Positions 1 through 64,000 of a DNA stretch of 64,000 nucleotides are shown here, piece by piece. How positions within the stretch are numbered: position 1 is the stretch's first letter; each line of letters starts with the position of its first letter. Origin of the DNA: Dehalococcoidia bacterium (GTDB lineage: Bacteria; Chloroflexota; Dehalococcoidia; Plut-88900); assembly GCA_965197585.1 (NCBI GenBank), contig OZ240215.1:1344001-1408000 (forward strand). Direction: 5' to 3'. The translations under genes and the position numbers were made by a program. The notes below the pieces were generated by a model. It was not told the origin of the DNA. It was given only the letters and a program-made list of their open reading frames with translations, and did not search any database.

Positions 1-75
1 ACGGTCGCCCGCAGACCGGAGCACCCTCGATATTAGAATTTATAAGCCGTAGGAGGCTACGGAGGTAGAACAAAA

Positions 76-1998
<1,923 letters not shown>

Positions 1999-2021
1999 CC
2001 CCTTCCTCATCCACAAAAGTC

Positions 2022-2066
2022 AAACGATGACCCGACATGCTGAGCATGCCGGGTCATCGTTTCTTT
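2022..2066 (+). terminator. Intrinsic terminator after dnaK
   Basis: Near-perfect 19-bp inverted repeat aaacgatgacccgacatgc/gcatgccgggtcatcgttt followed by a T-rich tail. Confidence 0.8.
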
Positions 2067-2094
2067 CGGTGTAGGGGGGTGTCCCCTGCTCTTT

Positions 2095-3438
2095 CTAGCC
2101 TACCCCGGCCAACACTGCCGCCCCAGGACTTTCCGATCCCGGATGCCCCGGCGCCCCGTAAAGCGGGCAACCCGTGCAGCTGCGCGTCGACCCGCACGGC
2201 GCAACGTGTGGCTGTACTGCCCCGGCTGGAACAATGGAGCGGGCCTCAGGCGTTGGTTCCTGGAACAGGTCCAGCCGCAGCTGCTTCGCTTTCGGGGGGC
2301 GATGGCCGGGAAACACAAGAAAGGGCCAGGCCCGCTTCTTGATAACCCCCATCAGCCGCAGGTCTGTCCACGAATCTATGGAATGCTGCCTGCGTTGCCT
2401 CAGGATCCGGTCCACAGCCGTCGGCCCCACACCCGGGGCCCGTAGCAGCTGTGCTTTCGTCGAGTGGTTTATGTCTATGGGAAAAGCGTCCAGGTTCTCC
2501 AACGCAATGACTGTCTTAGGGTCCTGGTCCATTGACAGATGCCCCGACTCATCGAAGGCCAGCTCGATCTCTTCGTTGGAAAACTTGTAGATCCGCTTCA
2601 GCCAGTCCATCTGGTAAAGCCGGTGCGACCGCGTCATGGACGTAGCCGGGTGCTCTTCAAGGGGCGTGTAGGGCACCGGCTGAAAGTTGGAGTAGTAGGC
2701 TCTCTTGAGGTTCCATTCCCCATAAAGCTGGTCTACTCGGTGAAAAATTTCCCGGTCCGACTCATTGGCCGCGCCCACCACGAACTGGGTGGCCTGACCC
2801 ACCGCCCCACCCGTCTTCTCCCGGTTCAGGTCGTTGATCCATTCCATCGGCGCCAGGATGTCCCGCTCCAGGTCCTTCATCTTGCTGAGTGTGCGCATCC
2901 TCTCGGCAGTCGGCGTCTCAATATTGACCGAAAGCCGGGTCCCGAGCTTGTGCGCCGCCTCGACGTACTGCCGCTCTGTGCCCGGCATGACTTTCATGTG
3001 GATGTATCCCTTGAAACCGTACCGTTCACGGATAATCTGCACCACGTCGATCAGCTTCGCCGTGGTCTTGGACCCGGTGCCCGCAACCCCTGAGCTGAGG
3101 AACAAACCGTCCACCGTATGGCGCTGGTGCAACTCCATAAAGGTACGCGCCAGCTCCTCCCGCTTGAAGGCGAACCTCTTCCTCGGGACCCAGTGGCTGT
3201 TGGGACAGAAGTGACAGTCCATCTTGCAAAAGTCGGTGAACATTACCCGCATCAGACTTATGGTCTTGCCATTGGGCATCGACGCCTTGTAGACGCCGGG
3301 CAGCGGGTTCTTCTTCGGGTTCGAATATGGCCTGCGCTCCTTCGGCTGCCTCTGGGGTTGGGATAGAATGTCGTCGCTGGCCATCCCTCCCAGCAGCTGG
3401 AGCTTCTCGTATGTGTCGGGCGTACGTCTGATGAGCAT
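2095..3438 (-). CDS. Putative DNA modification/repair radical SAM protein with HhH domain (TIGR03916-like)
   Basis: CxxxCxxC (CKMDCHFC), GLFLSSG, HRLYQ.DWL, HhH LLRAPGVG; start moved to ATG 3438 behind AGAGGAGG. Confidence 0.88.
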   Translation of the reverse strand: MLIRRTPDTYEKLQLLGGMASDDILSQPQRQPKERRPYSNPKKNPLPGVYKASMPNGKTISLMRVMFTDFCKMDCHFCPNSHWVPRKRFAFKREELARTFMELHQRHTVDGLFLSSGVAGTGSKTTAKLIDVVQIIRERYGFKGYIHMKVMPGTERQYVEAAHKLGTRLSVNIETPTAERMRTLSKMKDLERDILAPMEWINDLNREKTGGAVGQATQFVVGAANESDREIFHRVDQLYGEWNLKRAYYSNFQPVPYTPLEEHPATSMTRSHRLYQMDWLKRIYKFSNEEIELAFDESGHLSMDQDPKTVIALENLDAFPIDINHSTKAQLLRAPGVGPTAVDRILRQRRQHSIDSWTDLRLMGVIKKRAWPFLVFPGHRPPKAKQLRLDLFQEPTPEARSIVPAGAVQPHVAPCGSTRSCTGCPLYGAPGHPGSESPGAAVLAGVG

Positions 3439-3458
3439 GGTGTATTCCTCCTCTAATA

Positions 3459-3470
3459 GAACTTGTGTTC
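3459..3470. promoter_or_regulatory. LexA (SOS) box GAAC-N4-GTTC
   Basis: aGAACttgtGTTCt about 20 bp upstream of the repair radical SAM start; matches the Gram-positive/Chloroflexi LexA consensus. Confidence 0.8.
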
Positions 3471-3565
3471 TTATAGAATACATCAGGTTGTCAAGGGGTC
3501 ACACATAGGCATGGAAGTGGATGGTTGGTTGGTGGCGAGGCAGGTGTTGGTAGGGCCTACGCTTT

Positions 3566-3826
3566 AGAATCCTCCCGCCTGAGGCGGACCTAAGGGCGCG
3601 GGGCCTCGGAATGACGGGGGAAAGGGGGGTGGGGTGCGTGGCTGGTAGAAGGGGGTGAGTGGTGTCCTGGGCGTGAGGGCGATCGGCCAATCGCCCCTAC
3701 GGGAGGGGACGCCACCCCATTCCGTCCTTGAGACCCTTCGATGCTCCAGAGGCGCACTTGCAGCTCCGTTCAGGGCGAACGGAATTCCTCACCCATGGAT
3801 TCCCGTGTCTGGGCACGGGAATGACG
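3566..3826. repeat. Cluster of REP-like palindromic intergenic repeats
   Basis: 3566-3615 is the reverse complement of the unit at 51791-51838; GTAG-type REP gggcgatcggccaatcgcccctac 3677-3700; cccttcga...tcagggcgaacgg 3734-3782; ggattcccgtg...cacgggaatgacg 3797-3826. Confidence 0.75.
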
Positions 3827-3841
3827 GGGGGTACGCTGTTC

Positions 3842-4948
3842 TTAGGTTATCCCGTACAGCCGAGCACAGTTGTCCCACATCGTCTTCCTCCTCATCGAGC
3901 CGGACAAAGGAAGCTCCATGAACAGGTCCACGGCATGGGGGAACTTTGAGTCGGGGTGTGGGTAATCGGTGGAGAGGACCAGGTTGTCGTCCAGTCCGTA
4001 GCTCTCCACCATAGCCGCGGGTGATTCCTCGGGCTCCACGGACACATAGCACTGCCGCTTGAAGTAGTCCCCTGGAGTCATCGTGAGGCCTGGCGCCTCC
4101 ATCTTCCCTGAGAACTCGAAGTGATCATCCAGCCGCCACATCAGCCACGGGACCCAGGAGCAGTTGGCCTCCAGGAACGCCACACGCAGCGACGGAAACC
4201 GCTCCAACACCCCTCCCCCAATCATGCTTACCGCAGCCATCATCATCTCCATAGAATGACAACACGTGTGAAACAGCCAGTAGTCTCCCTCGAACTGGGA
4301 CCCGGCCTCCGCCATCGGCACGTGAGACCCCTCATGAAACCCGACCGCCGCGTCCAGCGCTTCTATCTGTTCCCAAAGCGAATCGTAATATGGATCGTGC
4401 CAGTTCCTCCCCAGGTACAGGTTGGGTCTCAGGAACACCCCCCTGAACCCGAGCTGTTTTACGCACCGGCTCGCCTCCCTAACCGCTTCTCCGACATCCG
4501 TCGGGCAAACCATGCCGACGCCCTTCATACGGTCAGGGAAGAGGTTGCAGAAGTCCGACATCCAGTCGTTGTAAGCCCGCGCAATCGCCGCTCCGAAATC
4601 CGGCTCCAGCTTGTCCGTCGCCACGGCGAACAATCCCCTGGACGGGTACATTAACGCCATGTCCATCCCCTCCTCGTCCATGGCCCGGACCTGCGACCTC
4701 GAGTCCCAACCACTCTCTATCGAGTCTCGGTACACCTCCAGGGGGCCGGCCTTCTCTTCGAACAGGTCGTCGTGGACGTCTCTCGGGATCTGCTCCCCGT
4801 CGATCTCTACACACAAGTCCTGCTGGTAACGAGCCAGGCCCACGGGCGCGCGCGCCCTGTACTCCGGGTCTATGTAGCGCTGCCACAGATCCACCGGCTC
4901 GATGACGTGCATGTCCGAATCCATGAAATTCAAACCATTCTTGCTCAT
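3842..4948 (-). CDS. Amidohydrolase 2 family protein (TIM-barrel metallo-hydrolase/decarboxylase)
   Basis: DSDMH metal motif, AYNDW, FLEANCSW, STDYPHPD; start MSKNG behind GGAGGGG. Confidence 0.92.
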   Translation of the reverse strand: MSKNGLNFMDSDMHVIEPVDLWQRYIDPEYRARAPVGLARYQQDLCVEIDGEQIPRDVHDDLFEEKAGPLEVYRDSIESGWDSRSQVRAMDEEGMDMALMYPSRGLFAVATDKLEPDFGAAIARAYNDWMSDFCNLFPDRMKGVGMVCPTDVGEAVREASRCVKQLGFRGVFLRPNLYLGRNWHDPYYDSLWEQIEALDAAVGFHEGSHVPMAEAGSQFEGDYWLFHTCCHSMEMMMAAVSMIGGGVLERFPSLRVAFLEANCSWVPWLMWRLDDHFEFSGKMEAPGLTMTPGDYFKRQCYVSVEPEESPAAMVESYGLDDNLVLSTDYPHPDSKFPHAVDLFMELPLSGSMRRKTMWDNCARLYGIT

Positions 4949-5358
4949 CTTCTCCCCTCCCATGCCAATGCCTTATGTCGATTCCCATGCCTAATTATAA
5001 ACGCTCATTCCCCTCTCTCACCCGACCATGTGACATCGGCCCCTTACTCCGCTTGTCCGCGCACCCCTATAATGCCCTAAACCCATGCATCTCCTCATTT
5101 CCATTTTTCAGAGCCCCATACCTCGGAGAACACGCGGGAATTCTCCCGCGGAACAATCAAGCAGGCACGGGCTTTCGATTGAGTCAATCAAACCCCCTCA
5201 CAAGACCCCCCCCCCAAGACGCCAATACCGGGACCCCTGAAAAGAGCCCCATCCCCTCCCTCTAAGGGCAACCCGAGTGGGTGACTAACGAACTCGAAAG
5301 GGATAAACTACCTTCCGGACTATCCCCTATCTGCATATTGGCAAGGAGAACCTTATCC

Positions 5359-5559
5359 ATGGAAGGCGCTACCATCCAGCCCACCGAGGACGGCCCCTAC
5401 GAGGTCACCGGCGAATTCACCGTAGTCGACCACAACGGGAAGGAATACAAGAAGCGCAAGAAAGTGTTCCTTTGCCGTTGCGGCGGGTCCGCCATGAAGC
5501 CCTACTGCGACGGCACTCACGTATCCAACGGTTTCAAGGACGCATCGGAAGCCAAGTAA
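5359..5559 (+). CDS. CDGSH iron-sulfur domain protein
   Basis: DGPY...LCRCGGSAMKPYCDGTH; AAGGAG RBS before ATG 5359. Confidence 0.92.
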   Translation: MEGATIQPTEDGPYEVTGEFTVVDHNGKEYKKRKKVFLCRCGGSAMKPYCDGTHVSNGFKDASEAK

Positions 5560-5579
5560 CCGAGCCCCGGAGTTCAGTC

Positions 5580-6728
5580 ATGCGGTTCGACAGCACCGTC
5601 TACTACCACTTCGGCGAGGTGTACCCCTGGGACAAGCTCACCGATGAATTCCGGGAAATCGCCGGTATCCTGGACCAGGCCGGGTTCACCACCGTGTGGC
5701 TCGCAGAGCACCACTTCTCCTGGGACGGCTGGAACCGAGCCATGACCAACCCAATCCTCGTCGGCGCCGACCTCGCCGCCCACACCCAGCGTATTCGGGT
5801 CGGCCAGTGTGGCGTCATACTCCCCGACTGGCATCCCATCCGCGTCGCCGAAGACATCGCCATGCTCGACAACATGACCAAGGGTCGCGTCGACTTCGGC
5901 ATCGCCCGCGGCTACGACAGCCGTTCCGCTCTCCAGTTCAATGTCCACGCCGACAGGTTGAACGCCGGTCAGAACTACGCCCTCTTCGCCGAGACCCTGG
6001 ACATCATCAAGCGTGCTTGGACCGAAGAAGTCTTCCGCCACGAAGGCAAGTTCTACACCTTCCCCGTACCCGGCTGGAAAGAGCCGAATCCCGTAACCCA
6101 TGACCCCCGCTTCCACAACGAGGACGGCGAGATGGTCGCCTTCAGCGTTTACCCCAAACCCTTCCAGAAACCCCACCCTCCCATCTACCAGATGGCCGAT
6201 TCCGTCACGTCCCACAAATTCGCGGCGGCCCGGGACGTTGGCGTTATCAGCATGCGCAGCACCATGGAGAAGATCAAAGAGCACTGGGCCGGATACGCTG
6301 AGAGCGCCAACGACGTGCTGCTCGGCCCGAACCCCGCGCCCCGGAAGCTGGCCGTAATGCGGCCCACGTACGTGGCCGAGACCCGAGAGCAGGCCATACA
6401 GGACATTCGGGAGGGGCTCAACTACCGTGAGAGGCTCACTTCCACCGACATACCCCGCTCTCGAAAGGCGATGCTCTCCGAGGGAGAGTTCACGGAAGAC
6501 GACCTGCTCGCGGACTGCTTTGAATTTGAGGACTCCCGCAACTTGATATTCGTCGGTACCCCGGACTCCGTGTCGGAGCAGATCGAGATGTATCAGGAGG
6601 AGCTCGGACTTGACCACCTGGTTCTCTTCCACAACATCCCCGGCCTCACCCACGAAAAGGTGATGAAGAGCCTATCCCTCTTCTCCGAAAAGGTGCTGCC
6701 CCGCTTCCAGAACGGCCCCGTGTCCTGA
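5580..6728 (+). CDS. Luciferase-like monooxygenase (LLM class flavin-dependent oxidoreductase)
   Basis: WLAEHHF, HPIRVAEDIAMLD, GRVDFGIARG, PKPFQKPHPPI. Confidence 0.93.
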   Translation: MRFDSTVYYHFGEVYPWDKLTDEFREIAGILDQAGFTTVWLAEHHFSWDGWNRAMTNPILVGADLAAHTQRIRVGQCGVILPDWHPIRVAEDIAMLDNMTKGRVDFGIARGYDSRSALQFNVHADRLNAGQNYALFAETLDIIKRAWTEEVFRHEGKFYTFPVPGWKEPNPVTHDPRFHNEDGEMVAFSVYPKPFQKPHPPIYQMADSVTSHKFAAARDVGVISMRSTMEKIKEHWAGYAESANDVLLGPNPAPRKLAVMRPTYVAETREQAIQDIREGLNYRERLTSTDIPRSRKAMLSEGEFTEDDLLADCFEFEDSRNLIFVGTPDSVSEQIEMYQEELGLDHLVLFHNIPGLTHEKVMKSLSLFSEKVLPRFQNGPVS

Positions 6729-6766
6729 GCCCCTATCCCATTTTCCCTCGGAAGCCCGGCCAATGC

Positions 6767-7543
6767 CTACCAAACACTCCAGCCGCCGTCCACCACTATC
6801 GTCTGCCCCGTGATGAAACTTGAGTCCCTCGCCGCCAGGAAAAGCAGCGCAGTTTTCAGTTCGTCGGGCCTCCCCTGCCTCCGCATCGGCGTCCGGTACT
6901 TTATCTCCTCCGCATCCGGGTTCCCCCCGACAAACGATTGCTCGCTGGGGAAGTACCCTGGCGCCAGGGCGTTCACAGTCACCCCGCGGTCGGCCCACTG
7001 GATAGCGCAGGCCCGTGTCAGCCCCACCACGCTATGCTTCGAGATCGAGTATGCCCACGACGGACCCTGTGGCACTCCCCCCACCACCCCCAGCACCGAG
7101 GACAAATTGATAACCCGACCGTATCCTCGGGCCAGCATTCCCTTGCCTACCCGGTGCGCCAGCATCGCAGATCCGATCACGTTAGTCTCCATGACCTCAT
7201 CGAAGGCATCGAAATCTGCGTCAGTTGCGCTCTTCGCCTCAAACAGGGAGACCCCGGCGTTGTTGACCAGGATGTCGATCTTTCCGTACTCGGCCAGCAC
7301 CTGGTCCACGAAAGTGTCTATCTGGCTCGGGTCCGTCACGTCGGCCTTTACAGCCAGGCAGCGCCGGCCAAGGGCCCGTACCATCTGCGCAGTCTCCTCC
7401 ATTTTCTCGACCCTGCGGGCACAGACGGCCAAGTCTGCGCCAGCTTCAGCCAAAGCCTCGCAGAACGTCACCCCCAGCCCCGACGATGCACCCGTAACTA
7501 TCGCTGTCTGTCCGCTGAGATCAAACAGGTCATTATTAGCCAT
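6767..7543 (-). CDS. Short-chain dehydrogenase/reductase (gluconate 5-dehydrogenase/FabG-like)
   Basis: TGASSGLG, NNAG, YSISK, VNALAPG, VDGG. Confidence 0.93.
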   Translation of the reverse strand: MANNDLFDLSGQTAIVTGASSGLGVTFCEALAEAGADLAVCARRVEKMEETAQMVRALGRRCLAVKADVTDPSQIDTFVDQVLAEYGKIDILVNNAGVSLFEAKSATDADFDAFDEVMETNVIGSAMLAHRVGKGMLARGYGRVINLSSVLGVVGGVPQGPSWAYSISKHSVVGLTRACAIQWADRGVTVNALAPGYFPSEQSFVGGNPDAEEIKYRTPMRRQGRPDELKTALLFLAARDSSFITGQTIVVDGGWSVW

Positions 7544-7921
7544 TTTCCCTCGCTTAGCGGGTTCGGAATACCAACCCTGCATTCCCGCTTTACCCTTCGG
7601 ACGCCAAGCATAATTTGACAGCATGGAAACCGCAAACTTACAATTACCTGATATTCGGCCAAAAAGGCCGATCCAAGACGACTGTGGGAGATGGTGGAAA
7701 GTTTGGTTAATTCCACAGAGTTGGAATGCTTCTGTCCACTGACCCGAATGCTCGAAACTCTTCGGTTTCGGCCACAAAACGTTGCTGGCCGAGTCCTTTC
7801 CCCGTGGTCTTCGAAATCTAGGAGGTGGACTATGCCCGACACCTAGTCACCAACTTCCGTTCATTTGAAGACTCAGGGCAGGCTGCTTGGCCTGCAACCA
7901 ATCACAACGAAAGGCAGTGCA

Positions 7922-9304
7922 ATGAAGATACTCAGTAACAATTTGGGCAAGGGTTTGACCCTGCGCAAGGGCTTTATGGCCCTCTTCGCAGTCCTGGCCC
8001 TTGCCCTACTTATCGCTGCAGCTTGCGGAGAGGCCGCAACGGCAACGCCGGAAGCAATGCCGGATGAACCCACGGCTATGGCGGATGAGCCCACGGCCAT
8101 GGCAGATGAACCTACCGCCATGGCAGATGAGCCCACAGCCATGGCAGATGAACCTACCGCTATGCCTGTGCCCACTGCCATGACGGAAGCTGGCATGAGG
8201 CTGAGGTCCGAGTGGACCGTCGACAACCCCGCCACCCGTGAAGAGATCGAAGCTGAGCTCCAAAAGTACCGCGGCCAGAGCCTCGTGTTCGCCTCCTGGG
8301 GCGGCGCCTACCAGGCAGCCCAGCGTCAGGCATATGCCGTACCCTTTGCCGAGCAGTTCGGCATTGACATCATCGACGACTCCCAGCCCACCCTCGGTAA
8401 CGTCCGAGCCAGGTCCCAGTCCGGCAACGTCACCTGGCACCTGTTCGACACCGGCACCGGCTCCATCTACCAGTTGTCCAACACAGGCGACCTGGAAGAG
8501 CTGGACTTTAGCATTATCGACAACCGGGACTTCCTGGAAGTCGTAAAGTCCCCCTACATCGGTGGCGGCGGCATCACCTGGTCAGAGGTCTGGGCCTACA
8601 ACACCGACATATTCCCCGAAGATAATCAGCCTCACACAATGGTCGACATTTACGACACCGAGAAGTTCCCCGGCCGTCGCGCGTGGGCCTACTACCCGGA
8701 CCACGAGTTGGTCTTCTTCCTCTTGTCCAAGAACCCGGAACTCCTTGACACTGCCGAAGGCCGCGCCAGCCTCTCCGCCCTCACGGACGAGCAGGTTGAT
8801 CGAGCCTTCGAACTGGCCGAAGAGTACAAAGACCAGGTCGATTGGTTCTGGCAGACGGGCTCCGACTGCCCACAGAACCTGGTTAGCGGCGAAATGGACC
8901 TCTGCACCGCCTGGAACGGCCGCATCTTCGATGCTGCCAAGGAAGGCGAATCCATAAGAGTGTGCTGGGAGTGCGGCCACGTCCTAAACACCGGCGTCTT
9001 CGGCATAATCAGCGGACTTAAGGAGCAGGATCCGGAGGCCTTCGAACTGGCCCATCTCTACATGGCTTGGACCTCCTTCCCCGAAATCAACGCCCGGATG
9101 TCCCAGTTCATCACTTACGGACCTGTTAACACCAAGTCCCTGCCTTTCCTCAGCGAACCCGAGTACGATGCAGTGAGGGACGAGCTTCCTTCCTCCATCA
9201 CCAACGTTCCCTACGCCATCTTCAAAGACGAAGTCCACGTAGGTGAGCGCGCCGACATCTGGCGCGAGCGCTGGATTGAGTTCCAGCAGACTTTTGAGAA
9301 CTAG
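7922..9304 (+). CDS. ABC transporter extracellular solute-binding lipoprotein, PotD-like (paralog 1)
   Basis: Lipobox IAAA-C, SWGGAYQ, KFPGRR, AWNGRI, YGPVN. Confidence 0.9.
   Translation: MKILSNNLGKGLTLRKGFMALFAVLALALLIAAACGEAATATPEAMPDEPTAMADEPTAMADEPTAMADEPTAMADEPTAMPVPTAMTEAGMRLRSEWTVDNPATREEIEAELQKYRGQSLVFASWGGAYQAAQRQAYAVPFAEQFGIDIIDDSQPTLGNVRARSQSGNVTWHLFDTGTGSIYQLSNTGDLEELDFSIIDNRDFLEVVKSPYIGGGGITWSEVWAYNTDIFPEDNQPHTMVDIYDTEKFPGRRAWAYYPDHELVFFLLSKNPELLDTAEGRASLSALTDEQVDRAFELAEEYKDQVDWFWQTGSDCPQNLVSGEMDLCTAWNGRIFDAAKEGESIRVCWECGHVLNTGVFGIISGLKEQDPEAFELAHLYMAWTSFPEINARMSQFITYGPVNTKSLPFLSEPEYDAVRDELPSSITNVPYAIFKDEVHVGERADIWRERWIEFQQTFEN
8063..8167 (+). repeat. Five tandem 21-bp coding repeats (DEPTAMA)
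   Basis: Direct tandem repeat in the N-terminal linker of SBP1. Confidence 0.9.
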
Positions 9305-9327
9305 CATTTCCTGATACTGAATGAATA

Positions 9328-9365
9328 GGCGCCCTCCAAAAGGCCCACCCCCTTTGGAGGGCGCC
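9328..9365 (+). terminator. Intergenic hairpin between SBP1 and SBP2
   Basis: ggcgccctccaaa / tttggagggcgcc inverted repeat; no U-tract, so possibly a stabiliser rather than a terminator. Confidence 0.5.
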
Positions 9366-9403
9366 AAACCTGTCCCCCGTAGTTCCAGAGAAAGGGAGCA
9401 AAA

Positions 9404-10783
9404 ATGAAGAACATCTGCAAATATCCGGGCAAGGGCCTGACCCTGCGCAAGGGCATTTTGGCCCTCTTCGCAGTCCTGGCCCTTGCCTTACTTATCGCAG
9501 CCGCCTGTGGCGAAGCCGCAACCGTAACGCCGGAAGCAATGCCGGATGAGCCCACCGCCATGGCGGACGAGCCTACCGCTGTGGCAGATGAACCCACTGC
9601 CATAGCAGATGAACCCACTGCCATGGCAGATGAACCTACCGCTATGCCTGTGCCCACTGCCATGACGGAAGCTGGCGCCAGGCTGAGGTCCGAGTGGACC
9701 GTCGATAACCCGGCCACCCGTGAAGAGATTGAAGCCGAGCTAGCGAAGTACCGCGGCAGGAGCATCGTGTTCAGCTCCTGGGGCGGCGCCTACCAGTCCG
9801 CACAGCGCCAGGCATACGGCGTACCCTTTGCCGAACAGTTCGGTATTGAGATCATCGATGACAGTCAGCCCACCGTCGGCAGGGTCCGGGCCATGCAGGA
9901 GTCAGGCAACGTTGCATGGCACGTCTTCGACACCGGCGGCGGCTCCATCCATGCCCTGGCCAATGGCGGCTCCCTCGAAGAGCTGGACTTCAGCATCATT
10001 GACACCCGGGACTTCCTGGAAGTCCTTAAAGCTCCCTACATCGGTGGTGGCGGCATCACCTGGTCCGAGACCTGGGCCTACAACACAGACATCTACCCAG
10101 AGGGCTCCCAACCCCAGAACATGGCTGACATCTACGACACCGAGAAATTCCCGGGACGCCGTTCCTGGAGCCAGTTCCCGGACGCTGAGATAGTTTTCGC
10201 CCTGCTGTCTGAAAATCCTGACCTCATAAACAGCGCCGAGGGCAGAGCCAGTCTCTCAGCGCCCAACGAAGAGCAAGTAGACCGCGCCTTCGAGCTTTTT
10301 GAAGAGTACCGGGACCAGCCAAACATCTTCTGGACCACAGGGTCCGACTGCCCGCAGTTCCTTCTCAGCGGCGAAGCCGACCTGTGCACCAACTGGAACG
10401 GACGCATCTACGACGCCGCCAAAGAAGGTGCACCTCTAAAGATCTGCTGGGAATGCGGACACGTCCTGAACACAGACGGTTGGGGCATCATCAAGGGCCT
10501 CAAGGAGCAGGACCCCGAGACCTTCGAGCTAACACAGCTGTATATGGCCTGGACCTCCTTCCCGGAGATCAACTCCCGGATGGCCCAGTTCATCACCTAC
10601 GGCCCCGTCAACACCAAGGCGTTGGCAGCCCTGTCTGACCCCATCTACGATGAAGTCAGAGACGAGCTTCCTTCCTCGCCCACCAACATCCCATACGCCG
10701 TTATCAACAATGAAGTGCACCGGGCCGCAAACCTGGACGCTTGGCGTGAGAGATACGAGGCTTGGAAAGGCACACTGAATTAG
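9404..10783 (+). CDS. ABC transporter extracellular solute-binding lipoprotein, PotD-like (paralog 2)
   Basis: Same motifs as paralog 1; lipobox IAAAC. Confidence 0.9.
   Translation: MKNICKYPGKGLTLRKGILALFAVLALALLIAAACGEAATVTPEAMPDEPTAMADEPTAVADEPTAIADEPTAMADEPTAMPVPTAMTEAGARLRSEWTVDNPATREEIEAELAKYRGRSIVFSSWGGAYQSAQRQAYGVPFAEQFGIEIIDDSQPTVGRVRAMQESGNVAWHVFDTGGGSIHALANGGSLEELDFSIIDTRDFLEVLKAPYIGGGGITWSETWAYNTDIYPEGSQPQNMADIYDTEKFPGRRSWSQFPDAEIVFALLSENPDLINSAEGRASLSAPNEEQVDRAFELFEEYRDQPNIFWTTGSDCPQFLLSGEADLCTNWNGRIYDAAKEGAPLKICWECGHVLNTDGWGIIKGLKEQDPETFELTQLYMAWTSFPEINSRMAQFITYGPVNTKALAALSDPIYDEVRDELPSSPTNIPYAVINNEVHRAANLDAWRERYEAWKGTLN
9545..9649 (+). repeat. Five tandem 21-bp coding repeats (DEPTA[M/V/I]A)
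   Basis: Tandem repeat in the SBP2 linker. Confidence 0.88.
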
Positions 10784-10799
10784 TCTAGTTTGACATTGC

Positions 10800-10852
10800 A
10801 GGCGCCCCCCGGCAGGACTCCAAGCCTACGGGGGGCGCCTCTGTTTTTGTTT
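10800..10852 (+). terminator. Intrinsic terminator after SBP2
   Basis: aggcgcccccc/ggggggcgcct stem then ctgtttttgttt. Confidence 0.7.
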
Positions 10853-10941
10853 CAATGCTCTTGAAGAAAGGAGGAGTTTGCCACTGGTATTTTTGCAACC
10901 AATAGTATATGTTTTGTTGAATTAGAGTGAGGAGAGGAACT

Positions 10942-12333
10942 ATGACGATTGATGAAAAGCGTCTCCGCAGAGGCTCGATCTCTGGGAGGCGCTTATTCGT
11001 ACTTTTTACAGTGTTCACCCTTGCCCTGCTTATCGCAGCCGCCTGTGGCGAAGCCGCAACGGCAACGCCTGAAGCAATGCCGGATGAACCCACCCCCACG
11101 GCGATGATGGAAGAGGAGCCGGATGACGCAATGCCGGAACCCACGGCCGTGATGGAGGATGAGGAGCCGGATGATGCAATGCCGGAACCCACCGCAACTG
11201 CGGAAGCGATGGAAGAAACTGGCATCAGACCGAGGTCCGAGTGGACAGTCGATAACCCGGCCACCCGCGAGGAAATCGAAGCTGAGCTCCAAAAATATCG
11301 TGGTAGGAGCCTCGTGTTCAGTTCCTGGGGCGGCGCCTACCAGTCGGCCCAGCGCCAGGCCTACCTCATTCCCTTCAATGACCAGTTCGGCATTGAGGTC
11401 ATCGAAGATAGCACTCCGCTCCTCGGCAGGGTCCGGGCCATGCAGGCGTCGGGCAACATCGCCTGGCACGTATTTGACCAAGGTACGGGTACAATACACA
11501 ATCTCGGGAGGAACGGCTCCCTGGAAGACCTGGACTTCAGCGTAATTGACAACCGGGACTTCCTGGAAGTACTGAAGGCTCCCTACACCGCTGGTGGTGG
11601 CATCACCTGGTCCGAGACCTGGGCCTACAACTCCGATGTATACCCCGAGGGCAACCGGCCGACAATTATGTCCGACTTCTACGACACCGAGAAGTTTCCC
11701 GGCCGACGTGCCTGGGCCTACTACCCTCACCTCGAGATGAAGTTCGTGATTCTTGCCCAGAACCCGGAATTGCTCAACACATTCGAGGGAAGGGCCAGTC
11801 TGTCTGCTCTTAATCCCGAACAGGTGGACCGTGCATTCGAGCTCTTTGACGAATACGCGGACCAGATCGACCTGATATGGCAGACCGGCTCCGATTGCCC
11901 TCAGCTCCTGATAAGCGGCGATCTGGACATGTGCACCAATTGGAATGGCCGCATCTTCGATGCCGTCAGGGAAGGTGCACCCATCAATATCTGCTGGGAG
12001 TGCGGTCACCTCCTCAACACCGACGGGTGGGGCATCATCAAGGGCCTGAAAGATCAGGACCCCGAGGCCTTCGAGTTGGCCCAGCTGTTCATGGCCTGGA
12101 CTTCCTTACCGGAAATTAACGCTCGCATCTCTCAGTTCATCACCTACGGGCCGATAAACATCAAGTCTTTGTCTGCCCTTGACGCCCCTGAGTACGACGA
12201 AGTCAGGGATGAGCTTCCGTCATCTTCGGCCAACATCCCCTTCGCCATCCTAAATGACGAAGAGCATGCCGCTATCCATGATGACGAATGGCGGGAAAGG
12301 TACGCGGGGTTCATACAGACCTTGGGTCAGTAG
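10942..12333 (+). CDS. ABC transporter extracellular solute-binding lipoprotein, PotD-like (paralog 3)
   Basis: Same motifs; acidic EEPDDAMPEPTA linker repeats; GAGGAGAGG RBS. Confidence 0.9.
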   Translation: MTIDEKRLRRGSISGRRLFVLFTVFTLALLIAAACGEAATATPEAMPDEPTPTAMMEEEPDDAMPEPTAVMEDEEPDDAMPEPTATAEAMEETGIRPRSEWTVDNPATREEIEAELQKYRGRSLVFSSWGGAYQSAQRQAYLIPFNDQFGIEVIEDSTPLLGRVRAMQASGNIAWHVFDQGTGTIHNLGRNGSLEDLDFSVIDNRDFLEVLKAPYTAGGGITWSETWAYNSDVYPEGNRPTIMSDFYDTEKFPGRRAWAYYPHLEMKFVILAQNPELLNTFEGRASLSALNPEQVDRAFELFDEYADQIDLIWQTGSDCPQLLISGDLDMCTNWNGRIFDAVREGAPINICWECGHLLNTDGWGIIKGLKDQDPEAFELAQLFMAWTSLPEINARISQFITYGPINIKSLSALDAPEYDEVRDELPSSSANIPFAILNDEEHAAIHDDEWRERYAGFIQTLGQ

Positions 12334-12375
12334 TCCGGCGTAACATACGCTCACTATGTCCTAAAACGGCTAACT

Positions 12376-12408
12376 AGAGGGCGCACCGGCAGTGCCGGTG
12401 CGCCCTCT
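12376..12408. terminator. Hairpin between convergent SBP3 and epoxide hydrolase genes
   Basis: Perfect inverted repeat agagggcgcaccggc/gccggtgcgccctct. Confidence 0.7.
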
Positions 12409-12433
12409 CAGTTTGTAGGGTGCACTCCCCGTA

Positions 12434-13582
12434 TCAGCGAAATCCCCGGAAGAACTCCCGCATGTCCTCAGCTAGCCCATGAGGCGCCTCCATCGCCGCA
12501 AAGTGACCACCCTTGGGGAACTCCGTCCACCTCTGCACGTTATACGTTCGCTCCGCCCACTCCTTAACCGGTCGGTCCAGCTCCTCCGGGAACACCGCCA
12601 CGGCCGTCGGAACCCCTATCCCCTCTCCCTGGCTAAGGCGCCACCTGTCCTTCCGGGTCTCATAATATATCCGCGTGGACGCGTTAATCGTCTCCGTGAC
12701 CCAGTACAGAGTAATGTTTGTCAGTATCTGGTCCTTGGTGTAGACACTTTCAATGTCGCCGCTGCAATCGCTCCAGGAGCGCCATTTCTCTACTATCCAA
12801 GCCGCCAAACCCGCTGGAGAGTCGTTCAGTCCATAGGCCAGGGTCTGAGGTTTTGTCCCCTGTATGTGTCCATACGCACCCTCGTCCCGTTCCCATTGTT
12901 CGATCTCTTGGAGATATTGCTTTTCTGCATCAGACAGAGGCCGGGACCCGGGCCCCAGATAAGGGCTTCCACCCAGAATCATGTTGATATGGATGGCTTT
13001 CACTTTATCCGAGTGGCTGAACCCCAGTCTCGATGATATAGAAGCTCCCCAGTCTCCCCCCTGAGCCACGTAGCTTTCGTAGCCGATCTGGCTCATCAAC
13101 TTTGCAAACACGTCGGCCATGCCGTTGACACCCATCCCAGGAACCGAGGGCTTCTCCGAAAATCCGTACCCCGGCATTGAGGGCGCAACCACGTCGAACG
13201 AGTCCCTTTCGTCGCCGCCGTGGGCCGCGGGGTCGGTTAACAGGGGTATGAAGTCCAGAAACTCGACTATCGACCCCGGCCAACCGTGGATCAACAGCAA
13301 GGGCAATGGGTCGGGCCCTTTACCCCGTTCGTGGATGTAGTGCACGTCCAAACCATCCACTTCGTCAACGTATTGCGAGTAGCCGTTGATCACTTCCTCT
13401 TGCTTTCGCCAGTCGAACTCCTCGATCCAGTAGTCCACTAGCTCCTTCACGTATGCCAGGTTGGACCCGTAGTCCCACCCCGACCCCGGGATCTCGTCCG
13501 GCCAGCGCGTCCTCTTCAGCCGCTCCCGCAGATCTGTTAGAACATCTTCCTTTATGTCGACTCTAAACGGCCTGATAGCCAT
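12434..13582 (-). CDS. Epoxide hydrolase (microsomal type, EHN domain)
   Basis: HGWPGS, PSMPGYGFS, QGGDWG, GGHFAA. Confidence 0.95.
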   Translation of the reverse strand: MAIRPFRVDIKEDVLTDLRERLKRTRWPDEIPGSGWDYGSNLAYVKELVDYWIEEFDWRKQEEVINGYSQYVDEVDGLDVHYIHERGKGPDPLPLLLIHGWPGSIVEFLDFIPLLTDPAAHGGDERDSFDVVAPSMPGYGFSEKPSVPGMGVNGMADVFAKLMSQIGYESYVAQGGDWGASISSRLGFSHSDKVKAIHINMILGGSPYLGPGSRPLSDAEKQYLQEIEQWERDEGAYGHIQGTKPQTLAYGLNDSPAGLAAWIVEKWRSWSDCSGDIESVYTKDQILTNITLYWVTETINASTRIYYETRKDRWRLSQGEGIGVPTAVAVFPEELDRPVKEWAERTYNVQRWTEFPKGGHFAAMEAPHGLAEDMREFFRGFR

Positions 13583-13617
13583 GATCGTCCTCCGGAATTT
13601 GCATTGCCCGCATTTCT

Positions 13618-13815
13618 TCATTCATCACAGTTGGATTCGAGGGCCACTATCGTATCCACAAGCCTGCCCGCCCATTCCCTCAGCTCCTCTTCGATATCCG
13701 CTCCACAGTGGGCGCAGTCCAGGTCCCCGAATCGGAGGTTTATGCCGCAATCTCGGCACTCGGGTCTCTCGGACAATATTCTGAAAACTGTCTGAATCTG
13801 GGTCTCGGTAGCCAT
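13618..13815 (-). CDS. Small zinc-ribbon protein
   Basis: CRDC...CAHC in a 65-aa ORF directly upstream of, and co-oriented with, the epoxide hydrolase. Confidence 0.55.
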   Translation of the reverse strand: MATETQIQTVFRILSERPECRDCGINLRFGDLDCAHCGADIEEELREWAGRLVDTIVALESNCDE

Positions 13816-14000
13816 TTTCCCTCACTGCTGTCGTTGGTCAAGTCTGATGTCGGATGATTATCTTATACCACGCTCTCCATCGTAGGGCCCTTGCTCCCAA
13901 TGCCAGTACAACGGGCATCCCATTTGATGATATGATATCAAGTAACCAATTCTCATTCCGCTTCACCTGCTTCTCCCCCAAGGATTTCCACAAGCCAACT

Positions 14001-15743
14001 ATGCTCATCCCGCTTCAAAGGCTCTTGTCCCGTGACCGGTTCATAAACGGCAATACGGACAAAAGACTACTTCTCTTCAAGATCCGTCAGCAGGGCATTT
14101 ACCCCGCCCTGGCCCTTCCCGCTCTGCTTCTAATGGTCCTCTTCTTCATCATCCCACTGGTCAGAATGGTGGACGTCAGCTTCGGTGGGAATGACGGCTT
14201 CTCCCTCGCCTACTACGACAAGGCCCTGACTAACCCCATCTACCAGAGGATGTTCCGCACCACCTTCGAACTGGCTGCTTTTACCACCGTCGGTTGCATC
14301 GCTCTCGGATACCCCATCGCCTACTTTCTTGCCACCCGCACGGGCCGTTGGCACGGCGCAGTTCTCCTAATAGCCATAATTCCATTCATTACTAACTCCA
14401 TTGCGAGCGTCTACTCCTGGCGCGTGATATTCGGTAGACGCGGTCCCGTAAACGAGTTCTTGCAGCTCATCGGAGTAATAGATGACCCACTTGAAATACT
14501 CTGGAGCCGTTTCGCAGTAGAAGTCGGCATGATCCAGATTCTCCTTCCCTTCATGATTCTCCCACTCTACGCCGTCATGCGAAGTATCCCCAAGAGCCTT
14601 ACAGCCGTCGCCGAAAGTATGGGCGCCCATCCGATAAAGAGCTTCCGGCATATATTCCTTCCCCTGAGCCTTCCAGGAATCTGGGCCGGGTCCATTCTTG
14701 TGTTTATACTCAGCGCAGGCAGCGCCATCGCCCCGAGCATCCTGGGCGGCATCCGGGACCAGGGCATAGCTTCCTATCTGGCCGGAACCAGCGGATTCAG
14801 CGCTGCTCTTGCCGTGATCCTCCTTACCGCTATCCTCATCCTGTACATGATTTTCGCCCGGCTGGTCGGGTTCGGCTCCCTATATGGTGCCGGTGAGGCC
14901 CTCCTCCGCTCCTCTCCCATCGAGATCTCCTACCGCGCACCGCGGCGCATTTCTTTGAATGTCATGGTCGGGGCAGTTTGCATTTTTCTGGTCCTGCCCA
15001 GCCTCATAGTCATTCCCCTCGCCTTCAATGAGTCTTCTTTCGTCATTTTCCCTCCAAAGTCCTATAGTTTGGTCTGGATCAAAACCTTCTTCACTACCAG
15101 CGTAATCAGCCCCGTCAACTGGGTGGAGTCTACCTTCACCAGCCTCCAACTTGCCTTTATCACAGTCTTGGTCTCCGTGCCCGCCGGAGGCCTGGTCGCC
15201 TACGGAATTGCGCGAGGCTCCTTCCCGGGCCGCGGCTTTCTTGGTTCCTTTATAATCCTGCCCCTCATAATCCCCTCGACCCTCACTGCCATCGCTCTTT
15301 TCTACTTCTACTCCTTCCACATGCGGATACTTGTCGGCACCGTCATTGGCATAGCCATGCCCCACGCCGTTCTGGCAATACCCTATGTCGTCATCATCCT
15401 CACCGCCACCCTCCGAGGCGTCGACGAGGTCCACGAGCAGGCTGCCATGAGCCTCGGCGCTAATCGATTCACCGCTTTCCGGAGGGTTATCCTGCCCCAG
15501 ATAGTGCCCGGCATTACCGTTGCCACCTTTTTCGCGTTCATGGTCTCCTTCTACGAGGTGCCAATAGCCGTGTTCCTCAAGGACCCGTTCCTCAGGACCC
15601 TTCCCATGAATTTGTGGAACGGCGTAACCGTGGAATTTGCCCCTATGATGGCCGCGGTCTCTTTCATCCTCTTGATTTTCGCTGCTTTCATGCTTATAGG
15701 CTTGGTCTTTTTTAGAAGTCGCCTCTTTAAGCAGCGGACCTAA
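14001..15743 (+). CDS. Fused PotB/PotC-like ABC transporter permease (two TM modules)
   Basis: Two EAA-like loops (AVAESMGA, EQAAMSLGA) and about 12 hydrophobic segments; start uncertain. Confidence 0.88.
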   Translation: MLIPLQRLLSRDRFINGNTDKRLLLFKIRQQGIYPALALPALLLMVLFFIIPLVRMVDVSFGGNDGFSLAYYDKALTNPIYQRMFRTTFELAAFTTVGCIALGYPIAYFLATRTGRWHGAVLLIAIIPFITNSIASVYSWRVIFGRRGPVNEFLQLIGVIDDPLEILWSRFAVEVGMIQILLPFMILPLYAVMRSIPKSLTAVAESMGAHPIKSFRHIFLPLSLPGIWAGSILVFILSAGSAIAPSILGGIRDQGIASYLAGTSGFSAALAVILLTAILILYMIFARLVGFGSLYGAGEALLRSSPIEISYRAPRRISLNVMVGAVCIFLVLPSLIVIPLAFNESSFVIFPPKSYSLVWIKTFFTTSVISPVNWVESTFTSLQLAFITVLVSVPAGGLVAYGIARGSFPGRGFLGSFIILPLIIPSTLTAIALFYFYSFHMRILVGTVIGIAMPHAVLAIPYVVIILTATLRGVDEVHEQAAMSLGANRFTAFRRVILPQIVPGITVATFFAFMVSFYEVPIAVFLKDPFLRTLPMNLWNGVTVEFAPMMAAVSFILLIFAAFMLIGLVFFRSRLFKQRT

Positions 15744-15777
15744 AGCCGGCGATGAGATAGCAGTCCGGGAGGACACC

Positions 15778-16194
15778 ATGGACTACAACGATGCCCTCGC
15801 CTTTCTATCAGCCAACTTCGACGCCGTCGTCAACACCTTCAGAAAGTCCGGCGCCATCCAGTCCAGTGTGGTAAAGGCCGGGGCCTATCAGAACGGTGTC
15901 GTCTTCGTTGCCATCGGCAACTCGGCAAAGCTGAAAAATCTTGCCCGAGACCCCCGATGCACCGTCACCATCGTTAGTCCCCACTGGAACAGCTGGTGCG
16001 CCGTAGAAGGGAAGGTGGTGATTCGGGACTGGGACAACACAGACCACGAATCCCTTCGCATCGAACTACGTGAGACGTTCGTAGCCTGCGGGGGCGACCA
16101 CGATGACTGGGATGAGTACGACCGTGTGATGCGTGAAGACCGCCGAGCCATCGTAGTGGTCAAACCCGACCACATCTACGGACAGGGAGTTTAG
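15778..16194 (+). CDS. PPOX-class probable F420-dependent oxidoreductase (Rv1155-like)
   Basis: AKLKNLARDPRCTV, HDDWDEYDRVMREDRR motifs. Confidence 0.85.
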   Translation: MDYNDALAFLSANFDAVVNTFRKSGAIQSSVVKAGAYQNGVVFVAIGNSAKLKNLARDPRCTVTIVSPHWNSWCAVEGKVVIRDWDNTDHESLRIELRETFVACGGDHDDWDEYDRVMREDRRAIVVVKPDHIYGQGV

Positions 16195-16214
16195 GGAGGC
16201 AGGGCCAGTTTCGC

Positions 16215-17114
16215 CTAACCGAGTAGGTTGAGGGCCTTCGGCACTACCGATATTTCCGCAGGGGTCTCAGCCACCCGCTCTCCGTCTGCCCAGATGGGCA
16301 TCGGCGCCTCGGTCTCTACCTTTAGCCTCTTTACTCGGTGCATGGAAACCGCCGGGTTCTTTAGATGGCCGCCGCTGAAGACCCGGGGTAACATCATCAC
16401 CACCTCCCGCCTCGAAACCGATTTCACCAGGCAGACATCCAACATCCCGTCTTCCGGCTCGGCTCCCGGCGCTATCTTCATGTTCCCGCCGTACTGAGGT
16501 GTATTGGCAGTCGCCGTCAGGAATATTCTGCCCGAGTATTCGAAGTCTTCTCCGATTAGATGTACCTTTGCATCCTTGTATCGAAGCAGCTGGGCAAAGA
16601 TCGCATAAACGTAAGACGGCGTTCCCGAAAGTATGCGAGGCACGTGCCCGTCCGCAACGTACTGGCTCACCGCACTGTCGAATCCTAGAGTAGCTACCGT
16701 CGCGAAGTACCTGTGCCCGACTGAGCCCAAGTCTATCTGTCTCGAATCGCCGGCTAAAATCAGATCAGCTACGCCCTCGGGGGTATTGGGGAGATCCATC
16801 GCCGCGGCAAAATCGTTGCACCTGCCGGCAGGTATGATCCCAACGATAACTTCCGAGGCCAAAGAGTGATCCATCACTCCGTTGATCACTTCGTGCAGAG
16901 TCCCGTCTCCTCCGCAGGCCAGCACCCCAACACTTCCCTCCTCTACCGCCTTTCGCGCGAGTCTTTCTGCATCCCCAGAACGAGACGTGTACAGGACCTG
17001 GTTAGACACCTCAGCCGACGTCAGCAGCATCCCAGTCTGTGCTGCAAGGGCCCGACTCCTCCCTTTGCCCGACACAGGGTTAGCCACAATGGTCCATTTG
17101 GCCCCATTCCCCAT
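16215..17114 (-). CDS. Diacylglycerol kinase family lipid kinase (YegS/BmrU-like)
   Basis: NPVSG, GGDGTLHE, PAGRCND, YGG, ADGE. Confidence 0.93.
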   Translation of the reverse strand: MGNGAKWTIVANPVSGKGRSRALAAQTGMLLTSAEVSNQVLYTSRSGDAERLARKAVEEGSVGVLACGGDGTLHEVINGVMDHSLASEVIVGIIPAGRCNDFAAAMDLPNTPEGVADLILAGDSRQIDLGSVGHRYFATVATLGFDSAVSQYVADGHVPRILSGTPSYVYAIFAQLLRYKDAKVHLIGEDFEYSGRIFLTATANTPQYGGNMKIAPGAEPEDGMLDVCLVKSVSRREVVMMLPRVFSGGHLKNPAVSMHRVKRLKVETEAPMPIWADGERVAETPAEISVVPKALNLLG

Positions 17115-17117
17115 GCT

Positions 17118-18704
17118 TTACGTCACGTCGCAAAGGAAGATTGGCGGATAATGGTACAGTGATACCTCGGGAGACGGTCCTACCGTGTCCTTTGCCATCT
17201 CCAATGCCGTCGCTACGTCCGGCGCGGTCTCGTAGCCCAGCCGCTCGGCCACCGACTTGTCTTTCGCCCCCGCCACGATAACCCGGCCCAGGTACTCCTG
17301 CCCATAGCACGCCCAGTACCACATGTATAAGGGATGGACACCGTGATACGCGTACGATTCCCGGTACAGCTTCCGATACCGCTCGTCCGAGGCATAAGAA
17401 GCTTCAAACCTCTTCTCAATCTCAGCCGCGTCCCGGGTCTCGGGCAGAATGTTGTTGTAAAAATCGATATACGAGGGGTGGTGCAATGAGTTGAATCGCT
17501 CCTCCAGCGGGTGCGAAAACACCAGTACCCCGCCCCGCCTCACCAATGGCTTCCCCCGGTACATGTTAAAGCTGTAGCCGAGCGCGAGCGTGTGGATTAG
17601 CAGCGGATTCAGCAGCGAGTTCACGTTGTACGGGCAGAGATAAGGAAGGCCCATTACCACCACGTCGGCCTGGCCCTCCACCGGTACTGCCTGCTGCTTG
17701 AATAGACTCGTCAATATCTTCTCATGTACCAAGTCCGTGTCCCCCGCCGCGACATCCAGCAGTCCATATGGCGAGCGCAGGTTCTGGAATATCTGCCATC
17801 TTAAATAGAACGGCAAGATGTCCAGTGCCCTACGGTTGACCCCGAATGTCACCTTGTCTATGGCATTCCAGTCTGACTCCTGCTTTTGCAGGTGTGCCAA
17901 TATCGACGGAAACGTGTTCGAGGTAAGGGAAGTCTCTATCTTGAAGACGTTCAGATTCTTGGATACCACCTCTCCCATCCCATTTACCGAGTTATGCAAC
18001 GCGGACCGTGTCGGGTCCATGTATGACTCGCACCGCATCAGTGTATGCACATTGTGGTTGTGCCTGATGGTCTTGTAACTCACCAGTCCCGTGCTGATCG
18101 ACTTATGCCCACCATCCATCGAAGAGAGGTTGATGTTCACGTAAATCAACAGATCAGACTCCGCCACCCTATTCGATGTTTCCACCTCCTCACCCTTCTC
18201 AGTCATCCCGAGCACCACCAGGTCCTCCTCGTCCTCCGCATCAAAGTTGTACAACCTGTCAGGGTGGAATTCGTTGAATACCCTCTTGCCCACAGCCCGC
18301 TTTAGCTCGGAAGGAGTCATACGCCGATGTAGCCCCAGCGCGGCTACAAGGTGTACATCCTCGACACCATTCTCTCTCAACGTTCGAAGCACCGCTTCGA
18401 TGATCCTCTGGCGCAAGTCGGGCCTCTTCATCTGCGGCAGAGGCAGAGATATATCATCAAAAGCGATGGTTACCTTCATACCGGGCCGAAGCTGGTGGGA
18501 CAACGGGTCCTGACCCAAGGGGTTCTCTAATGCCTCAGCTATCGCCCCGTCCGCGTCTTCAATAGAGGGAAGGGCAGGCGGAGGATAGATTATGCGGCTC
18601 CCCACCGGCAGCTCCTCGAACCGGAATGCCTCCCCATGATGCATCAGGAATCGCTGTCCGGGCTTCTCAACCCGTTTAATCAACTTGCTCTTATCTATTT
18701 CCAA
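17118..18704 (-). CDS. Lactate racemase (LarA/DUF2088) domain protein
   Basis: ALENPLG, IAFDDIS, ALGLHR, GGHKS; probable TTG start behind AAGGGA. Confidence 0.8.
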   Translation of the reverse strand: MEIDKSKLIKRVEKPGQRFLMHHGEAFRFEELPVGSRIIYPPPALPSIEDADGAIAEALENPLGQDPLSHQLRPGMKVTIAFDDISLPLPQMKRPDLRQRIIEAVLRTLRENGVEDVHLVAALGLHRRMTPSELKRAVGKRVFNEFHPDRLYNFDAEDEEDLVVLGMTEKGEEVETSNRVAESDLLIYVNINLSSMDGGHKSISTGLVSYKTIRHNHNVHTLMRCESYMDPTRSALHNSVNGMGEVVSKNLNVFKIETSLTSNTFPSILAHLQKQESDWNAIDKVTFGVNRRALDILPFYLRWQIFQNLRSPYGLLDVAAGDTDLVHEKILTSLFKQQAVPVEGQADVVVMGLPYLCPYNVNSLLNPLLIHTLALGYSFNMYRGKPLVRRGGVLVFSHPLEERFNSLHHPSYIDFYNNILPETRDAAEIEKRFEASYASDERYRKLYRESYAYHGVHPLYMWYWACYGQEYLGRVIVAGAKDKSVAERLGYETAPDVATALEMAKDTVGPSPEVSLYHYPPIFLCDVT

Positions 18705-18756
18705 TACAGTTCCCTTATATCTCAGTGGCCTTCGCCGTAAGTGTAGCAAGCCCCGG

Positions 18757-19998
18757 TTAGTCGGGAAAGGTGAACACCATCTTTCCGCCCCCCAGCCTCC
18801 CCGCCCGACCCGCTTTCACAATTGCTTCCCGGTACCGCTTAATGGGAAACCTGTGACTCACTAGCCTCGACACCCCGGAACGGAAGTTTCCGTCCTTCAT
18901 GAGGTGTTTGGCCAGTTCGAACGTCTTCATCTCTTTGTCCACGGTCCGCTCTATCCCGTAAGCGTAAGAGCCTGTAAATCGCACCTCCTGGTGCCACAGG
19001 GGCGTCAGGTCGGCCTTCGCATCAGACGGCATTCCCAGGGCCACGAGCGTCCCGTTCTCCATCGTCCACCTCATTGCATCTTCCAGCGCTGCCGACGTGC
19101 CAACACACTCGAACACTACGGGAAACCCGCCCGAAACAGCCGGCTTCCCCCGAATGACCGACAGCACCTTCGCCCCGACCTCATCCGACAGCTGCGCATA
19201 TCCCCCCACACCAGCATCACATACCACGTTAGCTCCCAAGTCCATGGCCTTACGCTTCTGTGATTCGTATTTGGCCACAGCCACTATCCGGCATTCCGGT
19301 TGTAATGCTCTCAGAGCTGCAATGGTCAGCAATCCAACTACACCACACCCGACCACGAGCACGGGCCCCAACCCTTCTATCCCGGCCCTAAGCACTCCGT
19401 GAATAGCACACGATAGCGGCTCCAACAGCACTGTTGCTTCGTCCGAAAAGTGATCCGGCACTCGGTGCAGCTGCGCTGTGTGCGCCACGAACCGTTCTCC
19501 CCAGCCCCCCGGCAAGCTTCGGCAATACCCGATCTGCAGCCCCGCCGAAAATTCCCCTTCCGTGGTCCGTACGCAGTTAGCATACCGTCCCGCTGCACAT
19601 TGAGGGCACAAGTCGGGCATCCCCCTGACCGTGCAGCCTAAAGCCGGTTCGATTGCCACCCTTTCTCCTACCTGGAACTCTTTAACCCCTTCCCCCACCT
19701 CAATTATCTCCGCCACAACCTCGTGGCCCGGGACAAGCGGAAATGACGTAAAACCAGATAGATACAGGCTCCCCCTGCACATCACCACTACCAGGTCAGA
19801 CCCACAGATCCCACTCATAATCGTGCGCACCTTGACCCAATCTGGGCCCGGCAGCGCTGGCTCCTGCACGTCCTTCATCCGCAAAACAGCAGTCGGGCCC
19901 AAAGACAACCGTGGGAACCGTTTGGAAAGCGCCCTGGTCACCAGCCACCGTGGAATACTCTTGGAAACAACTAATGCCTTCACAGAAATCCGTCTCAT
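18757..19998 (-). CDS. Zinc-dependent alcohol dehydrogenase (MDR)
   Basis: GICGSD, GHE, structural Cys cluster, GCGVVG. Confidence 0.9.
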   Translation of the reverse strand: MRRISVKALVVSKSIPRWLVTRALSKRFPRLSLGPTAVLRMKDVQEPALPGPDWVKVRTIMSGICGSDLVVVMCRGSLYLSGFTSFPLVPGHEVVAEIIEVGEGVKEFQVGERVAIEPALGCTVRGMPDLCPQCAAGRYANCVRTTEGEFSAGLQIGYCRSLPGGWGERFVAHTAQLHRVPDHFSDEATVLLEPLSCAIHGVLRAGIEGLGPVLVVGCGVVGLLTIAALRALQPECRIVAVAKYESQKRKAMDLGANVVCDAGVGGYAQLSDEVGAKVLSVIRGKPAVSGGFPVVFECVGTSAALEDAMRWTMENGTLVALGMPSDAKADLTPLWHQEVRFTGSYAYGIERTVDKEMKTFELAKHLMKDGNFRSGVSRLVSHRFPIKRYREAIVKAGRAGRLGGGKMVFTFPD

Positions 19999-20060
19999 CC
20001 CCTCTCCCTCGATGGGAGAGGACTAGGGCCGTATGCTCGCTGAGGAGTGTGAGGGTATCT

Positions 20061-20750
20061 CTATCCTTTTAGGGTCCACCATCGCACCGGCCAATCCCTG
20101 GCACGGGCCAGCTTCTCCAATCTACGTTCCGGGTTTACCGCTATCGGATGCCCCACCATCTCCAGGAGCGGCAGGTCCGAAATGTCGTCCGCGTAGGCGT
20201 AGGAATCCGATAATGCCACCCCACATTTCTCCGCCCAGTTCTTTGCAGCCTCCGCTTTCCCGGCTCCACTCAGAGGTCCAAACTCCAATTCCCCCGTGAA
20301 TCGTTCCCCGTCCACCTTACCCCGGGACGCCATTACCTCGTCGACCCCCAGCAAGTCCCCCAGAGGCCTGACCATCTCCATTAGCCCGCCAGTAAGGAGC
20401 ACCACCTTGTGACCATCAGTCCTGTGTCGTTCCACCTCATCCCTCGCCTCCCTGAAGAGACGCCCGCCCCAGTAATCTGCGCCTCTCCTCTTAGCCCAGC
20501 CTACCAAGTCCCCCACCGCCGACCCGCGGTAGTTCTTAAAGAATCCCCTGATGAATTTCACCCTGTCAGTCCAGTCCGTCAGGGCGTAAAGGGGAATTCT
20601 GGGAGCAAAAGCCGCTAACCAGAGGCCTCGGCTCAATAAACCCTTACCTTCCAGAGCATAGTCCAGGTAAACGTCCAGCAGGTTTGAAGAGGCGATGGTC
20701 CTGTCCACATCAAAGAACGCTGCAACTCTGGCATTAGGCCTTCCCATCAA
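20061..20750 (-). CDS. HAD-IB family hydrolase/phosphatase
   Basis: FFDVDRTI motif I, AYADDISDLPLL motif IV. Confidence 0.9.
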   Translation of the reverse strand: MMGRPNARVAAFFDVDRTIASSNLLDVYLDYALEGKGLLSRGLWLAAFAPRIPLYALTDWTDRVKFIRGFFKNYRGSAVGDLVGWAKRRGADYWGGRLFREARDEVERHRTDGHKVVLLTGGLMEMVRPLGDLLGVDEVMASRGKVDGERFTGELEFGPLSGAGKAEAAKNWAEKCGVALSDSYAYADDISDLPLLEMVGHPIAVNPERRLEKLARARDWPVRWWTLKG

Positions 20751-23040
20751 GCGCCTCGACTGCCGCCTGAACTTCCCCGGTCACCTCGCGGCTCAACTCA
20801 CTCAAACCCTTGGCGTCAGCTCCATCGGACCTGCCCGCGAAGCAGATAGGCTCCCCAAAACGTATGGAGACTGGATGCCGCTTCACTCTTACCGTACCTT
20901 TAGGCATCGCTTTATGTGAGTCCTTGATAAACGCGGGTACGACGGGGGCCTCCGACATGAGGGCAAGGAACCCTATGCCGTTCTTGAAGGGCTGCATCCT
21001 TCCCGGACGACCCCTGCTCCCTTCCGGGTAGAAAACCAGTGCGTGCCCCTTTTCCAGCACCGCCAACGCCAACCCGAGCTCCTCTCGGGACGTCCCCTTC
21101 CTATCGAAAGGGATCGCCGTGAACAGTCCCCTCACCATTCGAGACATGAACCCGTTTTCGAAGAAGTAGTCCTTTGCCGCCACGGGGTGGACTTTCTCAC
21201 CTCTCCGCCCGAGAGCGTGAAATATCACCGGCGTGTCCATGTGGCTATTGTGGTTCGAAGCAATGATATAAGGCCCGGAGTCTGGAATATTCTCAAGTCC
21301 CTCACACCGGAAACCCGTCCACCACCTGATCGCCGATCTCATAAGAAAGAACAGAGCTTGCCCCCAACACCTGATCCACAGTGGGACCTTGAACCACCGC
21401 TCGGCCTCTACTCCGAATCCGGCATCGGAAACGCGGGCGCCGTTCCCCTTGGGCTCAGGGTCCATGCCGAGCAGGTACTTCTTCACACCCGGAATATGCA
21501 CATCCTGAAGGTAGGACTCCCAGTCCAGCTTACCGATATCGAAGTCAAAATTCTCCTTATCACTCTCGTGAAGCGCACCCATCACACTGCGGGTGTTGTC
21601 GGTGAGAAACTTGCAGTCTGCCTCGGCATACGGTCCGTACAACCTGCCGTACTGGTACAGCCTTTCTAGTGACACCATCTTCAATTTCAATCTGTTATGA
21701 AAGCGTCGGGTCCAAGGTGTGAAGGAAAGAGGCGCGGTAGCTGTGATGGCGGCTCGTAGGGGAAGCATGTAGCGCAGGCGGATGTGGCGAAGGAATTTGG
21801 GAGTAGTAGGAAAGGTAGGTTTGGTGAGCTTCCTTGCTTTCCCCCCCTCGTCCCCCGACACCGGGAAAGGGGCCCTCTGGAAATGCGCATCAACCTGGTC
21901 GGCGAACCCATCTAGCGTTATCGGATTCTCCATCCCTGAGGCAATCTGGTACACCTTTGGAGAGTCATTTACCGAGGCCTGCGCGACGATGGCCAATATC
22001 GCGTTAGCCACCATGTCAACGGGGATGATGTCCAGAATTCCGTCTCGTTTGCCCGGGAAATCGATCATGCGGCCCCGTCCGTAAGCCACTATCAGCGGGT
22101 CGAGCATCCGAAAACCGTTCAGCCAGCCCGGTACAGGCGCTTTCCAGGCCCCTTCTATTATGGCCGGCCTGATAATCGCCCCTTTCATCCCTCCAATGCT
22201 CCGCACAAACATCTGCTCGCCCATCGCTTTGGAGAAGGTGTACACGTCCTGCCAGCCGCGCCTGTGAGCCCATTCCATGCCAATCTTGCTCAGCTGCTTG
22301 TCCAGCCGCTCAGACTCGGCACGGCTAACCTGCTCCTTTGCTCCCCTCACCGACCCCGCCTTAGCCAGAATCGCCTCGATCTCCTTTTCCACATCGTAGT
22401 CTGTCTGGGGAATGCCGTTGATGTGCCCGACAGTACGGTTCGGGTCAGGCAGCTCCTCCGTAACAGGCCCTTTGCGAGTAGCATTCACATAGCAGGTAGA
22501 AACTTGGGCAAAAAACGGGTCCTTACATCCCTTTGCGAACTCAACCATTCGGCCAGGGCCCAATGTGTTCAATCTCACTGCCGTATCCAAAGGCGCATCG
22601 AAGGAGACGACCGCGGCGCAATGAATGATTATGTCGACTTCGCTTTGTAAACGTTCGTAAATTGCCGGGTCCAGGCCCAGGCCATCCATCGCCACGTCCC
22701 CTGAGACGGCATGGACCTTGCTATCGAAGAGGCTGTCGAAAGCATCTCCCATCCTGTCTTTCAACGGCTCGAAGATCTGGGATTCGAAGACTTCCTGCTT
22801 GAGTCTCTCGTCTATGGATATAGCTGTGGCCCCGGCCCGTGTCCTGGGTCTGACAAGAACGTAGACAGCCGCGATATCAGAAAGAAGGCTGAGCATTCTC
22901 TCCAGGAGCACCTTGCCCAGTAGGCCGGTGCCCCCTGTGAGGAGCACAGTCTTTCCTCTGTAGAAATCTCGAAGTGGTTGCAAGGAAGCCTGCTGGATAT
23001 CGTCTAGGTAGGGTGCAGGATTAGGTAAGGTCACGTACAT
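20734..23040 (-). CDS. Fatty acyl-CoA reductase (male-sterility type) fused to PlsC-type acyltransferase
   Basis: N-terminal TGGTGLLGK, YTFSKA, IRPAII, DIIPVD; C-terminal NHNSHMD (HxxxxD) and FYPEGSR. Confidence 0.88.
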   Translation of the reverse strand: MYVTLPNPAPYLDDIQQASLQPLRDFYRGKTVLLTGGTGLLGKVLLERMLSLLSDIAAVYVLVRPRTRAGATAISIDERLKQEVFESQIFEPLKDRMGDAFDSLFDSKVHAVSGDVAMDGLGLDPAIYERLQSEVDIIIHCAAVVSFDAPLDTAVRLNTLGPGRMVEFAKGCKDPFFAQVSTCYVNATRKGPVTEELPDPNRTVGHINGIPQTDYDVEKEIEAILAKAGSVRGAKEQVSRAESERLDKQLSKIGMEWAHRRGWQDVYTFSKAMGEQMFVRSIGGMKGAIIRPAIIEGAWKAPVPGWLNGFRMLDPLIVAYGRGRMIDFPGKRDGILDIIPVDMVANAILAIVAQASVNDSPKVYQIASGMENPITLDGFADQVDAHFQRAPFPVSGDEGGKARKLTKPTFPTTPKFLRHIRLRYMLPLRAAITATAPLSFTPWTRRFHNRLKLKMVSLERLYQYGRLYGPYAEADCKFLTDNTRSVMGALHESDKENFDFDIGKLDWESYLQDVHIPGVKKYLLGMDPEPKGNGARVSDAGFGVEAERWFKVPLWIRCWGQALFFLMRSAIRWWTGFRCEGLENIPDSGPYIIASNHNSHMDTPVIFHALGRRGEKVHPVAAKDYFFENGFMSRMVRGLFTAIPFDRKGTSREELGLALAVLEKGHALVFYPEGSRGRPGRMQPFKNGIGFLALMSEAPVVPAFIKDSHKAMPKGTVRVKRHPVSIRFGEPICFAGRSDGADAKGLSELSREVTGEVQAAVEALDGKA

Positions 23041-23154
23041 TGACAGGGCTCCGCCAGACCCGACGCATTATAATTTCCACACGCCCACTCGTCCATTGTC
23101 ACCCATTCCCCCGAGGTTCAGAAAAGTAGCCGTTATCCCGAGAATCCCGAGCCC

Positions 23155-23739
23155 TTAACCACGCCTTGCTTGAGCATCAGCGGCCAAGTGTCGGGCCACC
23201 TCCATCAGTCCTGTTACCCGAATAACGTTCTCCCTGTATTGATATCCCCGATTCCTTGGCCAGTCCCTCAGAAACACCCTCGACAGCCCCTTCCGGGACA
23301 GAAGATCGGCAACCCGGCCATCGTCATCTACGAACTCCTCAATCCCGAGTTCCGAGCACATATGCCACTTGAAGTCGGGAGACCGCAACCCCAGGTTGTT
23401 CGAATGCACTTCGCGGAACAGTTCGAGAAATCCATGCGCTTTCAACCATCCCTCTATTAACCCCGCTCCAAGCCCGTTCCGGCTGGTAACCAATACCGGG
23501 GTTCGGAACTCGCTGATCGATTCAATTCCCTCCCGAGCATCCTCCAGTGGCCTGCGCCCATAGTACTTGAACTTCAGCAACCACCTCATTGCCACAAGCC
23601 CGATGCCCGAAGGAGTTTCTCTTTTCTTCGAGTTGAGTGGACGGCTCTCGTACGGCCCCGGCGCTATCGGTATGTTTAGTCCGAAGGGAGGTCGGCAAAT
23701 TACACCGTCCATATCTATTCCTATCAGGGGTTTATCCAT
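23155..23739 (-). CDS. HAD-superfamily 5'-nucleotidase-like protein
   Basis: GIDMDGV, VTSR, FVDDD. Confidence 0.7.
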   Translation of the reverse strand: MDKPLIGIDMDGVICRPPFGLNIPIAPGPYESRPLNSKKRETPSGIGLVAMRWLLKFKYYGRRPLEDAREGIESISEFRTPVLVTSRNGLGAGLIEGWLKAHGFLELFREVHSNNLGLRSPDFKWHMCSELGIEEFVDDDGRVADLLSRKGLSRVFLRDWPRNRGYQYRENVIRVTGLMEVARHLAADAQARRG

Positions 23740-23850
23740 ACGCCAGCCTTTTCGGATACCATGTGTTCTACGGTCATTTTACCTTGAATGCCACTTTAGA
23801 AAGCTGCCCGTGTGTTAGTATCGGATCGTAGCTGCAAGGGAGGAAGAGAC

Positions 23851-24726
23851 ATGAAACAGCTTGGCCCCGAGCAAGTTTGCCACAGGTTCTCCGCCGAAGA
23901 CCCGCCCGGCCTTCGCGTCGAGTCCGGGGAGGTCTTCTTGGTAAGGACGACTGACCGGTTCCGGAACGTCTCCAAAACCGACCCCGACTTCGCAAAGTCA
24001 GACGTTGTCAGGTCTATGAACGGACCCATTTACGTTAACGGGGTCCGCGCGGGCGACACCCTCAAGGTTGACTTCCTTTCCATGTCCCCCGCCGAGCCCT
24101 GCGCCTACGTCCTTGCCCTTCCGGGTCACGGGGCACTGGGGAGCCGGATTCCCAACTTCCTGATGGAGACCGTAGACGTCACCGGTCTAGACGCGGTGTT
24201 CCCGAATGGCACGTCGGTCCCCTTAAGGCCCATGCTCGGCTTGATCGGCGTGGCCCCCGAGCATGGGGAAGCAGGACTAAGTGCAACCGGGCCTTTCGGA
24301 GGCCTGCTCAGCATCACAGACGTCACGGCAGGCTCAACCCTCTACCTGCCCGTGTTCCACGACGGCGCATTCTTGTCTATGGGAGATTCTCATCTCGCTA
24401 TGGGAGAAGGTGAGGCCACGAGTTCCGCCGTCGAAGGTTCGATGAGTATTACCCTCCGAGCCTCGGCTTCTCAAGAGGTAGAAGTTTCAGGCCCCATGGT
24501 AGTGACTCCCGAGCACGTGATTAGCTTCGGAAGAGGGGTCACCATGGAAGAGGCTGCTCACGCCGCCACCTTGGCCATGGCAGACCTCCTTATGTCGCGG
24601 CTGAACATATCCGCCCCTGACGCCGCAATGCTCATCGGCTGCGCAGCAGACCTGCGGACCGCTCTTGCCCTCCGTTCCCCCTACAGCATGAAGATGCTCA
24701 TGCCCCTCTCCACCCTACCCCTCTAA
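23851..24726 (+). CDS. Acetamidase/formamidase family protein
   Basis: NGPIYVNG...GDTL, GDSHLAMGEGE. Confidence 0.88.
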   Translation: MKQLGPEQVCHRFSAEDPPGLRVESGEVFLVRTTDRFRNVSKTDPDFAKSDVVRSMNGPIYVNGVRAGDTLKVDFLSMSPAEPCAYVLALPGHGALGSRIPNFLMETVDVTGLDAVFPNGTSVPLRPMLGLIGVAPEHGEAGLSATGPFGGLLSITDVTAGSTLYLPVFHDGAFLSMGDSHLAMGEGEATSSAVEGSMSITLRASASQEVEVSGPMVVTPEHVISFGRGVTMEEAAHAATLAMADLLMSRLNISAPDAAMLIGCAADLRTALALRSPYSMKMLMPLSTLPL

Positions 24727-24751
24727 CCGCTCGCCCTCTCGCAATCAGAAT

Positions 24752-24788
24752 AAAGTTAGGGGCGGCTGGTTCAGCCGCCCCTAACTTT
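24752..24788. terminator. Bidirectional terminator
   Basis: Perfect 17-bp inverted repeat aaagttaggggcggctg/cagccgcccctaacttt between convergent genes. Confidence 0.8.
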
Positions 24789-24804
24789 GCCTATCCTACT
24801 TTTC

Positions 24805-25527
24805 CTAGTCCCTGGACACAAACCCTAGCAGGCTTAGGATGATCATGAATATGTTCAGAAAGTTCACGTACAACCCGATGCTTCCCATCACCGCAACTTG
24901 AGTCGCCGCCTCGTAGTTGCCCTGCTCCGCGGCCTGCAGGGCCAATACCTTCATCTGCTTCGTCTGCCACACCGTCAGCGCCAGAAACAACGGCAGCAAA
25001 ACAATATTTATCAGCAAGAACAGCATGCTGGATTGAAGAAGGAAGACGTTGACGAGGCTGATGACTATCAAACCGACTATGCCGATAATCAGCATCGGGC
25101 CCCATCTCGAAATATCCCTCTTGGTGATCATGCCGATTGCGCTCATGCCCACGAACAACCCAGCGGTCAGCAGGAACGCAACTGCGATGGTCTCGGTCGT
25201 GTATCGGGACACGATCCAGGAGAGGAACAACCCTTCCATGGCCGTAAAGGCAAGGTAGACCGCAGTGGCGGGTCCGGTGCGCCCCTTCATAGCCAGCCCA
25301 TTGGCAGCCATCAACATCCCAAATATCAACCCGAACCCCACCAAGAAACCCAACCACCCGATATTCAGAATGACGTCGCCGAGGCCTATCCTGTCCCCGA
25401 CCCATATGCCTGCGCCGGTGGTAATGATTCCCAAGGCCACAAGCCCGTACATCCGGGCCATGGCCCCTGTATAAATCTCGTTGGCTCGTTCCCTGCCGAA
25501 GCCGATGCTGTATTGGTCCCTGAGCAT
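24805..25527 (-). CDS. Bax inhibitor-1/YccA family membrane protein
   Basis: About 7 TM segments; C-terminal LYVNFLNIFMIILSL; start uncertain (25527 or 25578). Confidence 0.88.
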   Translation of the reverse strand: MLRDQYSIGFGRERANEIYTGAMARMYGLVALGIITTGAGIWVGDRIGLGDVILNIGWLGFLVGFGLIFGMLMAANGLAMKGRTGPATAVYLAFTAMEGLFLSWIVSRYTTETIAVAFLLTAGLFVGMSAIGMITKRDISRWGPMLIIGIVGLIVISLVNVFLLQSSMLFLLINIVLLPLFLALTVWQTKQMKVLALQAAEQGNYEAATQVAVMGSIGLYVNFLNIFMIILSLLGFVSRD

Positions 25528-25660
25528 GGGTCTCAAACTCCCTTCATCGGTACATACGGTCACCGCCAAATTATACATCGCGGGGTTTGCCCATTAGTGA
25601 TAGGTCAGAGGACAAGCGCCGATAAGGTGCAATTAAGGATTCGCCCAAGGCATGCAATGC

Positions 25661-26419
25661 CTAAGGGCCAGGCGAGCGAGTTGGGCTGTCCTGCGTAGGA
25701 CGGGGATGACTGCGTATCTCCGCCATCAGGAACGCCAAACTCCCGCGCCACAAGTTCACCTGTTCTTCGCCCCAATCGGGGTCGTAGTCCGGGAACTTGG
25801 CCAGAAGCTTCGTCATCATGTCAGAGGTGTGGGGTGGTTCCACGTGTCCCCCAACGGGCTCCAAGACTCGCACTTCGGGAGCTGGGGCTGGAGGAGCGCT
25901 CGAGGGCACTGCCCTCTTCCTAGGCCCCCGCGTCCCGGACTGCCTATCCCGCGGCGTCTTGAAATGCGGCGAAAGCTGTATCTCAGCGTCTTTGGCTATG
26001 CGAAGAAAGAAAGTCATGCCCTTTCGCCCTACTTCGTCCTGTGATCCGCCTGTCTTGAATTTCTCAGCCAGGTGATCGGGAGTTGCAGACCTGAGCATAA
26101 GTCCGTCCAGCACCGGCACGTACGCCCTTTCCACTACCTTATATAGCAGCCCCTTTGCCTCATCCTCCCCCGAAGACAGCAAGCTCTTGAGCGCATCCGT
26201 TGGGTGTCTTTGTGAATCCACCAACCCGAGAAAGGCCAAAGCCGATTGCAAATTCGACTCGGCCGAAGCGTTGACCTTCAGTTTCTTGAGGTAACTGTTG
26301 TCTATCCGGCTCGGCAAGTGTTGATTGGCAAAGTCCTCCCTCAACGTTTCCAATAGTCGTTGCCATTGGGAGTAAGGGGGATACGGTGGTCGCCTTTTGC
26401 CATTTTCTGACCCTGCCAT
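25661..26419 (-). CDS. DUF5343-like protein (putative DNA-binding)
   Basis: PPY...PSRIDNSYL...ALAFLGLVD...PT...AY...FFLRIAKDAEI pattern recalled for DUF5343. Confidence 0.7.
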   Translation of the reverse strand: MAGSENGKRRPPYPPYSQWQRLLETLREDFANQHLPSRIDNSYLKKLKVNASAESNLQSALAFLGLVDSQRHPTDALKSLLSSGEDEAKGLLYKVVERAYVPVLDGLMLRSATPDHLAEKFKTGGSQDEVGRKGMTFFLRIAKDAEIQLSPHFKTPRDRQSGTRGPRKRAVPSSAPPAPAPEVRVLEPVGGHVEPPHTSDMMTKLLAKFPDYDPDWGEEQVNLWRGSLAFLMAEIRSHPRPTQDSPTRSPGP

Positions 26420-26487
26420 GCCGTTTGTCCTTTGTCCGGCTTGTCTGGCACTCGTCCGTTGTGGCTATGATACCAGCCAAAAACGGT

Positions 26488-26677
26488 TAAGGCAATATAT
26501 GCCATCCCCGACAACTAAGGCAAAAGACAGTGGCATATTGGCCTTACAGCATTCTGGTTTTGCCTTAGTTTCACAGATGCTTTTTCCACGGCTAGAATGG
26601 CCTCATATTGCCTGAATTGCACCCGAGGCCGGGACATACACCGACCTTACGAGGCAAAGCCCACAAGGCAATATGCC
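26488..26677. repeat. Array of about 7 AGGCAA(TATG)-type motifs in both orientations
   Basis: Copies at 26488, 26513, 26532(rc), 26558(rc), 26604(rc), 26651, 26664; includes a perfect 13-bp inverted repeat aactaaggcaaaa/ttttgccttagtt. Confidence 0.75.
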
Positions 26678-26747
26678 GCCCGGCGGCAAGCGCTATCTCT
26701 TCCGGGATAGCGACCCGGACCGCAGTTCGAAAGGAGGGTTGAATAAA

Positions 26748-27875
26748 ATGGTCGTAGAGCAGTTGTTAACTAGTAGACCGATTTCCAGATTATCGGTCGA
26801 GAGGGCCCCGGCCCGGATTAAGGTGGTCGGCGTCGGAGGAGGCGGTTGTAACTGCGTCCGACGCATGCTGGCCCACAACGTCCCTGGCGTCGAGTTCGTC
26901 GTCGTAAACACCGATATCAAGTCACTGGAATCAGTGACCCACGGCGCCACCGTCCTCCAGATTGGTGAGAACATCACCCACGGATGGGGCGCGGGCGGAG
27001 AGTTCGACATCGGCGAGAAAGCTGCGGAAGAGTCTTCCACTCTTATAAAGAAGGCGCTCAAGAACGCCGAGCTCGTCTTCCTCACCGCCGGCATGGGCGG
27101 TGGAACCGGCACCGGCGCCGCACCCTACGTGGCCGAGCTGGCCAAGCAGATGGGCGCCCTTGTTGTCGGAGTTGTCACAACTCCCTTCAGCTTTGAAGGG
27201 ACCCGCAGGCTCAGCCAGGCCATCGCCGGCGTCGCCCGGCTCCGCCGCCACGTGGACAACCTCATCGTCATCCACAATGACCGGCTCCTCCAGTTTGTGG
27301 ACCACGATGCCGGGATGACCGAGGCCTTCCAGACCGCGGACGAGGTGGTCAGCCAGGGCATCGTCAGTGTCTCCGAGCTCATCAATGTCCCCGGTGAGAT
27401 CAACGTAGACTTCGCCGACGTCCAGACCATTATGTCCAGCCCCGGTGGCGCTCTCATGGCCATGGGACTGGGACGAGGCAGCATGGGCGCACTGGAGGCC
27501 GCCAGACAGGCAGTGACCAACCCCCTCCTCAACCTCTCCATCAGAGGCGCCAAGGGAGTCCTCTTCTCCGTCAAGGGCGGCGATGAATTGACCCTCGGCG
27601 GCGTCAACGCCGCCGGTGAGCTGATCAACAGCGCCGTCGACAAGAACGCCAGCATCTTCTTCGGAATGTCCATCGATCCTTCGCTCGGCGACATGGTGAA
27701 GCTCACCCTAATCGCCACCGGCCTGAAGCAGGACAAGGGCTTTAACTCCTTCACCGGGAAGTTCAAGGGACTGTTCCCCGGATTTGAGATGAAGGTGAAG
27801 GCCCCTGGCATCATGGGCCGGGGTAAGAAGAGGAAGAAGCGGTCCTCACAGTACGAATGGGACGACGACTTTTAG
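26748..27875 (+). CDS. ftsZ: FtsZ paralog (tubulin-like GTPase) with atypical C-terminus
   Basis: GVGGGGCN, GMGGGTGTG, T7 loop INVDFADV; AAGGAGG RBS. Confidence 0.93.
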   Translation: MVVEQLLTSRPISRLSVERAPARIKVVGVGGGGCNCVRRMLAHNVPGVEFVVVNTDIKSLESVTHGATVLQIGENITHGWGAGGEFDIGEKAAEESSTLIKKALKNAELVFLTAGMGGGTGTGAAPYVAELAKQMGALVVGVVTTPFSFEGTRRLSQAIAGVARLRRHVDNLIVIHNDRLLQFVDHDAGMTEAFQTADEVVSQGIVSVSELINVPGEINVDFADVQTIMSSPGGALMAMGLGRGSMGALEAARQAVTNPLLNLSIRGAKGVLFSVKGGDELTLGGVNAAGELINSAVDKNASIFFGMSIDPSLGDMVKLTLIATGLKQDKGFNSFTGKFKGLFPGFEMKVKAPGIMGRGKKRKKRSSQYEWDDDF

Positions 27876-27889
27876 GTAACCCAGGACTC

Positions 27890-27930
27890 GGGGCACGGGA
27901 GGCGACCCTCAACTCCACCTCTCGTGCCCC
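27890..27930 (+). terminator. Hairpin downstream of ftsZ
   Basis: ggggcacgggagg/cctctcgtgcccc stem; no U-tract. Confidence 0.45.
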
Positions 27931-28031
27931 CATCCTTGCCGCATCCTGAAATCGAGCCCGTCATCGGATACCGGATGCAACGATAGAGTAGGCCGAGAAA
28001 CCCGAAACTGAGAATTTGGCAGGTAGAAACC

Positions 28032-28787
28032 GTGGCTTTACAACAGACTCTCCCAACCCCTCAAATCCAGCTGGATCCGGTGGCAAAGATAGCTTTCGAA
28101 CGGCCTGCTTTGGCCCTCTGCTATCCCTCCCTGAAGCATGCCTCCCCGGCAGCCGAGTTGACTGCGAGATCAGAAAAGGACGCTGGCAGAAAAGGGGCCA
28201 ATCACCCCACCGTCACTCTTCTCCTTTCCAGCTTAATTGAGTTGGAGCGTAGGGACATGATTGCCATCGGGGCCTCTACATTTAGAGCCAACCGAGGAGA
28301 GGCAGGCGGCATCTGGGTTACCAAGAAGGTGCCCAATTGCCCCGGCAACGGAATGTCTTCGGACCTCTTCCACTGCATCACCCACGGTTACTCCTCCCTC
28401 AAAGATGTTCTCGCCCGCTACTTCCGAGACTCCTTCCGCCAGGACCCCTGGACCCTTGCCTCTACCCTAGGCATGCAGGAGGCAAAAGCCTACGGGTACC
28501 TGACCTCCCAGCAATGGCCCGCCAGTGGCATCAAGGGTTTCCTGAGCCGCATCGGCCTTTCCAATGACATCCAGACTCTATGGGTCAGGGACGGGCTGAA
28601 AGTTAGGGAAGCTACCCAGGCCTCGCGGCTCCTCAGAATTCATATAGACGAGTTTCGCACACGCTCCCGAGACTTATACGAAGGGATGCGCGTTGGCATA
28701 GCCGAGTCTATTAACAAGATGGATGAGCACCTGACCCCGCGGGTCATCAGCCTGCCAAAGCTCAAAAAGAGGTTTGCCGCAAGTTGA
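28032..28787 (+). CDS. Hypothetical protein
   Basis: 251-aa ORF with GTG start, followed by a terminator-like hairpin. Confidence 0.6.
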   Translation: MALQQTLPTPQIQLDPVAKIAFERPALALCYPSLKHASPAAELTARSEKDAGRKGANHPTVTLLLSSLIELERRDMIAIGASTFRANRGEAGGIWVTKKVPNCPGNGMSSDLFHCITHGYSSLKDVLARYFRDSFRQDPWTLASTLGMQEAKAYGYLTSQQWPASGIKGFLSRIGLSNDIQTLWVRDGLKVREATQASRLLRIHIDEFRTRSRDLYEGMRVGIAESINKMDEHLTPRVISLPKLKKRFAAS

Positions 28788-28835
28788 CCATATTTGACAA
28801 CTAACTCTCTTTCTATACCCTCCTCCCCCTTATAC

Positions 28836-28873
28836 AAAGGGCCCGACCTCCGCCAGTCGGGCTCTTTGTCTTT
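28836..28873 (+). terminator. Intrinsic terminator
   Basis: aaagggcccgac/gtcgggctcttt stem with T-rich tail. Confidence 0.65.
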
Positions 28874-29022
28874 ATCCTCGATGCCCTCCCACGACATCAA
28901 ACGTCAACTCCATGGAAGCACCCAGAGGGTTGCTCTGTTGCCATGACAAAGCAGAACGCCGGTGTGATCCACCGGCGCTCTGCTTACTTATTCAGTTATG
29001 GGGAGCGTGGATATCTGGGAGT

Positions 29023-29286
29023 TTAACTCCGCCCGACACCTTCCGACTCGGCGATCTTCCGCCGGACAACTTCATCTCGGGGATAGAAGATCGAGTCCTC
29101 GCCAATCACTCCAGCATCCTTTCGTCTCCGAAAGATGAAGAGCTTGTCCCGGGACGAACGCCCAAGCAAGCCGAGCGCCCCAGCCGTGCTGCCGAGTACG
29201 GCCAGACCGCCCAGGGCGATCCCCAAGCCTATGAATTTTCTTCTCTGGTTGATCTTGGTCTCTGCCTTATCGATTGTGGTGCTCAA
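29023..29286 (-). CDS. Small protein with twin-arginine-like motif and TM helix
   Basis: QRRKFIG followed by a hydrophobic helix; GGGAG RBS; TTGCAC-N16-TATAAT promoter at 29343-29370. Confidence 0.55.
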   Translation of the reverse strand: MSTTIDKAETKINQRRKFIGLGIALGGLAVLGSTAGALGLLGRSSRDKLFIFRRRKDAGVIGEDSIFYPRDEVVRRKIAESEGVGRS

Positions 29287-29480
29287 ATGCTACTCCCGGT
29301 GTGAACCCGCCTCAAAGGGTCGGGGCTTAGTTGCGTTCTCATATTATAAGCCTCTGACCAAGCGGTGCAACGGGTCGCATCGGTCCAAAGCGTCACAAAA
29401 GCACACTAACCCGGGCCCCGACGGTCGAAACCCTTGGAATCCCGCATACCACGCCATTTCAGACCTCGTTCAAAAACCCC

Positions 29481-29532
29481 TTGCAATCTCATTTTCGCCG
29501 TGATAATCTTCGCCCTGATAAACTCTTCACAA
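29481..29532 (+). promoter_or_regulatory. Sigma70-type promoter of the ACIII operon with possible Rex operator
   Basis: TTGCAA-N17-TAATCT with TGn extension; CTGATAA-actc-TTCACAA at 29515-29532. Confidence 0.5.
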
Positions 29533-29560
29533 AGTTTTTGGGCCGACTCCGGGGGCAATA

Positions 29561-29854
29561 TTGGACCCTAATTTCATCACAAGACAAGACTGGGCAGACA
29601 TCGGTGAGTTCCTCTTGGCCCTCCTTTTCGTACCCGGCCTGATGATAGTCTTCGCCTTCTCTATACTCACAGCTCATGCCCTAATCCCTTCACTCGTCAA
29701 ATCGGGCCACCTCCCTGATGACCTCTCCAAAGTCCGACCTGTCTTTTACATCATCGCGTTTGCAGCTCTTCTGGGAGTAATATCCTATCTCGCCTTCGTG
29801 GGCGTCAATGCGGACCGCTCTTTCGGAGACGTTTACTCCCGCTGGTGGCAGTAA
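29561..29854 (+). CDS. Small membrane protein heading the ACIII operon
   Basis: 97-aa ORF with 2 hydrophobic helices, co-oriented with actA. Confidence 0.65.
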   Translation: MDPNFITRQDWADIGEFLLALLFVPGLMIVFAFSILTAHALIPSLVKSGHLPDDLSKVRPVFYIIAFAALLGVISYLAFVGVNADRSFGDVYSRWWQ

Positions 29855-29894
29855 CCACCCCCTGAAGGAAAACCGGACTTCCATCAACTAACAG

Positions 29895-30455
29895 ATGCCC
29901 ACCACGATCAAAATACTCGTACCGATTGTAGGTCTTGGTGTTGGAGTCATCCTCGTCTTGACGGCGGTATTTTTGACGAAAGCCGTATTCTCCGAACCGT
30001 TCCAGGTATTTGGCATGGGCGCCGCTCCCGAGCAGCCCATCAACTTTCCCCACGACGTACATGTCGAAAAAGTCGGCATCGAGTGCATGTTCTGTCACCG
30101 CACCGTCGATTCCAGCGGACCCGCCGGCATACCCCCCGTTGAGCAATGTCTCTTCTGCCACAAGGATTTGGGCGATGAGCAATTCATCCTTTCCGGGAGC
30201 GAGGAACTGGAACTCCTCAGGTCTCACTTCGATAACGGAGACCCGATTCAGTGGAAACGAGTCCACCGCCTCCCCGACCACGTTCAGTTCCTCCATGAAG
30301 CCCACATAGGCGCCGGCATTAACTGCTCCACGTGCCACGGTGACGTGGGCGGCATGCAGGTGGTAGAGCAGGTCCGAGACTTGAAGATGGGAGACTGCGT
30401 TGACTGTCACCGGGAGAATAACGCCCCTACCGATTGTCTAACGTGTCACTATTAG
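29895..30455 (+). CDS. actA: Pentaheme cytochrome c, ACIII subunit ActA (QrcA-like)
   Basis: N-terminal TM; five CxxCH (CMFCH, CLFCH, CSTCH, CVDCH, CLTCH); QPINFPH. Confidence 0.9.
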   Translation: MPTTIKILVPIVGLGVGVILVLTAVFLTKAVFSEPFQVFGMGAAPEQPINFPHDVHVEKVGIECMFCHRTVDSSGPAGIPPVEQCLFCHKDLGDEQFILSGSEELELLRSHFDNGDPIQWKRVHRLPDHVQFLHEAHIGAGINCSTCHGDVGGMQVVEQVRDLKMGDCVDCHRENNAPTDCLTCHY

Positions 30456-30489
30456 ACTTGGGAAGTGCACCTAAAGCGGTAAATTAAAA

Positions 30490-32739
30490 TTGCCAGTTAG
30501 CCGAAGACAATTTCTAAAGATCGCCGGTATCTCGTCATTGGGCGCGGTCATATTTAAGGCCTGTGGTTTCGATGCGGAAGAGAACCTCGTCGAGAGCCCG
30601 GTAAACCTCCCCGAAGACCTGGTCACCGGGACCGATAACTGGTATGCCAGCACGTGCCGGCAGTGCCCCGCAGGCTGCGGCAACATCGTTCGGGTTATGG
30701 AAGGCCGAGCCAAGAAGATCGAGGGTAACCCCAACCATCCCCTAAGCCGAGGCAAGCTCTGCGTAAGAGGCCAGGCTGGAGTCCAGGCCCTTTATCACCC
30801 CGACAGGATAGCCGGGCCTATGCGCCGCTCCGGTCCCCGAGGCTCCGGCCAATATGAACGTATATCTTGGAATGACGCCGAGGCAGAAATAGTCCCACGC
30901 CTCCAAAATGCCCAGGCCGACCGGGTGCTCCTGGCCACCGAGCCCCTCAGGGGTAGACTGGCAATGGTCACCAAACGGTTTGTCGAAGCCCTTGGCATCC
31001 GACATCACTCATTTGAAACCCTGGAGCGCTCCACTAACCTGAAAGCGGCAATGCGGCAGGTCTTCGGTGTGGAGCAGTTGCCGGAATTCGACCTCGAAAA
31101 CACGAGCTTCCTCCTCGGTTTCGGCGCAGACTTACTCGAGACTTGGCTTTCCACAGTCCGGTACAACCGCGGTTACGGCCATTTGCGACAGGGCGACCAC
31201 CGAGAGCGCGGGACATTCGTACATGTCGACAGCCGATTCTCCATGACCGCCGCCAACGCCGACAAGTGGGTACCCGTCAAACCCGGCATGGAGGGCATAT
31301 TAGCCCTCGGCTTAGCCTACGTAATTATCAGAGAAGAGCTCGGCGACAAGGCCGCAGCCGATGCCATGACCGGAGGCCGGGGCTTCGAAGCGCTCGCCCC
31401 CTTCGCCCCCAACCTAACCGCCGAAATGACAGGGGTGTCGGAGAACGAGGCCATTTCTCTAGCCCGACGTTTCGCCGAAGAGCAGCCGAGTCTCGCCATC
31501 GGAGGCGGCTCCGCCGGCGCACACACCAACGGTGTCTACAACCTGGCGGCTATATATTCTCTCAACGTGCTCGTAGGAAACCTGGGAGTGGATGGCGGCC
31601 TTCACTTCAATCCCTCGCCATTGTCTCCGGGCGCTGGCAGCTCTATTCCCGACTCCACGTTCAAGGACTGGCAGGATATCGCCAGCGACATGGGGAATGT
31701 GGAACTCCTTATGGTTAGGAACGTGGACCCCGTTCACGGCCTGCCGGAGGACCTGGGATTCCAGGAAGCCATTGGTAAGGTGCCCTACGTCGTTAGTTTC
31801 TCCAGCTTCATGGACGACACCACGTCCCAAGCCGATCTCATCCTGCCCGACAGCACTTATCTCGAAGCTTGGGGCGACGACGTTCCAGACCCGGGCCCCG
31901 GCTACGAAATGGTCACCTTCCAGCAGCCCGTGGTAGCTCCGTTCCAGGACACCCGGTCTTTCGGGGATGCTTTAATCGGCATCTCCAGCCGTCTTGGAGG
32001 CTCGGTTGCCTCCGCTCTGCCTTGGACAAGTTTCAAGGATGTAGTACAGGAAAGCGCCCGAGAGCTATTCGCTCTCAACCGCGGCAACCTTACCCTTGAG
32101 GGCAGCTTCGAGGCATTTTGGAACGGGCTGCTGCAGCGGGGCGTTTGGTATGACCAGAATTCCAGGCCCAGTTCGAAGGCTGATCCCCAGCCCCTCCCCA
32201 CGGAAGTTAATGCTCCCGTATTTCAAAATGCCCCCCACGAAGAGGGCATGAATCTCATCGTCTACCAGACCAACTCCATGCTGGACGGTAAACTCGCCCA
32301 CCTGCCGTGGCTTCAGGCTACACCTGACCCCATAACCACCGTGGTCTGGGATACATGGGTAGACCTCAGCCGCGAAGACGCACGAAGGATGGAAGTGAAG
32401 TCGAACGACATCGTAGAGGTCAGGTCCCAGTACGGTGCAATCGAAGCCCCGGTTTATGTAAACAGAGGGACGCCCCCAGGCACGGTATGCATCCCCGTTT
32501 CTCAGGGCCACTCGGCCTTCGGGCGCTACGCCGAGAACCGGGGCACTAACGTTATGTCGATTCTTGCCCCTCTCACCGACCCCAACACCGGGGCCCTTGC
32601 CTACAACGCTACCAGGGTCAAAGTCACCAAGACCGACCGGCAGAGGACTTTGCCCAAGTTCGAAGGCGTAGTCGAAGCATTGCCCGCCGTAACCACCGAG
32701 CTCATTCAGATTGCTAACGGAAAGGACGGCTCCCACTAG
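30490..32739 (+). CDS. actB: Molybdopterin-oxidoreductase-like subunit ActB1/QrcB
   Basis: Tat SRRQFLK; CRQCPAGC...C FS0 motif; KIEGNPNHP; DPITTVVWD. Confidence 0.85.
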   Translation: MPVSRRQFLKIAGISSLGAVIFKACGFDAEENLVESPVNLPEDLVTGTDNWYASTCRQCPAGCGNIVRVMEGRAKKIEGNPNHPLSRGKLCVRGQAGVQALYHPDRIAGPMRRSGPRGSGQYERISWNDAEAEIVPRLQNAQADRVLLATEPLRGRLAMVTKRFVEALGIRHHSFETLERSTNLKAAMRQVFGVEQLPEFDLENTSFLLGFGADLLETWLSTVRYNRGYGHLRQGDHRERGTFVHVDSRFSMTAANADKWVPVKPGMEGILALGLAYVIIREELGDKAAADAMTGGRGFEALAPFAPNLTAEMTGVSENEAISLARRFAEEQPSLAIGGGSAGAHTNGVYNLAAIYSLNVLVGNLGVDGGLHFNPSPLSPGAGSSIPDSTFKDWQDIASDMGNVELLMVRNVDPVHGLPEDLGFQEAIGKVPYVVSFSSFMDDTTSQADLILPDSTYLEAWGDDVPDPGPGYEMVTFQQPVVAPFQDTRSFGDALIGISSRLGGSVASALPWTSFKDVVQESARELFALNRGNLTLEGSFEAFWNGLLQRGVWYDQNSRPSSKADPQPLPTEVNAPVFQNAPHEEGMNLIVYQTNSMLDGKLAHLPWLQATPDPITTVVWDTWVDLSREDARRMEVKSNDIVEVRSQYGAIEAPVYVNRGTPPGTVCIPVSQGHSAFGRYAENRGTNVMSILAPLTDPNTGALAYNATRVKVTKTDRQRTLPKFEGVVEALPAVTTELIQIANGKDGSH

Positions 32740-32759
32740 CCGTACCCAGGAGGTAATCC

Positions 32760-33467
32760 TTGGCAGACCAAAACAAATTCAAATGGGGTATGGTGATCGA
32801 CGTCGACCGGTGTACCGGTTGTGAGGCATGCGTAGTAGCTTGCCAGGCCGAGAACAATATCCCCCTGAATGAAGAGGACAGGTTCCACCAGGGACGCGCC
32901 ATAGAATGGATCCGGATCGAGCGCTACTGGGAGGGTGAATACCCGAACGTGAAGGCCAAGTTCCTTCCCGTCCTTTGCCAGCACTGTGACAACGCCCCCT
33001 GCGAGCCCGTCTGTCCTGTGTATGCCACCTACCACAACGACCAGGGCATGAATGTCCAGGTCTACAACAGGTGTGTAGGCACCCGATACTGTGCAAACAA
33101 CGATCCCTACCAGGTGCGGTTTTTCAACTTTTGGGAGCCCGAGTGGCCCGAGTCCCTGGAAAATCAGCTAAACCCGGACGTTACCGTCCGCACTCGAGGG
33201 CTGATGGAGAAGTGCTCCTTCTGTATCCAGCGTATCCGGCGCACGGAACGCGACCTCAAAAACGACGGCCGAGATCTCAGGGACGGCGAATTGCAGCCTG
33301 CCTGCGCTCAGACCTGCCCCACAGACGCATTGGTATTCGGAAACATGAAAGACCCGGAAAGCCGTGTCTCTAAGCTCGCCAAGAGCGACAGACACTACAA
33401 ACTGCTCGAAAACCTGGGCACGGAGCCCAACGTGATTTATCTGAAGAAAGTGGAGCGTGATGTCTAA
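32760..33467 (+). CDS. 4Fe-4S dicluster subunit ActB2/QrcC
   Basis: CTGCEACVVAC, CQHCDNAPCEPVCP, RCVGTRYC, MEKCSFC, CAQTCP. Confidence 0.92.
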   Translation: MADQNKFKWGMVIDVDRCTGCEACVVACQAENNIPLNEEDRFHQGRAIEWIRIERYWEGEYPNVKAKFLPVLCQHCDNAPCEPVCPVYATYHNDQGMNVQVYNRCVGTRYCANNDPYQVRFFNFWEPEWPESLENQLNPDVTVRTRGLMEKCSFCIQRIRRTERDLKNDGRDLRDGELQPACAQTCPTDALVFGNMKDPESRVSKLAKSDRHYKLLENLGTEPNVIYLKKVERDV

Positions 33468-34899
33468 CGGCGAACACGAAGAGCTCCACTCTTTAGTCGA
33501 AATTCCCCGGCCGACGTCGCAGCAGGTCAACGACGACCTTCTCTCCCAGACTAACACCTTGGGTCAGCGGTTCAAGACTGCAACCCCCATATTCGGTGTT
33601 CTGGTGGCCGTGGGGGTCATCGGCTTCATTATCAAGGCCCTGGACGGCTTTGACGACCGCAAGGACTGGGGTTACTACGCCGCCATTTTCGCCTTCCTGT
33701 TCACCACTTGTCAGAGCGCTCTGCTTGTATCCGCAACCATGAGGCTGGCTAAGACTCACTGGCGCCGCCCCCTCGCCCGGGTATCCGAGCTCTTCGCCAT
33801 CGTCGGAGTCTTCAACCTAATTATTTTCCTTCCCCTCCTATGGACAATACCCGAGGCCGAAGGCCGCAACAGCATTTGGTTCGAATGGCCTTGGGGCGCT
33901 CCCCGGCTCCTTGATGCCTTGGCCATGATTTTCCTGGTCCTTAACGGCCTTGCCCTTCTTTGGGCTTCCTCCCTTCCTGACTTAGCGCTTTACGGGCGTA
34001 GGTACGGAGGCGTTCGTGGCGCTCTTGCCCGGCTCATGTCCAGGGGTTGGAAAGGCACTCCCCTCCAGTGGACCGTTCTCAAGAGCGGCCAGATTGCCCT
34101 CGGCACTTTCTACTTTATATTCCTTATAGGAGTCGTCTTCATCATATCTTCCGACTTCTCGATGGCTTTAGTGCCTGGCTGGATCGACGCCATATTCCCC
34201 GCTTTCCAGGCCATCACCGGTATCCAGGCGGGTATCGCAACCACCATGCTCACCCTTTACCTCGTGCGACGCTTCGGCGGCCACGAGAAGTACATTTACA
34301 TGGAAGTATTCTGGGCGTTGAGCAAGATCCTGATAGCCTTCACCCTGCTCTGGATATATTTCTGGTTCGCCGGATTCATAACTTTCTGGTATGGCCGCAA
34401 ACCGGTGGAGGAGAACGTCCTCCAGCTACTCATGATCGGGCCCTACCGCTTTGCTTTCTACTTGGCCGTGTTCCTGAGTTTCGTGGTGCCCTTCCTGATC
34501 CTCATGTGGAATTGGGTGCGCAAGACACCTGCGGGCCCGTCCATAGCCTCGGCGGTCATCATCTGTGGCGTCTTCTTCGATAAGCTGCGGCTGTACGTTG
34601 CCTCTTATTCCTTCACCAACGACGAGTTGGCAGCCGCTCTCCATCATGAGTCGGAATTCGTCAACACGACCTTTCCGGCCACCGGCGCCGATATTCCCCA
34701 CTTCTTCGTGACTAACTGGCCGGACTATACCGACATTATGGTTATCCTCGGTGGCTTGGCCATGCCCTTCTTTGTCTATCTGATCGCCACCAAGCTTCTT
34801 CCGGTCATTTCCATCTGGGAAACTAAGGAAGGCTACCTATTGAGTTCGGTTAAGACCATTCTGAAACGCCGGTACCTGGTACTGGCCAAGCCTGATTGA
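33460..34899 (+). CDS. actF: NrfD-like membrane subunit, probably ActF
   Basis: Polytopic; WRRPLARVSE; divergent paralog of the adjacent ActC. Confidence 0.7.
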   Translation: MSNGEHEELHSLVEIPRPTSQQVNDDLLSQTNTLGQRFKTATPIFGVLVAVGVIGFIIKALDGFDDRKDWGYYAAIFAFLFTTCQSALLVSATMRLAKTHWRRPLARVSELFAIVGVFNLIIFLPLLWTIPEAEGRNSIWFEWPWGAPRLLDALAMIFLVLNGLALLWASSLPDLALYGRRYGGVRGALARLMSRGWKGTPLQWTVLKSGQIALGTFYFIFLIGVVFIISSDFSMALVPGWIDAIFPAFQAITGIQAGIATTMLTLYLVRRFGGHEKYIYMEVFWALSKILIAFTLLWIYFWFAGFITFWYGRKPVEENVLQLLMIGPYRFAFYLAVFLSFVVPFLILMWNWVRKTPAGPSIASAVIICGVFFDKLRLYVASYSFTNDELAAALHHESEFVNTTFPATGADIPHFFVTNWPDYTDIMVILGGLAMPFFVYLIATKLLPVISIWETKEGYLLSSVKTILKRRYLVLAKPD

Positions 34900-34934
34900 C
34901 AATCCCAACGCAAAGAGGTTAGCGGAGACTCTTA

Positions 34935-36311
34935 ATGCAAGAACGAGTCCCTGTTCCCGATTCCGAAATAAATCGAGAACTCCTAAGTCCCATAGAAACT
35001 CACCCTAAGTGGTTTTTCATTACTGTGGCAGTTCTGGCCCTGATCGTGGCCACCGCGGGCGGGGCGTTGGGCTGGATGATAAATCAGGGTCTGGGTGTCA
35101 CTGGCCTTAATCGGCCGGTGATGTGGGGCTTCTTCATCTCCAATTTCGTATTCTGGGTCGGCATCAGCCACGCTGGCGTTATGATCTCCTCGATACTCAG
35201 GCTCAGCCAGGCAGAATGGCGGAGGCCTGTAACCCGTGCCGCCGAGGTCCTCACTATCTTCTCCCTGATGACCGCCGCCCTCTTCCCACTGATGCACGCT
35301 GGGCGGCCCTGGCGCATAGCCTACTGGATCTTCCCCTATGACTTCGCCAGAGGTATATGGCCTAACATACGCTCTCCCCTGGTATGGGACCCGGCCGCTA
35401 TATTCACCTATCTGACTGGAGCCACTCTATTCGTTTTAATAGCCCTGGTCCCGGACTTCGCCGTAATGCGAGACCGCAACAAGGGTGTAAGGAAGCAGAT
35501 ATACGGATTCTTGTCCCTCGGGTTCCGGGGCACGCCACGTCAGTGGAGGCTCCAGGCCATCGCCGGAATCCTGCTCTCTGCGTTGATACTGCCAGTGTTC
35601 GTCTCAGTGCACAGCATTGTGTCCTGGGACTTCGGTATGGCTGTATCCGTCGCGAGCTGGCACACGACTGTGATGGCCCCCTACTTCGTGATCGGTGCCG
35701 TGCACTCGGGTGTATCGGCCGTAGTTACGATGATGGCCCTGCTGCGCTGGGTCTTCAAATGGGACAAGTTCATCCGTCCCGAACACTTCGACGGCCTGGG
35801 CCGTCTCCTCATCGTCGTCGGCACCGGCTGGTTCTATTTCTTCATCCTGGAGTTCATATTCGGCCTCTACAGCCAGGAAACTTCCGAGGTCACGCTCAGA
35901 AATATGCTGCTCTATGAGTGGCCGTGGAACTTCATGTTCTTCACATTCCTGGCGACCTCATACTTCATCCCGATACCGATGTGGCTGTTCAGGGGAGTGA
36001 GACGCAACGTGTTGCTGATGTTCCTCACCTCCATCCTAGTCAACATCGGCATGTGGCTCGAGAGGTTCTTGATCATCGTTCCGGGCCTGATGAGAAAACA
36101 GGAGTTCACTTTCGTCTGGGCCAACTACAGGCCGAGCGTCGTTGAGATATTGCTTGTTGTCGGGTCCTTTGCGTTTGTGACCATGATGGTGCTGCTCTTC
36201 TCCAAGGTCTTCCCTCTCATTCCTCTGTTCGACCAGAAGGAGGGCAAGATACTGGAGGCCACCACCAGGGTAGGCAGGCGGAATGTTCCGTCCATTGTCA
36301 GAGAAGAGTAA
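34935..36311 (+). CDS. actC: NrfD/PsrC-family quinol-binding subunit ActC
   Basis: NFVFWVGISHAG, RAAE, HAGRPW, SPLVWD, SVHSIVSWDF, GMWLERF. Confidence 0.92.
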   Translation: MQERVPVPDSEINRELLSPIETHPKWFFITVAVLALIVATAGGALGWMINQGLGVTGLNRPVMWGFFISNFVFWVGISHAGVMISSILRLSQAEWRRPVTRAAEVLTIFSLMTAALFPLMHAGRPWRIAYWIFPYDFARGIWPNIRSPLVWDPAAIFTYLTGATLFVLIALVPDFAVMRDRNKGVRKQIYGFLSLGFRGTPRQWRLQAIAGILLSALILPVFVSVHSIVSWDFGMAVSVASWHTTVMAPYFVIGAVHSGVSAVVTMMALLRWVFKWDKFIRPEHFDGLGRLLIVVGTGWFYFFILEFIFGLYSQETSEVTLRNMLLYEWPWNFMFFTFLATSYFIPIPMWLFRGVRRNVLLMFLTSILVNIGMWLERFLIIVPGLMRKQEFTFVWANYRPSVVEILLVVGSFAFVTMMVLLFSKVFPLIPLFDQKEGKILEATTRVGRRNVPSIVREE

Positions 36312-36320
36312 GGTGAAGCC

Positions 36321-36854
36321 ATGACCACATTTGTACCTAAAAAGAGCGTGCTGGGGGTCTTCCCCAACGCCGACACCGCGGCGGATGCCGTGGAGGGACT
36401 CCAGTCGAATAAGTTCGACGACAAGGAGTTCGAGATAATGTCGGGCACTCCGTATCCCGAGGGAGCCTTCGGTGAGAAGAAGTCATCCCACCGGCTGTAC
36501 GTCTTCCCCTTCATTGGGGCAGCCATAGGCTTTACGGTGGCCATACTGCTTACCACCGCCACGCAGGTCTCCTACCCTCTCGTCACAGGTGGTAAGCCGA
36601 TCCTATCCATTCCTCCCATGGCAATCATCACCTACGAAGGGACGATGCTCGGGGCCATAATCTTCACGGTTCTCGGCATCGTCTTCGAGTCCCGCCTGCC
36701 GAGAAGTAAGCTGGGCCTCTATGACGAGCGCATTATGGAAGGCTACGTCGGAGTCCTGGTAACCGCCCCTGAGGACCGGATCCCCGTGGCGCAGAACGTG
36801 CTGAAGGAGGCAGGCGCAGAAACCATCAAGGAAGGCGAACCCGTCGGGGTCTGA
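36321..36854 (+). CDS. actD: ACIII subunit ActD (DUF3341)
   Basis: TPYP, YPLVTGGKP, ITYEGTML, YDERI. Confidence 0.88.
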   Translation: MTTFVPKKSVLGVFPNADTAADAVEGLQSNKFDDKEFEIMSGTPYPEGAFGEKKSSHRLYVFPFIGAAIGFTVAILLTTATQVSYPLVTGGKPILSIPPMAIITYEGTMLGAIIFTVLGIVFESRLPRSKLGLYDERIMEGYVGVLVTAPEDRIPVAQNVLKEAGAETIKEGEPVGV

Positions 36855-36875
36855 CGGAGGGTAACCCGGAGCGTT

Positions 36876-37916
36876 ATGGAGTTTCACATCGGTATGGGAC
36901 GTAGCGAAACGATCCACGAGATCGGCCCATTGGCGCGCATCGCCGAGGACGCTGGATTCACTCATATCAACTTCCCAGATCAGCCACCACTCAACCGGGA
37001 TGTGTTTCTGAACATGGCTATGGCAGCCCAAAGCACTACCAGGATATCGATGGGGCCAGGCATAGTTACCCCATATACCTACCATCCAGCTGTGATCGCC
37101 AATGCCACCGCAACCGTAGACGAGTTGTCGGGGGGGCGGGCGTTTGTCGGCATAGGTGCCGGGGGCAGCGCAGTAATGAGCATGGGCCTCAAACCGCGTC
37201 CCATGCGTGAGCTGCGCGAGGCAGCCCAGTTCATCAAGAATTTCATGTCCGGCAGGGAAGCAGAATTCAAAGGCGGAAAGACTCACTCAGAATGGATCAA
37301 GCGTCCAGTGCCAATGTACATCGCGATTGACGGACCCCGAGGCCACGAGGTCGCCGGTGAATTTGCCGATGGCGTATACGTCCAAAGCGTTCACCCCGAC
37401 GTGTTCGAATGGAGAAAATCCCTGATTGAGCGGTCAGCTGTAAAGGCAGGCCGGGACCCGTCGAAAATCAAGATCATCCCCTCGACCATCGTCTACATCA
37501 CAGACGATCGCGAAAGTGCCCGCCGGGAGGTAGCCCCACAAGTTGCTTCCAAGCTCAGACGGGCCTTCCCCATGTGGAGAAGCAGTCACCCGGACATGGT
37601 GGCCCTGCGGGAGCAGCTTGAAAAAAACGACCCCGGGCTTGTAGATGAGATAATCCAGGTCGGGGACCGTATTAACGAAGTTTTTGACGAGCACCAGCAC
37701 GAGAAAATCGACTCACCCCAGGCCGAGCCGGTGACTTGGAGGCTGATTGACTACTATATGCTCGTCGGGAGTGAGGAAGAGGTCTGTGAGCGGATACAAG
37801 ACCTTAGGAATCGGGGGCTGGCCGGACTAATGCCCCTTATTTACACCATACAGGACAAGCAAACGATGATGCAGGAGATCGGCGCCCGGATCATCTCCCG
37901 ATTCGGAAACAACTAA
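36876..37916 (+). CDS. LLM-class (Mer-like, probably F420-dependent) oxidoreductase
   Basis: AEDAGF, TTRISMGPGIVTP, ATVDELSGGRAFVGIGAG, AGEFADG. Confidence 0.88.
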   Translation: MEFHIGMGRSETIHEIGPLARIAEDAGFTHINFPDQPPLNRDVFLNMAMAAQSTTRISMGPGIVTPYTYHPAVIANATATVDELSGGRAFVGIGAGGSAVMSMGLKPRPMRELREAAQFIKNFMSGREAEFKGGKTHSEWIKRPVPMYIAIDGPRGHEVAGEFADGVYVQSVHPDVFEWRKSLIERSAVKAGRDPSKIKIIPSTIVYITDDRESARREVAPQVASKLRRAFPMWRSSHPDMVALREQLEKNDPGLVDEIIQVGDRINEVFDEHQHEKIDSPQAEPVTWRLIDYYMLVGSEEEVCERIQDLRNRGLAGLMPLIYTIQDKQTMMQEIGARIISRFGNN

Positions 37917-37919
37917 GCC

Positions 37920-38492
37920 ATGAGAGCGTTAGCCGCAATAAGAAAATCAGGCTTCAAGTGGACCCTACTATTGGTCGTACTCGGGACCGTTGCCCTCGCC
38001 TGCTCTACGGGCAGCTATCCCGTGGACATTTTCACGGAGATGCACTACCAGCAGTCCTACCGTTCCCAGGAACCTCCGCGGCTCTTGACTGCCGAGGGCG
38101 CAGTCCCCTTTACCGATGAGTCTATGGCCCTTCGCCCCGCCGAGCCTGCATCCCAAGGTGAAGCCCTGATTCCAAACCCGATTGAAGCGTCTGCTGATAA
38201 CCTGGTCCGCGCCCAGCAGGTATTTACCCGCAACTGCTCCATGTGCCACGGGGTCTCCGGCGCAAGCGACAGTTTCATATCCGTGACCTTCACCTCCATG
38301 GGCATCAAGCCGCCCGCCAACTTCGCAGAGGCCGGTTCCATAACGCCCGATGGCAGCTCCGACGGTCTGGCTTTCTGGATCATGACGGACGGGCTCGGAA
38401 ACATGCCTTCCTTCCGTCACCTCCTCTCCTATGAAGACCGGTGGGGAGTCATTCACTACCTGCGTGTCCTCTCCCAACAGGCCGGACAGTAG
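37920..38492 (+). CDS. actE: Monoheme cytochrome c lipoprotein ActE
   Basis: Lipobox VALA-C, EMHYQQSYRSQE, CSMCH, distal MP, DRW. Confidence 0.88.
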   Translation: MRALAAIRKSGFKWTLLLVVLGTVALACSTGSYPVDIFTEMHYQQSYRSQEPPRLLTAEGAVPFTDESMALRPAEPASQGEALIPNPIEASADNLVRAQQVFTRNCSMCHGVSGASDSFISVTFTSMGIKPPANFAEAGSITPDGSSDGLAFWIMTDGLGNMPSFRHLLSYEDRWGVIHYLRVLSQQAGQ

Positions 38493-38497
38493 TCCCC

Positions 38498-39079
38498 ATG
38501 TCCCGTTTCCAGGGAACGCACACCGGCGGCGTCCGGTTCCCGACTACTTTTAACGCCGCCCTCAGGATAACCCCGTTCTTAACGGTCATCTTGGCCATCC
38601 TTATTGTTCTGTCCGCAGCCGCTTGCGCCACCGAGACCCCAACCCTCGAAGAGCGCGCTCAGTCTATTGACCAACGCCTCATGTGTCCCGTCTGTCCCGC
38701 AGAGACCATCGACCAGTCCCAGGCAGACGTCGCCATCCAGATGCGGGAGCTAGTCCGCGAGAAACTCCGCGCCGGGGAATCCGAAGACCAGATATTCAAT
38801 TTCTTCGTCGACCGTTATGACAAGGGAGTCCTTGCCGAGCCTCCCGCAGAAGGCTTTAATATCCTCGTCTGGGTTATCCCACCCTTGGCCTTCCTGTTAG
38901 GTCTGGCTCTCATTTGGTTGGGGTTCCGACAGTTGACTCGCTCCCCGCACCACTTCACCCCCACTTCCGGTGGTGACTGGCAAGCCGATTCTGAAAGCTA
39001 TCTGAGGGAGATCGACGAAGAGTTCGAAGCCTTCCGGCGCACCACAGGCTCCGGCACTGCTCCCGAACACAGCCTTTAA
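38498..39079 (+). CDS. ccmH: Cytochrome c biogenesis protein CcmH
   Basis: LMCPVC, FFVDRY...VLAEPP. Confidence 0.9.
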   Translation: MSRFQGTHTGGVRFPTTFNAALRITPFLTVILAILIVLSAAACATETPTLEERAQSIDQRLMCPVCPAETIDQSQADVAIQMRELVREKLRAGESEDQIFNFFVDRYDKGVLAEPPAEGFNILVWVIPPLAFLLGLALIWLGFRQLTRSPHHFTPTSGGDWQADSESYLREIDEEFEAFRRTTGSGTAPEHSL

Positions 39080-39094
39080 GAGGGAGGTTTAACC

Positions 39095-41095
39095 TTGGCC
39101 GAGCTTGGAACCCTATCCCTCTTTTTCGCCCTGATACTAGCCCTCTACGCTTGCGTGGGCTCGGTATTCGGCGTCCGGAGAAGCCTCCCGGAGCTGGTTA
39201 CCAGCGCCCGGTACAGCGCCTACCTGACACCCCTCCCTGTAGCTATCGCTGTTCTCGCCCTGGTGGGCGCTTTCTTGTCTCGGGACTTCGATGTCAAATA
39301 CGTGGCCGAGCACAGTAACGCGGCTATGTCCCGCGCCTACGCCTGGGTCGCCTTTTACGCAGGCAACGAAGGGTCAATCCTATTTCTCGCCGTAGCGCTC
39401 TCCATCGCTGCGGCTATCGCCCTTGCCTTGGCTCCGAGGCTCCACCAAGCCAGTCTCGCCTATACCTGCTCAATTATTACGGGAGTCCTCGCCTTCTTCC
39501 TGGCCGTACTCGTCTTCCTCGCCAATCCTTTCGAAACTACCGCCGTCGCCGTCCCCGACGGCCGAGGCATGAACCCCCTTCTCACCCACCCGGGCATGTT
39601 CGTGCATCCTCCTATGTTGATGACCGGGCTCGTCACCGTCTCCATTCCCTTCGCCTTCGCTATGGGTTCCTTGCTCGCAGGTAGGACTGGAGACGAGTGG
39701 GTCGATACTGGCAGGACGTGGGCCCTCGTCTCCTGGGGCATCCTTGGCACTGGCCTGCTGCTCGGCGGCTGGTGGGCTTACACGATACTGGGGTGGGGTG
39801 GATTCTGGGCATGGGATCCCGTGGAGAACGCCGGTTTTATGCCGTGGCTCGTGCTAACCGCCTTTGTGCATTCGATAATGGTGCAGAAGAGGCGGGGCAT
39901 GTTCAGAGTGTGGAATATTGCCTTGATCAACGTGGCCTTCACATCTTCTCTCCTTGGTATGTTCATCAACCGTGGTGGCCCGACACCCTCGGTCCACTCC
40001 TTCGCCGAATCTGTCTTGGGATGGGTGTTTCTCGGCTTCATGGTTGTTACCGCACTGTTCTCATTCGGCGTACTTTTCCGCCGCATGTCACTCCTACGCA
40101 ACGCACAGCAACTGGAATCCAAGCTTTCCAGGGAGACTGCGTTCCTCGTCAATAATCTCCTCTTCCTTGCTATCGCCTTCGTCATCATCTGGGGGCAGGT
40201 CTTTCCCGTTATCTCGGACACCGTGACCGGGGTCTCCATCACTGTCGGGGAGCCTTTCTACAACCGGGTCAACGGGCCCCTGCTCCTGGCCGTCGTGTTC
40301 CTCATGGGCATCGGGCCCCTCATCCCCTGGCGCCGAGGATCTTTGACCCAACTCCGTAAAGCTCTGCTAATACCCTTCGCCATCGCACTTGCCGTTGACC
40401 TCATCCTCATCGGGTTCGGTATTGCCAAGGCGTTCCCCCTGCTCGCTGTTGGGCTTTCGGTTGCAGTGGCGGTCGGAATCTTCAGAGAGTGGTACCGTGG
40501 AACCAGGGCCCGACACCGCGGCGGCGAATCTTACCCTGTCGCCTTCCTCCGCCTCATCTCGGCTAACCGACCCCGCTATGGAGGCTATGTTGTCCACCTC
40601 GCCATCGTGATGATGGCCCTCGCAATAGTCGGCACCTATTTCTTTGACACACAGAAGGACGTCCGACTAGCCGAAGGTCAAAGCGCTGAAGCCGCCGGAT
40701 ACACCATCACATATCTCGAAACCGAACAGAGAGACTTTCCGGACCGCACCCAACGCATAGCAAGCGTGGAAATCTCGGACGCAGACGGCGAGTCTTTAGG
40801 CATTTTCAAGCCCGAGCAGTCCTTCTATCCGGCCTTCAGCCTGAGGCCCGCCCGCGCCGCAATCCGCTCTACCCCCCTGGAGGATGTCTACATCATTCCC
40901 AACGATTTCTTCCCCGACGGTACAGTCGGATTCCGCATACTGGTGAACCCTCTTGTGATGTGGATGTGGGTCGCCGGACCTGTGATGGTCCTCGGCACCC
41001 TCATAGCTCTGTGGCCGGGAAGGCGCGCAAGCCGGGCCCCGGCGCCTGCTCCGACGCCGTCCATAAACCCGGCATACGCGTCGGCATCAAAGTGA
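39095..41095 (+). CDS. ccmF: Heme lyase CcmF
   Basis: HPP, WGGFWAWDPVEN, SVHSFA, YGGYVVH. Confidence 0.96.
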   Translation: MAELGTLSLFFALILALYACVGSVFGVRRSLPELVTSARYSAYLTPLPVAIAVLALVGAFLSRDFDVKYVAEHSNAAMSRAYAWVAFYAGNEGSILFLAVALSIAAAIALALAPRLHQASLAYTCSIITGVLAFFLAVLVFLANPFETTAVAVPDGRGMNPLLTHPGMFVHPPMLMTGLVTVSIPFAFAMGSLLAGRTGDEWVDTGRTWALVSWGILGTGLLLGGWWAYTILGWGGFWAWDPVENAGFMPWLVLTAFVHSIMVQKRRGMFRVWNIALINVAFTSSLLGMFINRGGPTPSVHSFAESVLGWVFLGFMVVTALFSFGVLFRRMSLLRNAQQLESKLSRETAFLVNNLLFLAIAFVIIWGQVFPVISDTVTGVSITVGEPFYNRVNGPLLLAVVFLMGIGPLIPWRRGSLTQLRKALLIPFAIALAVDLILIGFGIAKAFPLLAVGLSVAVAVGIFREWYRGTRARHRGGESYPVAFLRLISANRPRYGGYVVHLAIVMMALAIVGTYFFDTQKDVRLAEGQSAEAAGYTITYLETEQRDFPDRTQRIASVEISDADGESLGIFKPEQSFYPAFSLRPARAAIRSTPLEDVYIIPNDFFPDGTVGFRILVNPLVMWMWVAGPVMVLGTLIALWPGRRASRAPAPAPTPSINPAYASASK

Positions 41096-41108
41096 GGAAG
41101 GCCGTCTC

Positions 41109-41582
41109 GTGGTCATAGCCATCGGCGTCCTTCTGGCCTTAGTGTGTCTGGCGGTAGCGGCTATTCCTTTTCTCAAATACCGACACTCTCGCCAGACCGT
41201 GGACCCTCTTCAGGTGATATCTGAGCTTCAGACTCAGCGTCAACGCCTCTACAAGGAACTCCTCACCCTGGAAGACAATAACAAGACAGGCGCCGTCCCC
41301 GAGCCCGAGTTCAACGCCGTCTCCCTGACTCTCCGCCGCCGCGCCGCAGAGAATCTCTGGATTCAACGCCGTTGGGAGGAGCGATTGACCGACCTGGACC
41401 TGGCCATAGAGCAGTTGATCTCTCTGCAAAAGCAAGGCGTTTCTTCCTTGCAAGACGCCACGCCCCATGAGCAGGGCCATAATGCCAAACCTTGTCCCGA
41501 ATGCGGGGCCGAGGTACCGATAGGCACGCCCATTTGCCCCAAGTGCGGCGCCCAACCGGAGAAAACACAACCGGCTCCCTAG
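41109..41582 (+). CDS. CcmI-like membrane-anchored protein with C-terminal zinc ribbon
   Basis: N-terminal TM, coiled segment, CPECG...CPKCG. Confidence 0.65.
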   Translation: MVIAIGVLLALVCLAVAAIPFLKYRHSRQTVDPLQVISELQTQRQRLYKELLTLEDNNKTGAVPEPEFNAVSLTLRRRAAENLWIQRRWEERLTDLDLAIEQLISLQKQGVSSLQDATPHEQGHNAKPCPECGAEVPIGTPICPKCGAQPEKTQPAP

Positions 41583-41599
41583 AGCCGGAAGTCATTGCG

Positions 41600-42814
41600 A
41601 TGCCCAGCTATATGAAAACCCTGTTAATCGCCTTTGCCCTGGTCCTGGCGATGCTCGCAATTGCTGTAGTCCCCGCCTCGGCTGATGAGCACTTCATTAA
41701 CGGTCGGGTAGTCAACCAGACTCCCGGCGCCGATCCGCCCTCAGGTCTGCAGGTCGTCCTCACAATCTTTGAAGACGGGACACCCATAGGGCAACTCACG
41801 GCGACAACCAACGCAGATGGCGCATTCGCATTCGAGGACATCCCTCGGGTCCTGGGTCTCCGCTACCTTCTGCAACTTCAGTACGATGGTGGCCAGTACC
41901 AGACCGAGCTAGACCCAGCCTTATCGGAGCCCGTGCAGATTGTCGTCTACGACTCCACATCCGACCTCACCTCACTCTCCGTCCTCGACGATACCATCAT
42001 GGTGACCCGAGAGGAGGGGCAGTACGAGCAGTTAACCGTCCGGCAGGTTGTCCGAGTCCGAAACGAGACCCTGCAAACCTTCGTACCTTCCTTCGGGGAT
42101 CCCGGTGCCGGCATGATGAACTTCCTCCGAGTCTCCATGCCCGCCGGTTTCTCCGAGATGACCATCAGGAGCGATCTCCAGGGTGGTCAGGTGATACCCG
42201 TAGACCGGGGTGTGGGCATCACGACTGCCGTTCCTCCCGGCATTCACGCCATAGTGTTCTCCTACGCCGCCCCCTATGATCGGTCGGACCTCATTTTCGA
42301 ACCCCTCTACCCGCAGGGCGCAGACATGGTGCGTGTCCTGGTGCGAGAGGACGTGGGTCTGCTAATCGGCGCCGACCTCCGTGAAGAGGCCCCCGTTACA
42401 GTCTCCGGCAGCAGCTTCAAGGTCTACAGTATCGGCCCCGTCCCCATTGGCAACCGAGTCACTCTCGGATTCACCGATCTTCCCCAGGCCCCCTGGACCA
42501 CCACAATCGCCGATGCCTTCACGACCCAGTGGAAAATTACGGCCATCATACCCGGCGTTACCGCATTGATTTTCCTGGTACTCCTCGGATATGCCTGGAG
42601 GCTCCAGAAGCGAGACCCGCGCCCCGTGGACGCCGCCATTCTTACCGCCAACATACAGAGCCAGCCCGACCAGATGGAGCTCGTACGACAAATCGCCGGC
42701 CTGGACGAACGGCGTGAAGCGGGAGAGACGCAGGACTCCGCCTACGAGCAACGCAGGTCTCTTCTGAAACGCAGACTTCTTTCCCGAGCGCTAAAGGACG
42801 CATCCTCGGCCTGA
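41600..42814 (+). CDS. Exported membrane-anchored hypothetical protein (carboxypeptidase regulatory-like N-domain)
   Basis: Signal peptide, TTNADGAFAF beta-sandwich motif, C-terminal TM; lies within the ccm cluster. Confidence 0.65.
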   Translation: MPSYMKTLLIAFALVLAMLAIAVVPASADEHFINGRVVNQTPGADPPSGLQVVLTIFEDGTPIGQLTATTNADGAFAFEDIPRVLGLRYLLQLQYDGGQYQTELDPALSEPVQIVVYDSTSDLTSLSVLDDTIMVTREEGQYEQLTVRQVVRVRNETLQTFVPSFGDPGAGMMNFLRVSMPAGFSEMTIRSDLQGGQVIPVDRGVGITTAVPPGIHAIVFSYAAPYDRSDLIFEPLYPQGADMVRVLVREDVGLLIGADLREEAPVTVSGSSFKVYSIGPVPIGNRVTLGFTDLPQAPWTTTIADAFTTQWKITAIIPGVTALIFLVLLGYAWRLQKRDPRPVDAAILTANIQSQPDQMELVRQIAGLDERREAGETQDSAYEQRRSLLKRRLLSRALKDASSA

Positions 42815-42860
42815 TCCCCCAGCACCCTAGACCTGTCCAGAACCCGAAAGGTCATTCACA

Positions 42861-43379
42861 GTGTGGGACCTCTTCGACATCCTGGCCCTCATAGTCCGAT
42901 CCGTCCACGCCGTTTCCTCCGTGCTTTGGATTGGCGGCAGCATCTTCTACCTCATTGTCCTCAGGCCCGCGCTCCGGGATGCGGAGAAATCAGGAGCCCC
43001 GCCTGGCAGGATAGTATCCCGTCTGGTCGCTCTCCATTTCAGGGAATGGGTACACGTGTCGATGATCGCGCTGCTGGTGAGCGGGGCCATTCTCACCTTC
43101 GACCGGCTCACCGAGCCCACGGTGTCAGCTCTCTACATCGGGGCCCTTGCATCCAAGATCGGCATAGCATTCTGGCTCTTCGGCATCGGCACTGCCACCT
43201 ACAGGAAGAAACTGATAGAGCGGAGGCATGAGGCCGGTGATATGGGAGAAGGGAAAAGAAACATCGCCTCCCGTTGGCTGCAACCTCTCGTTTCCCCATC
43301 GATGATCGTGTACGGGGGCCTCGTAGTCATCCTCCTCAGCGACCTCCTAAACGCCACGTTCATAAAGGGCATCTCCTGA
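42861..43379 (+). CDS. CopD-like membrane protein
   Basis: RSVHAVSSVLWIGG motif, 4 TM segments. Confidence 0.6.
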   Translation: MWDLFDILALIVRSVHAVSSVLWIGGSIFYLIVLRPALRDAEKSGAPPGRIVSRLVALHFREWVHVSMIALLVSGAILTFDRLTEPTVSALYIGALASKIGIAFWLFGIGTATYRKKLIERRHEAGDMGEGKRNIASRWLQPLVSPSMIVYGGLVVILLSDLLNATFIKGIS

Positions 43380-43426
43380 TCTATCTTCACCGGTGGGGAA
43401 TAAATATACCGAATGAGTACACCGAC

Positions 43427-43455
43427 TTGACGCCACATTTCACCTATTGTAGTAT
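43427..43455 (+). promoter_or_regulatory. Sigma70 promoter upstream of the NYN gene
   Basis: TTGACG-N17-TAGTAT. Confidence 0.7.
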
Positions 43456-43461
43456 TGACCT

Positions 43462-43549
43462 GTACATCTTCCCTGGCGTCCGCCTTTGAGCGCACGTCAG
43501 GTTGGTATTAGGTCCCGTGGACGGAGCGCTCTTTTGGGCGCTCCGTTTT
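43462..43549 (+). ncRNA. Putative structured leader/small RNA ending in an intrinsic terminator
   Basis: Stem cctggcgt/acgtcagg (43472-43501), then terminator acggagcgctc-tttt-gggcgctccgt-ttt (43521-43549). Confidence 0.45.
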
Positions 43550-43571
43550 GCATGAGGAGAACAAAGGGCGT

Positions 43572-44138
43572 TTGGCTGGACGTGTAGCCATCTTCATAGA
43601 CGGGGCCTATCTGGATCGTGTCTTGAAAGACGAATTCAGCGGAAGCCGTATAAGCTATCGGGCACTGTCACAGGAGCTTGCCCAAAGCTCAGACATCTTA
43701 AGGACCTACTATTATCACTGCCGGGTTTACCAGAGTCAGCCTTCGACCCAAGATGAACGCATACGCTATTCTGCACAAGGAAGGTTTTTTGAAGCCTTGG
43801 AACGCCTGCCAAGATACACCGTCCGCCTGGGTAGGTTGGCTTTGCGTGGAACTGATGCTAAGGGCTTACCCAAGTATGAACAAAAGAGAGTTGACATTCT
43901 GCTGGGGGTGGACATGGTGTTACTAGCCGCCAAGCAGCAGGTCCAGGAAGTGGTGTTGGTGGCGGGAGACAGCGACTTTATTCCCGCAATTTCGGTCGCT
44001 AAGTCTGAAGGCGTTTTAGTAAGGCTGTATCACGGAGAACGCCCCCACTCCGACCTCCTCCGAGAAGCCGACGAAAGAACCCGCATCGACAAGTCCTTCG
44101 TAGATTCCGTCTTGCTCACCAAACCCCAGTCCAACTAA
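43572..44138 (+). CDS. NYN domain (LabA/DUF88, PIN-like) putative ribonuclease
   Basis: IFIDGAY, RTYYY, EQKRVDILLGVD, AGDSDF, LLREADE; GAGGAG RBS, probable TTG start. Confidence 0.9.
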   Translation: MAGRVAIFIDGAYLDRVLKDEFSGSRISYRALSQELAQSSDILRTYYYHCRVYQSQPSTQDERIRYSAQGRFFEALERLPRYTVRLGRLALRGTDAKGLPKYEQKRVDILLGVDMVLLAAKQQVQEVVLVAGDSDFIPAISVAKSEGVLVRLYHGERPHSDLLREADERTRIDKSFVDSVLLTKPQSN

Positions 44139-44276
44139 CCCGTTATCCTCGGTTTTAAACAGTCAAGTTGCCGTCTGACTTGGGCCGGGGGTTCCTCAAT
44201 GGGTCTATTCTCCCATTCCTTGAATCCCCGCGTCTTACCATCTATCATTTAGTAGTTAGTGACGCCCATCACAACT

Positions 44277-44996
44277 ATGAGTGCCAACGCGACACCACAA
44301 TCCCCCGCCATCCAGACCCGAGACCTCACCCGAAAATACGGTCGTGTCACCGCCATAAACAGCCTGGACATCACCATAGAGCCGGGAGAGAAGGTAGTTC
44401 TCGTAGGGCCGAACGGCTCCGGTAAAACGACCCTGATCAAGCTCCTTTCCACCCTCATCAAACCCACGTCCGGTGACCTATTCATCCACGGATACGACGT
44501 CGCCAAGCATGACGCCGGTATCAGGTCCACAATTGGGGTAGTCCTCCACGAACCCCTCCTTTATGGTCGGCTCACCGCCGCCGAAAACCTCCGCTTCTAC
44601 GCAAGAATGTTCCACGTTCCTGATGCGGAGCAGAGAATCGATGCCCTGGCCGATCAGCTCGACCTCACCCCCTTGCTCAAGACCCGGATCGACATTCTCT
44701 CCCACGGTCAGCGCAAGCGCGTCTCCATGCTCAGGGCCGTCCTCCACAACCCGGGGATTCTCCTTCTGGATGAGCCCGACTCAGGCCTCGACAGCGCAGC
44801 TCTTCAACGCCTCTTTGACTTCTGTAACAGCCAACCCCGCACCATCATTATGTCGACACACAATATCGATAACGGCCTCCGGATAGCTGATCGGGCTCTC
44901 TTCCTGAAGAGAGGACGAGTAGTGATGGACTCCGGCGTGGAAGCGTTAGAGAAAGACGTTTTAAACACTCGATACCAGGCCTTGGCCGTCGGCTAG
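44277..44996 (+). CDS. ccmA: Heme ABC exporter ATP-binding protein CcmA
   Basis: GPNGSGKT, LSHGQ, LLLDEP; directly before ccmB. Confidence 0.88.
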   Translation: MSANATPQSPAIQTRDLTRKYGRVTAINSLDITIEPGEKVVLVGPNGSGKTTLIKLLSTLIKPTSGDLFIHGYDVAKHDAGIRSTIGVVLHEPLLYGRLTAAENLRFYARMFHVPDAEQRIDALADQLDLTPLLKTRIDILSHGQRKRVSMLRAVLHNPGILLLDEPDSGLDSAALQRLFDFCNSQPRTIIMSTHNIDNGLRIADRALFLKRGRVVMDSGVEALEKDVLNTRYQALAVG

Positions 44997-45006
44997 TCTG
45001 CGAATC

Positions 45007-45678
45007 ATGTCCTACTGGCAAGCCATAGCAGCAATAGTGAAGAAGGACCTCCTGGTCGAGGTACGGGGCAAGGAGGTCGTCCTTGCCGTCAGTTTCTTCG
45101 TTCTGCTCATGGTCTTCACCTTCAACTTCGCCTTCAGGCCCGGGTCGGTGCCCACTGAAGTCATGACCCCCGGCGTCCTCTGGTTCACCTTCCTTTTCGC
45201 CGGCATGCTCAGCTTCCAGCGAGTGGTGAGTTCCGAGCAGGAAAACGGTTGCCTGGACGGCCTCATGCTATGCCCCTATGGCCGGGACGTGATCTTCATC
45301 TCCAAGACCATAAGCAGCTTCCTATTCGTCATGATGGTCGAGGCCATAGCCATCCCCATTTTCGCGGTGGTCTTTAACCTCTCCAGCGTTCCCATTCAAC
45401 TTATCCTGATAATCCCCGTGGCCACCCTCGGCATAGCGATAGTCGGCACTTTCCTCGCGGCCCTGTCCATGAACACCCGACTCCGAGAAGTGATGCTGCC
45501 CGTTCTGATGATTCCCCTGGTCGTGCCTGCGGTCATCGGCGCTGTGGAGTCCACTGGGGACGCCTTCGAAGGCGCAGGCTGGGCCGCCGTTCAGCCTTGG
45601 ATTTACGTACTTATCATATTCGACGTAGTATTCCTGGTAGTCGGCTTTCTTACATTCGAGCACGTGCTGGAAGAATAG
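45007..45678 (+). CDS. ccmB: Heme exporter CcmB
   Basis: KKDLLVE, EQENGCLDGL, REVMLPVL. Confidence 0.92.
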   Translation: MSYWQAIAAIVKKDLLVEVRGKEVVLAVSFFVLLMVFTFNFAFRPGSVPTEVMTPGVLWFTFLFAGMLSFQRVVSSEQENGCLDGLMLCPYGRDVIFISKTISSFLFVMMVEAIAIPIFAVVFNLSSVPIQLILIIPVATLGIAIVGTFLAALSMNTRLREVMLPVLMIPLVVPAVIGAVESTGDAFEGAGWAAVQPWIYVLIIFDVVFLVVGFLTFEHVLEE

Positions 45679-45687
45679 GCATCACGT

Positions 45688-46389
45688 ATGGAACAAACTA
45701 TAAATGCCCCTTCTCGCCGACGCAGGTTCACTTGGATGGACAGTTTGTTCGCCCTGATCACCGTCCTGATGATCGTCAATGTCTACTTGATTTTCCTCTG
45801 GGCCCCGGAGGAGGTCAAACAGGGCAACGTTCAGCGCCTCTTCTACTTCCATCTCCCCATGGCATGGATTGCCTATCTGGCCTTCTTCCTGGTGTTCATA
45901 TTCAGCATCCTGCACCTTCGGAAACACAGTGCCCGGTGGGACAGGTGGGCCTATTCTTCCGCCGAGTTGGGCGTAGTATTCACCTCCGCAACTATAGTTT
46001 CAGGCATAATCTGGGCCAAGCCGATCTTCGGCGTCTGGTGGACTTGGGACGCCCGGCTCACGACCACCGCCCTCCTCTGGCTCATCTACGTCGGCTACCT
46101 CATGGTCGGGGCTTACTCCGAGTCCTCTGAAAGGTCCTCCCGACTACGGGCTGTCGTGGGCATCATGGGCTTCGTGGTAGTCCCAATTAACTATCTGTCC
46201 GTCTACCTCTGGGACACTGTGCACGTGGAGCCGATAATAGGCGGCGGTGAGGAGGCATTCCTCAGCTCCGAGATGTACACCACGTTGATGTTCAGCCTCG
46301 TTACATTCACTTTGCTGTTCTTTGTCCTGCTGAAAACTAGAGTAATGCTGAGAAAGAGCGAAGAGACCGCCGCCGGTCTCGACTCCTGA
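45688..46389 (+). CDS. ccmC: Heme exporter CcmC
   Basis: YFHLP, WAKPIFGVWWTWDARLT, C-terminal His. Confidence 0.93.
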   Translation: MEQTINAPSRRRRFTWMDSLFALITVLMIVNVYLIFLWAPEEVKQGNVQRLFYFHLPMAWIAYLAFFLVFIFSILHLRKHSARWDRWAYSSAELGVVFTSATIVSGIIWAKPIFGVWWTWDARLTTTALLWLIYVGYLMVGAYSESSERSSRLRAVVGIMGFVVVPINYLSVYLWDTVHVEPIIGGGEEAFLSSEMYTTLMFSLVTFTLLFFVLLKTRVMLRKSEETAAGLDS

Positions 46390-46404
46390 CCTGGAAGAGG
46401 AGCT

Positions 46405-46860
46405 ATGGAAGACAATTTCGGATACCTTTTTGCCGGTTTTGCAATAGGCTGGGGGATCTTTATGGGCCTGGCGTACTGGATCTACAGGCGCGTTGCCCGC
46501 GTCGGCCAGGACATCGAAGAGATGAAACGGGCTCGCGTCCCCCGCAGCGACAAATACCCAATGGCTACGGACTCTCACGTTGACCCCGCCATCGAGGCGT
46601 ATACTCCTTGGCTGTCGCCGCGCAAGAAAACCATTACCGGGGCTATAGTTATAGCAATCGCTCTAGCGACCTTCGTCTCTCTTTCCATCATCTTCTTAGT
46701 CATCACGAGGGAAGACAATGCAGGATATCTCTATGCCGGTTTCACAATAGGTTGGGTCATCTTCATAGGCCTGATATGCTGGGTATATAGGCGTGTAGCC
46801 CTAGTCAGCCAGGACGTCGGATGGCTCAACCGGGCTCGCTATACTCATTCACACGATTAA
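46405..46860 (+). CDS. Chimeric CcmD-(CcmE N-terminus)-CcmD membrane protein
   Basis: Two CcmD-like EDNxGYLxAGFxIGW...RRV segments flank a copy of the CcmE N-terminus. Confidence 0.65.
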   Translation: MEDNFGYLFAGFAIGWGIFMGLAYWIYRRVARVGQDIEEMKRARVPRSDKYPMATDSHVDPAIEAYTPWLSPRKKTITGAIVIAIALATFVSLSIIFLVITREDNAGYLYAGFTIGWVIFIGLICWVYRRVALVSQDVGWLNRARYTHSHD

Positions 46861-46863
46861 CCT

Positions 46864-47331
46864 ATGGCTTCAGATTCCCGCATAGATCCCGCCATCGAGG
46901 CGTATACCCCGTGGCTATCCCCGCGCAAGAAGACCATCGTGGGGGGGATAGTCCTCATTCTGGCCCTCGCTACCATCATTTCTCTCATTGCCTTCAACGT
47001 CGGGCAGGCTTTCCTGGAGGTGAGCGAGGTACAGCAGAGAGGCTCGATGATCCATGGGCAGGACATCAAAATCAACGGCATCATCGTCCCCGGCTCCATC
47101 GAATACGGCGACCAGGAAGACGTGTCCTTCCAGGTGCTGGACGCCAAGAAGAAGTCGGGCGAACCGCTGGATGTGACATTCGCGGGCGTACCTCCCGGAC
47201 AGTTTGACGTCCCGTCGGTAGAGGTCGTCCTGGAGGGCAGCCTGGAACCCGACAACATATTCCACGCCACCAGCATCATAACGAGGGAGTCCCGACAGTA
47301 CATACCCGTCACCGAGCAGGAGTCCAACTGA
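46864..47331 (+). CDS. ccmE: Heme chaperone CcmE, atypical ExxxY motif
   Basis: TM plus OB-fold pattern (GIIVPGSI, PGQF, VVLEG, FHA) ending TRESRQY. Confidence 0.8.
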   Translation: MASDSRIDPAIEAYTPWLSPRKKTIVGGIVLILALATIISLIAFNVGQAFLEVSEVQQRGSMIHGQDIKINGIIVPGSIEYGDQEDVSFQVLDAKKKSGEPLDVTFAGVPPGQFDVPSVEVVLEGSLEPDNIFHATSIITRESRQYIPVTEQESN

Positions 47332-47357
47332 AGGACAAGGAAACGAGATAAACACCC

Positions 47358-48500
47358 ATGAAAGCAGTACAGCTGATCACGAGTGGCGACTACATGTCAC
47401 ACTACCTGGTCGATGACCATGAATCCTGGAAGGCAGAAGTGCAAGTCCATGAAGGCTACGGGCTCGACAGGTTCGAATACACGGATATACCCCGCCCCGA
47501 GCCCGGTCTCGGTCAGGTAGTTGTCCAGATCAAGGCCTGCGGTCTGAACCATTTGGACGCCTGGGCCGCCAAGGCTCCCAGGGCTGCAATCAGGGAGAAA
47601 CCGGTAACTCCCGGGGCGGATATGGCTGGTGTCGTAGATCAGATAGGACCTGGAGTGATGAATGTCTCTGTAGGGGACCGAGTAATGGTCTACCCCGGCG
47701 TCAAGTGCAACAGTTGCCGATATTGCCTGGCAGGCCGCGACAACCTCTGCCCCAACAAGCCCGGTTTCGGGAGCGGTTGGGACGGCGGGCTCGCCGAGTA
47801 CGCACTGGTACCCGAGCAGAGCATCATCCCCGTCCCCGACAACGTATCCCTCATCGACGCCGCCTCCATGCCCATAATCTTCATGACCGTCTGGCATATG
47901 CTGGTCACCAGGGCCCGAGTCCAGCCGGGCGACACTGTGCTTGTTAACGCTGCGGGAAGCGGCGTGGGTATCGCCGGGATTCAGATAGCCAAGCTTTTCC
48001 ACGCCCGAGTGATTGCCAGCGCCGGCTCCGACCCCAAGCTCGAGAAGGCCCGGAAGCTCGGGGCAGACGACGTCATCAACTACACCACCTCCTCCATTAA
48101 GGAAGAGGTAAAGCGGCTCACCGACGGCTACGGCGTCGACATCGTTGTAGACAGCCTTTCAGGCAACCTGGCAGAGGAGAGCATCGAGGCCTTAGCTGTC
48201 GGCGGCCGGTTCGTTAACTGCGGTTGCACGCTGGGCAACTGGGCAACGGTCAACGTAGCCCGCATGCTGTTCAAGGAGACATCAGTACTGGGCTCGGTGA
48301 TGGGCACCCATCGGGAGCTCGTCGAGTGTCTGCGCCTGGTCTCGGAAGGGAAGCTTCGCGCTGTCATCGACCAGGTGTATCCCCTGTCGCAAGTCCGGGA
48401 CGCGGTGGCTCACTTGCTGGAGCGTCGCATATTCGGGAAGGTCATGGTAGTCCCCGACAGCCAGTACCCGCCCTCCGAGCCCTACTCCACCCTGGACTAA
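47358..48500 (+). CDS. Zinc-binding dehydrogenase/quinone oxidoreductase (MDR)
   Basis: GLNHLD, CNSCRYC...C, AAGSGVG, FGKV. Confidence 0.9.
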   Translation: MKAVQLITSGDYMSHYLVDDHESWKAEVQVHEGYGLDRFEYTDIPRPEPGLGQVVVQIKACGLNHLDAWAAKAPRAAIREKPVTPGADMAGVVDQIGPGVMNVSVGDRVMVYPGVKCNSCRYCLAGRDNLCPNKPGFGSGWDGGLAEYALVPEQSIIPVPDNVSLIDAASMPIIFMTVWHMLVTRARVQPGDTVLVNAAGSGVGIAGIQIAKLFHARVIASAGSDPKLEKARKLGADDVINYTTSSIKEEVKRLTDGYGVDIVVDSLSGNLAEESIEALAVGGRFVNCGCTLGNWATVNVARMLFKETSVLGSVMGTHRELVECLRLVSEGKLRAVIDQVYPLSQVRDAVAHLLERRIFGKVMVVPDSQYPPSEPYSTLD

Positions 48501-48519
48501 CTCCGAAGCCCCACGCTTC

Positions 48520-49821
48520 TCACATGAGACGCGTGGGCATGGGTGTATTCCCATTCTTGAAGCGGTCCACGGAGAAATGTTGCCAGGGGATGGAAGACTT
48601 TCCATCGACTATCAGGTCAGCGGTCAGCTTTCCCGCCACGGGGCCCAAGCCGAACCCGTGCCCGCTGTAGCCCATGGATAGAAATAGGCCTTCCGGTTTG
48701 CCGGCAGGACCGAGTACCGGCACCAGGTCCGGAGTGGTGTCTATGTAGCCCGCCCAGGACTTTTCGATTCGAAGCTCGCGCAGCTTGGGTATCAGTTTGC
48801 CCGCCGCATTAAGCTGGCGCCTCACCTTGTGCAAGGCCCTTTTCGGCTCCTTGCCGACCGGTGCGACGACCGTGGATCGGTTACCCTGGAGCGAAGCCAG
48901 GAACAGCTTAACGTCGTGCTTCAGCAGCTCCATGTCCACACGCATGGTTATGCTCTTGCGCTGCTTAATGAGCCTCGGGAGCCACACTTTCAGGTCTCGA
49001 AGATCGTGCAGCGATAGTTCATGATAGACGTCCTGACGTCGATACCCGTTGCTGACCCGGACCGGGCCTGAGGCCGTCTGCCTGAAGCAGTAGTAACCGC
49101 CCCTCACGAATTGCTCGATAATCGGGGGCGCGGGCCCGGTCTCCCCCTGCGACAGCGTCACTATCTGTACGGGAATGTGGACACCCAGCCGGTCGGCGAG
49201 ACGGTATGCCCAGACACCCGCTGCAAGCACCACGACGCCGGTCTCAATCTCTCCCTGGGTAGTCTCGACTGACGAGACTCGGCCCCCGGTGACTCCTATG
49301 TTGGTCGCCACGCAGCCGGTACGGATCTCAGCGCCGTTCTCCCGGGCAGCGTTGGCAAAGCCGTTCACCACCCTGGTCGGGTTCACGTGTCCCTCGTCAG
49401 CGGAGTAGGCCATCGCCTCAAGGTGGCCCTCCACCACCGGGAACCGGGTCCTGACCTGCTCTGTGGTCAGCATCTCCAGTTGGATGCCCCCGTCGCGCGC
49501 AGCCTCCACCATCTCCTCGAAAAACGGCATGTCCTCTGGCGACTCGGCAGGCAGCAGGCGGCCTTTCTTGATGAACTCGATCTCGGAGCCGATGTCCTCG
49601 CTGAGGCCGTCGTAGATGGCAAGGCTTTCCCGAGCCAACTCGAACTCCCCGGCCTGCTTGCCCAGCAGTCCCACCGCCGCAACGGTCCGCCCGGAGGCCT
49701 CATAGGCCACGTCATCCTTCTCGATAACCACCACCCGCTTGCCCCTCCTGGACAGGTTGTAGGCTATGGAGCATCCCGTAATTCCGCCGCCTATCACTAC
49801 GGCATCAGCCTTGGTTAACAT
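48520..49821 (-). CDS. FAD-dependent oxidoreductase, D-amino acid oxidase family (paralog A)
   Basis: GGGITG, EASGR, WAGYID.TPD, SGHGFG. Confidence 0.9.
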   Translation of the reverse strand: MLTKADAVVIGGGITGCSIAYNLSRRGKRVVVIEKDDVAYEASGRTVAAVGLLGKQAGEFELARESLAIYDGLSEDIGSEIEFIKKGRLLPAESPEDMPFFEEMVEAARDGGIQLEMLTTEQVRTRFPVVEGHLEAMAYSADEGHVNPTRVVNGFANAARENGAEIRTGCVATNIGVTGGRVSSVETTQGEIETGVVVLAAGVWAYRLADRLGVHIPVQIVTLSQGETGPAPPIIEQFVRGGYYCFRQTASGPVRVSNGYRRQDVYHELSLHDLRDLKVWLPRLIKQRKSITMRVDMELLKHDVKLFLASLQGNRSTVVAPVGKEPKRALHKVRRQLNAAGKLIPKLRELRIEKSWAGYIDTTPDLVPVLGPAGKPEGLFLSMGYSGHGFGLGPVAGKLTADLIVDGKSSIPWQHFSVDRFKNGNTPMPTRLM

Positions 49822-50342
49822 TGGGGCCCTTTCTCAACTCTGCCTGAAAGTTTGACTGTCATCGGGACTTCCACGCAGCCGTTGTTGTGCAGGGGGCAAA
49901 ATGCACAGTCCTTTTCCAGCTTGGGAATCGGGACCGTGGCCCTGGCGAAACCCATCCCTTCAAAGGCGCCCGCAGCGTAGGTCTGGGTCAGCGTGTGAAG
50001 GGTGTCGTAGCCCTTCTCTCTGGCCGCCTCCTGGCAGCGCTTGATCAGCTTGGATGCGATACCGCGACGCTGGAACCGCTCCTCGACTGCCAGCGACCTG
50101 AGTTCGGCTATTCCGTCGTACTCCATAAGGGACGCGCAGCCTGCGAACTCGCCCTCGGTAGCGGCTATGAAGAACCGGCCCTCGGACACCAGAGACCGAA
50201 CTTCATCCTCACCCACCGGCAGGAGAAAACCCTCCGCCTCCTCCCCCGAGTGCCGGAACCGATATAGCTCAATCAGGCGGCTTATCGGCCCTACGTGCTC
50301 GGGGCCTGCTTTTGATATCCGAACGGACTTGGTTACTGTCAT
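49815..50342 (-). CDS. GNAT N-acetyltransferase (short ArgA-like)
   Basis: AELRSLAV..RRGIA; C-terminal PKLEKDC..CP....C.E motif. Confidence 0.8.
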   Translation of the reverse strand: MTVTKSVRISKAGPEHVGPISRLIELYRFRHSGEEAEGFLLPVGEDEVRSLVSEGRFFIAATEGEFAGCASLMEYDGIAELRSLAVEERFQRRGIASKLIKRCQEAAREKGYDTLHTLTQTYAAGAFEGMGFARATVPIPKLEKDCAFCPLHNNGCVEVPMTVKLSGRVEKGPQC

Positions 50343-50362
50343 GTGTTCAGTCTAGTCCCGAC

Positions 50363-51679
50363 TCACATCAAGCGTGGCGGCACAGGGGTCTTCTCTTCCG
50401 CGAACCGGCTCGGCCTGAAGGAATTGATGTCGACCGATGTTCCTCCATCGATGATCAGGTCTGCCAGCAACTTCCCGACTATCGGCCCAGCCGCAAAGCC
50501 ATGCCCGCTGAACCCTGTCGCCAGGTAGAACCCCTCAATTCCCTTCACTGGCCCGATGATAGGCAGAAAGTCGGGCGTCATGTCCACGTAGCCGGCCCAC
50601 GTCCGAGCCAAACGCAGTCCCTTCATTTCCGGCACAAGCTGCCCGACCCGCTTCAGCTTGCGGGCAACGTTCTCGGGCTGGGGTCTTGGCTCGGTGCCGA
50701 CGGGAGCAGGGTTGCCGTTTCCCGTCCCGGTCACTTTCCTGACCAGCGATTCAAAGTCCAATTTGAGGATGTCCTTGTTCAACTTCATGGAAACGTCACC
50801 CCGGTACTTGAGCAGCCGGGGAATCCACGTTGCCATGTCGCGGAGGTCGTGGAGCGACAGGTCATGGTAGACGTCCATCTTGCGGTAGCCGCCCGTGACC
50901 CGGAACGCCCCCGAGGCCGTCTGCCGTGACCCGTAGGTAGGCCCCCTCAGGAAGCAGTCGAAGAGTCGGGGCGCGGGTTCCGTCTCCCCCTGCACCACCT
51001 TGATTAGCTGTATAGGCAGCTTAACGCCCAGTCGGTCGGCGAGGCGGTAGCCCCATACACCGGCCGCGTCCAGGACTACGGGAGTAGAAATCTCCCCACG
51101 ATTCGTGATCACGGATGTCACTCTGCCCGCCCTCGTGACTACCTCCGTTGCGAGGCAGCCCGTAACTATCTGCGCACCATACTCCCGGGCAGATCTGGCG
51201 AAGGAGTTCACCACTTTGACAGGGTTTACGTGTCCTTCGTGCTGAGACCACGCAGCCTTGATGAAGGGGCCTTGCAGAAAGGGCCACTTGGCCCGGGCCT
51301 GGGGCGCATCGTACCACCGGACTTCCACCCCCGACTCCTCCGCCCCACTGATCATCTCCTCGAACAGCGGCATGTCTTCTTCGGTGTTGGCGATCACCAG
51401 CCTGCCGCCGTTGATGAATTCGATGTCCGTGCCCAGCTCATCGTTCAGCCCGAACCAGATCTCCATACTGGCCTTGATTAGAGCAAACTCGTCGGGGTGG
51501 TGTTTTCCAACGAGCCCGACGGCCGCCATCGTGCGCCCTGAGGCCTCGTGTGCGATATCATCCTTCTCGAGGACCACCACCCGCCAGCCACGCTTGGCGA
51601 GCCGGTAAGCCGTGGAGCACCCGGTGATCCCCGCTCCGACGACTACTGCATCGGCTTCGGTCGGAAATCTGTTATCCAT
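50363..51679 (-). CDS. FAD-dependent oxidoreductase, D-amino acid oxidase family (paralog B)
   Basis: GAGITG, EASGR, WAGYVD.TPD, SGHGF. Confidence 0.9.
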   Translation of the reverse strand: MDNRFPTEADAVVVGAGITGCSTAYRLAKRGWRVVVLEKDDIAHEASGRTMAAVGLVGKHHPDEFALIKASMEIWFGLNDELGTDIEFINGGRLVIANTEEDMPLFEEMISGAEESGVEVRWYDAPQARAKWPFLQGPFIKAAWSQHEGHVNPVKVVNSFARSAREYGAQIVTGCLATEVVTRAGRVTSVITNRGEISTPVVLDAAGVWGYRLADRLGVKLPIQLIKVVQGETEPAPRLFDCFLRGPTYGSRQTASGAFRVTGGYRKMDVYHDLSLHDLRDMATWIPRLLKYRGDVSMKLNKDILKLDFESLVRKVTGTGNGNPAPVGTEPRPQPENVARKLKRVGQLVPEMKGLRLARTWAGYVDMTPDFLPIIGPVKGIEGFYLATGFSGHGFAAGPIVGKLLADLIIDGGTSVDINSFRPSRFAEEKTPVPPRLM

Positions 51680-51790
51680 TCGGTGACTTTACCAGCACGA
51701 CTTACCCCATTCAAGACCGTGTATTAATTTGCCAAGCGATGCCCCTCAACCCCATCCCCTCAAACGTGTACTCTCGATGCCTTTCACTCT

Positions 51791-52075
51791 GTCATCCCGA
51801 GGTCCCGCGCTGAAAGTCCGCCGAGGCAGGAGGAATCTCGGACTCGCCTCCTCCCGAGGGGAGCCTGTCCGACTAAGGCGGATCATTCCGGCCGCCGAGA
51901 ACCGGCTATAAGTGCGCCGAGGCGCGAATCCATCCCCAGGGGCTGAGGGGCCGCTCATCCTGAGCTCCGTCGAAGGGTCGAGCGGGGGACGGCCCACCAT
52001 GTCAATCCGTCGTGCTTATCTTGACTCCCACCCAACCCTCTTAACCCCGTCATTCCGAGGCCCCGCGAGGAATCT
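51791..52075. repeat. Cluster of REP-like palindromic repeats
   Basis: gtcatcccgagg...gaggaatct (51791-51838), ccgctcatcctgagctccgtcgaaggg (51951-51977), gtcattccgaggccccgcgaggaatct (52049-52075); related to 3566-3826. Confidence 0.75.
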
Positions 52076-53185
<1,110 letters not shown>

Positions 53186-53237
53186 GACTTGCCCTCTCAC
53201 GCCCTTCCTAGCCTTCCTTCCCCTCCCCCTTGGTAAC

Positions 53238-53278
53238 GATATATCGGCCATGTTGCTCTGCAACATGGCCGATATATC
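53238..53278. repeat. Perfect 19-bp inverted repeat with 3-nt loop
   Basis: gatatatcggccatgttgc-tct-gcaacatggccgatatatc. Confidence 0.85.
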
Positions 53279-54141
53279 AATAAAACAGGGCGGGTGGGCG
53301 GGTACCGATTAAACGGGGTCGGGAGGGGTGTCCCCTTCCAAATGTGACACAAACCCCTTGACCATACTTGTACACATGTACTATATTCACCCCCGGCTAG
53401 CTCGTCACTCACCCTAAACCCAAGGAGGAACCAAAAACCCAGGGGGAACCCCAGCCCCGGCCCCGAGGACTCAACGTCTAAGCCCATCCCAATGGCCGTC
53501 CCGCGGCCTGCGGCTCAAGCAAACGCCGCCATCTCCTCTTCACAAGGGCCCCGGCTACCCCTTCCCCCTACTTCCAGGCGATGGAAGGCCCACAGACTAT
53601 ACGCGGCAGGCCCCGTCCAACGACGCCCCTGCCGATTCAACGCTTCCCATTACCGGATGCGTTTACCCCGGCCCATTGCGCGCCGGTTTTCCCGGTAGGT
53701 CAACCGACCCCCGGTTTAGCAAGGCCCTCGTGTCCTTGTTTGTCCCGCCGTCCCTGCCATCCGTCTCTACGACCGATGCACCGGGACGCCGGTTCTGAAA
53801 GTCCGCCTCAGGCGGCATGTTCCCCGTCAGCGGTCCGGTCAAGTGCCGCTGCCGGTGGGATCGGCCCCACACAACCCTGACCGCGGCCGACAACGTGTGG
53901 GGATAAGCCAGCCCGGCGCCGATGGCCCGGCAACAACCCCCGGCCTGGATTCTAGTCACGGACCTTCCATCGCCTGCCCCCTCCCAAACAAAACCGAGAC
54001 ACCATCACCACATTTCAATAGAACCTGGGAAGCGTAGATCATCGCTCCTCATGGAAAGAGGTTCTCCAACTATCGGATATGTACGCACAATTTTGCCCAT
54101 CCTTGACCCCGCCCCACCCCTGTGCTACAAAGGGGCCGCTT

Positions 54142-55578
54142 ATGGACAACCCATCCGTCCCTCGCCCCGACATCGACGCTATTCTCAATCCCGGCTCCAT
54201 CGCCGTCGTCGGTGCGTCGACTCACCCCGCAAAGCAGGGTCACACCTACGTAAGCGCTCTCCGCGAATTCGGCTTCCAGGGCCAGGTCTACCCCATCAAT
54301 CCGAAGGCCGAGGAGGTGGCCGGGTACACCTGCTACCCCTCTCTCAAGGACGTGCCCGGCCCGGTGGACTATGTCATCTCAGCCGTGCCCGCACCCCTTC
54401 TCCCTCAAGTCATGAAGGACGCCCGGGGCAAGCAGGTCAAGGGAATCCACCTGTTCACCGCACGGATGGCCGAGATGGCCACCGAGGAGGGACTCGCTCT
54501 GGAGGCCGGCATCATCAGGTCGGCAAGGCAGCTTGGAGCGCGGATAATCGGGCCCAACTGCATGGGCCTGTACAATCCCGGTCACGGCATCTCCTTCAGA
54601 CAAAACCTTCCGAAGCAGCCTGGCAGAGTTGGATTCCTCAGCCAGAGCGGCGGAAACACGGTGGAGTTCGTCTACCGAGCCTCGCTGCGGGGCGTCTTTT
54701 TCAGCAAGGCTGTGAGCTACGGCAACGCCGCCGACCTCAATGAGTGTGACCTACTGGAGTATTTCACCCACGACCCTGAGACCTCGATCATCGCCTGCTA
54801 CATAGAGGGCATCAGGGGCGGGCCTCGCTTCTTCGAAGTCCTTTCGCAAGCGGCATCGGTAAAGCCAGTCGTACTGCTGAAGGGGGGTCGGGGGAAAGCC
54901 GGGACACGAGCGGTCGCATCTCACACGGCCTCCCTCGCCGGGTCCACACAAATATGGCGCTCTGCAGTTACCCAGGCCGGGGCAATCTGGGCCGAGACCA
55001 TAGAGGAGATGACCGATATAGCGGTGGCCTTGCGCTTTATGGAGCGGCCCCAAGGCCCGAGGGTCGGGATCATCTGTGGTGGAGGTGGCAACACCGTCCA
55101 CAGCGCCGACATCTGCGAAGCCGCAGGACTCACGGTCGAACCTCTGCCCGAGTCCGCTCGCTCGGGGTTCAAGGAGCATCTCCCAGACACCTGGTTCCAC
55201 ACCAACAACCCCTTTGATCTATCGGGCATTATGTCGAGCGACGACCACGGTATGACCATGCCGCTCGCCGTGCGTCTCATGGCCGAAAGCGGGGCATTCG
55301 ACCTGATCCTCATAGACCCCGACATAGATTTTCACTTCGACCATCCCCTGGCTCGGGGGCGGGTTTTCCGCCTGATGGAGGTCCTCACCAAGCTGCCAAA
55401 AGAGATCAAGATTCCGGTAGCTATGATCATCCGACCCGGGGACGCGGTAGAAGAGTGGCGCTGGCGTGCCGTCACCGAGCTTCAACAAATGGCCTGGGAA
55501 GCGGGTGTCCCGGTATACAACTCGATGCCTCGAGCCGCCGCCTGTATCACCAAGGTCTTGGCCAGTCCAAGGCACTGA
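54142..55578 (+). CDS. CoA-binding protein, NDP-forming acyl-CoA synthetase alpha-subunit-like
   Basis: IAVVGAS, IIGPNCMG, SQSGG, ASHTASLAG phospho-His motif, NPFD. Confidence 0.92.
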   Translation: MDNPSVPRPDIDAILNPGSIAVVGASTHPAKQGHTYVSALREFGFQGQVYPINPKAEEVAGYTCYPSLKDVPGPVDYVISAVPAPLLPQVMKDARGKQVKGIHLFTARMAEMATEEGLALEAGIIRSARQLGARIIGPNCMGLYNPGHGISFRQNLPKQPGRVGFLSQSGGNTVEFVYRASLRGVFFSKAVSYGNAADLNECDLLEYFTHDPETSIIACYIEGIRGGPRFFEVLSQAASVKPVVLLKGGRGKAGTRAVASHTASLAGSTQIWRSAVTQAGAIWAETIEEMTDIAVALRFMERPQGPRVGIICGGGGNTVHSADICEAAGLTVEPLPESARSGFKEHLPDTWFHTNNPFDLSGIMSSDDHGMTMPLAVRLMAESGAFDLILIDPDIDFHFDHPLARGRVFRLMEVLTKLPKEIKIPVAMIIRPGDAVEEWRWRAVTELQQMAWEAGVPVYNSMPRAAACITKVLASPRH

Positions 55579-55613
55579 GCCAGTAGGGACAGTTCGTCCC
55601 TCTCCCCGATTCT

Positions 55614-57335
55614 CTAGCGACGCCCGAATTCCTTTTCAAGCAGGCTGGAGCTCAAGTGCACCAGCGTGGGCCTGCCGTGAGGGCAGGTGTGGGGACTTTG
55701 CGCCTGCTCCAATAGTCGAACCACCTCTTCCATAGACGCCTGTTGCAGAACGTCCCCTGCGCGAATGGCGCTGTGGCAGGCGATGGATGCAGCTATTCGC
55801 TCCTCGGTTTGCTCAGGGGAGGCGGGATCGAGGAGTGAGTCCAGGACGTCCAGGAAAGCTCGGTCCGGGGCTCGGGCCGAAAGCATGGCCGGGACGGCCC
55901 TGAGCACGTATGCCCTATCCCCGAACGGCTCGGCGTCAAACCCGTGCCCTCGAAGCAATTCCTCCACCTGGGTCAGGCTTTCTCTTTGCACAGGTGAAAG
56001 GTCGACGGTCGCAGGAGCCAGCATCCCCTGTACCTGGACCCGCTTCTCCGCCCGCTCTTTCAACACCCTTTCGAAGAGCACCCGTTCGTGGGCAGCGTGC
56101 TGGTCGACCAGGTACATTCCGTCCGGGCCCTCAGCCACTATGTAGGTGTTGCTGACCTGGCCGACCACCCGCAGAAGCGGCAGCGTGCTCTTCGTGAACA
56201 TCGTGGGAGCAGCAGGTGTTTCGCGCGCCGGAACCCGGGGCCCCGACGCCCAACCCAGAAGGTCCGACCCTAGGGGAGTCCTCCTGGAAGAAGTGTCGGG
56301 TGTTGTGCCGGGGACATTGGTAGCGAAGGCTGCGGAATGCACGGGGCTCGATTCGACCAATGCCTGTCTGACCACCCGTTGGACCAGGCTGAACATCTCC
56401 CGGTCCTTCTTGAACCTCACCTCAGCCTTGGAGGGATTCACGTTGACGTCCACGTCCTCAGGAGACACTTCGATCAAGAGAACGGCCACGGGCCTACGCC
56501 CGACCATCAACAGGTTCTGGTATGCCTCTTCCACCGCGTAGTTGAGCCTCCTGTCCTGGATCCACCGACCGTTCAGGACAAGGGTCACGTACCCCGTCTG
56601 GGCTCGACTCACCGTCGGCGGGCCAGCCAACCCCTCGATTCTCCCAACGCCATCCTCTTCACCCGACAACTCCAGCATTGCAGCGGCAGTGTCCGCTCCA
56701 TAGACGCTGGAGACCGCTTCACGCAAACCGCCAGCGCCGGTGGTTGCAAGTGTTTTACGGCCATCGATGGTCAGGCTGAATCTGACCGAGGGCCGGGCCA
56801 TCGAGTACCGGGTGACCAGATTTCCAATGCGCCCGTTCTCCGTGGCCACGGATTTCATGAACTTCAGCCTGGCTGGGACGTTTTGGAATAGGTGGGTTAC
56901 CCGCACGGTGGTGCCCCGTGGCCTGCCCACCGCTTCCCTTTTCATCAACTCGCCAGCCTGAAGACGGACCCGGGTGCCGGCCTGCTCACTCTCAACTCTC
57001 GTCAGCAGCTCCATGTCGGAAACGGAGGCGATGCTCGGCAGGGCCTCCCCCCGGAACCCGAGAGTGGCAATCTTCTCAAGGTCGCTGCTGGAGGTGAGTT
57101 TGCTGGTGGCGTGTCTCAGGAAAGCTATTTCCACGTCGGCGGACGGGATGCCTGCACCGTCGTCCACTACTCGTATGAGCTTCAGCCCCCCACCCGACAC
57201 CTCCACTGCGATCTGCGAAGCCCCTGCGTCCAAGCTGTTTTCGACAAGCTCCTTCACCACGGAGGCCGGTCTTTCCACCACCTCCCCGGCAGCGATCTGG
57301 GCAGCAGTCTCAGGAGTGAGTACCCTAATTGCCAT
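55614..57335 (-). CDS. mutL: DNA mismatch repair endonuclease MutL
   Basis: QIAAGEVVERPASVVKELVENSLDAG, GFRGEAL, DQHAAHER, CPHGRP. Confidence 0.98.
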   Translation of the reverse strand: MAIRVLTPETAAQIAAGEVVERPASVVKELVENSLDAGASQIAVEVSGGGLKLIRVVDDGAGIPSADVEIAFLRHATSKLTSSSDLEKIATLGFRGEALPSIASVSDMELLTRVESEQAGTRVRLQAGELMKREAVGRPRGTTVRVTHLFQNVPARLKFMKSVATENGRIGNLVTRYSMARPSVRFSLTIDGRKTLATTGAGGLREAVSSVYGADTAAAMLELSGEEDGVGRIEGLAGPPTVSRAQTGYVTLVLNGRWIQDRRLNYAVEEAYQNLLMVGRRPVAVLLIEVSPEDVDVNVNPSKAEVRFKKDREMFSLVQRVVRQALVESSPVHSAAFATNVPGTTPDTSSRRTPLGSDLLGWASGPRVPARETPAAPTMFTKSTLPLLRVVGQVSNTYIVAEGPDGMYLVDQHAAHERVLFERVLKERAEKRVQVQGMLAPATVDLSPVQRESLTQVEELLRGHGFDAEPFGDRAYVLRAVPAMLSARAPDRAFLDVLDSLLDPASPEQTEERIAASIACHSAIRAGDVLQQASMEEVVRLLEQAQSPHTCPHGRPTLVHLSSSLLEKEFGRR

Positions 57336-57344
57336 GGCTCGAAC

Positions 57345-59939
57345 CTACTCCGCGCCCCGGCCTTTCTTGGCCTTTTCCTGCAGTTCGTAAAGCTTGAGTA
57401 TGGCGTCCCGCGGGGTCATGGATGCGATGTCGATTTCGGCGAGCTCCTTTACCACAGGAGAGGAGTCGGCGGGAAGCGTGAAGAAGGACATCTGCCACGG
57501 CCCCGATTCCTCGCTCCGCGGAGCAATACCCGGCGAGGGCTTTGCGCCGTTTTCCAAATGTTCCAGCACCCGAGTTGCACGGTCTATCACGGTTCTCGGG
57601 ATCCCGGCCAGTTGGGCCACGTGAATCCCGTAGCTCTTGTCCGCGCCGCCCGGGACCACCTTGTGCAGGAAGACGGCCTTCCCATCTTCCTCAGCCACCG
57701 ACACGTTGAAGTTCACTATCCGTGGAAAGGTGTCGGCGAGTTTGACCAGCTCGTGATAGTGGGTGGCGAAGATGGTCTTGGCTGAGGCCCGGGGGTCGGT
57801 GTGGATGTGCTCGATGACCGCCTGGGCGATAGAGAGGCCGTCATAGGTGCTCGTGCCCCTGCCGATCTCGTCCAGGATGATCAGGGACTTGGGGGTCGCC
57901 AAGTGGAGGATCCTGGCCGTTTCCAGCATCTCGATCATGAAGGTCGAGCGGCCCGTCGAGAGGTCATCCTGCAAGCCGACCCTCGTGAAAATCCGGTCCA
58001 CCAGTCCGATGTGAGCGCTCTCCGCAGGGACAAAGCTCCCGATCTGCGACATCAGGGTTATCAGGGCCGCCTGCCTCATGTAGGTGGATTTCCCCGACAT
58101 GTTGGGCCCCGTAAGCACGATGATCTGCTGCTCCTCGCCCGTCAGGCGCAAGTCATTGGGGACGAACACGCCCTCACCGACCACCCTTTCCACCACCGGG
58201 TGCCGGCCCCCGACTATGCTGATGACCCCGTCATCCGATAGCTCGGGGCGCACGTAGCCGTACAGGGAGGCCACCTCGGCGAGGCTGCTGAACAGGTCAA
58301 TCAGAGCCAGGGTCCCGGACAGTTCGTGAATCTTGACCACCGAACCCGCCACCTGTGCGCACAGATGCCGGTATATGGCCTGCTCCAGCTCCTCGACCTT
58401 CTCCTGCGCCCCGAGAATCAGGGCCTCGAACTCTTTGAGCTCAGGCGTGACGTAGCGCTCGCCGTTCACGAGGGTTTGCTTGCGGATGTACGCCGCCGGG
58501 ACCTGGGGCAGGTGGGACCTGCTGACCTCCACATAGTAGCCGAAAACCCTGTTGTAGCCCACCCGTAGCGACTTGATGCCCGTCTTCCGACGCTCGTCTC
58601 GCTCCAGCGCCGCGATGAACCCCCTCGCCTCCGACGAGGCGTTCCTCATCTTGTCCAGCTCTGCATCGAAGCCTACGCGGACCACTCCGCCTCCCCCCAC
58701 CGTCGTTGATGGTTCGTCCATTAGGGTCCGCGAAATGAGGTCGGATACATCTGTACAATCGGGCATCGAGTCCAGTACCCAGGACAGTCCGTTCAGCCCG
58801 GCGTCCTGGATAGTCTGTATGATCTCGGGGCCCAGGTCCAGGCCTCTCTTCAGAGCCATCAATTCCTTGGGGTTGGCGATTCCCCGCTGCACACGCACCG
58901 CCGTGCGTTCTACATCTCCCACCTTGGACAGCAACTTCATTACGCGTGTCCGGCAAACTCCATCGGCGTAGAAGGCCTGCATCGAGCCCAGTCTCCGGTT
59001 CAGGGCCTCCAGGTCAAACAAGGGTTGCCCGATCCACTCCTTGAGGAGTCGGGCGCCCATGGGCGTGCTAGTGCGGTCCAGCACCCACAGCAGGGAGCCC
59101 TCCACCTCATCTCGCCAGGCGCTGCGGAAGAGTTCCAGGTTTCGCCGCGTCTGCGGGTCCAGGACCACCGTCTTGTCCAGGGAATAGGTTGAAGGGCCGG
59201 CCAAGGCCCCCGCCGCCGCCTTCTGAGTCGCCCTCAAGTAATCGACCAGCCCTCCCGCGGCCCGGGTGGCCAGCGGCAGGCCCTCGCAGCCAAAGGACTC
59301 CAGGCTGGTCACACCGAAGTGCTCCAGCAATACACGTTCCGCTTCATCGCTGTCGGATGTTACCGGCCCGGCGCGGGTCACGGGTGACGAGGGCCAAGCA
59401 GGCTCGGGGCTAACGCTTTGAGGCAGGAGCAGCTCGGATGGCGCGAGGCGATCAAGCTCGGGGGCGAGAGCGGCTTCGGGGAGCTGGGCTACCCGGAACT
59501 CTCCGGTGCTTATGTCGGTGTAGGCGATCCCGGCCTCGGGCCCGTCCGGCACCACCGAGACCAGGTAGTTGTTCCTCTTGTGGTCCAGGATCTCCGGCTC
59601 GACTACCGTGCCGGGTGTGACCACCCTGACAACTTCCCGGTCCACGAGGCCACGGGCGAGGCTGGCATCGCCCACCTGTTCGCAGATGGCTACCTTAAAG
59701 CCTCGGTTAACAAGCTTTGCAAGGTAGCCGTCCAGCGCATGGTGAGGCAATCCCGCCATCGGGAAGCGCTTTCCGCGACCCATCTCCCTGGACGTGAGGG
59801 TGATGGCCAACTCCTTCGAAACTATGCGGGCGTCTTCGTCGAAGGTCTCGTAAAAGTCGCCCAGCCGAAAGAAGACCAGTACGTCGGGATATTGCTTCTT
59901 GATGCCGAGATATTGTCGTCGAATGGGTGTGGAAGCCAA
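57345..59939 (-). CDS. mutS: DNA mismatch repair protein MutS
   Basis: GDFYE, TGPNMSGKS, DEIGRGT, SYGIHVA; clamp-binding-like QMSFF. Confidence 0.98.
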   Translation of the reverse strand: MASTPIRRQYLGIKKQYPDVLVFFRLGDFYETFDEDARIVSKELAITLTSREMGRGKRFPMAGLPHHALDGYLAKLVNRGFKVAICEQVGDASLARGLVDREVVRVVTPGTVVEPEILDHKRNNYLVSVVPDGPEAGIAYTDISTGEFRVAQLPEAALAPELDRLAPSELLLPQSVSPEPAWPSSPVTRAGPVTSDSDEAERVLLEHFGVTSLESFGCEGLPLATRAAGGLVDYLRATQKAAAGALAGPSTYSLDKTVVLDPQTRRNLELFRSAWRDEVEGSLLWVLDRTSTPMGARLLKEWIGQPLFDLEALNRRLGSMQAFYADGVCRTRVMKLLSKVGDVERTAVRVQRGIANPKELMALKRGLDLGPEIIQTIQDAGLNGLSWVLDSMPDCTDVSDLISRTLMDEPSTTVGGGGVVRVGFDAELDKMRNASSEARGFIAALERDERRKTGIKSLRVGYNRVFGYYVEVSRSHLPQVPAAYIRKQTLVNGERYVTPELKEFEALILGAQEKVEELEQAIYRHLCAQVAGSVVKIHELSGTLALIDLFSSLAEVASLYGYVRPELSDDGVISIVGGRHPVVERVVGEGVFVPNDLRLTGEEQQIIVLTGPNMSGKSTYMRQAALITLMSQIGSFVPAESAHIGLVDRIFTRVGLQDDLSTGRSTFMIEMLETARILHLATPKSLIILDEIGRGTSTYDGLSIAQAVIEHIHTDPRASAKTIFATHYHELVKLADTFPRIVNFNVSVAEEDGKAVFLHKVVPGGADKSYGIHVAQLAGIPRTVIDRATRVLEHLENGAKPSPGIAPRSEESGPWQMSFFTLPADSSPVVKELAEIDIASMTPRDAILKLYELQEKAKKGRGAE

Positions 59940-60057
59940 GGGGACTCCTTTAGGCTATTGTACCCGGAACATTCCCTGTCACAAGGGACTTACCGGAGTG
60001 GCTCCCCATCCAGGAATAGGTTGTTTCGCAGCGCAGCGAGCGGGGAGATTCAGAGGC

Positions 60058-60228
60058 TCAACCCCTGCTCTTGCTGAAGAACGCCACAAGGAAGAAAGCG
60101 CATCCCAAAAAGAAAGTAACGCTCGCTGCGATACCTACAGGGTCTCGGGCCAGCAGGCTTTGAGTGATGAACAAAAAGCTGCAAACCAGAAAGACAATCC
60201 AGCCCGCAAGCTGAAAGGACCTCTGCAA
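60058..60228 (-). CDS. Small two-TM membrane protein (56 aa, not in the ORF track)
   Basis: Manual translation MQRSFQLAGWIVFLVCSFLFITQSLLARDPVGIAASVTFFLGCAFFLVAFFSKSRG; TTG start 8 bp after the upstream stop. Confidence 0.55.
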   Translation of the reverse strand: MQRSFQLAGWIVFLVCSFLFITQSLLARDPVGIAASVTFFLGCAFFLVAFFSKSRG

Positions 60229-60236
60229 AGTGGGGC

Positions 60237-62909
60237 CTAACCGACGACAGCGGCCAGCTTAGCCACCCTGGCCCGAGCCCCGCTCCGGGGCACGACCGCC
60301 GACGGGGACCGGTTGAGGCTCTGCACCAAGGTGTCGGTGTGGGGGATTGAGAGATGCATGAAGCCGGCGGGGACGTACTCGCACACCTGGGCCACCGCCT
60401 CCGAGGCGCCGGTCTGAGTGATGACCTCAATCTCGTCCCCGCTATTTATGCCGTTTGACGCGGCATCCTCCGTGTTAATCATGGCCCTGGTTCGGCCATC
60501 AAGCTCCACAACTCCCTTGATTTCCCGTAGCGTGCCGCTCAAAACGAAAATTGGGTAGTCGGGGTTCGCGGCCACTGTGTAAGGTCCAGTCTCGAAGGCC
60601 GACAGCAAGCCCTTGCCCCTTGCAATTCCGTCTGAGTGCAGTACCGGGGTGCCGGGGTGCGAGGCGTCGGGGCACGGCCATTGGAGCCCGACCACGCCCA
60701 GTCGGTCGTAGCTGATTCCGCCGTAGGCCGGGACCATGGAGCTTATCTCTTCCATCACCTTTGCAGGGCTTTCGTGATCGAACCCCGAGGCGCCCATCCT
60801 CGCCGCCAGAGCGCTCACCACCCCCGACACCGTCATCGAATCCCCAATGCGCTCCACAACTCTGTTAATTCTCTGCACGCGGCGTTCTGCGTTGGTAAAT
60901 GTTCCGTCCTTCTCTGCGAAGCTAGCCGCGGGGAGCACCACATCAGCCGCCCTCGCAACGTTGGAGAAGAACAGATCGTGGACTACCAGGAAATCGAGGG
61001 AAGACAGGGCCTCGGCGTCCAGGTCGGGCGCCTCTCTCTGGCTGTCGAGAGAAACGAACAGCGCCCGCAATCCATTTTCGCCGCCACCCTGCACCATCTG
61101 CCCATAGCTGAGCCCTGCTCCCGAGGGAGCGTCGGAGCCGTCGACCAGGGACACGTGGCCCGGAAGCATTGAAGGTGCGCAACCCATGTCGGTGGTGCCT
61201 TGGCTGTTCGCATCCGACCTCAGCGGGTTCACCCCCGCCGACGCCTTGCCAACGTTGCCCGTAATCAACCCCAAGTTTGCCGCGGCCCGAGCAATAGCAG
61301 CACCAGGCTCCACGGACCGCGATGTGCTGAAGAACAACGCCGCCGGCTTCTGACTAGCGTAAGCCCGTGCAGCTTCAATCAGCAGACCCTGATCGACTCC
61401 CGTGAGGTCGGACAGACCTTCAAGGGTCAAGTCTGCCAGCGAGCCGGTCAGCGCATCCAGACCTTCGCATTGACCATCGATGAATTCCTGGTCCTGTAGC
61501 CCCTCATCCAATATAACCTTGGCGAGTGCGGCCAGTACGGCCGCGCCGGTCCCGGGCAGGTGGCGCAGCCAGATCGTGGCCTCCAGGGCCAGTTCAGTCT
61601 CCACCGGATCGATGACTATGAGAGTCGCGCCCCGGTCGGCGGCCTCCTTGACCTGAATGGCGGCCACAGGGTGGTCCCAGGTCAGGTCGCTGCCATAGAC
61701 CAGGATGCAGCGAGCATCCCTCATCTCGCGGAAGCCGTTGGTCATTGCGCCCACGCCAAGGGTCTCTCCCAGGGCCGAGACACTCTCTGCATCGCACGTA
61801 GCGTCCGTGTGGTCGATATTGTTCGAACCCATCACCGACCGCGTGAACTTCTGGAGAAGGTAGTTCTCTTCGTTGGTGGCCCGCGGTGAAGCCAGAGCGC
61901 CGAAGGCCGACCCCTTGTGCTCGGCGAGTTTTCCGGAGATCAGGTCCAATGCCTCATCCCACGTGGCCTCGACAAGCTCTCCGTCTTTCTTGATATAGGG
62001 CGTCGAGATCCGGTCCTTGTTGTGGACGAACTTGTAGCCGAACTTGCCTTTGCCGCAGGCGTTGCCCTGGTTCGCGGGGCCGCTCAGGTCAGGTATGGCG
62101 CGTATAACCCGGCCCTTCTTTACCAGCAGTTCAAGCTGGCATCCCACGCTGCAGTTGGAGCAGATTGTGGTAACCGATTTCTCCGGCGCGCCCGACCATT
62201 TGTGGTCTTTCTCGGTGATTGCCCCGACCGGGCAGACGTCGACGCAAGCCCCGCAGAAGGTGCACCCGGAGTCGGACAGGGAGCCGCCAAGGGACGTGCC
62301 TATAAGGGTCCGGTCGCCGCGTTCGATGAAGGTGATGGCATTGACGCCCTCTATCTCGTTGCAGGCCCTCACGCAGCGCCCACAGACGATGCACAGGTTC
62401 ATGTCGTGGTCTATGAAGGGGTTGGATGTGTTCAGGGGCTCGTGCCGGTACTCGTAGGGCAGGTCCGAGTCCTTCATCTGAAGATGGTAGACCACGTCCT
62501 GCAACTCACACCGTTCGTTCTGCGGGCATAGCACGCACCGGTCGACAACGTTGGCATGGCGCAGGCAGATGTCCTGCGGACCACAGTGGTCGATACGCGG
62601 GCAGGTCAGGCAACCGTGGGGATGCTCCGAGAGGATCAGGTCCATGATATTGTGCCGGATCCCGTCAATGGCCTTCCCCTTCGTCGTCACCACCATCCCG
62701 TCCATTGCGCCCGTGGTACACGACGCCGGAGTCCCGCGCATCCTCTCGACCTGCACCACGCACATCCGGCACGCGCCGAACGCCTTCAGGGTCGGGTGCC
62801 AGCAGAGGTAGGGAATGTAGATTCCCGCCTCCCGAGCGGCCTCGATGATCGTCTGGCCCTTTCTGGCCTTGATCTCCCGTCCGTCTACGGTAAGCGTTAT
62901 CTCGTCCAC
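60237..62909 (-). CDS. Formate dehydrogenase alpha-like / NuoG-like molybdopterin oxidoreductase
   Basis: N-terminal 2Fe-2S, His-ligated and 2x4Fe-4S motifs, CSNCSVGC FS0, TNEENY, EKDGTFTNAERR; GTG start behind GAGGT. Confidence 0.88.
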   Translation of the reverse strand: MDEITLTVDGREIKARKGQTIIEAAREAGIYIPYLCWHPTLKAFGACRMCVVQVERMRGTPASCTTGAMDGMVVTTKGKAIDGIRHNIMDLILSEHPHGCLTCPRIDHCGPQDICLRHANVVDRCVLCPQNERCELQDVVYHLQMKDSDLPYEYRHEPLNTSNPFIDHDMNLCIVCGRCVRACNEIEGVNAITFIERGDRTLIGTSLGGSLSDSGCTFCGACVDVCPVGAITEKDHKWSGAPEKSVTTICSNCSVGCQLELLVKKGRVIRAIPDLSGPANQGNACGKGKFGYKFVHNKDRISTPYIKKDGELVEATWDEALDLISGKLAEHKGSAFGALASPRATNEENYLLQKFTRSVMGSNNIDHTDATCDAESVSALGETLGVGAMTNGFREMRDARCILVYGSDLTWDHPVAAIQVKEAADRGATLIVIDPVETELALEATIWLRHLPGTGAAVLAALAKVILDEGLQDQEFIDGQCEGLDALTGSLADLTLEGLSDLTGVDQGLLIEAARAYASQKPAALFFSTSRSVEPGAAIARAAANLGLITGNVGKASAGVNPLRSDANSQGTTDMGCAPSMLPGHVSLVDGSDAPSGAGLSYGQMVQGGGENGLRALFVSLDSQREAPDLDAEALSSLDFLVVHDLFFSNVARAADVVLPAASFAEKDGTFTNAERRVQRINRVVERIGDSMTVSGVVSALAARMGASGFDHESPAKVMEEISSMVPAYGGISYDRLGVVGLQWPCPDASHPGTPVLHSDGIARGKGLLSAFETGPYTVAANPDYPIFVLSGTLREIKGVVELDGRTRAMINTEDAASNGINSGDEIEVITQTGASEAVAQVCEYVPAGFMHLSIPHTDTLVQSLNRSPSAVVPRSGARARVAKLAAVVG

Positions 62910-62920
62910 TACTGTTACCT

Positions 62921-64000
62921 CTAACCGGGTGTGCTCAGGGCCGAGCATCGGCCCGCGGGACACACCTTATGGATAATATGAGCTTCCAGCTCGCTGGCGA
63001 AATACTTCACCGCCGACTTTATCGGGTTCACCGAAAGCTGACCGTGGCCGCAGAGGGAGGTGAGCAGGGTGTCGCCCATCGCGAGCATCTTGTCTACGTC
63101 GCCCTCCTTCGCCCTGCCCTCCGTCATGGTCTGGAACATATCGAGAATGTGCTTGGTGCCGAGCCGGCAAGGGAAACACTTGCCGCACGACTCCTCGTTG
63201 TTGAAGTCGGCCAGTATCGAGGCCATCTCCACGGGGCACGAGCTTTCGTCGCCGACAATTATTCCACCCGACCCCAGGATCGCCCCTCTTTTCGCCATCT
63301 CGTCAAAGTCCAGGGTCACGTCGATCTCCGATGGCCCGAGGAATCCGCCTAAGGGCCCGCCGGTCTGGAGCAGCTTGATCTCCTTACCCGGGCTCACTCC
63401 CCCGGCCACCTCCTCGATGACCTGACGCAAAGTGAGGCCAAAAGGCACCTCTGCCATCTGGGGCCTGGCGACGTTGCCGGTGAGGCAAACTATGGCCGTA
63501 CCCTTGCTTCTCTCCGTCCCGATTCCCGCGAACCACTCGCCGCCCCGCCTCAGTATCTCCGGGACGTAGGCGTATGTCTTCACGTTGTTTATGTTGCTCG
63601 GCTTGCCCCACAGCCCCACCTGCGCCGGGAAGGGAGGCCTGGACCGCGGCATCGCCCGCTTCCCTTCGATGGATTCCATCAATGCGGTCTCTTCCCCCGC
63701 CACGTAGGACTCGCCGGTCAGGGAAACAGCTATGTCAAAGTCGAAGCCGCTGCCCAGGATGTTCTTTCCAAGCAGCCCGTCCCTGTAGGCCTGGTCAATC
63801 GCCGTCTGCGTGGTGCGGATAACGTCTCGGTGCACACACCGGATGAAGACGTATCCCTTGCTGGCGGCGGTCGCATAGCCTGCGATGGTCATCCCTTCCA
63901 GTACGGTGTGAGGATCGCTTTCAAGGAGGCCCTTGTCGTTGTAGGCGCCCGGGTCTCCTTCCTCGGCGTTGCAGAGGATGTACTTGGTCGGGCCCGGGGC
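62921..64000 (-). CDS. nuoF: NuoF/HydB-like NAD(H)-binding flavoprotein subunit (5'-truncated by the window edge)
   Basis: CNAEEGDPGA, GEETALMESIEG, GGPLGG, ESCGKCFPCR; frame open to the window end. Confidence 0.88.
   Translation of the reverse strand, partial: APGPTKYILCNAEEGDPGAYNDKGLLESDPHTVLEGMTIAGYATAASKGYVFIRCVHRDVIRTTQTAIDQAYRDGLLGKNILGSGFDFDIAVSLTGESYVAGEETALMESIEGKRAMPRSRPPFPAQVGLWGKPSNINNVKTYAYVPEILRRGGEWFAGIGTERSKGTAIVCLTGNVARPQMAEVPFGLTLRQVIEEVAGGVSPGKEIKLLQTGGPLGGFLGPSEIDVTLDFDEMAKRGAILGSGGIIVGDESSCPVEMASILADFNNEESCGKCFPCRLGTKHILDMFQTMTEGRAKEGDVDKMLAMGDTLLTSLCGHGQLSVNPIKSAVKYFASELEAHIIHKVCPAGRCSALSTPG

Follow-up and report, generated by a model that had tools for sequence, protein, structure and literature searches.

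The region at positions 16215-23739 of the window (the whole 64,000-nucleotide stretch of DNA analysed here) is probably an elb-type cluster (bacterial ether-lipid biosynthesis) in a compact form found in Dehalococcoidia, acting through the pathway proposed below. It contains a widely conserved module of five activities, namely a fatty acyl-CoA reductase (FAR), a PlsC/GNPAT-like acyltransferase (AT), a HAD-IB phosphatase, a LarA-family protein and a ketoreductase. New in the window are a truncated ElbD, a zinc-dependent alcohol dehydrogenase (Zn-ADH) in the place of ElbE and a linked kinase. The best-conserved gene of the operon is the LarA homologue, presumed to encode a nickel-cofactor enzyme. 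Our ORF check of the window agreed with the first-pass annotation in finding six co-oriented, closely spaced genes, all on the minus strand, with successive genes separated by a 114-nt gap, a 17-nt overlap and gaps of 62, 7 and 3 nt:

23155-23739, minus strand: 194-aa protein, candidate NT5C/FCP1-like HAD-superfamily hydrolase (DMDGV motif, Atlas neighbours)
23067-23095, minus strand: sigma-70-like promoter match TGGACG-17-TATAAT (consensus match only)
20734-23040, minus strand: 768-aa fusion of FAR and acyltransferase, ElbD-like but with the adenylation and carrier domains missing (Pfam, PDB, alignment)
20061-20750, minus strand: HAD-IB hydrolase, 229 aa, putative ElbB counterpart (TIGR01490)
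18757-19998, minus strand: Zn-dependent medium-chain dehydrogenase, 413 aa, polyol/sorbitol-dehydrogenase type (ADH_N, ADH_zinc_N)
17118-18749, minus strand: LarA homologue of group LarAH14/15/16, 543 aa, presumed nickel-pincer-nucleotide enzyme (NF052592, Lar_N)
16215-17114, minus strand: YegS/DgkB-type lipid (diacylglycerol-like) kinase, 299 aa (TIGR00147, DAGK_cat, YegS_C)

The promoter match lies in the 114-nt gap preceding the fusion gene and is the sole promoter-like site in 15700-24300; as shuffled sequence yields a mean of 3.2, the count does not exceed that expectation and the site is read as a consensus match only. Relatives with 90-95% identity were found as contigs from two RNA-library runs of one study that overlap parts of four of the genes, and RNA libraries can contain DNA. 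The first gene had been called a HAD protein. Its ORF is confirmed, and a HAD identity is suggested by DMDGV at residues 9-13 and by feature-based Atlas neighbours of the NT5C/FCP1-like type (score 0.93-0.97); the 194-aa product gave no Pfam or NCBIfam match even at E 10. It is a candidate HAD-like upstream neighbour, possibly on a separate transcript.

The 768-aa fusion is the only FAR in the source genome (G000). Pfam assigned NAD_binding_4 to residues 34-348 (E 1e-63), Sterile to 459-524 and Acyltransferase (PF01553) to 577-705 (E 3e-23), and the profile search against Pfam and NCBIfam found neither AMP-binding nor PP-binding domains. The PDB matches were the fatty acyl-CoA reductase 7eoz (E 5.5e-80) and PlsC 5kym (E 1.4e-11), and the motifs GGTGLLG (36-42), YTFSK (267-271), HNSHMD (597-602) and PEGSR (672-676) were present. 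The fusion aligned in two blocks with a 1475-aa protein of ElbD architecture from the acidobacterial locus L163, at 29% identity over residues 15-524 (E 5e-65) and 32% over 514-767 (E 9e-33). Between these blocks approximately 640 residues of AMP-binding and PP-binding domains are skipped, so that the window protein is a truncated form of ElbD, as had been proposed from the sequence.

The 229-aa HAD-IB protein scored 125 bits against TIGR01490 (cut-off 98.3), carries the motif DVDRT at residues 14-18 and matched 3fvv in the PDB, followed by phosphoserine phosphatases. Its gene is the one that overlaps the fusion gene by 17 nt, and in 48 of 49 distant loci a HAD-IB gene adjoins that of the LarA homologue. 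The 413-aa dehydrogenase exceeded the Pfam cut-offs for ADH_N and ADH_zinc_N, with no NCBIfam equivalog at cut-off; its best PDB matches were sorbitol, xylitol, L-arabinitol and threonine dehydrogenases, and it contains GICGSD (63-68), GHE (91-93) and CPQC (131-134). The 299-aa kinase has DAGK_cat and YegS_C domains, GGDGT at residues 68-72 and a TIGR00147 score of 164.1 bits (cut-off 118.65).

The link to the published elb genes runs through the Acidobacteriota, in which the NF052592-type family was above cut-off in 23 of 301 genomes. The order HAD-IB, LarA homologue, FAR...AT was present in 10 of the 14 acidobacterial genomes viewed, and in a split copy in genome G401. In L163 the successive ORFs encode a HAD-IB protein of 230 aa, a Lar_N protein of 531 aa, a FAR+AMP-binding+PP-binding+Acyltransferase protein of 1475 aa and an NAD-epimerase of 345 aa. 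This corresponds to the elbB-C-D-E layout given in the accounts of PMC9131029 and PMC13012113, and the window fusion thus equals ElbD without the ligase and carrier domains. An ElbE-like SDR accompanies the full ElbD in 10 acidobacterial loci. Identity between the window and the acidobacterial cluster was 44-47% for the LarA homologue, 31-39% for HAD-IB, 27-34% for FAR and 29-34% for AT. In a tree of LarA homologues, the window protein grouped with those of loci L063 and L065 (SH-aLRT 97), both of which have a full-length ElbD and a Zn-ADH.

The reference system is the elbABCDE ether-lipid operon of Myxococcus xanthus (Lorenzen et al. 2014; accounts in PMC9131029 and PMC13012113). According to PMC9131029, ElbB is a HAD phosphohydrolase and ElbC is of 'unknown function', disruption of elbD strongly reduced the ether lipids, inactivation of elbE lowered them, and the steps leading to the alkyl ether are undefined. 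The same account ascribes the elbB phenotype to polarity, and its available text describes no elbC mutant. Architecture, the acidobacterial cluster and these papers are the basis for a putative orthology to ElbB, ElbC, ElbD and ElbE. The position of the LarA homologue suggests that it is the counterpart of ElbC, by way of the acidobacterial elbB-C-D-E-type clusters and not by direct comparison with M. xanthus. The suggestion in the first-pass annotation that HAD and DUF2088 genes are part of elb clusters holds for these acidobacterial clusters and, for M. xanthus, fits the description of ElbB and ElbC in PMC9131029. Its reading of the region as a lipid operon of the elb type is likewise supported.

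A FAR and an acyltransferase are formally enough for a route from fatty alcohols to ester lipids, and we consider it unlikely that the operon makes such products (wax esters, alkyl esters or acyl-lysolipids, without an ether bond), with a small polar precursor of the head group as the substrate of the LarA homologue and the dehydrogenase. According to PMC9131029, M. xanthus ElbD was not demonstrated to have FAR and AT activity in vitro, and Pontiella isolates with ElbD homologues are reported in PMC11868695 to have no ether lipids. In 29 loci a TetR regulator lies downstream, a hint that the module is used conditionally and not for housekeeping. Against this reading, the acyltransferase is of the PlsC type and not of the WS/DGAT type, and no WS/DGAT match was obtained in the source genome, in a search run without a positive control; the earlier idea of a wax-ester product thus found no support. 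Furthermore, where the module comes with a full ElbD, its layout is that of the M. xanthus cluster on which ether lipids depend genetically (PMC9131029), and a phosphatase and a polyol-type dehydrogenase are easier to reconcile with a phosphorylated C3 backbone than with a wax route.

The assignment of the 543-aa protein to the LarA superfamily is based on Lar_N and on NF052592 (LarAH14/15/16; 796.4 bits, cut-off 740, model positions 2-519 of 520); its start codon as called is TTG, and homologues point to a start approximately 15 codons later. Its PDB matches were 9q2u and 9q3j, single-histidine LarA-like enzymes (E 1.6e-33). H141, K216, H232 and D98/D99 are invariant among 13 diverse members and align to the LarA positions His108, Lys184, His200 and Asp72. 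LarA His174 is replaced by Asn207, and the two-histidine racemase site is therefore absent; PMC12611868 (section 2.1) describes LarAH groups 14 and 15 as lacking the second catalytic histidine. LarA Arg75 is replaced by an invariant Leu102. With leucine in place of an arginine that in LarA contacts the phosphate of the cofactor, we infer even the binding of the nickel-pincer cofactor from the remaining conserved ligands. The cofactor genes larB, larC and larE, which the first-pass annotation had proposed to look for, were all detected elsewhere in the source genome above cut-off (NF033503, 291.9 bits; TIGR00299, 200.2 bits; TIGR00268, 333.4 bits, respectively). LarC was present in 15 of the 15 Chloroflexota genomes with the LarA-homologue family, compared with 219 of 401 overall, and in 11 genomes of family f41 the cassette gene was the only LarA-family match.

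A search of the source genome with PF02913 (FAD-oxidase_C) found no AGPS-like protein, and thus no alkylglycerone-phosphate synthase to accompany the FAR-acyltransferase fusion. The matches comprised one GlcD-like and one YdiJ-like protein, with a third match that was weak; the 480-aa PF02913 protein matched glycolate oxidase best in the PDB (E 3e-88, versus E 3e-22 for AGPS). No CarF/PEDS1 homologue was found in this genome either. As the genome is 92% complete, both absences are provisional.

It is distinctly improbable that the operon is an ether-lipid route in which the LarA homologue inverts a stereocentre, of the backbone or of a 2-hydroxy intermediate, and another component makes the ether bond. 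In the accounts of PMC7583248 and PMC11770544, every LarA enzyme characterised is a racemase or an epimerase, and a unidirectional epimerisation with one histidine has been suggested for a related Asn subfamily (PMC12611868, section 2.5). However, epimerisation of the backbone, one of the functions first proposed for this protein, is disfavoured by the loss of the second catalytic histidine and of the carboxylate/phosphate-binding Arg75. A LarAH14 protein from Frankia was inactive in seven of seven assays of 2-hydroxy-acid reactions (PMC7583248, Table 1), and the five-domain core contains no other ether-forming candidate.

The synteny survey that had been suggested as a check showed that the arrangement is not due to chance. 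The six-gene order was found in 8/8 Dehalococcoidia loci, with fusion proteins 72-98% identical. FAR, HAD-IB, Zn-ADH, LarA homologue and AT occurred together in 12 of 15 distant Chloroflexota loci. Among all 95 distant loci, 49 had enough flank for partner counts: FAR was present in 46, HAD-IB in 48, AT in 48 and Zn-ADH in 44 (not seen in five), and all four partners of the LarA homologue in 42. In loci L067 and L068, no partner gene was found in the 10 kb upstream of the LarA homologue. FAR and HAD-IB form a single ORF (median 775 aa) in 70 loci, whereas the window has FAR and AT fused instead; this lineage-dependent choice of fusion partner ties the activities together. The core set of FAR, HAD-IB, reductase, LarA homologue and acyltransferase is also present in other Chloroflexota and in Acidobacteriota, as well as on metagenome contigs. 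ElbD homologues have already been reported in Chloroflexota MAGs (PMC11868695), and the phylum as such is therefore not new.

The HAD-like first gene was present in 8/8 close loci, as was the linkage of the kinase to the LarA homologue, which also occurs in L061, L062 and L065. Each was found in 0/49 distant loci; these two genes are lineage-specific additions outside the conserved core.

The same distribution bears on a non-glycerol product, for example a lipid based on long-chain 1,2-diols as in some Chloroflexota and Deinococcota, with a 2-hydroxyacyl intermediate as the substrate of the LarA homologue before its reduction by FAR. Such diol lipids are present in Thermomicrobia, Thermus and Truepera, and as circumstantial support some FAR-AT fusions bear names from Trueperaceae. 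Nevertheless, we regard this as very improbable: the core has no carbon-adding enzyme, the LarA-homologue family was not detected in the Thermus and Deinococcus control genomes, and the module is abundant in marine Acidimicrobiales and Acidobacteriota, for which we know of no reports of diol lipids. Chance clustering or an annotation artefact, in which the genes would have no joint function, has a negligible probability and is ruled out by the order kept in all close loci, the complete partner sets in distant loci and the three different gene fusions among the partners.

In the compact elb-type pathway that we favour, FAR would convert acyl-CoA or acyl-ACP into a fatty aldehyde or alcohol; because the ligase and carrier domains are absent, it would have to take a free thioester. 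The AT would place an acyl group onto triose or glycerol phosphate, and the nickel enzyme would act on the phosphorylated C3 backbone, in a step independent of AGPS that permits ether attachment of the alkyl chain, with the nickel-pincer cofactor as hydride shuttle or electron sink and the enzyme not acting as a racemase. The Zn-dehydrogenase would set the C2 alcohol, the HAD-IB enzyme would remove the phosphate and, in this lineage, the YegS-type kinase would return the alkyl(acyl)glycerol to the phospholipid pool. We infer from these assignments both the alkylglycerol product and the role of the LarA homologue; as no CarF/PEDS1 homologue was found, saturated 1-O-alkyl glycerolipids are expected and not plasmalogens. 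A bolder proposal, which we hold tentatively and rate well below an even prospect, is that the ElbC-type LarA homologue is the missing ether-bond catalyst of an AGPS-independent bacterial route. With an acyl- or hydroxy-triose phosphate as substrate, its built-in nickel-pincer nucleotide would shuttle hydride or take up electrons and would not serve racemisation, and the five-domain core without ligase and carrier would suffice for the conversion of acyl thioesters and a C3 phosphate to 1-O-alkylglycerolipids. If true, ether-lipid synthesis would depend on nickel in Chloroflexota, Acidobacteriota, marine Acidimicrobiales and myxobacteria.

The cluster can be compared with four known systems. 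With the anaerobic bacterial ether-lipid enzymes PlsA/PlsR and Ger (10.64898/2026.06.23.733905, PMC11868695) the proposed pathway would share an AGPS-independent way to ether-linked glycerolipids. The six Pfam/NCBIfam assignments of the window name no PlsA/PlsR- or Ger-type family, a separation by assignment and not by alignment. These enzymes are members of another family, which is oxygen-sensitive and acts by reducing an ester that is already present. In architecture the 768-aa fusion resembles FARAT, joining in one polypeptide a FAR at the N-terminus to a glycerolipid acyltransferase at the C-terminus. FARAT, however, is paired with the flavoenzyme AGPS, as described for Tetrahymena FARAT in the GNPAT-AGPS route and for M. 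xanthus, in which MXAN_1675 adjoins the AGPS gene MXAN_1676 (PMC13012113, PMC9131029), whereas the partners in the window are HAD-IB, LarA homologue and Zn-ADH. From the LarA superfamily the LarA homologue of the window retains Lar_N, the Lys that tethers the cofactor, the His that ligates Ni, the Asp that binds the ribose and the first catalytic His, with larBCE in the genome; apart from its two substitutions, it differs in its larger C-terminal domain, which contains the motifs HHPSY and AYHGVHPFYMWYW, and in a context of lipid genes instead of acid or sugar metabolism.

The likeness to elb, compared by description, comprises a HAD phosphohydrolase, a gene in the position of the LarA homologue, a multidomain FAR+AT enzyme and an NAD(P)-type reductase, all on one strand; HAD-IB, adjacent here as ElbB is in elb, also lies beside the LarA homologue in the acidobacterial ElbD clusters. 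The window fusion departs from the full architecture of FAR, acyl ligase, carrier protein and acyltransferase (768 versus about 1475 aa). No SDR of the NAD-dependent epimerase/dehydratase type is present in the operon; a Zn-dependent MDR occupies the place of ElbE and, being non-homologous, may be assigned the same role by position. ElbA is absent and a lipid kinase is added, and neighbouring DAG kinases are likewise described for the elb-like clusters of sponge symbionts (10.64898/2026.06.23.733905).

The first-pass annotation had proposed an operon of six co-oriented genes at window positions 16215-23739, and six minus-strand ORFs lie exactly there. According to the ORF coordinates, the genes are separated, in operon order, by a gap of 114 nt, an overlap of 17 nt and gaps of 62, 7 and 3 nt. 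The window corresponds to C1:1344001-1408000 of genome G000, a one-contig genome of 3.43 Mb with a completeness of 92%.

Genes of the operon at window 16215-23739, in operon order
Minus strand, first gene, 194 aa: no Pfam family, even at E 10; the label 'HAD' comes only from a DMDGV motif and from feature-based Atlas neighbours, which are NT5C/FCP1-like
Minus strand, 768 aa: fusion of a fatty acyl-thioester reductase (FAR; male-sterility-type reductase domain with NAD_binding_4 at 34-348 and Sterile at 459-524) and a PlsC-type acyltransferase (AT; 577-705)
Minus strand, 229 aa: HAD-IB hydrolase, TIGR01490 over cut-off
Minus strand, 413 aa: Zn-dependent medium-chain dehydrogenase (Zn-ADH), by Pfam and NCBIfam
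Minus strand, 543 aa: LarA homologue of group 'LarAH14/15/16' (NF052592), 796 bits against a curated cut-off of 740
Minus strand, 299 aa: YegS/DgkB-type lipid kinase, TIGR00147 over cut-off

Both parts of the fusion carry their catalytic motifs (reductase: GGTGLLG, YTFSK; acyltransferase: HNSHMD, PEGSR), as do the HAD-IB hydrolase (DVDRT), the dehydrogenase (GICGSD, GHE and CPQC) and the kinase (GGDGT). Neither Pfam nor NCBIfam gave an AMP-binding or carrier domain in the 768-aa fusion, which contains the sole FAR of G000. The HAD-IB hydrolase is most closely related to 3fvv and phosphoserine phosphatases, and the dehydrogenase to sorbitol, xylitol, arabinitol and threonine dehydrogenases. Since the latter use a secondary alcohol beside a CH2OH group, a keto/hydroxy step at C2 of a glycerol-type backbone would fit this enzyme. 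A promoter-like match sits in the gap that separates the 194-aa gene from the fusion. In two RNA-library runs belonging to a single study, contigs derived from relatives 90-95% identical partly covered the genes for the LarA homologue, dehydrogenase, HAD-IB hydrolase and fusion, which is weak evidence, since DNA can be present in such libraries; these runs (X21 and X22) gave no cover for the kinase gene or for some bins, and this absence carries no weight. ORFs that seemed to fuse Zn-ADH with the LarA homologue, or the latter with an acyltransferase, were rejected, as the tblastn frames differ and long spurious frames arise in G+C-rich DNA.

Between the HAD-IB and Zn-ADH genes lies a 32-nt hairpin, CCTCTCCC-loop-GGGAGAGG (window 19997-20028). 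It overlaps the dehydrogenase gene's ribosome-binding region and is dispersed in G000, with 21 copies at up to 2 mismatches, 50 at up to 4 and 132 core hairpins, and looks like a REP-like element. Contigs of the two RNA-library runs stack at this hairpin, with loose ends to its left and right, at a summed depth of ~3500-3700 against at most 15 beside it. Elsewhere in the window, an F420-dependent PPOX-class oxidoreductase gene (15778-16194; TIGR03618 over cut-off) converges on the operon end, and a luciferase-like monooxygenase (5472-6728) is encoded further upstream. The stretch 7865-15743 contains three tandem paralogous SBP_bac_8 solute-binding proteins of 479, 459 and 468 aa, and then a PotB/PotC-like double permease, fused into one protein of 629 aa, with an epoxide-hydrolase-like gene between them on the other strand (12434-13621).

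The synteny survey suggested with the first-pass annotation bore the operon out: the six genes occur in the same order in all eight Dehalococcoidia loci compared, with the fusion protein 72-98% identical and the LarA homologue, the best-kept gene, 84-97%. Among 401 sampled Chloroflexota genomes, including the unpublished G038 and G227, 15 encoded a protein over the NF052592 cut-off. We examined ~20 kb around 15 Chloroflexota genes (14 over the cut-off and a frameshifted copy in G240) and found FAR, HAD-IB, Zn-ADH, LarA homologue and AT in that order at 12, at an identity of only 33-52%; of the exceptions, L047 has no Zn-ADH, L051 is a 5.9-kb contig and L059 has an SDR instead. An alignment of 13 family members (A1), used to scan metagenome contigs, brought up 80 further loci, nearly all with the same cassette neighbours. 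Of 95 distant loci, 49 qualified for counting, as their LarA homologue is flanked by at least 4.7 kb upstream and at least 0.9 kb downstream: 46 had FAR, 48 HAD-IB, 44 Zn-ADH and 48 an acyltransferase, and 42 had all four. The kinase and the 194-aa gene were found in none of these 49. No partner was seen in L067, L068 and L106, the first two of which have 10 kb of upstream sequence.

When all ORFs were clustered, the commonest arrangement proved to be FAR fused to HAD-IB (70 loci, median 775 aa; confirmed by Pfam for L081) together with a separate acyltransferase of 313 aa (69 loci). Across lineages there are three fusions, namely FAR+HAD-IB, FAR+AT and FAR+ligase+carrier+AT. The sole widely recurring extra neighbour is a downstream TetR gene (29 loci); D-Ala-D-Ala ligase, Mur ligase, aconitase, LysR and MFS genes, in 9-14 loci each, look lineage-specific. 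Named members with the LarA homologue are Dehalococcoidia, SAR202, Armatimonadetes, Gemmataceae, other Planctomycetes and Fervidibacter; those with FAR-AT are Dehalococcoidia, SAR202, Trueperaceae and Opitutales, and those with FAR-HAD marine Acidimicrobiales. The LarA homologue had no match in the plasmid collection searched. The copy in G240 (L060, G240:C211:45141-46612) is in two frames, split at model position ~384-413, and that at G458:C3:469497-470609 has an in-frame TAA; both are possibly pseudogenes or assembly errors in otherwise intact cassettes. Metagenome contig L101, with FAR, HAD-IB and Zn-ADH at 2-3428 and the LarA homologue 6.5 kb on at 10001-11578, has a cassette split by an insertion of DNA.

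Among solved structures, one-histidine LarA-like enzymes (9q2u and 9q3j) come closest to the LarA homologue (E 1.6e-33 with the single sequence, 6.5e-56 with a profile); malate and lactate racemases come next. Thirteen diverse members share the invariant residues K216 (cofactor-tethering), H232 (Ni-ligand), D98/D99 (ribose-binding) and H141 (first catalytic His). LarA His174 aligns with Asn207, and LarA Arg75 with an invariant Leu102. LarA groups 14 and 15 are described as being without His174 in section 2.1 of PMC12611868, and section 2.6 suspects that a related Asn subfamily binds phosphorylated sugars. The 'LarAH15' named in PMC11770544, a Phytophthora gluconate epimerase, follows another numbering and is not the LarAH14/15/16 group treated here.

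The genome was also checked for the cofactor genes larBCE, as had been suggested; larE and larC are located at C1:561609-563976 and larB at C1:1438270. LarC is encoded by 219 of the 401 Chloroflexota genomes (again with G038 and G227), by all 15 that carry LarAH14/15/16 and also by G240, a count among kin genomes that is not a statistical test. In family f41, 11 genomes have the cassette gene as their sole LarA-family match and keep LarC, which argues that the cofactor serves the LarA homologue of the cassette. A co-expression system suited to obtaining cofactor-loaded protein is described in PMC11796402. A second paralogue in G000 (C1:726526-727974; 482 aa, 33% identical) adjoins an Amidohydro_2 gene and a luciferase-like monooxygenase gene and no lipid genes. 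It belongs to another orphan LarA group in a non-lipid context and was set aside as uninformative about the operon; G264, G212 and G228 have comparable half-scoring paralogues.

No protein resembling alkylglycerone-phosphate synthase (AGPS) was found in the 92%-complete G000, whose FAD-oxidase_C matches are a GlcD-like protein of 480 aa (best PDB match glycolate oxidase), a YdiJ-like protein of 971 aa and a weak third. CarF/PEDS1 (PF10520) and WS/DGAT (PF03007) had no match in G000 either, which carries little weight, since the control genomes were also without matches.

These results touch on AGPS-independent synthesis of alkyl ether lipids in aerobic bacteria, a route whose steps between fatty acid and alkyl ether are called unknown in a review (PMC9131029). 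We propose a pathway in which the FAR would supply a fatty aldehyde or alcohol and the AT would load triose or glycerol phosphate. The presumed nickel enzyme could then act on the C3 phosphate in the step that needs no AGPS, the dehydrogenase (ElbE in other clusters) would fix C2, HAD-IB would remove the phosphate and the clade-specific kinase may re-phosphorylate the product. For Myxococcus xanthus, PMC9131029 reports only a genetic need for elbD and lower ether lipids upon elbE inactivation. In Pontiella, according to PMC11868695, ElbD homologues are present but no ether lipids were seen, and homologues are therefore no guarantee.

The most conserved partner of the cassette belongs to an orphan group of presumed nickel-pincer enzymes. 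Our analyses point at this LarA homologue as a candidate for the ether-forming step, which gives the LarAH14/15/16 group a concrete, testable substrate class. In the literature searched, LarA/DUF2088 was not connected with ether lipids or with FAR; the supplementary neighbour tables of PMC7583248 may show such a context. Environmental ether-lipid producers are inferred mostly from matches to ElbD, Ger and Agps (PMC11868695; 10.64898/2026.06.23.733905), and ElbD homologues have already been reported in 37 of 558 Chloroflexota MAGs (PMC11868695). LarAH14/15/16 beside FAR, HAD-IB and AT is suggested as a marker set for producers missed by full-length ElbD searches.

The window locus shows what appears, from its sequence, to be a minimal module of the elb (ether-lipid biosynthesis) type, in which the ligase and carrier domains would be dispensable and the reductase slot would be open to unrelated enzymes. 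Two blocks of the fusion align with a 1475-aa ElbD-type protein of locus L163, namely 15-524 with 15-552 (29%, E 5e-65) and 514-767 with 1192-1448 (32%, E 9e-33); the fusion cleanly lacks the ligase and carrier part. The LarA tree (41 homologues, quick maximum likelihood, LG+G4, SH-aLRT only; rows of unknown architecture or more than 82% identical to a kept row left out) grouped the window with L061, L063 and L065 (SH-aLRT 97), full-length ElbD with SDR (97) and FAR-HAD with Zn-ADH (96); it was rooted on a long-branched paralogue, so that the root is unsafe. As full-length ElbD occurs on both sides of the window branch, the tree fits a putative loss of the ligase and carrier domains by the ElbD of this lineage. 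Full-length ElbD stands together with Zn-ADH at the metagenome loci L063, L064 and L065, the last of which has a kinase upstream as well. The gene identities of the first-pass annotation, the kinship with elb clusters that it proposed and its comparison of the fusion with a truncated ElbD largely hold, and its alternative that the LarA-like protein epimerises the backbone is unlikely.

Among 301 Acidobacteriota genomes, including the unpublished G450 (below cut-off), 23 were over the NF052592 cut-off and 32 matched at E 1e-100 or better. We examined 16 acidobacterial stretches from 15 genomes; ten have HAD-IB, LarA homologue, FAR, a gap of ~2 kb and acyltransferase on one strand, and G401 shows the same across two contigs, its LarAH14/15/16 gene being split across two contig ends. 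The G401 locus L009, from a Pyrinomonadaceae MAG, is the one non-Chloroflexota locus among the nearest and encodes a protein with AMP-binding, carrier and acyltransferase domains, the last 28% identical to the window acyltransferase. L164 and L169 have HAD-IB and LarA homologue only, and L172 and L173 have lower-scoring LarA relatives and none of the partners. The ligase-carrier segment co-occurs with an ElbE-like SDR in 10 acidobacterial loci, never with Zn-ADH there. Upstream of the cluster in L163, a CDP-alcohol phosphatidyltransferase and a family-2 glycosyltransferase (L163:5729-7602) are possibly head-group genes for an ether lipid.

ORFs of the L163 cluster
230 aa: HAD-IB
531 aa: Lar_N protein
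1475 aa: ElbD-type protein with NAD_binding_4, Sterile, AMP-binding, PP-binding and Acyltransferase domains
345 aa: NAD-dependent epimerase-type protein

In M. xanthus, elbB is reported to encode a HAD protein, elbC a protein of unknown function, elbD a protein with FAR, acyl-CoA synthetase, ACP and AGPAT-like parts, and elbE an NAD epimerase/dehydratase (PMC9131029, PMC13012113). The accession given for this ElbD is UniProt Q1DC43 (10.64898/2026.06.23.733905). The layout of L163 is that published for elbB-C-D-E of M. xanthus.

Follow-up and report, generated by a model that had tools for sequence, protein, structure and literature searches.

The locus described here looks like a self-regulated, FtsA-independent cell-division unit, unlike plasmid-style DNA segregation. 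It lies in the genome of an uncultured, wall-less Dehalococcoidia bacterium and comprises a DUF5343-like gene on the minus strand, a 328-bp spacer holding a cluster of AGGCAA repeats and, on the plus strand, ftsZ2 and a gene for a 251-residue protein. We propose that it is the local form of a class-wide second division locus, in which a DUF5343-like regulator would act on the repeats and FtsZ2 would be expressed from an FtsA-independent operon. We put the probability of this reading at roughly one half.

Layout and conservation of the DUF5343-ftsZ2 locus

The features of the locus are collected in Table 1, with positions counted in the window, the whole 64-kb stretch of DNA that was analysed. 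The gene arrangement described in the original prediction was confirmed, with divergent DUF5343-like and ftsZ genes across a repeat-rich spacer and a 251-aa gene behind ftsZ. A mechanical call had started the ftsZ2 ORF at 26673. We corrected the start to the ATG at 26748, which is preceded by AAAGGAGGG at 26730-26738; MVVE(Q/H)... forms the N-terminal start in all 12 FtsZ2 orthologues. This start gives FtsZ2 375 residues and the spacer 328 bp. Each of the three genes is represented among RNA-library contigs from two studies, and two such contigs span ftsZ2 into the 251-aa gene, although these are contigs only and may include DNA. One contig (27251-28829) stops just ahead of the terminator-like hairpin.

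Table 1 Genes, repeat sites and candidate control elements of the DUF5343-ftsZ2 locus.
Feature	Position	Strand	Remarks
DUF5343-like gene	25661-26419	-	252-aa ORF, Pfam PF17278 match
Control region between the divergent DUF5343-like gene and ftsZ2	26420-26747		Sole AGGCAA cluster of the genome
Promoter-like site, DUF5343-like gene	26467-26495	-	TTGCCT-17-(TG)TATCAT
AGGCAA site 1, TTAAGGCAATAT	26490-26495	+	TTGCCT on the minus strand is a -35-like hexamer of the DUF5343 promoter candidate
AGGCAA site 2	26518-26523	+	Left arm of a perfect 13-nt inverted repeat, AACTAAGGCAAAA / TTTTGCCTTAGTT
Site 3, degenerate	26540-26545	-	TTGGCC here; exact TTTGCC in 4/5 closest relatives
AGGCAA site 4	26560-26565	-	Right arm of the 13-nt inverted repeat; core kept in 9/9 genus genomes
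Promoter-like site, ftsZ2	26570-26598	+	TTCACA-17-TAGAAT; 10/12 match; TAGAAT kept in 9/9 genus genomes
AGGCAA site 5, CATATTGCCT	26608-26613	-	About +1 to +10 of the ftsZ2 promoter candidate
AGGCAA site 6	26652-26657	+	Core kept in 5/9 genus genomes
AGGCAA site 7, AAGGCAATATGCC	26666-26671	+	Core kept in 9/9 genus genomes
Leader hairpin	26690-26712	+	Compensatory changes among relatives
ftsZ2	26748-27875	+	375 aa; Tubulin and FtsZ_C matches; GGGTGTG; T7 loop NVDFAD
251-aa partner gene	28032-28787	+	Restricted to the host's family
Terminator-like hairpin 3' of the 251-aa gene	28834-28869	+	An RNA-library contig stops just ahead of it

The three-gene unit is kept in 12/12 genomes of the host's family. 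Outside this family, 90 genomes are DUF5343-positive; in 22 of them the gene lies head-to-head with ftsZ on the same contig, at a distance of no more than ~3.5 kb. These 22 are distributed over five more families: f47 (9/9), f48 (9/10), f6 (2/2), f63 (1/1) and f68 (1/6). In a species-level collection, 23/26 loci were linked. The layouts found elsewhere are DUF|ftsA-ftsZ, DUF|rsmH-ftsA-ftsZ and DUF| followed by three ftsZ genes. The 16 sampled ftsZ-linked DUF5343 proteins fall on one side of a branch and the 28 unlinked ones on the other (SH-aLRT 99); the former carry the motif KFPxFDPxW in 14/16 cases, the latter in 1/28. At least six Dehalococcoidia families have a member of one monophyletic DUF5343 subfamily placed head-to-head with an ftsZ operon. 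The statement that ftsZ lies outside any dcw context holds within the window, but obscures that the locus is, as we propose, the local form of a class-wide division locus. MraZ is encoded at the second locus in all five genomes that have two, and no MraZ was found in f6 (0/5) or f48 (0/5), families in which the DUF5343-linked locus is the only ftsZ locus. The DUF5343-linked locus and MraZ are complementary in these two families. Within the literature accessible to us, no paper on DUF5343 was retrieved, and we found nothing in print on its pairing with ftsZ.

FtsZ2, FtsZ1 and the 251-residue partner

The ftsZ2 product matches Tubulin (PF00091, 4e-45) and FtsZ_C (PF12327, 6e-25) in Pfam and exceeds the cut-off of the NCBI equivalog TIGR00065 (358.5 bits vs 295.2). 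Its T7 loop is of the NxDxxD type, its N-terminal peptide is conserved (MVVEQLLTSRPISRLSV) and its C-terminal tail reads FKGLFPGFEMKVKAPGIMGRGKKRKKRSSQYEWDDDF; the tail (...KKRKKRSSQYEWDDDF) is basic, as had been noted originally. The ftsZ2 gene is not the only ftsZ in the genome, in line with its earlier description as an orphan paralog: ftsZ1 lies at 903.7 kb (G000:C1) directly 3' of mraZ-rsmH, in the order mraZ-rsmH-ftsZ1-nrdR. The two proteins are 50% identical and TIGR00065 recognizes both. In the phylogenetic tree, f1 FtsZ2 clusters with the FtsZ triple of f48 (SH-aLRT 100, branch length 1.0), whose FtsZ2-clade proteins are that family's only FtsZs; a tree that placed all f1 FtsZs in one group was rejected (p-AU 0.0002). 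FtsZ2 is better conserved than FtsZ1, with identities between genomes of 90/77/81% vs 79/53/53%. Sequence and phylogeny indicate that FtsZ2 is a true FtsZ from a separate clade and not a TubZ.

The PxFLRR-type conserved C-terminal peptide of FtsZ binds FtsA, ZipA and SepF. Where other families have a single FtsZ copy, it carries a peptide of this type, as does FtsZ1 of genome G010; the canonical peptide is absent from FtsZ2 and its clade. Searches of the host's single-contig genome (3.43 Mb, 92% complete by marker genes) found no ftsA, sepF or ftsW/rodA. FtsA was likewise not found in 4/5 other genomes of the host's family or in any of five f48 genomes. Since FtsZ2 lacks the FtsA-binding peptide and the genome lacks FtsA, this FtsZ would work without FtsA. 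Both FtsZ1 (RFGGLFKRG) and FtsZ2 (GKFKGLFPGF) have tails similar to the C-terminal end of FtsA from relatives (GKLFGLFKKK), and a hydrophobic-moment scan did not separate either tail from those of canonical FtsZs.

The 251-aa protein has no Pfam, NCBIfam or PADLOC match. It forms 6 clusters in 1.84 billion representatives, all within the host's family. GOLPH3 links membrane to cytoskeleton, and GOLPH3 (Z 7.0, 166 residues) and Vps74 (Z 5.1) were the two top fold matches of the low-confidence model (pLDDT 59; the other four models ~40) in VIA-align, standing clear of the next at Z 3.0. Among neighbours in a language-model atlas, a GPP34 cluster ranked 8 (score 0.89). In contrast, none of 16 family members matched the GPP34 profile (PF05719) at E <= 10, hhalign against the class's own GPP34 proteins gave a probability of 0.3%, and the same genome has a separate canonical GPP34 gene. 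As a weak lead, the partner may have a distant GOLPH3/Vps74-like fold.

The DUF5343-like protein and the spacer repeats

The DUF5343-like protein matches Pfam DUF5343 (PF17278; 29.7 bits vs a cut-off of 27, E 9e-7), with no match to the MraZ domain (PF02381). Its AlphaFold model (pLDDT 76) contains an N-domain (residues 8-155, pLDDT >90), a disordered basic linker (158-198) and a conserved helical hairpin (198-240) that carries KFPxFDPxW. As had been suspected, the N-domain models as winged helices, a predicted tandem pair with modest scores. The best match in VIA-align was the FokI recognition domain (Z 7.3, rmsd 3.3, 145 residues aligned), followed by BrxA (5.8), SspB (5.6), N.BspD6I (5.4), BpuJI (5.2) and many wHTH regulators, all at Z <8, the range which that tool calls common. 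Foldseek returned no match at E <= 0.001, with BrxA at probability 0.85. The top matches are sequence-specific DNA-recognition modules of winged helices, and BrxA and the FokI, N.BspD6I and BpuJI recognition domains (Z 5.2-7.3 over 137-148 residues) recognize DNA through tandem winged helices. Unlike these, the DUF5343 locus has no nuclease or defence partner, and its protein bears no sequence relation to them and has a different C-terminal part.

The window as a whole is not enriched in AGGCAA/TTGCCT (34 sites vs a shuffle mean of 29), so the signal is one of clustering: six exact copies fall within 26490-26671. The GGCAA core occurs 7 times in the spacer vs 0.94 expected (Poisson 5.6e-5), and among 1650 AGGCAA sites in the genome, only the spacer holds a 200-bp stretch with four or more. 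In a spacer alignment of nine genomes of the host's genus, four sites (2, 4, 5 and 7) retain their cores in all nine while the flanks drift. The repeats are in mixed orientation, sites 1-4 forming interleaved inverted pairs, and they overlap both divergent promoter candidates; site 4 abuts the -35 of the ftsZ2 candidate. Two weak hints come from RNA-library data (contigs only): for the ftsZ2 promoter candidate, a relative's contig that begins at ~26622-26627, and for the DUF5343 candidate, an RNA-library contig that runs from inside the gene to 26450.

The repeat word is not universal across families. GGACA is in excess in spacers of other families (observed vs expected: L055, 6 vs 0.56; L067, 5 vs 0.63; L062, 9 vs 2.26; L069, 5 vs 0.89), with P values that are optimistic because the word was picked after viewing k-mer tables. 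The four f48 spacers and both f47-g53 spacers have neither GGACA nor GGCAA in excess; other repeated words in them, such as ATTTCA (11 times in L057), were found post hoc. The spacer repeats of these other families are distinct from the MraZ boxes that precede mraZ (GTGGGGAC repeats).

On our best reading, the DUF5343-like protein would be a DNA-binding regulator specific to this locus that acts through the repeats; a different factor could also bind them. In our proposal, ftsZ2 would encode a polymerization-competent FtsZ of a distinct clade, co-expressed with the family-specific 251-aa partner, and the two are probably the lineage's main, or at least indispensable, ring system. The repeats extend into the -35 region of each promoter candidate and into the beginning of the ftsZ2 leader; by binding them there, the DUF5343-like protein would autoregulate its own gene and set the level of ftsZ2 operon transcription. 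Its role would be that of MraZ at the mraZ-rsmH-ftsZ1 locus.

Alternative readings

A plain repressor model leaves the conserved C-terminal hairpin unexplained. The protein might instead be a DNA-to-FtsZ adaptor, with the N-domain on the repeats and the hairpin on the core, N-peptide or tail of FtsZ2, so that a ring is nucleated, positioned or blocked relative to one chromosomal site in the manner of TubR/tubC, SlmA, Noc or MatP, albeit outside those families. A DNA-binding domain joined by a flexible basic linker to a small conserved C-domain is more easily understood as an adaptor than as a minimal repressor, the motif of the C-domain marks out the ftsZ-linked subfamily, both terminal peptides of FtsZ2 are conserved, and one unique repeat cluster beside a cytoskeletal GTPase resembles a centromere. 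TubR is among the winged-helix matches of the N-domain (Z 4.4 and 4.2), but dozens of generic wHTH regulators score no worse. SlmA, Noc, MatP and RefZ are DNA-bound FtsZ regulators of the TetR, ParB or RHH families with many sites spread over a chromosome region. The DUF5343 locus shares with them a predicted DNA-binding protein tied to FtsZ, and differs in its fold and its single site cluster. The array (~1.37 Mb) also lies at neither the GC-skew minimum (~2.65 Mb) nor the maximum (~1.06 Mb) and away from dnaA (3.03 Mb), and the C-domain is constant across families whose FtsZ tails are wholly different. We regard an adaptor as possible but unlikely.

The repeats could also act mainly as RNA, through a leader fold that affects translation or stability, or via another regulator, in which case the DUF5343-like protein would serve in division without acting on this DNA. 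The ftsZ2 promoter candidate places sites 5-7 within the transcript, where sites 5 and 7 can pair in a 10-bp stem (26604-26613/26666-26675) kept in 8/8 sequences. In the downstream hairpin, pairs 116-127 and 117-126 have changed on both sides in 3/8 and 2/8 sequences. The stem and the compensatory changes suggest that RNA structure may account for some of the conservation. However, the 10-bp stem never varies on both sides and is thus neutral on pairing, the leader folds with a z-score of only -1.75 (10/200 shuffles fold equally well), and no Rfam family matches it. Sites 1-4, upstream of the promoter candidate and in interleaved inverted pairs, are not explained by a simple hairpin. We consider a mainly RNA-level or DUF5343-independent role of the repeats distinctly unlikely.

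A more elaborate and rather improbable scheme is a minimal divisome that needs no FtsA or cell wall and is coupled to the chromosome. Seated on the array, the DUF5343-like protein would hold FtsZ2 via its C-terminal hairpin, and the GOLPH3-like 251-aa protein, the FtsA-like FtsZ2 tail or both would supply the membrane tie. The AGGCAA array would then be a centromere-like nucleation or checkpoint site for the ring.

It is very improbable that the DUF5343-like gene is a BrxA-like defence gene beside ftsZ by chance. PADLOC links the protein weakly to PDC-M34A, a candidate defence protein (E 5.6e-5), and BrxA is among the best fold matches, but the gene is paired with ftsZ in six families, the linked proteins form a monophyletic group with a C-domain of their own, and no defence genes were seen to adjoin the DUF5343 gene in those loci that were read.

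Partition systems of the TubZRC kind (type III) are carried on a plasmid or phage and stabilize that replicon; iterated repeats that form the centromere precede a co-directional tubR-tubZ operon, TubR being a small winged-helix adaptor. A chromosomal system of this type, one of the two readings originally offered, would share with our locus a basic-tailed GTPase of the tubulin superfamily, a protein that is here predicted to have winged helices and an array of repeats close by, but is scarcely credible here: equivalog model and domain content identify the GTPase as an FtsZ, and it nests inside FtsZ with f48's only FtsZs, the genes are divergent with repeats in mixed orientation, the locus is chromosomal, syntenic and vertically inherited, and the partner has 252 residues with two further regions and belongs to a subfamily that elsewhere heads rsmH-ftsA-ftsZ or ftsA-ftsZ operons. 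The other reading offered, a DUF5343-regulated second division ring, comes close to our preferred one.

Relation to known systems and significance

MraZ boxes are known from E. coli and Mollicutes. At both MraZ and DUF5343 loci, the gene for a small DNA-binding protein (predicted as such for DUF5343) heads a division operon and short repeats lie at the promoter; the host's other locus has mraZ, GTGGGGAC repeats after TAGAAT, rsmH and ftsZ1. The DUF5343-like protein differs in family and predicted fold (PF17278, winged helices) and in its extra conserved C-terminal domain, and its locus is divergent where MraZ is co-directional, with another repeat word in mixed orientation. Its resemblance to MraZ would be functional only. 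The order mraZ-rsmH-ftsA-ftsZ has been described for Dehalococcoidales (PMC10608941).

Mycoplasma FtsZs without the FtsA-binding peptide bind membrane by an amphipathic helix of their own (bioRxiv 10.1101/2023.08.29.555414). They too represent a distinct FtsZ group in a wall-less lineage, without the C-terminal peptide and with conserved N- or C-terminal extensions. They belong to another phylum, and the Dehalococcoidia locus adds a dedicated partner gene and a predicted DNA-binding neighbour. In Dehalococcoides mccartyi 195, DET0342-0343 are ftsA-ftsZ, and DET0636 and DET0589 are called FtsZ (PMC5102406), so more than one ftsZ locus is already on record in the class; the accessible part of that account does not mention the DUF5343-like neighbour, the FtsZ2 clade or FtsA-less lineages.

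Dehalococcoidia are reported to lack peptidoglycan (PMC10608941). No FtsA, SepF or FtsW was found in the present lineage either. For the anchoring and control of FtsZ, the locus suggests three specific candidates. The first is an FtsZ clade that lacks the peptide for FtsA binding; one family has no other FtsZ type, and in another this is the more strongly conserved of two copies. The second is the dedicated gene for the 251-aa partner, and the third is a monophyletic subfamily of the unstudied DUF5343 that is tied to ftsZ operons class-wide and complementary to MraZ in two families. A DUF5343 candidate is also present in closed f47 genomes of 1.4-2.1 Mb. These are probably cultivated organohalide respirers, and if so, antibodies, proteomics and in-vitro work would be feasible. 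DUF5343 gains a first functional context. If FtsZ2 is indeed held on the chromosome by the DUF5343-like protein in a minimal divisome, the subfamily would be a new class-wide FtsZ-binding division protein of Dehalococcoidia.

Two FtsZ proteins and a conserved three-gene unit

The organism's own genome, a single contig of 3.43 Mb that is 92% complete by marker genes, encodes two FtsZ proteins. The original prediction had treated ftsZ2, the ftsZ of the window, as an orphan paralog with a canonical ftsZ elsewhere, and this second gene was indeed located after mraZ-rsmH and before nrdR and a ribonucleotide reductase gene. Its product, FtsZ1 (373 aa), is 50% identical to FtsZ2. Both proteins pass the NCBI FtsZ equivalog model and keep the GGGTGTG motif and the T7 loop. 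FtsA, SepF and FtsW/RodA were not found in this genome, and tblastn with FtsA proteins from five relatives gave no match.

Features of the locus and of neighboring genes (window coordinates)
Feature	Position	Strand	Remarks
768-aa fusion gene	20734-23040	-	fatty-acyl reductase (NAD_binding_4 + Sterile) and acyltransferase domain
BI-1 (Bax inhibitor) family gene	24805-25578	-	membrane protein
DUF5343-like gene	25661-26419	-	252-aa ORF; narrowly passes Pfam DUF5343
Promoter-like site facing DUF5343-like gene	26495-26467	-	TTGCCT-17-TATCAT
Promoter-like site facing ftsZ2	26570-26598	+	TTCACA-17-TAGAAT
Ribosome-binding site of ftsZ2	26730-26738		strong
ftsZ2	26748-27875	+	FtsZ; ATG start
251-aa ORF	28032-28787	+	without a family in Pfam, NCBIfam or PADLOC
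Oxidoreductase gene row	29895-33467		multihaem cytochrome c (186 aa), molybdopterin oxidoreductase (749 aa), 4Fe-4S protein (235 aa), consecutive

The ATG at 26748 was taken as the start of ftsZ2, and the first in-frame start, at 26673, was set aside; all 12 FtsZ2 orthologues open with MVVE(Q/H). Since ftsZ2 starts here, the spacer that separates it from the DUF5343-like gene measures 328 bp.

An FtsZ2 orthologue and an FtsZ1-type copy are present in all 12 genomes of the family (four genera, own genome included). The DUF5343-like gene lies divergently upstream of ftsZ2, and the 251-aa gene downstream, in 12/12 of these genomes and at 0/8 loci from other families. The original prediction had picked out a real, conserved unit, and the pairing of DUF5343 with ftsZ extends to other families of the Dehalococcoidia. 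Within the family, FtsZ2 (78-100% identity) is far better kept than the DUF5343-like protein (35-94%) or the 251-aa protein (36-96%), and FtsZ2 identities of 90, 77 and 81% compare with 79, 53 and 53% for FtsZ1 between matching pairs of genomes. One genome, G011, carries a third, more divergent copy of the FtsZ2 clade (L075, G011:C1:269.9 kb; 353 aa, 61% identical) with no DUF5343-like or 251-aa gene alongside.

Among the other genes of the window, the BI-1 gene adjoins the DUF5343-like gene and is its neighbor within the genus only (9 of the 12 family loci). The oxidoreductase gene row resembles an alternative-complex-III or Psr-type module, and the 768-aa fusion may have a role in ether-lipid or wax synthesis.

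A DUF5343 subfamily is paired with ftsZ

Among the 301 genomes sampled from the class, 101 carry DUF5343. FtsZ_C is present in 288, a tally that takes in one genome flagged as unpublished (G243) and that supports no other statement here. Judged from the contig coordinates of DUF5343 and FtsZ_C, with fragmented genomes such as G188 left unjudged, 22 of the 90 DUF5343-positive genomes outside the family carry the two genes head-to-head on one contig ("linked"). The layouts were taken from a reading of the loci. Families are numbered, f1 being the organism's own.

DUF5343-ftsZ linkage in families outside f1
Family	Linked / DUF5343-positive	Genes head-to-head with DUF5343
f47	9/9	ftsA-ftsZ-(about 110-aa ORF)
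f48	9/10	three tandem ftsZ
f6	2/2	rsmH-ftsA-ftsZ
f63	1/1	ftsA-ftsZ-(about 110-aa ORF)
f68	1/6	ftsA-ftsZ

Linked genes match Pfam DUF5343 more weakly, and nearly all strong matches are unlinked. A tree was calculated from 16 linked proteins and from 28 unlinked ones, which were the best-scoring loci rather than a random set; it excluded L050, which is truncated at a contig end, and L042, a 600-aa frame. In this tree the linked proteins form one side of a branch with an SH-aLRT of 99. A C-terminal K(F/L)PxFDPxW motif occurs in 14/16 linked versus 1/28 unlinked proteins. In a scan using one genome per species, ftsZ was directly divergent in 23 of 26 relatives of the window's DUF5343-like protein. 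The best Pfam-matching members (L024-L053) are not beside ftsZ and do not contain the C-terminal motif; a weak PADLOC match (PDC-M34A) suggests that some unlinked members may be defence-linked. A conserved ORF of ~108-126 aa without a Pfam family follows the DUF5343-linked ftsA-ftsZ in f47 and f63 (L054, L055, L063, L068, L069).

A literature search for DUF5343 by name found no paper, and no published description of the pairing was found in the literature searched; the FtsZ2 clade may already appear in the supplementary trees of PMC9871819 and the gene tables of PMC10608941.

MraZ or a DUF5343-like gene heads each ftsZ operon

Where a genome has two ftsZ loci (f1, f47, f63 and both of the f29 genomes examined), the other locus reads mraZ-rsmH-(ftsA)-ftsZ-nrdR, and MraZ was confirmed in 5/5 of those tested. 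Upstream of mraZ in the own genome (L003, ~8160-8200) is TTGACA-17-TAGAAT, followed by GTGGGGAC-N2-GTGGGGAC-N2-GTGGGC. We take TAGAAT with the GTGGGGAC repeats to be the classical MraZ-box layout, and by sequence the region looks like a textbook MraZ operator. MraZ was found in 0/5 genomes each of f6 and f48 (92-100% complete), where the DUF5343-linked locus is the sole ftsZ locus. Taken together, the MraZ at the other locus and its absence from f6 and f48 indicate that one small DNA-binding-type gene, MraZ or DUF5343-like, heads each ftsZ operon. In f6 (L061, L062), the sole ftsZ locus is rsmH-ftsA-ftsZ, and the DUF5343-like gene stands head-to-head with it at the usual place of mraZ.

FtsZ2 belongs to a separate FtsZ clade

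A 42-row FtsZ tree, calculated without the first FtsZ of L059, which is truncated, and without L068, which nearly duplicates L054, placed the f1 FtsZ2 proteins, the third copy of G011 and all three f48 paralogues in one clade (SH-aLRT 100, branch length 1.0), separate from FtsZ1, both f47/f63 copies and the single-copy FtsZs. A tree constrained to hold all f1 FtsZ copies together was rejected (p-AU 0.0002, for a group named after the tree had been seen). A PxFLRR-type peptide is missing from the members of the FtsZ2 clade and present in single-copy FtsZs, in f6 and f29, and in the FtsZ1 of G010, the one f1 genome that still has ftsA.

In f48 (L057-L060, also L090-L102), the DUF5343-like gene is followed by three tandem ftsZ genes, all of the FtsZ2 clade; a 70-aa membrane-like ORF separates the third from the second. 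FtsA was found in 0/5 f48 genomes, and no FtsZ outside the clade among the seven read. Thus, FtsZs of this clade can be the sole FtsZ complement, and with MraZ also absent the triple seems to be the whole of it. These comparisons argue that FtsZ2 represents a separate, probably FtsA-independent FtsZ clade.

The tails of FtsZ1 and FtsZ2 are similar to the FtsA C-terminus of relatives; the self-anchoring FtsZ of wall-less bacteria is a precedent (10.1101/2023.08.29.555414). In a hydrophobic-moment (amphipathicity) scan, the tails of the FtsZ2 clade could not be told apart from canonical tails or FtsA controls.

A repeat array lies between the divergent genes

The AGGCAA motifs noted between the divergent genes were confirmed as six exact AGGCAA/TTGCCT copies in 182 bp and one further degenerate copy. 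The GGCAA core occurs seven times in the spacer versus 0.94 expected, and among the 1650 AGGCAA sites of the genome this cluster is the only 200-bp stretch with at least four. The sites are in mixed orientation and include a perfect 13-nt inverted repeat. Sites 1-4 occupy the 75 bp between both candidate -35 hexamers, site 1 being one of those hexamers. In the nine genomes of the genus, the cores of sites 2, 4, 5 and 7 are present throughout, that of site 1 in eight, that of site 6 in five and that of site 3 in four, unlike the flanks, which vary. In the same spacer of f47-g82 (a genus of f47), f63, f6 and other f1 genera, GGACA(A) appears 3-9 times, its final copy at a fixed distance before TTGA; it was not seen in four f48 and two f47-g53 spacers.

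Relative to the ftsZ2 promoter candidate, site 5 is at about +1 and sites 6-7 are within the leader. For these three sites, leader RNA structure is an alternative account; no Rfam family was found in 25500-29000 at E <= 1.

Parts of the window between 25600 and 28900 are matched at 90-100% by RNA-library contigs (runs X1-X4, from sponge-metagenome-labelled runs and a second study), so relatives of the organism were present in the samples and were probably active there. In all four runs the data are contigs, which carry no start, strand or level and are uninformative where they do not cover, and those of X4 come from a relative (90-96% alike).

Predicted structures of the DUF5343-like protein and the 251-aa partner

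Confidence in the model of the DUF5343-like protein is high over residues 10-155 and moderate over 198-240; the basic linker that separates these two parts is disordered. A fold search independent of Foldseek returned the FokI recognition domain as top match (Z 7.3 over 145 residues), followed by an uncharacterised protein (5.9), BrxA (5.8), SspB (5.6), N.BspD6I (5.4) and BpuJI (5.2); many wHTH regulators, TubR among them, rank lower (Z about 4). The winged helix proposed beforehand thus agrees with the fold matches of the N-domain, all DNA-binding winged-helix modules, but the Z scores fall in a possibly common range and Foldseek against the PDB gave nothing at E <= 0.001 (BrxA third, probability 0.85). 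The tool warns that such scores may be common, and DNA binding is a prediction reasoned from the model. When FtsZ2 (alignment A6) was modeled in complex with the DUF5343-like protein (A1), both of the runs scored 0.00, which counts neither for nor against binding.

The 251-aa protein is restricted to the family: an exhaustive profile search gave six clusters, all close relatives and without a distant family, and a word-indexed search gave 18 matches, every one of at least 61% identity. No terminator-like site was found between ftsZ2 and the 251-aa gene, and the junction is bridged by RNA-library contigs of two studies (27329-28252 and 27251-28829), which is compatible with an operon without proving it.

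Its only clear fold matches, from a poor model, are GOLPH3 and Vps74, and its language-model neighbors include a GPP34 cluster. A GPP34 link by sequence was not supported: Pfam GPP34 gave nothing at E <= 10 in 16/16 members, PDB sequences nothing below E 0.6, and hhalign a probability of 0.3%. The GOLPH3/GPP34 likeness is kept only as a lead at the level of the predicted fold. A canonical GPP34 (PF05719) gene is present in the own genome at G000:C1:2975097-2975690 (E 7e-44), and the family occurs in 40/151 sampled genomes of the class, in some as domains of ~690-aa proteins.

A proposed remodelled division locus

The original prediction offered a TubZRC-like segregation system as one of two readings, and this one did not hold up. 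GC skew and the position of dnaA place the locus at neither skew extreme, from which nothing further is to be drawn. Sequence comparison and modeling instead indicate a remodelled division locus, combining an FtsZ of the probably FtsA-independent clade, a lineage-specific partner and a predicted DNA-binding protein of a DUF5343 subfamily. The most likely role of the DUF5343-like protein is to regulate the ftsZ2 operon via the repeat array: it would act on the AGGCAA sites and so set the operon. Additionally or instead, it may link FtsZ to DNA.
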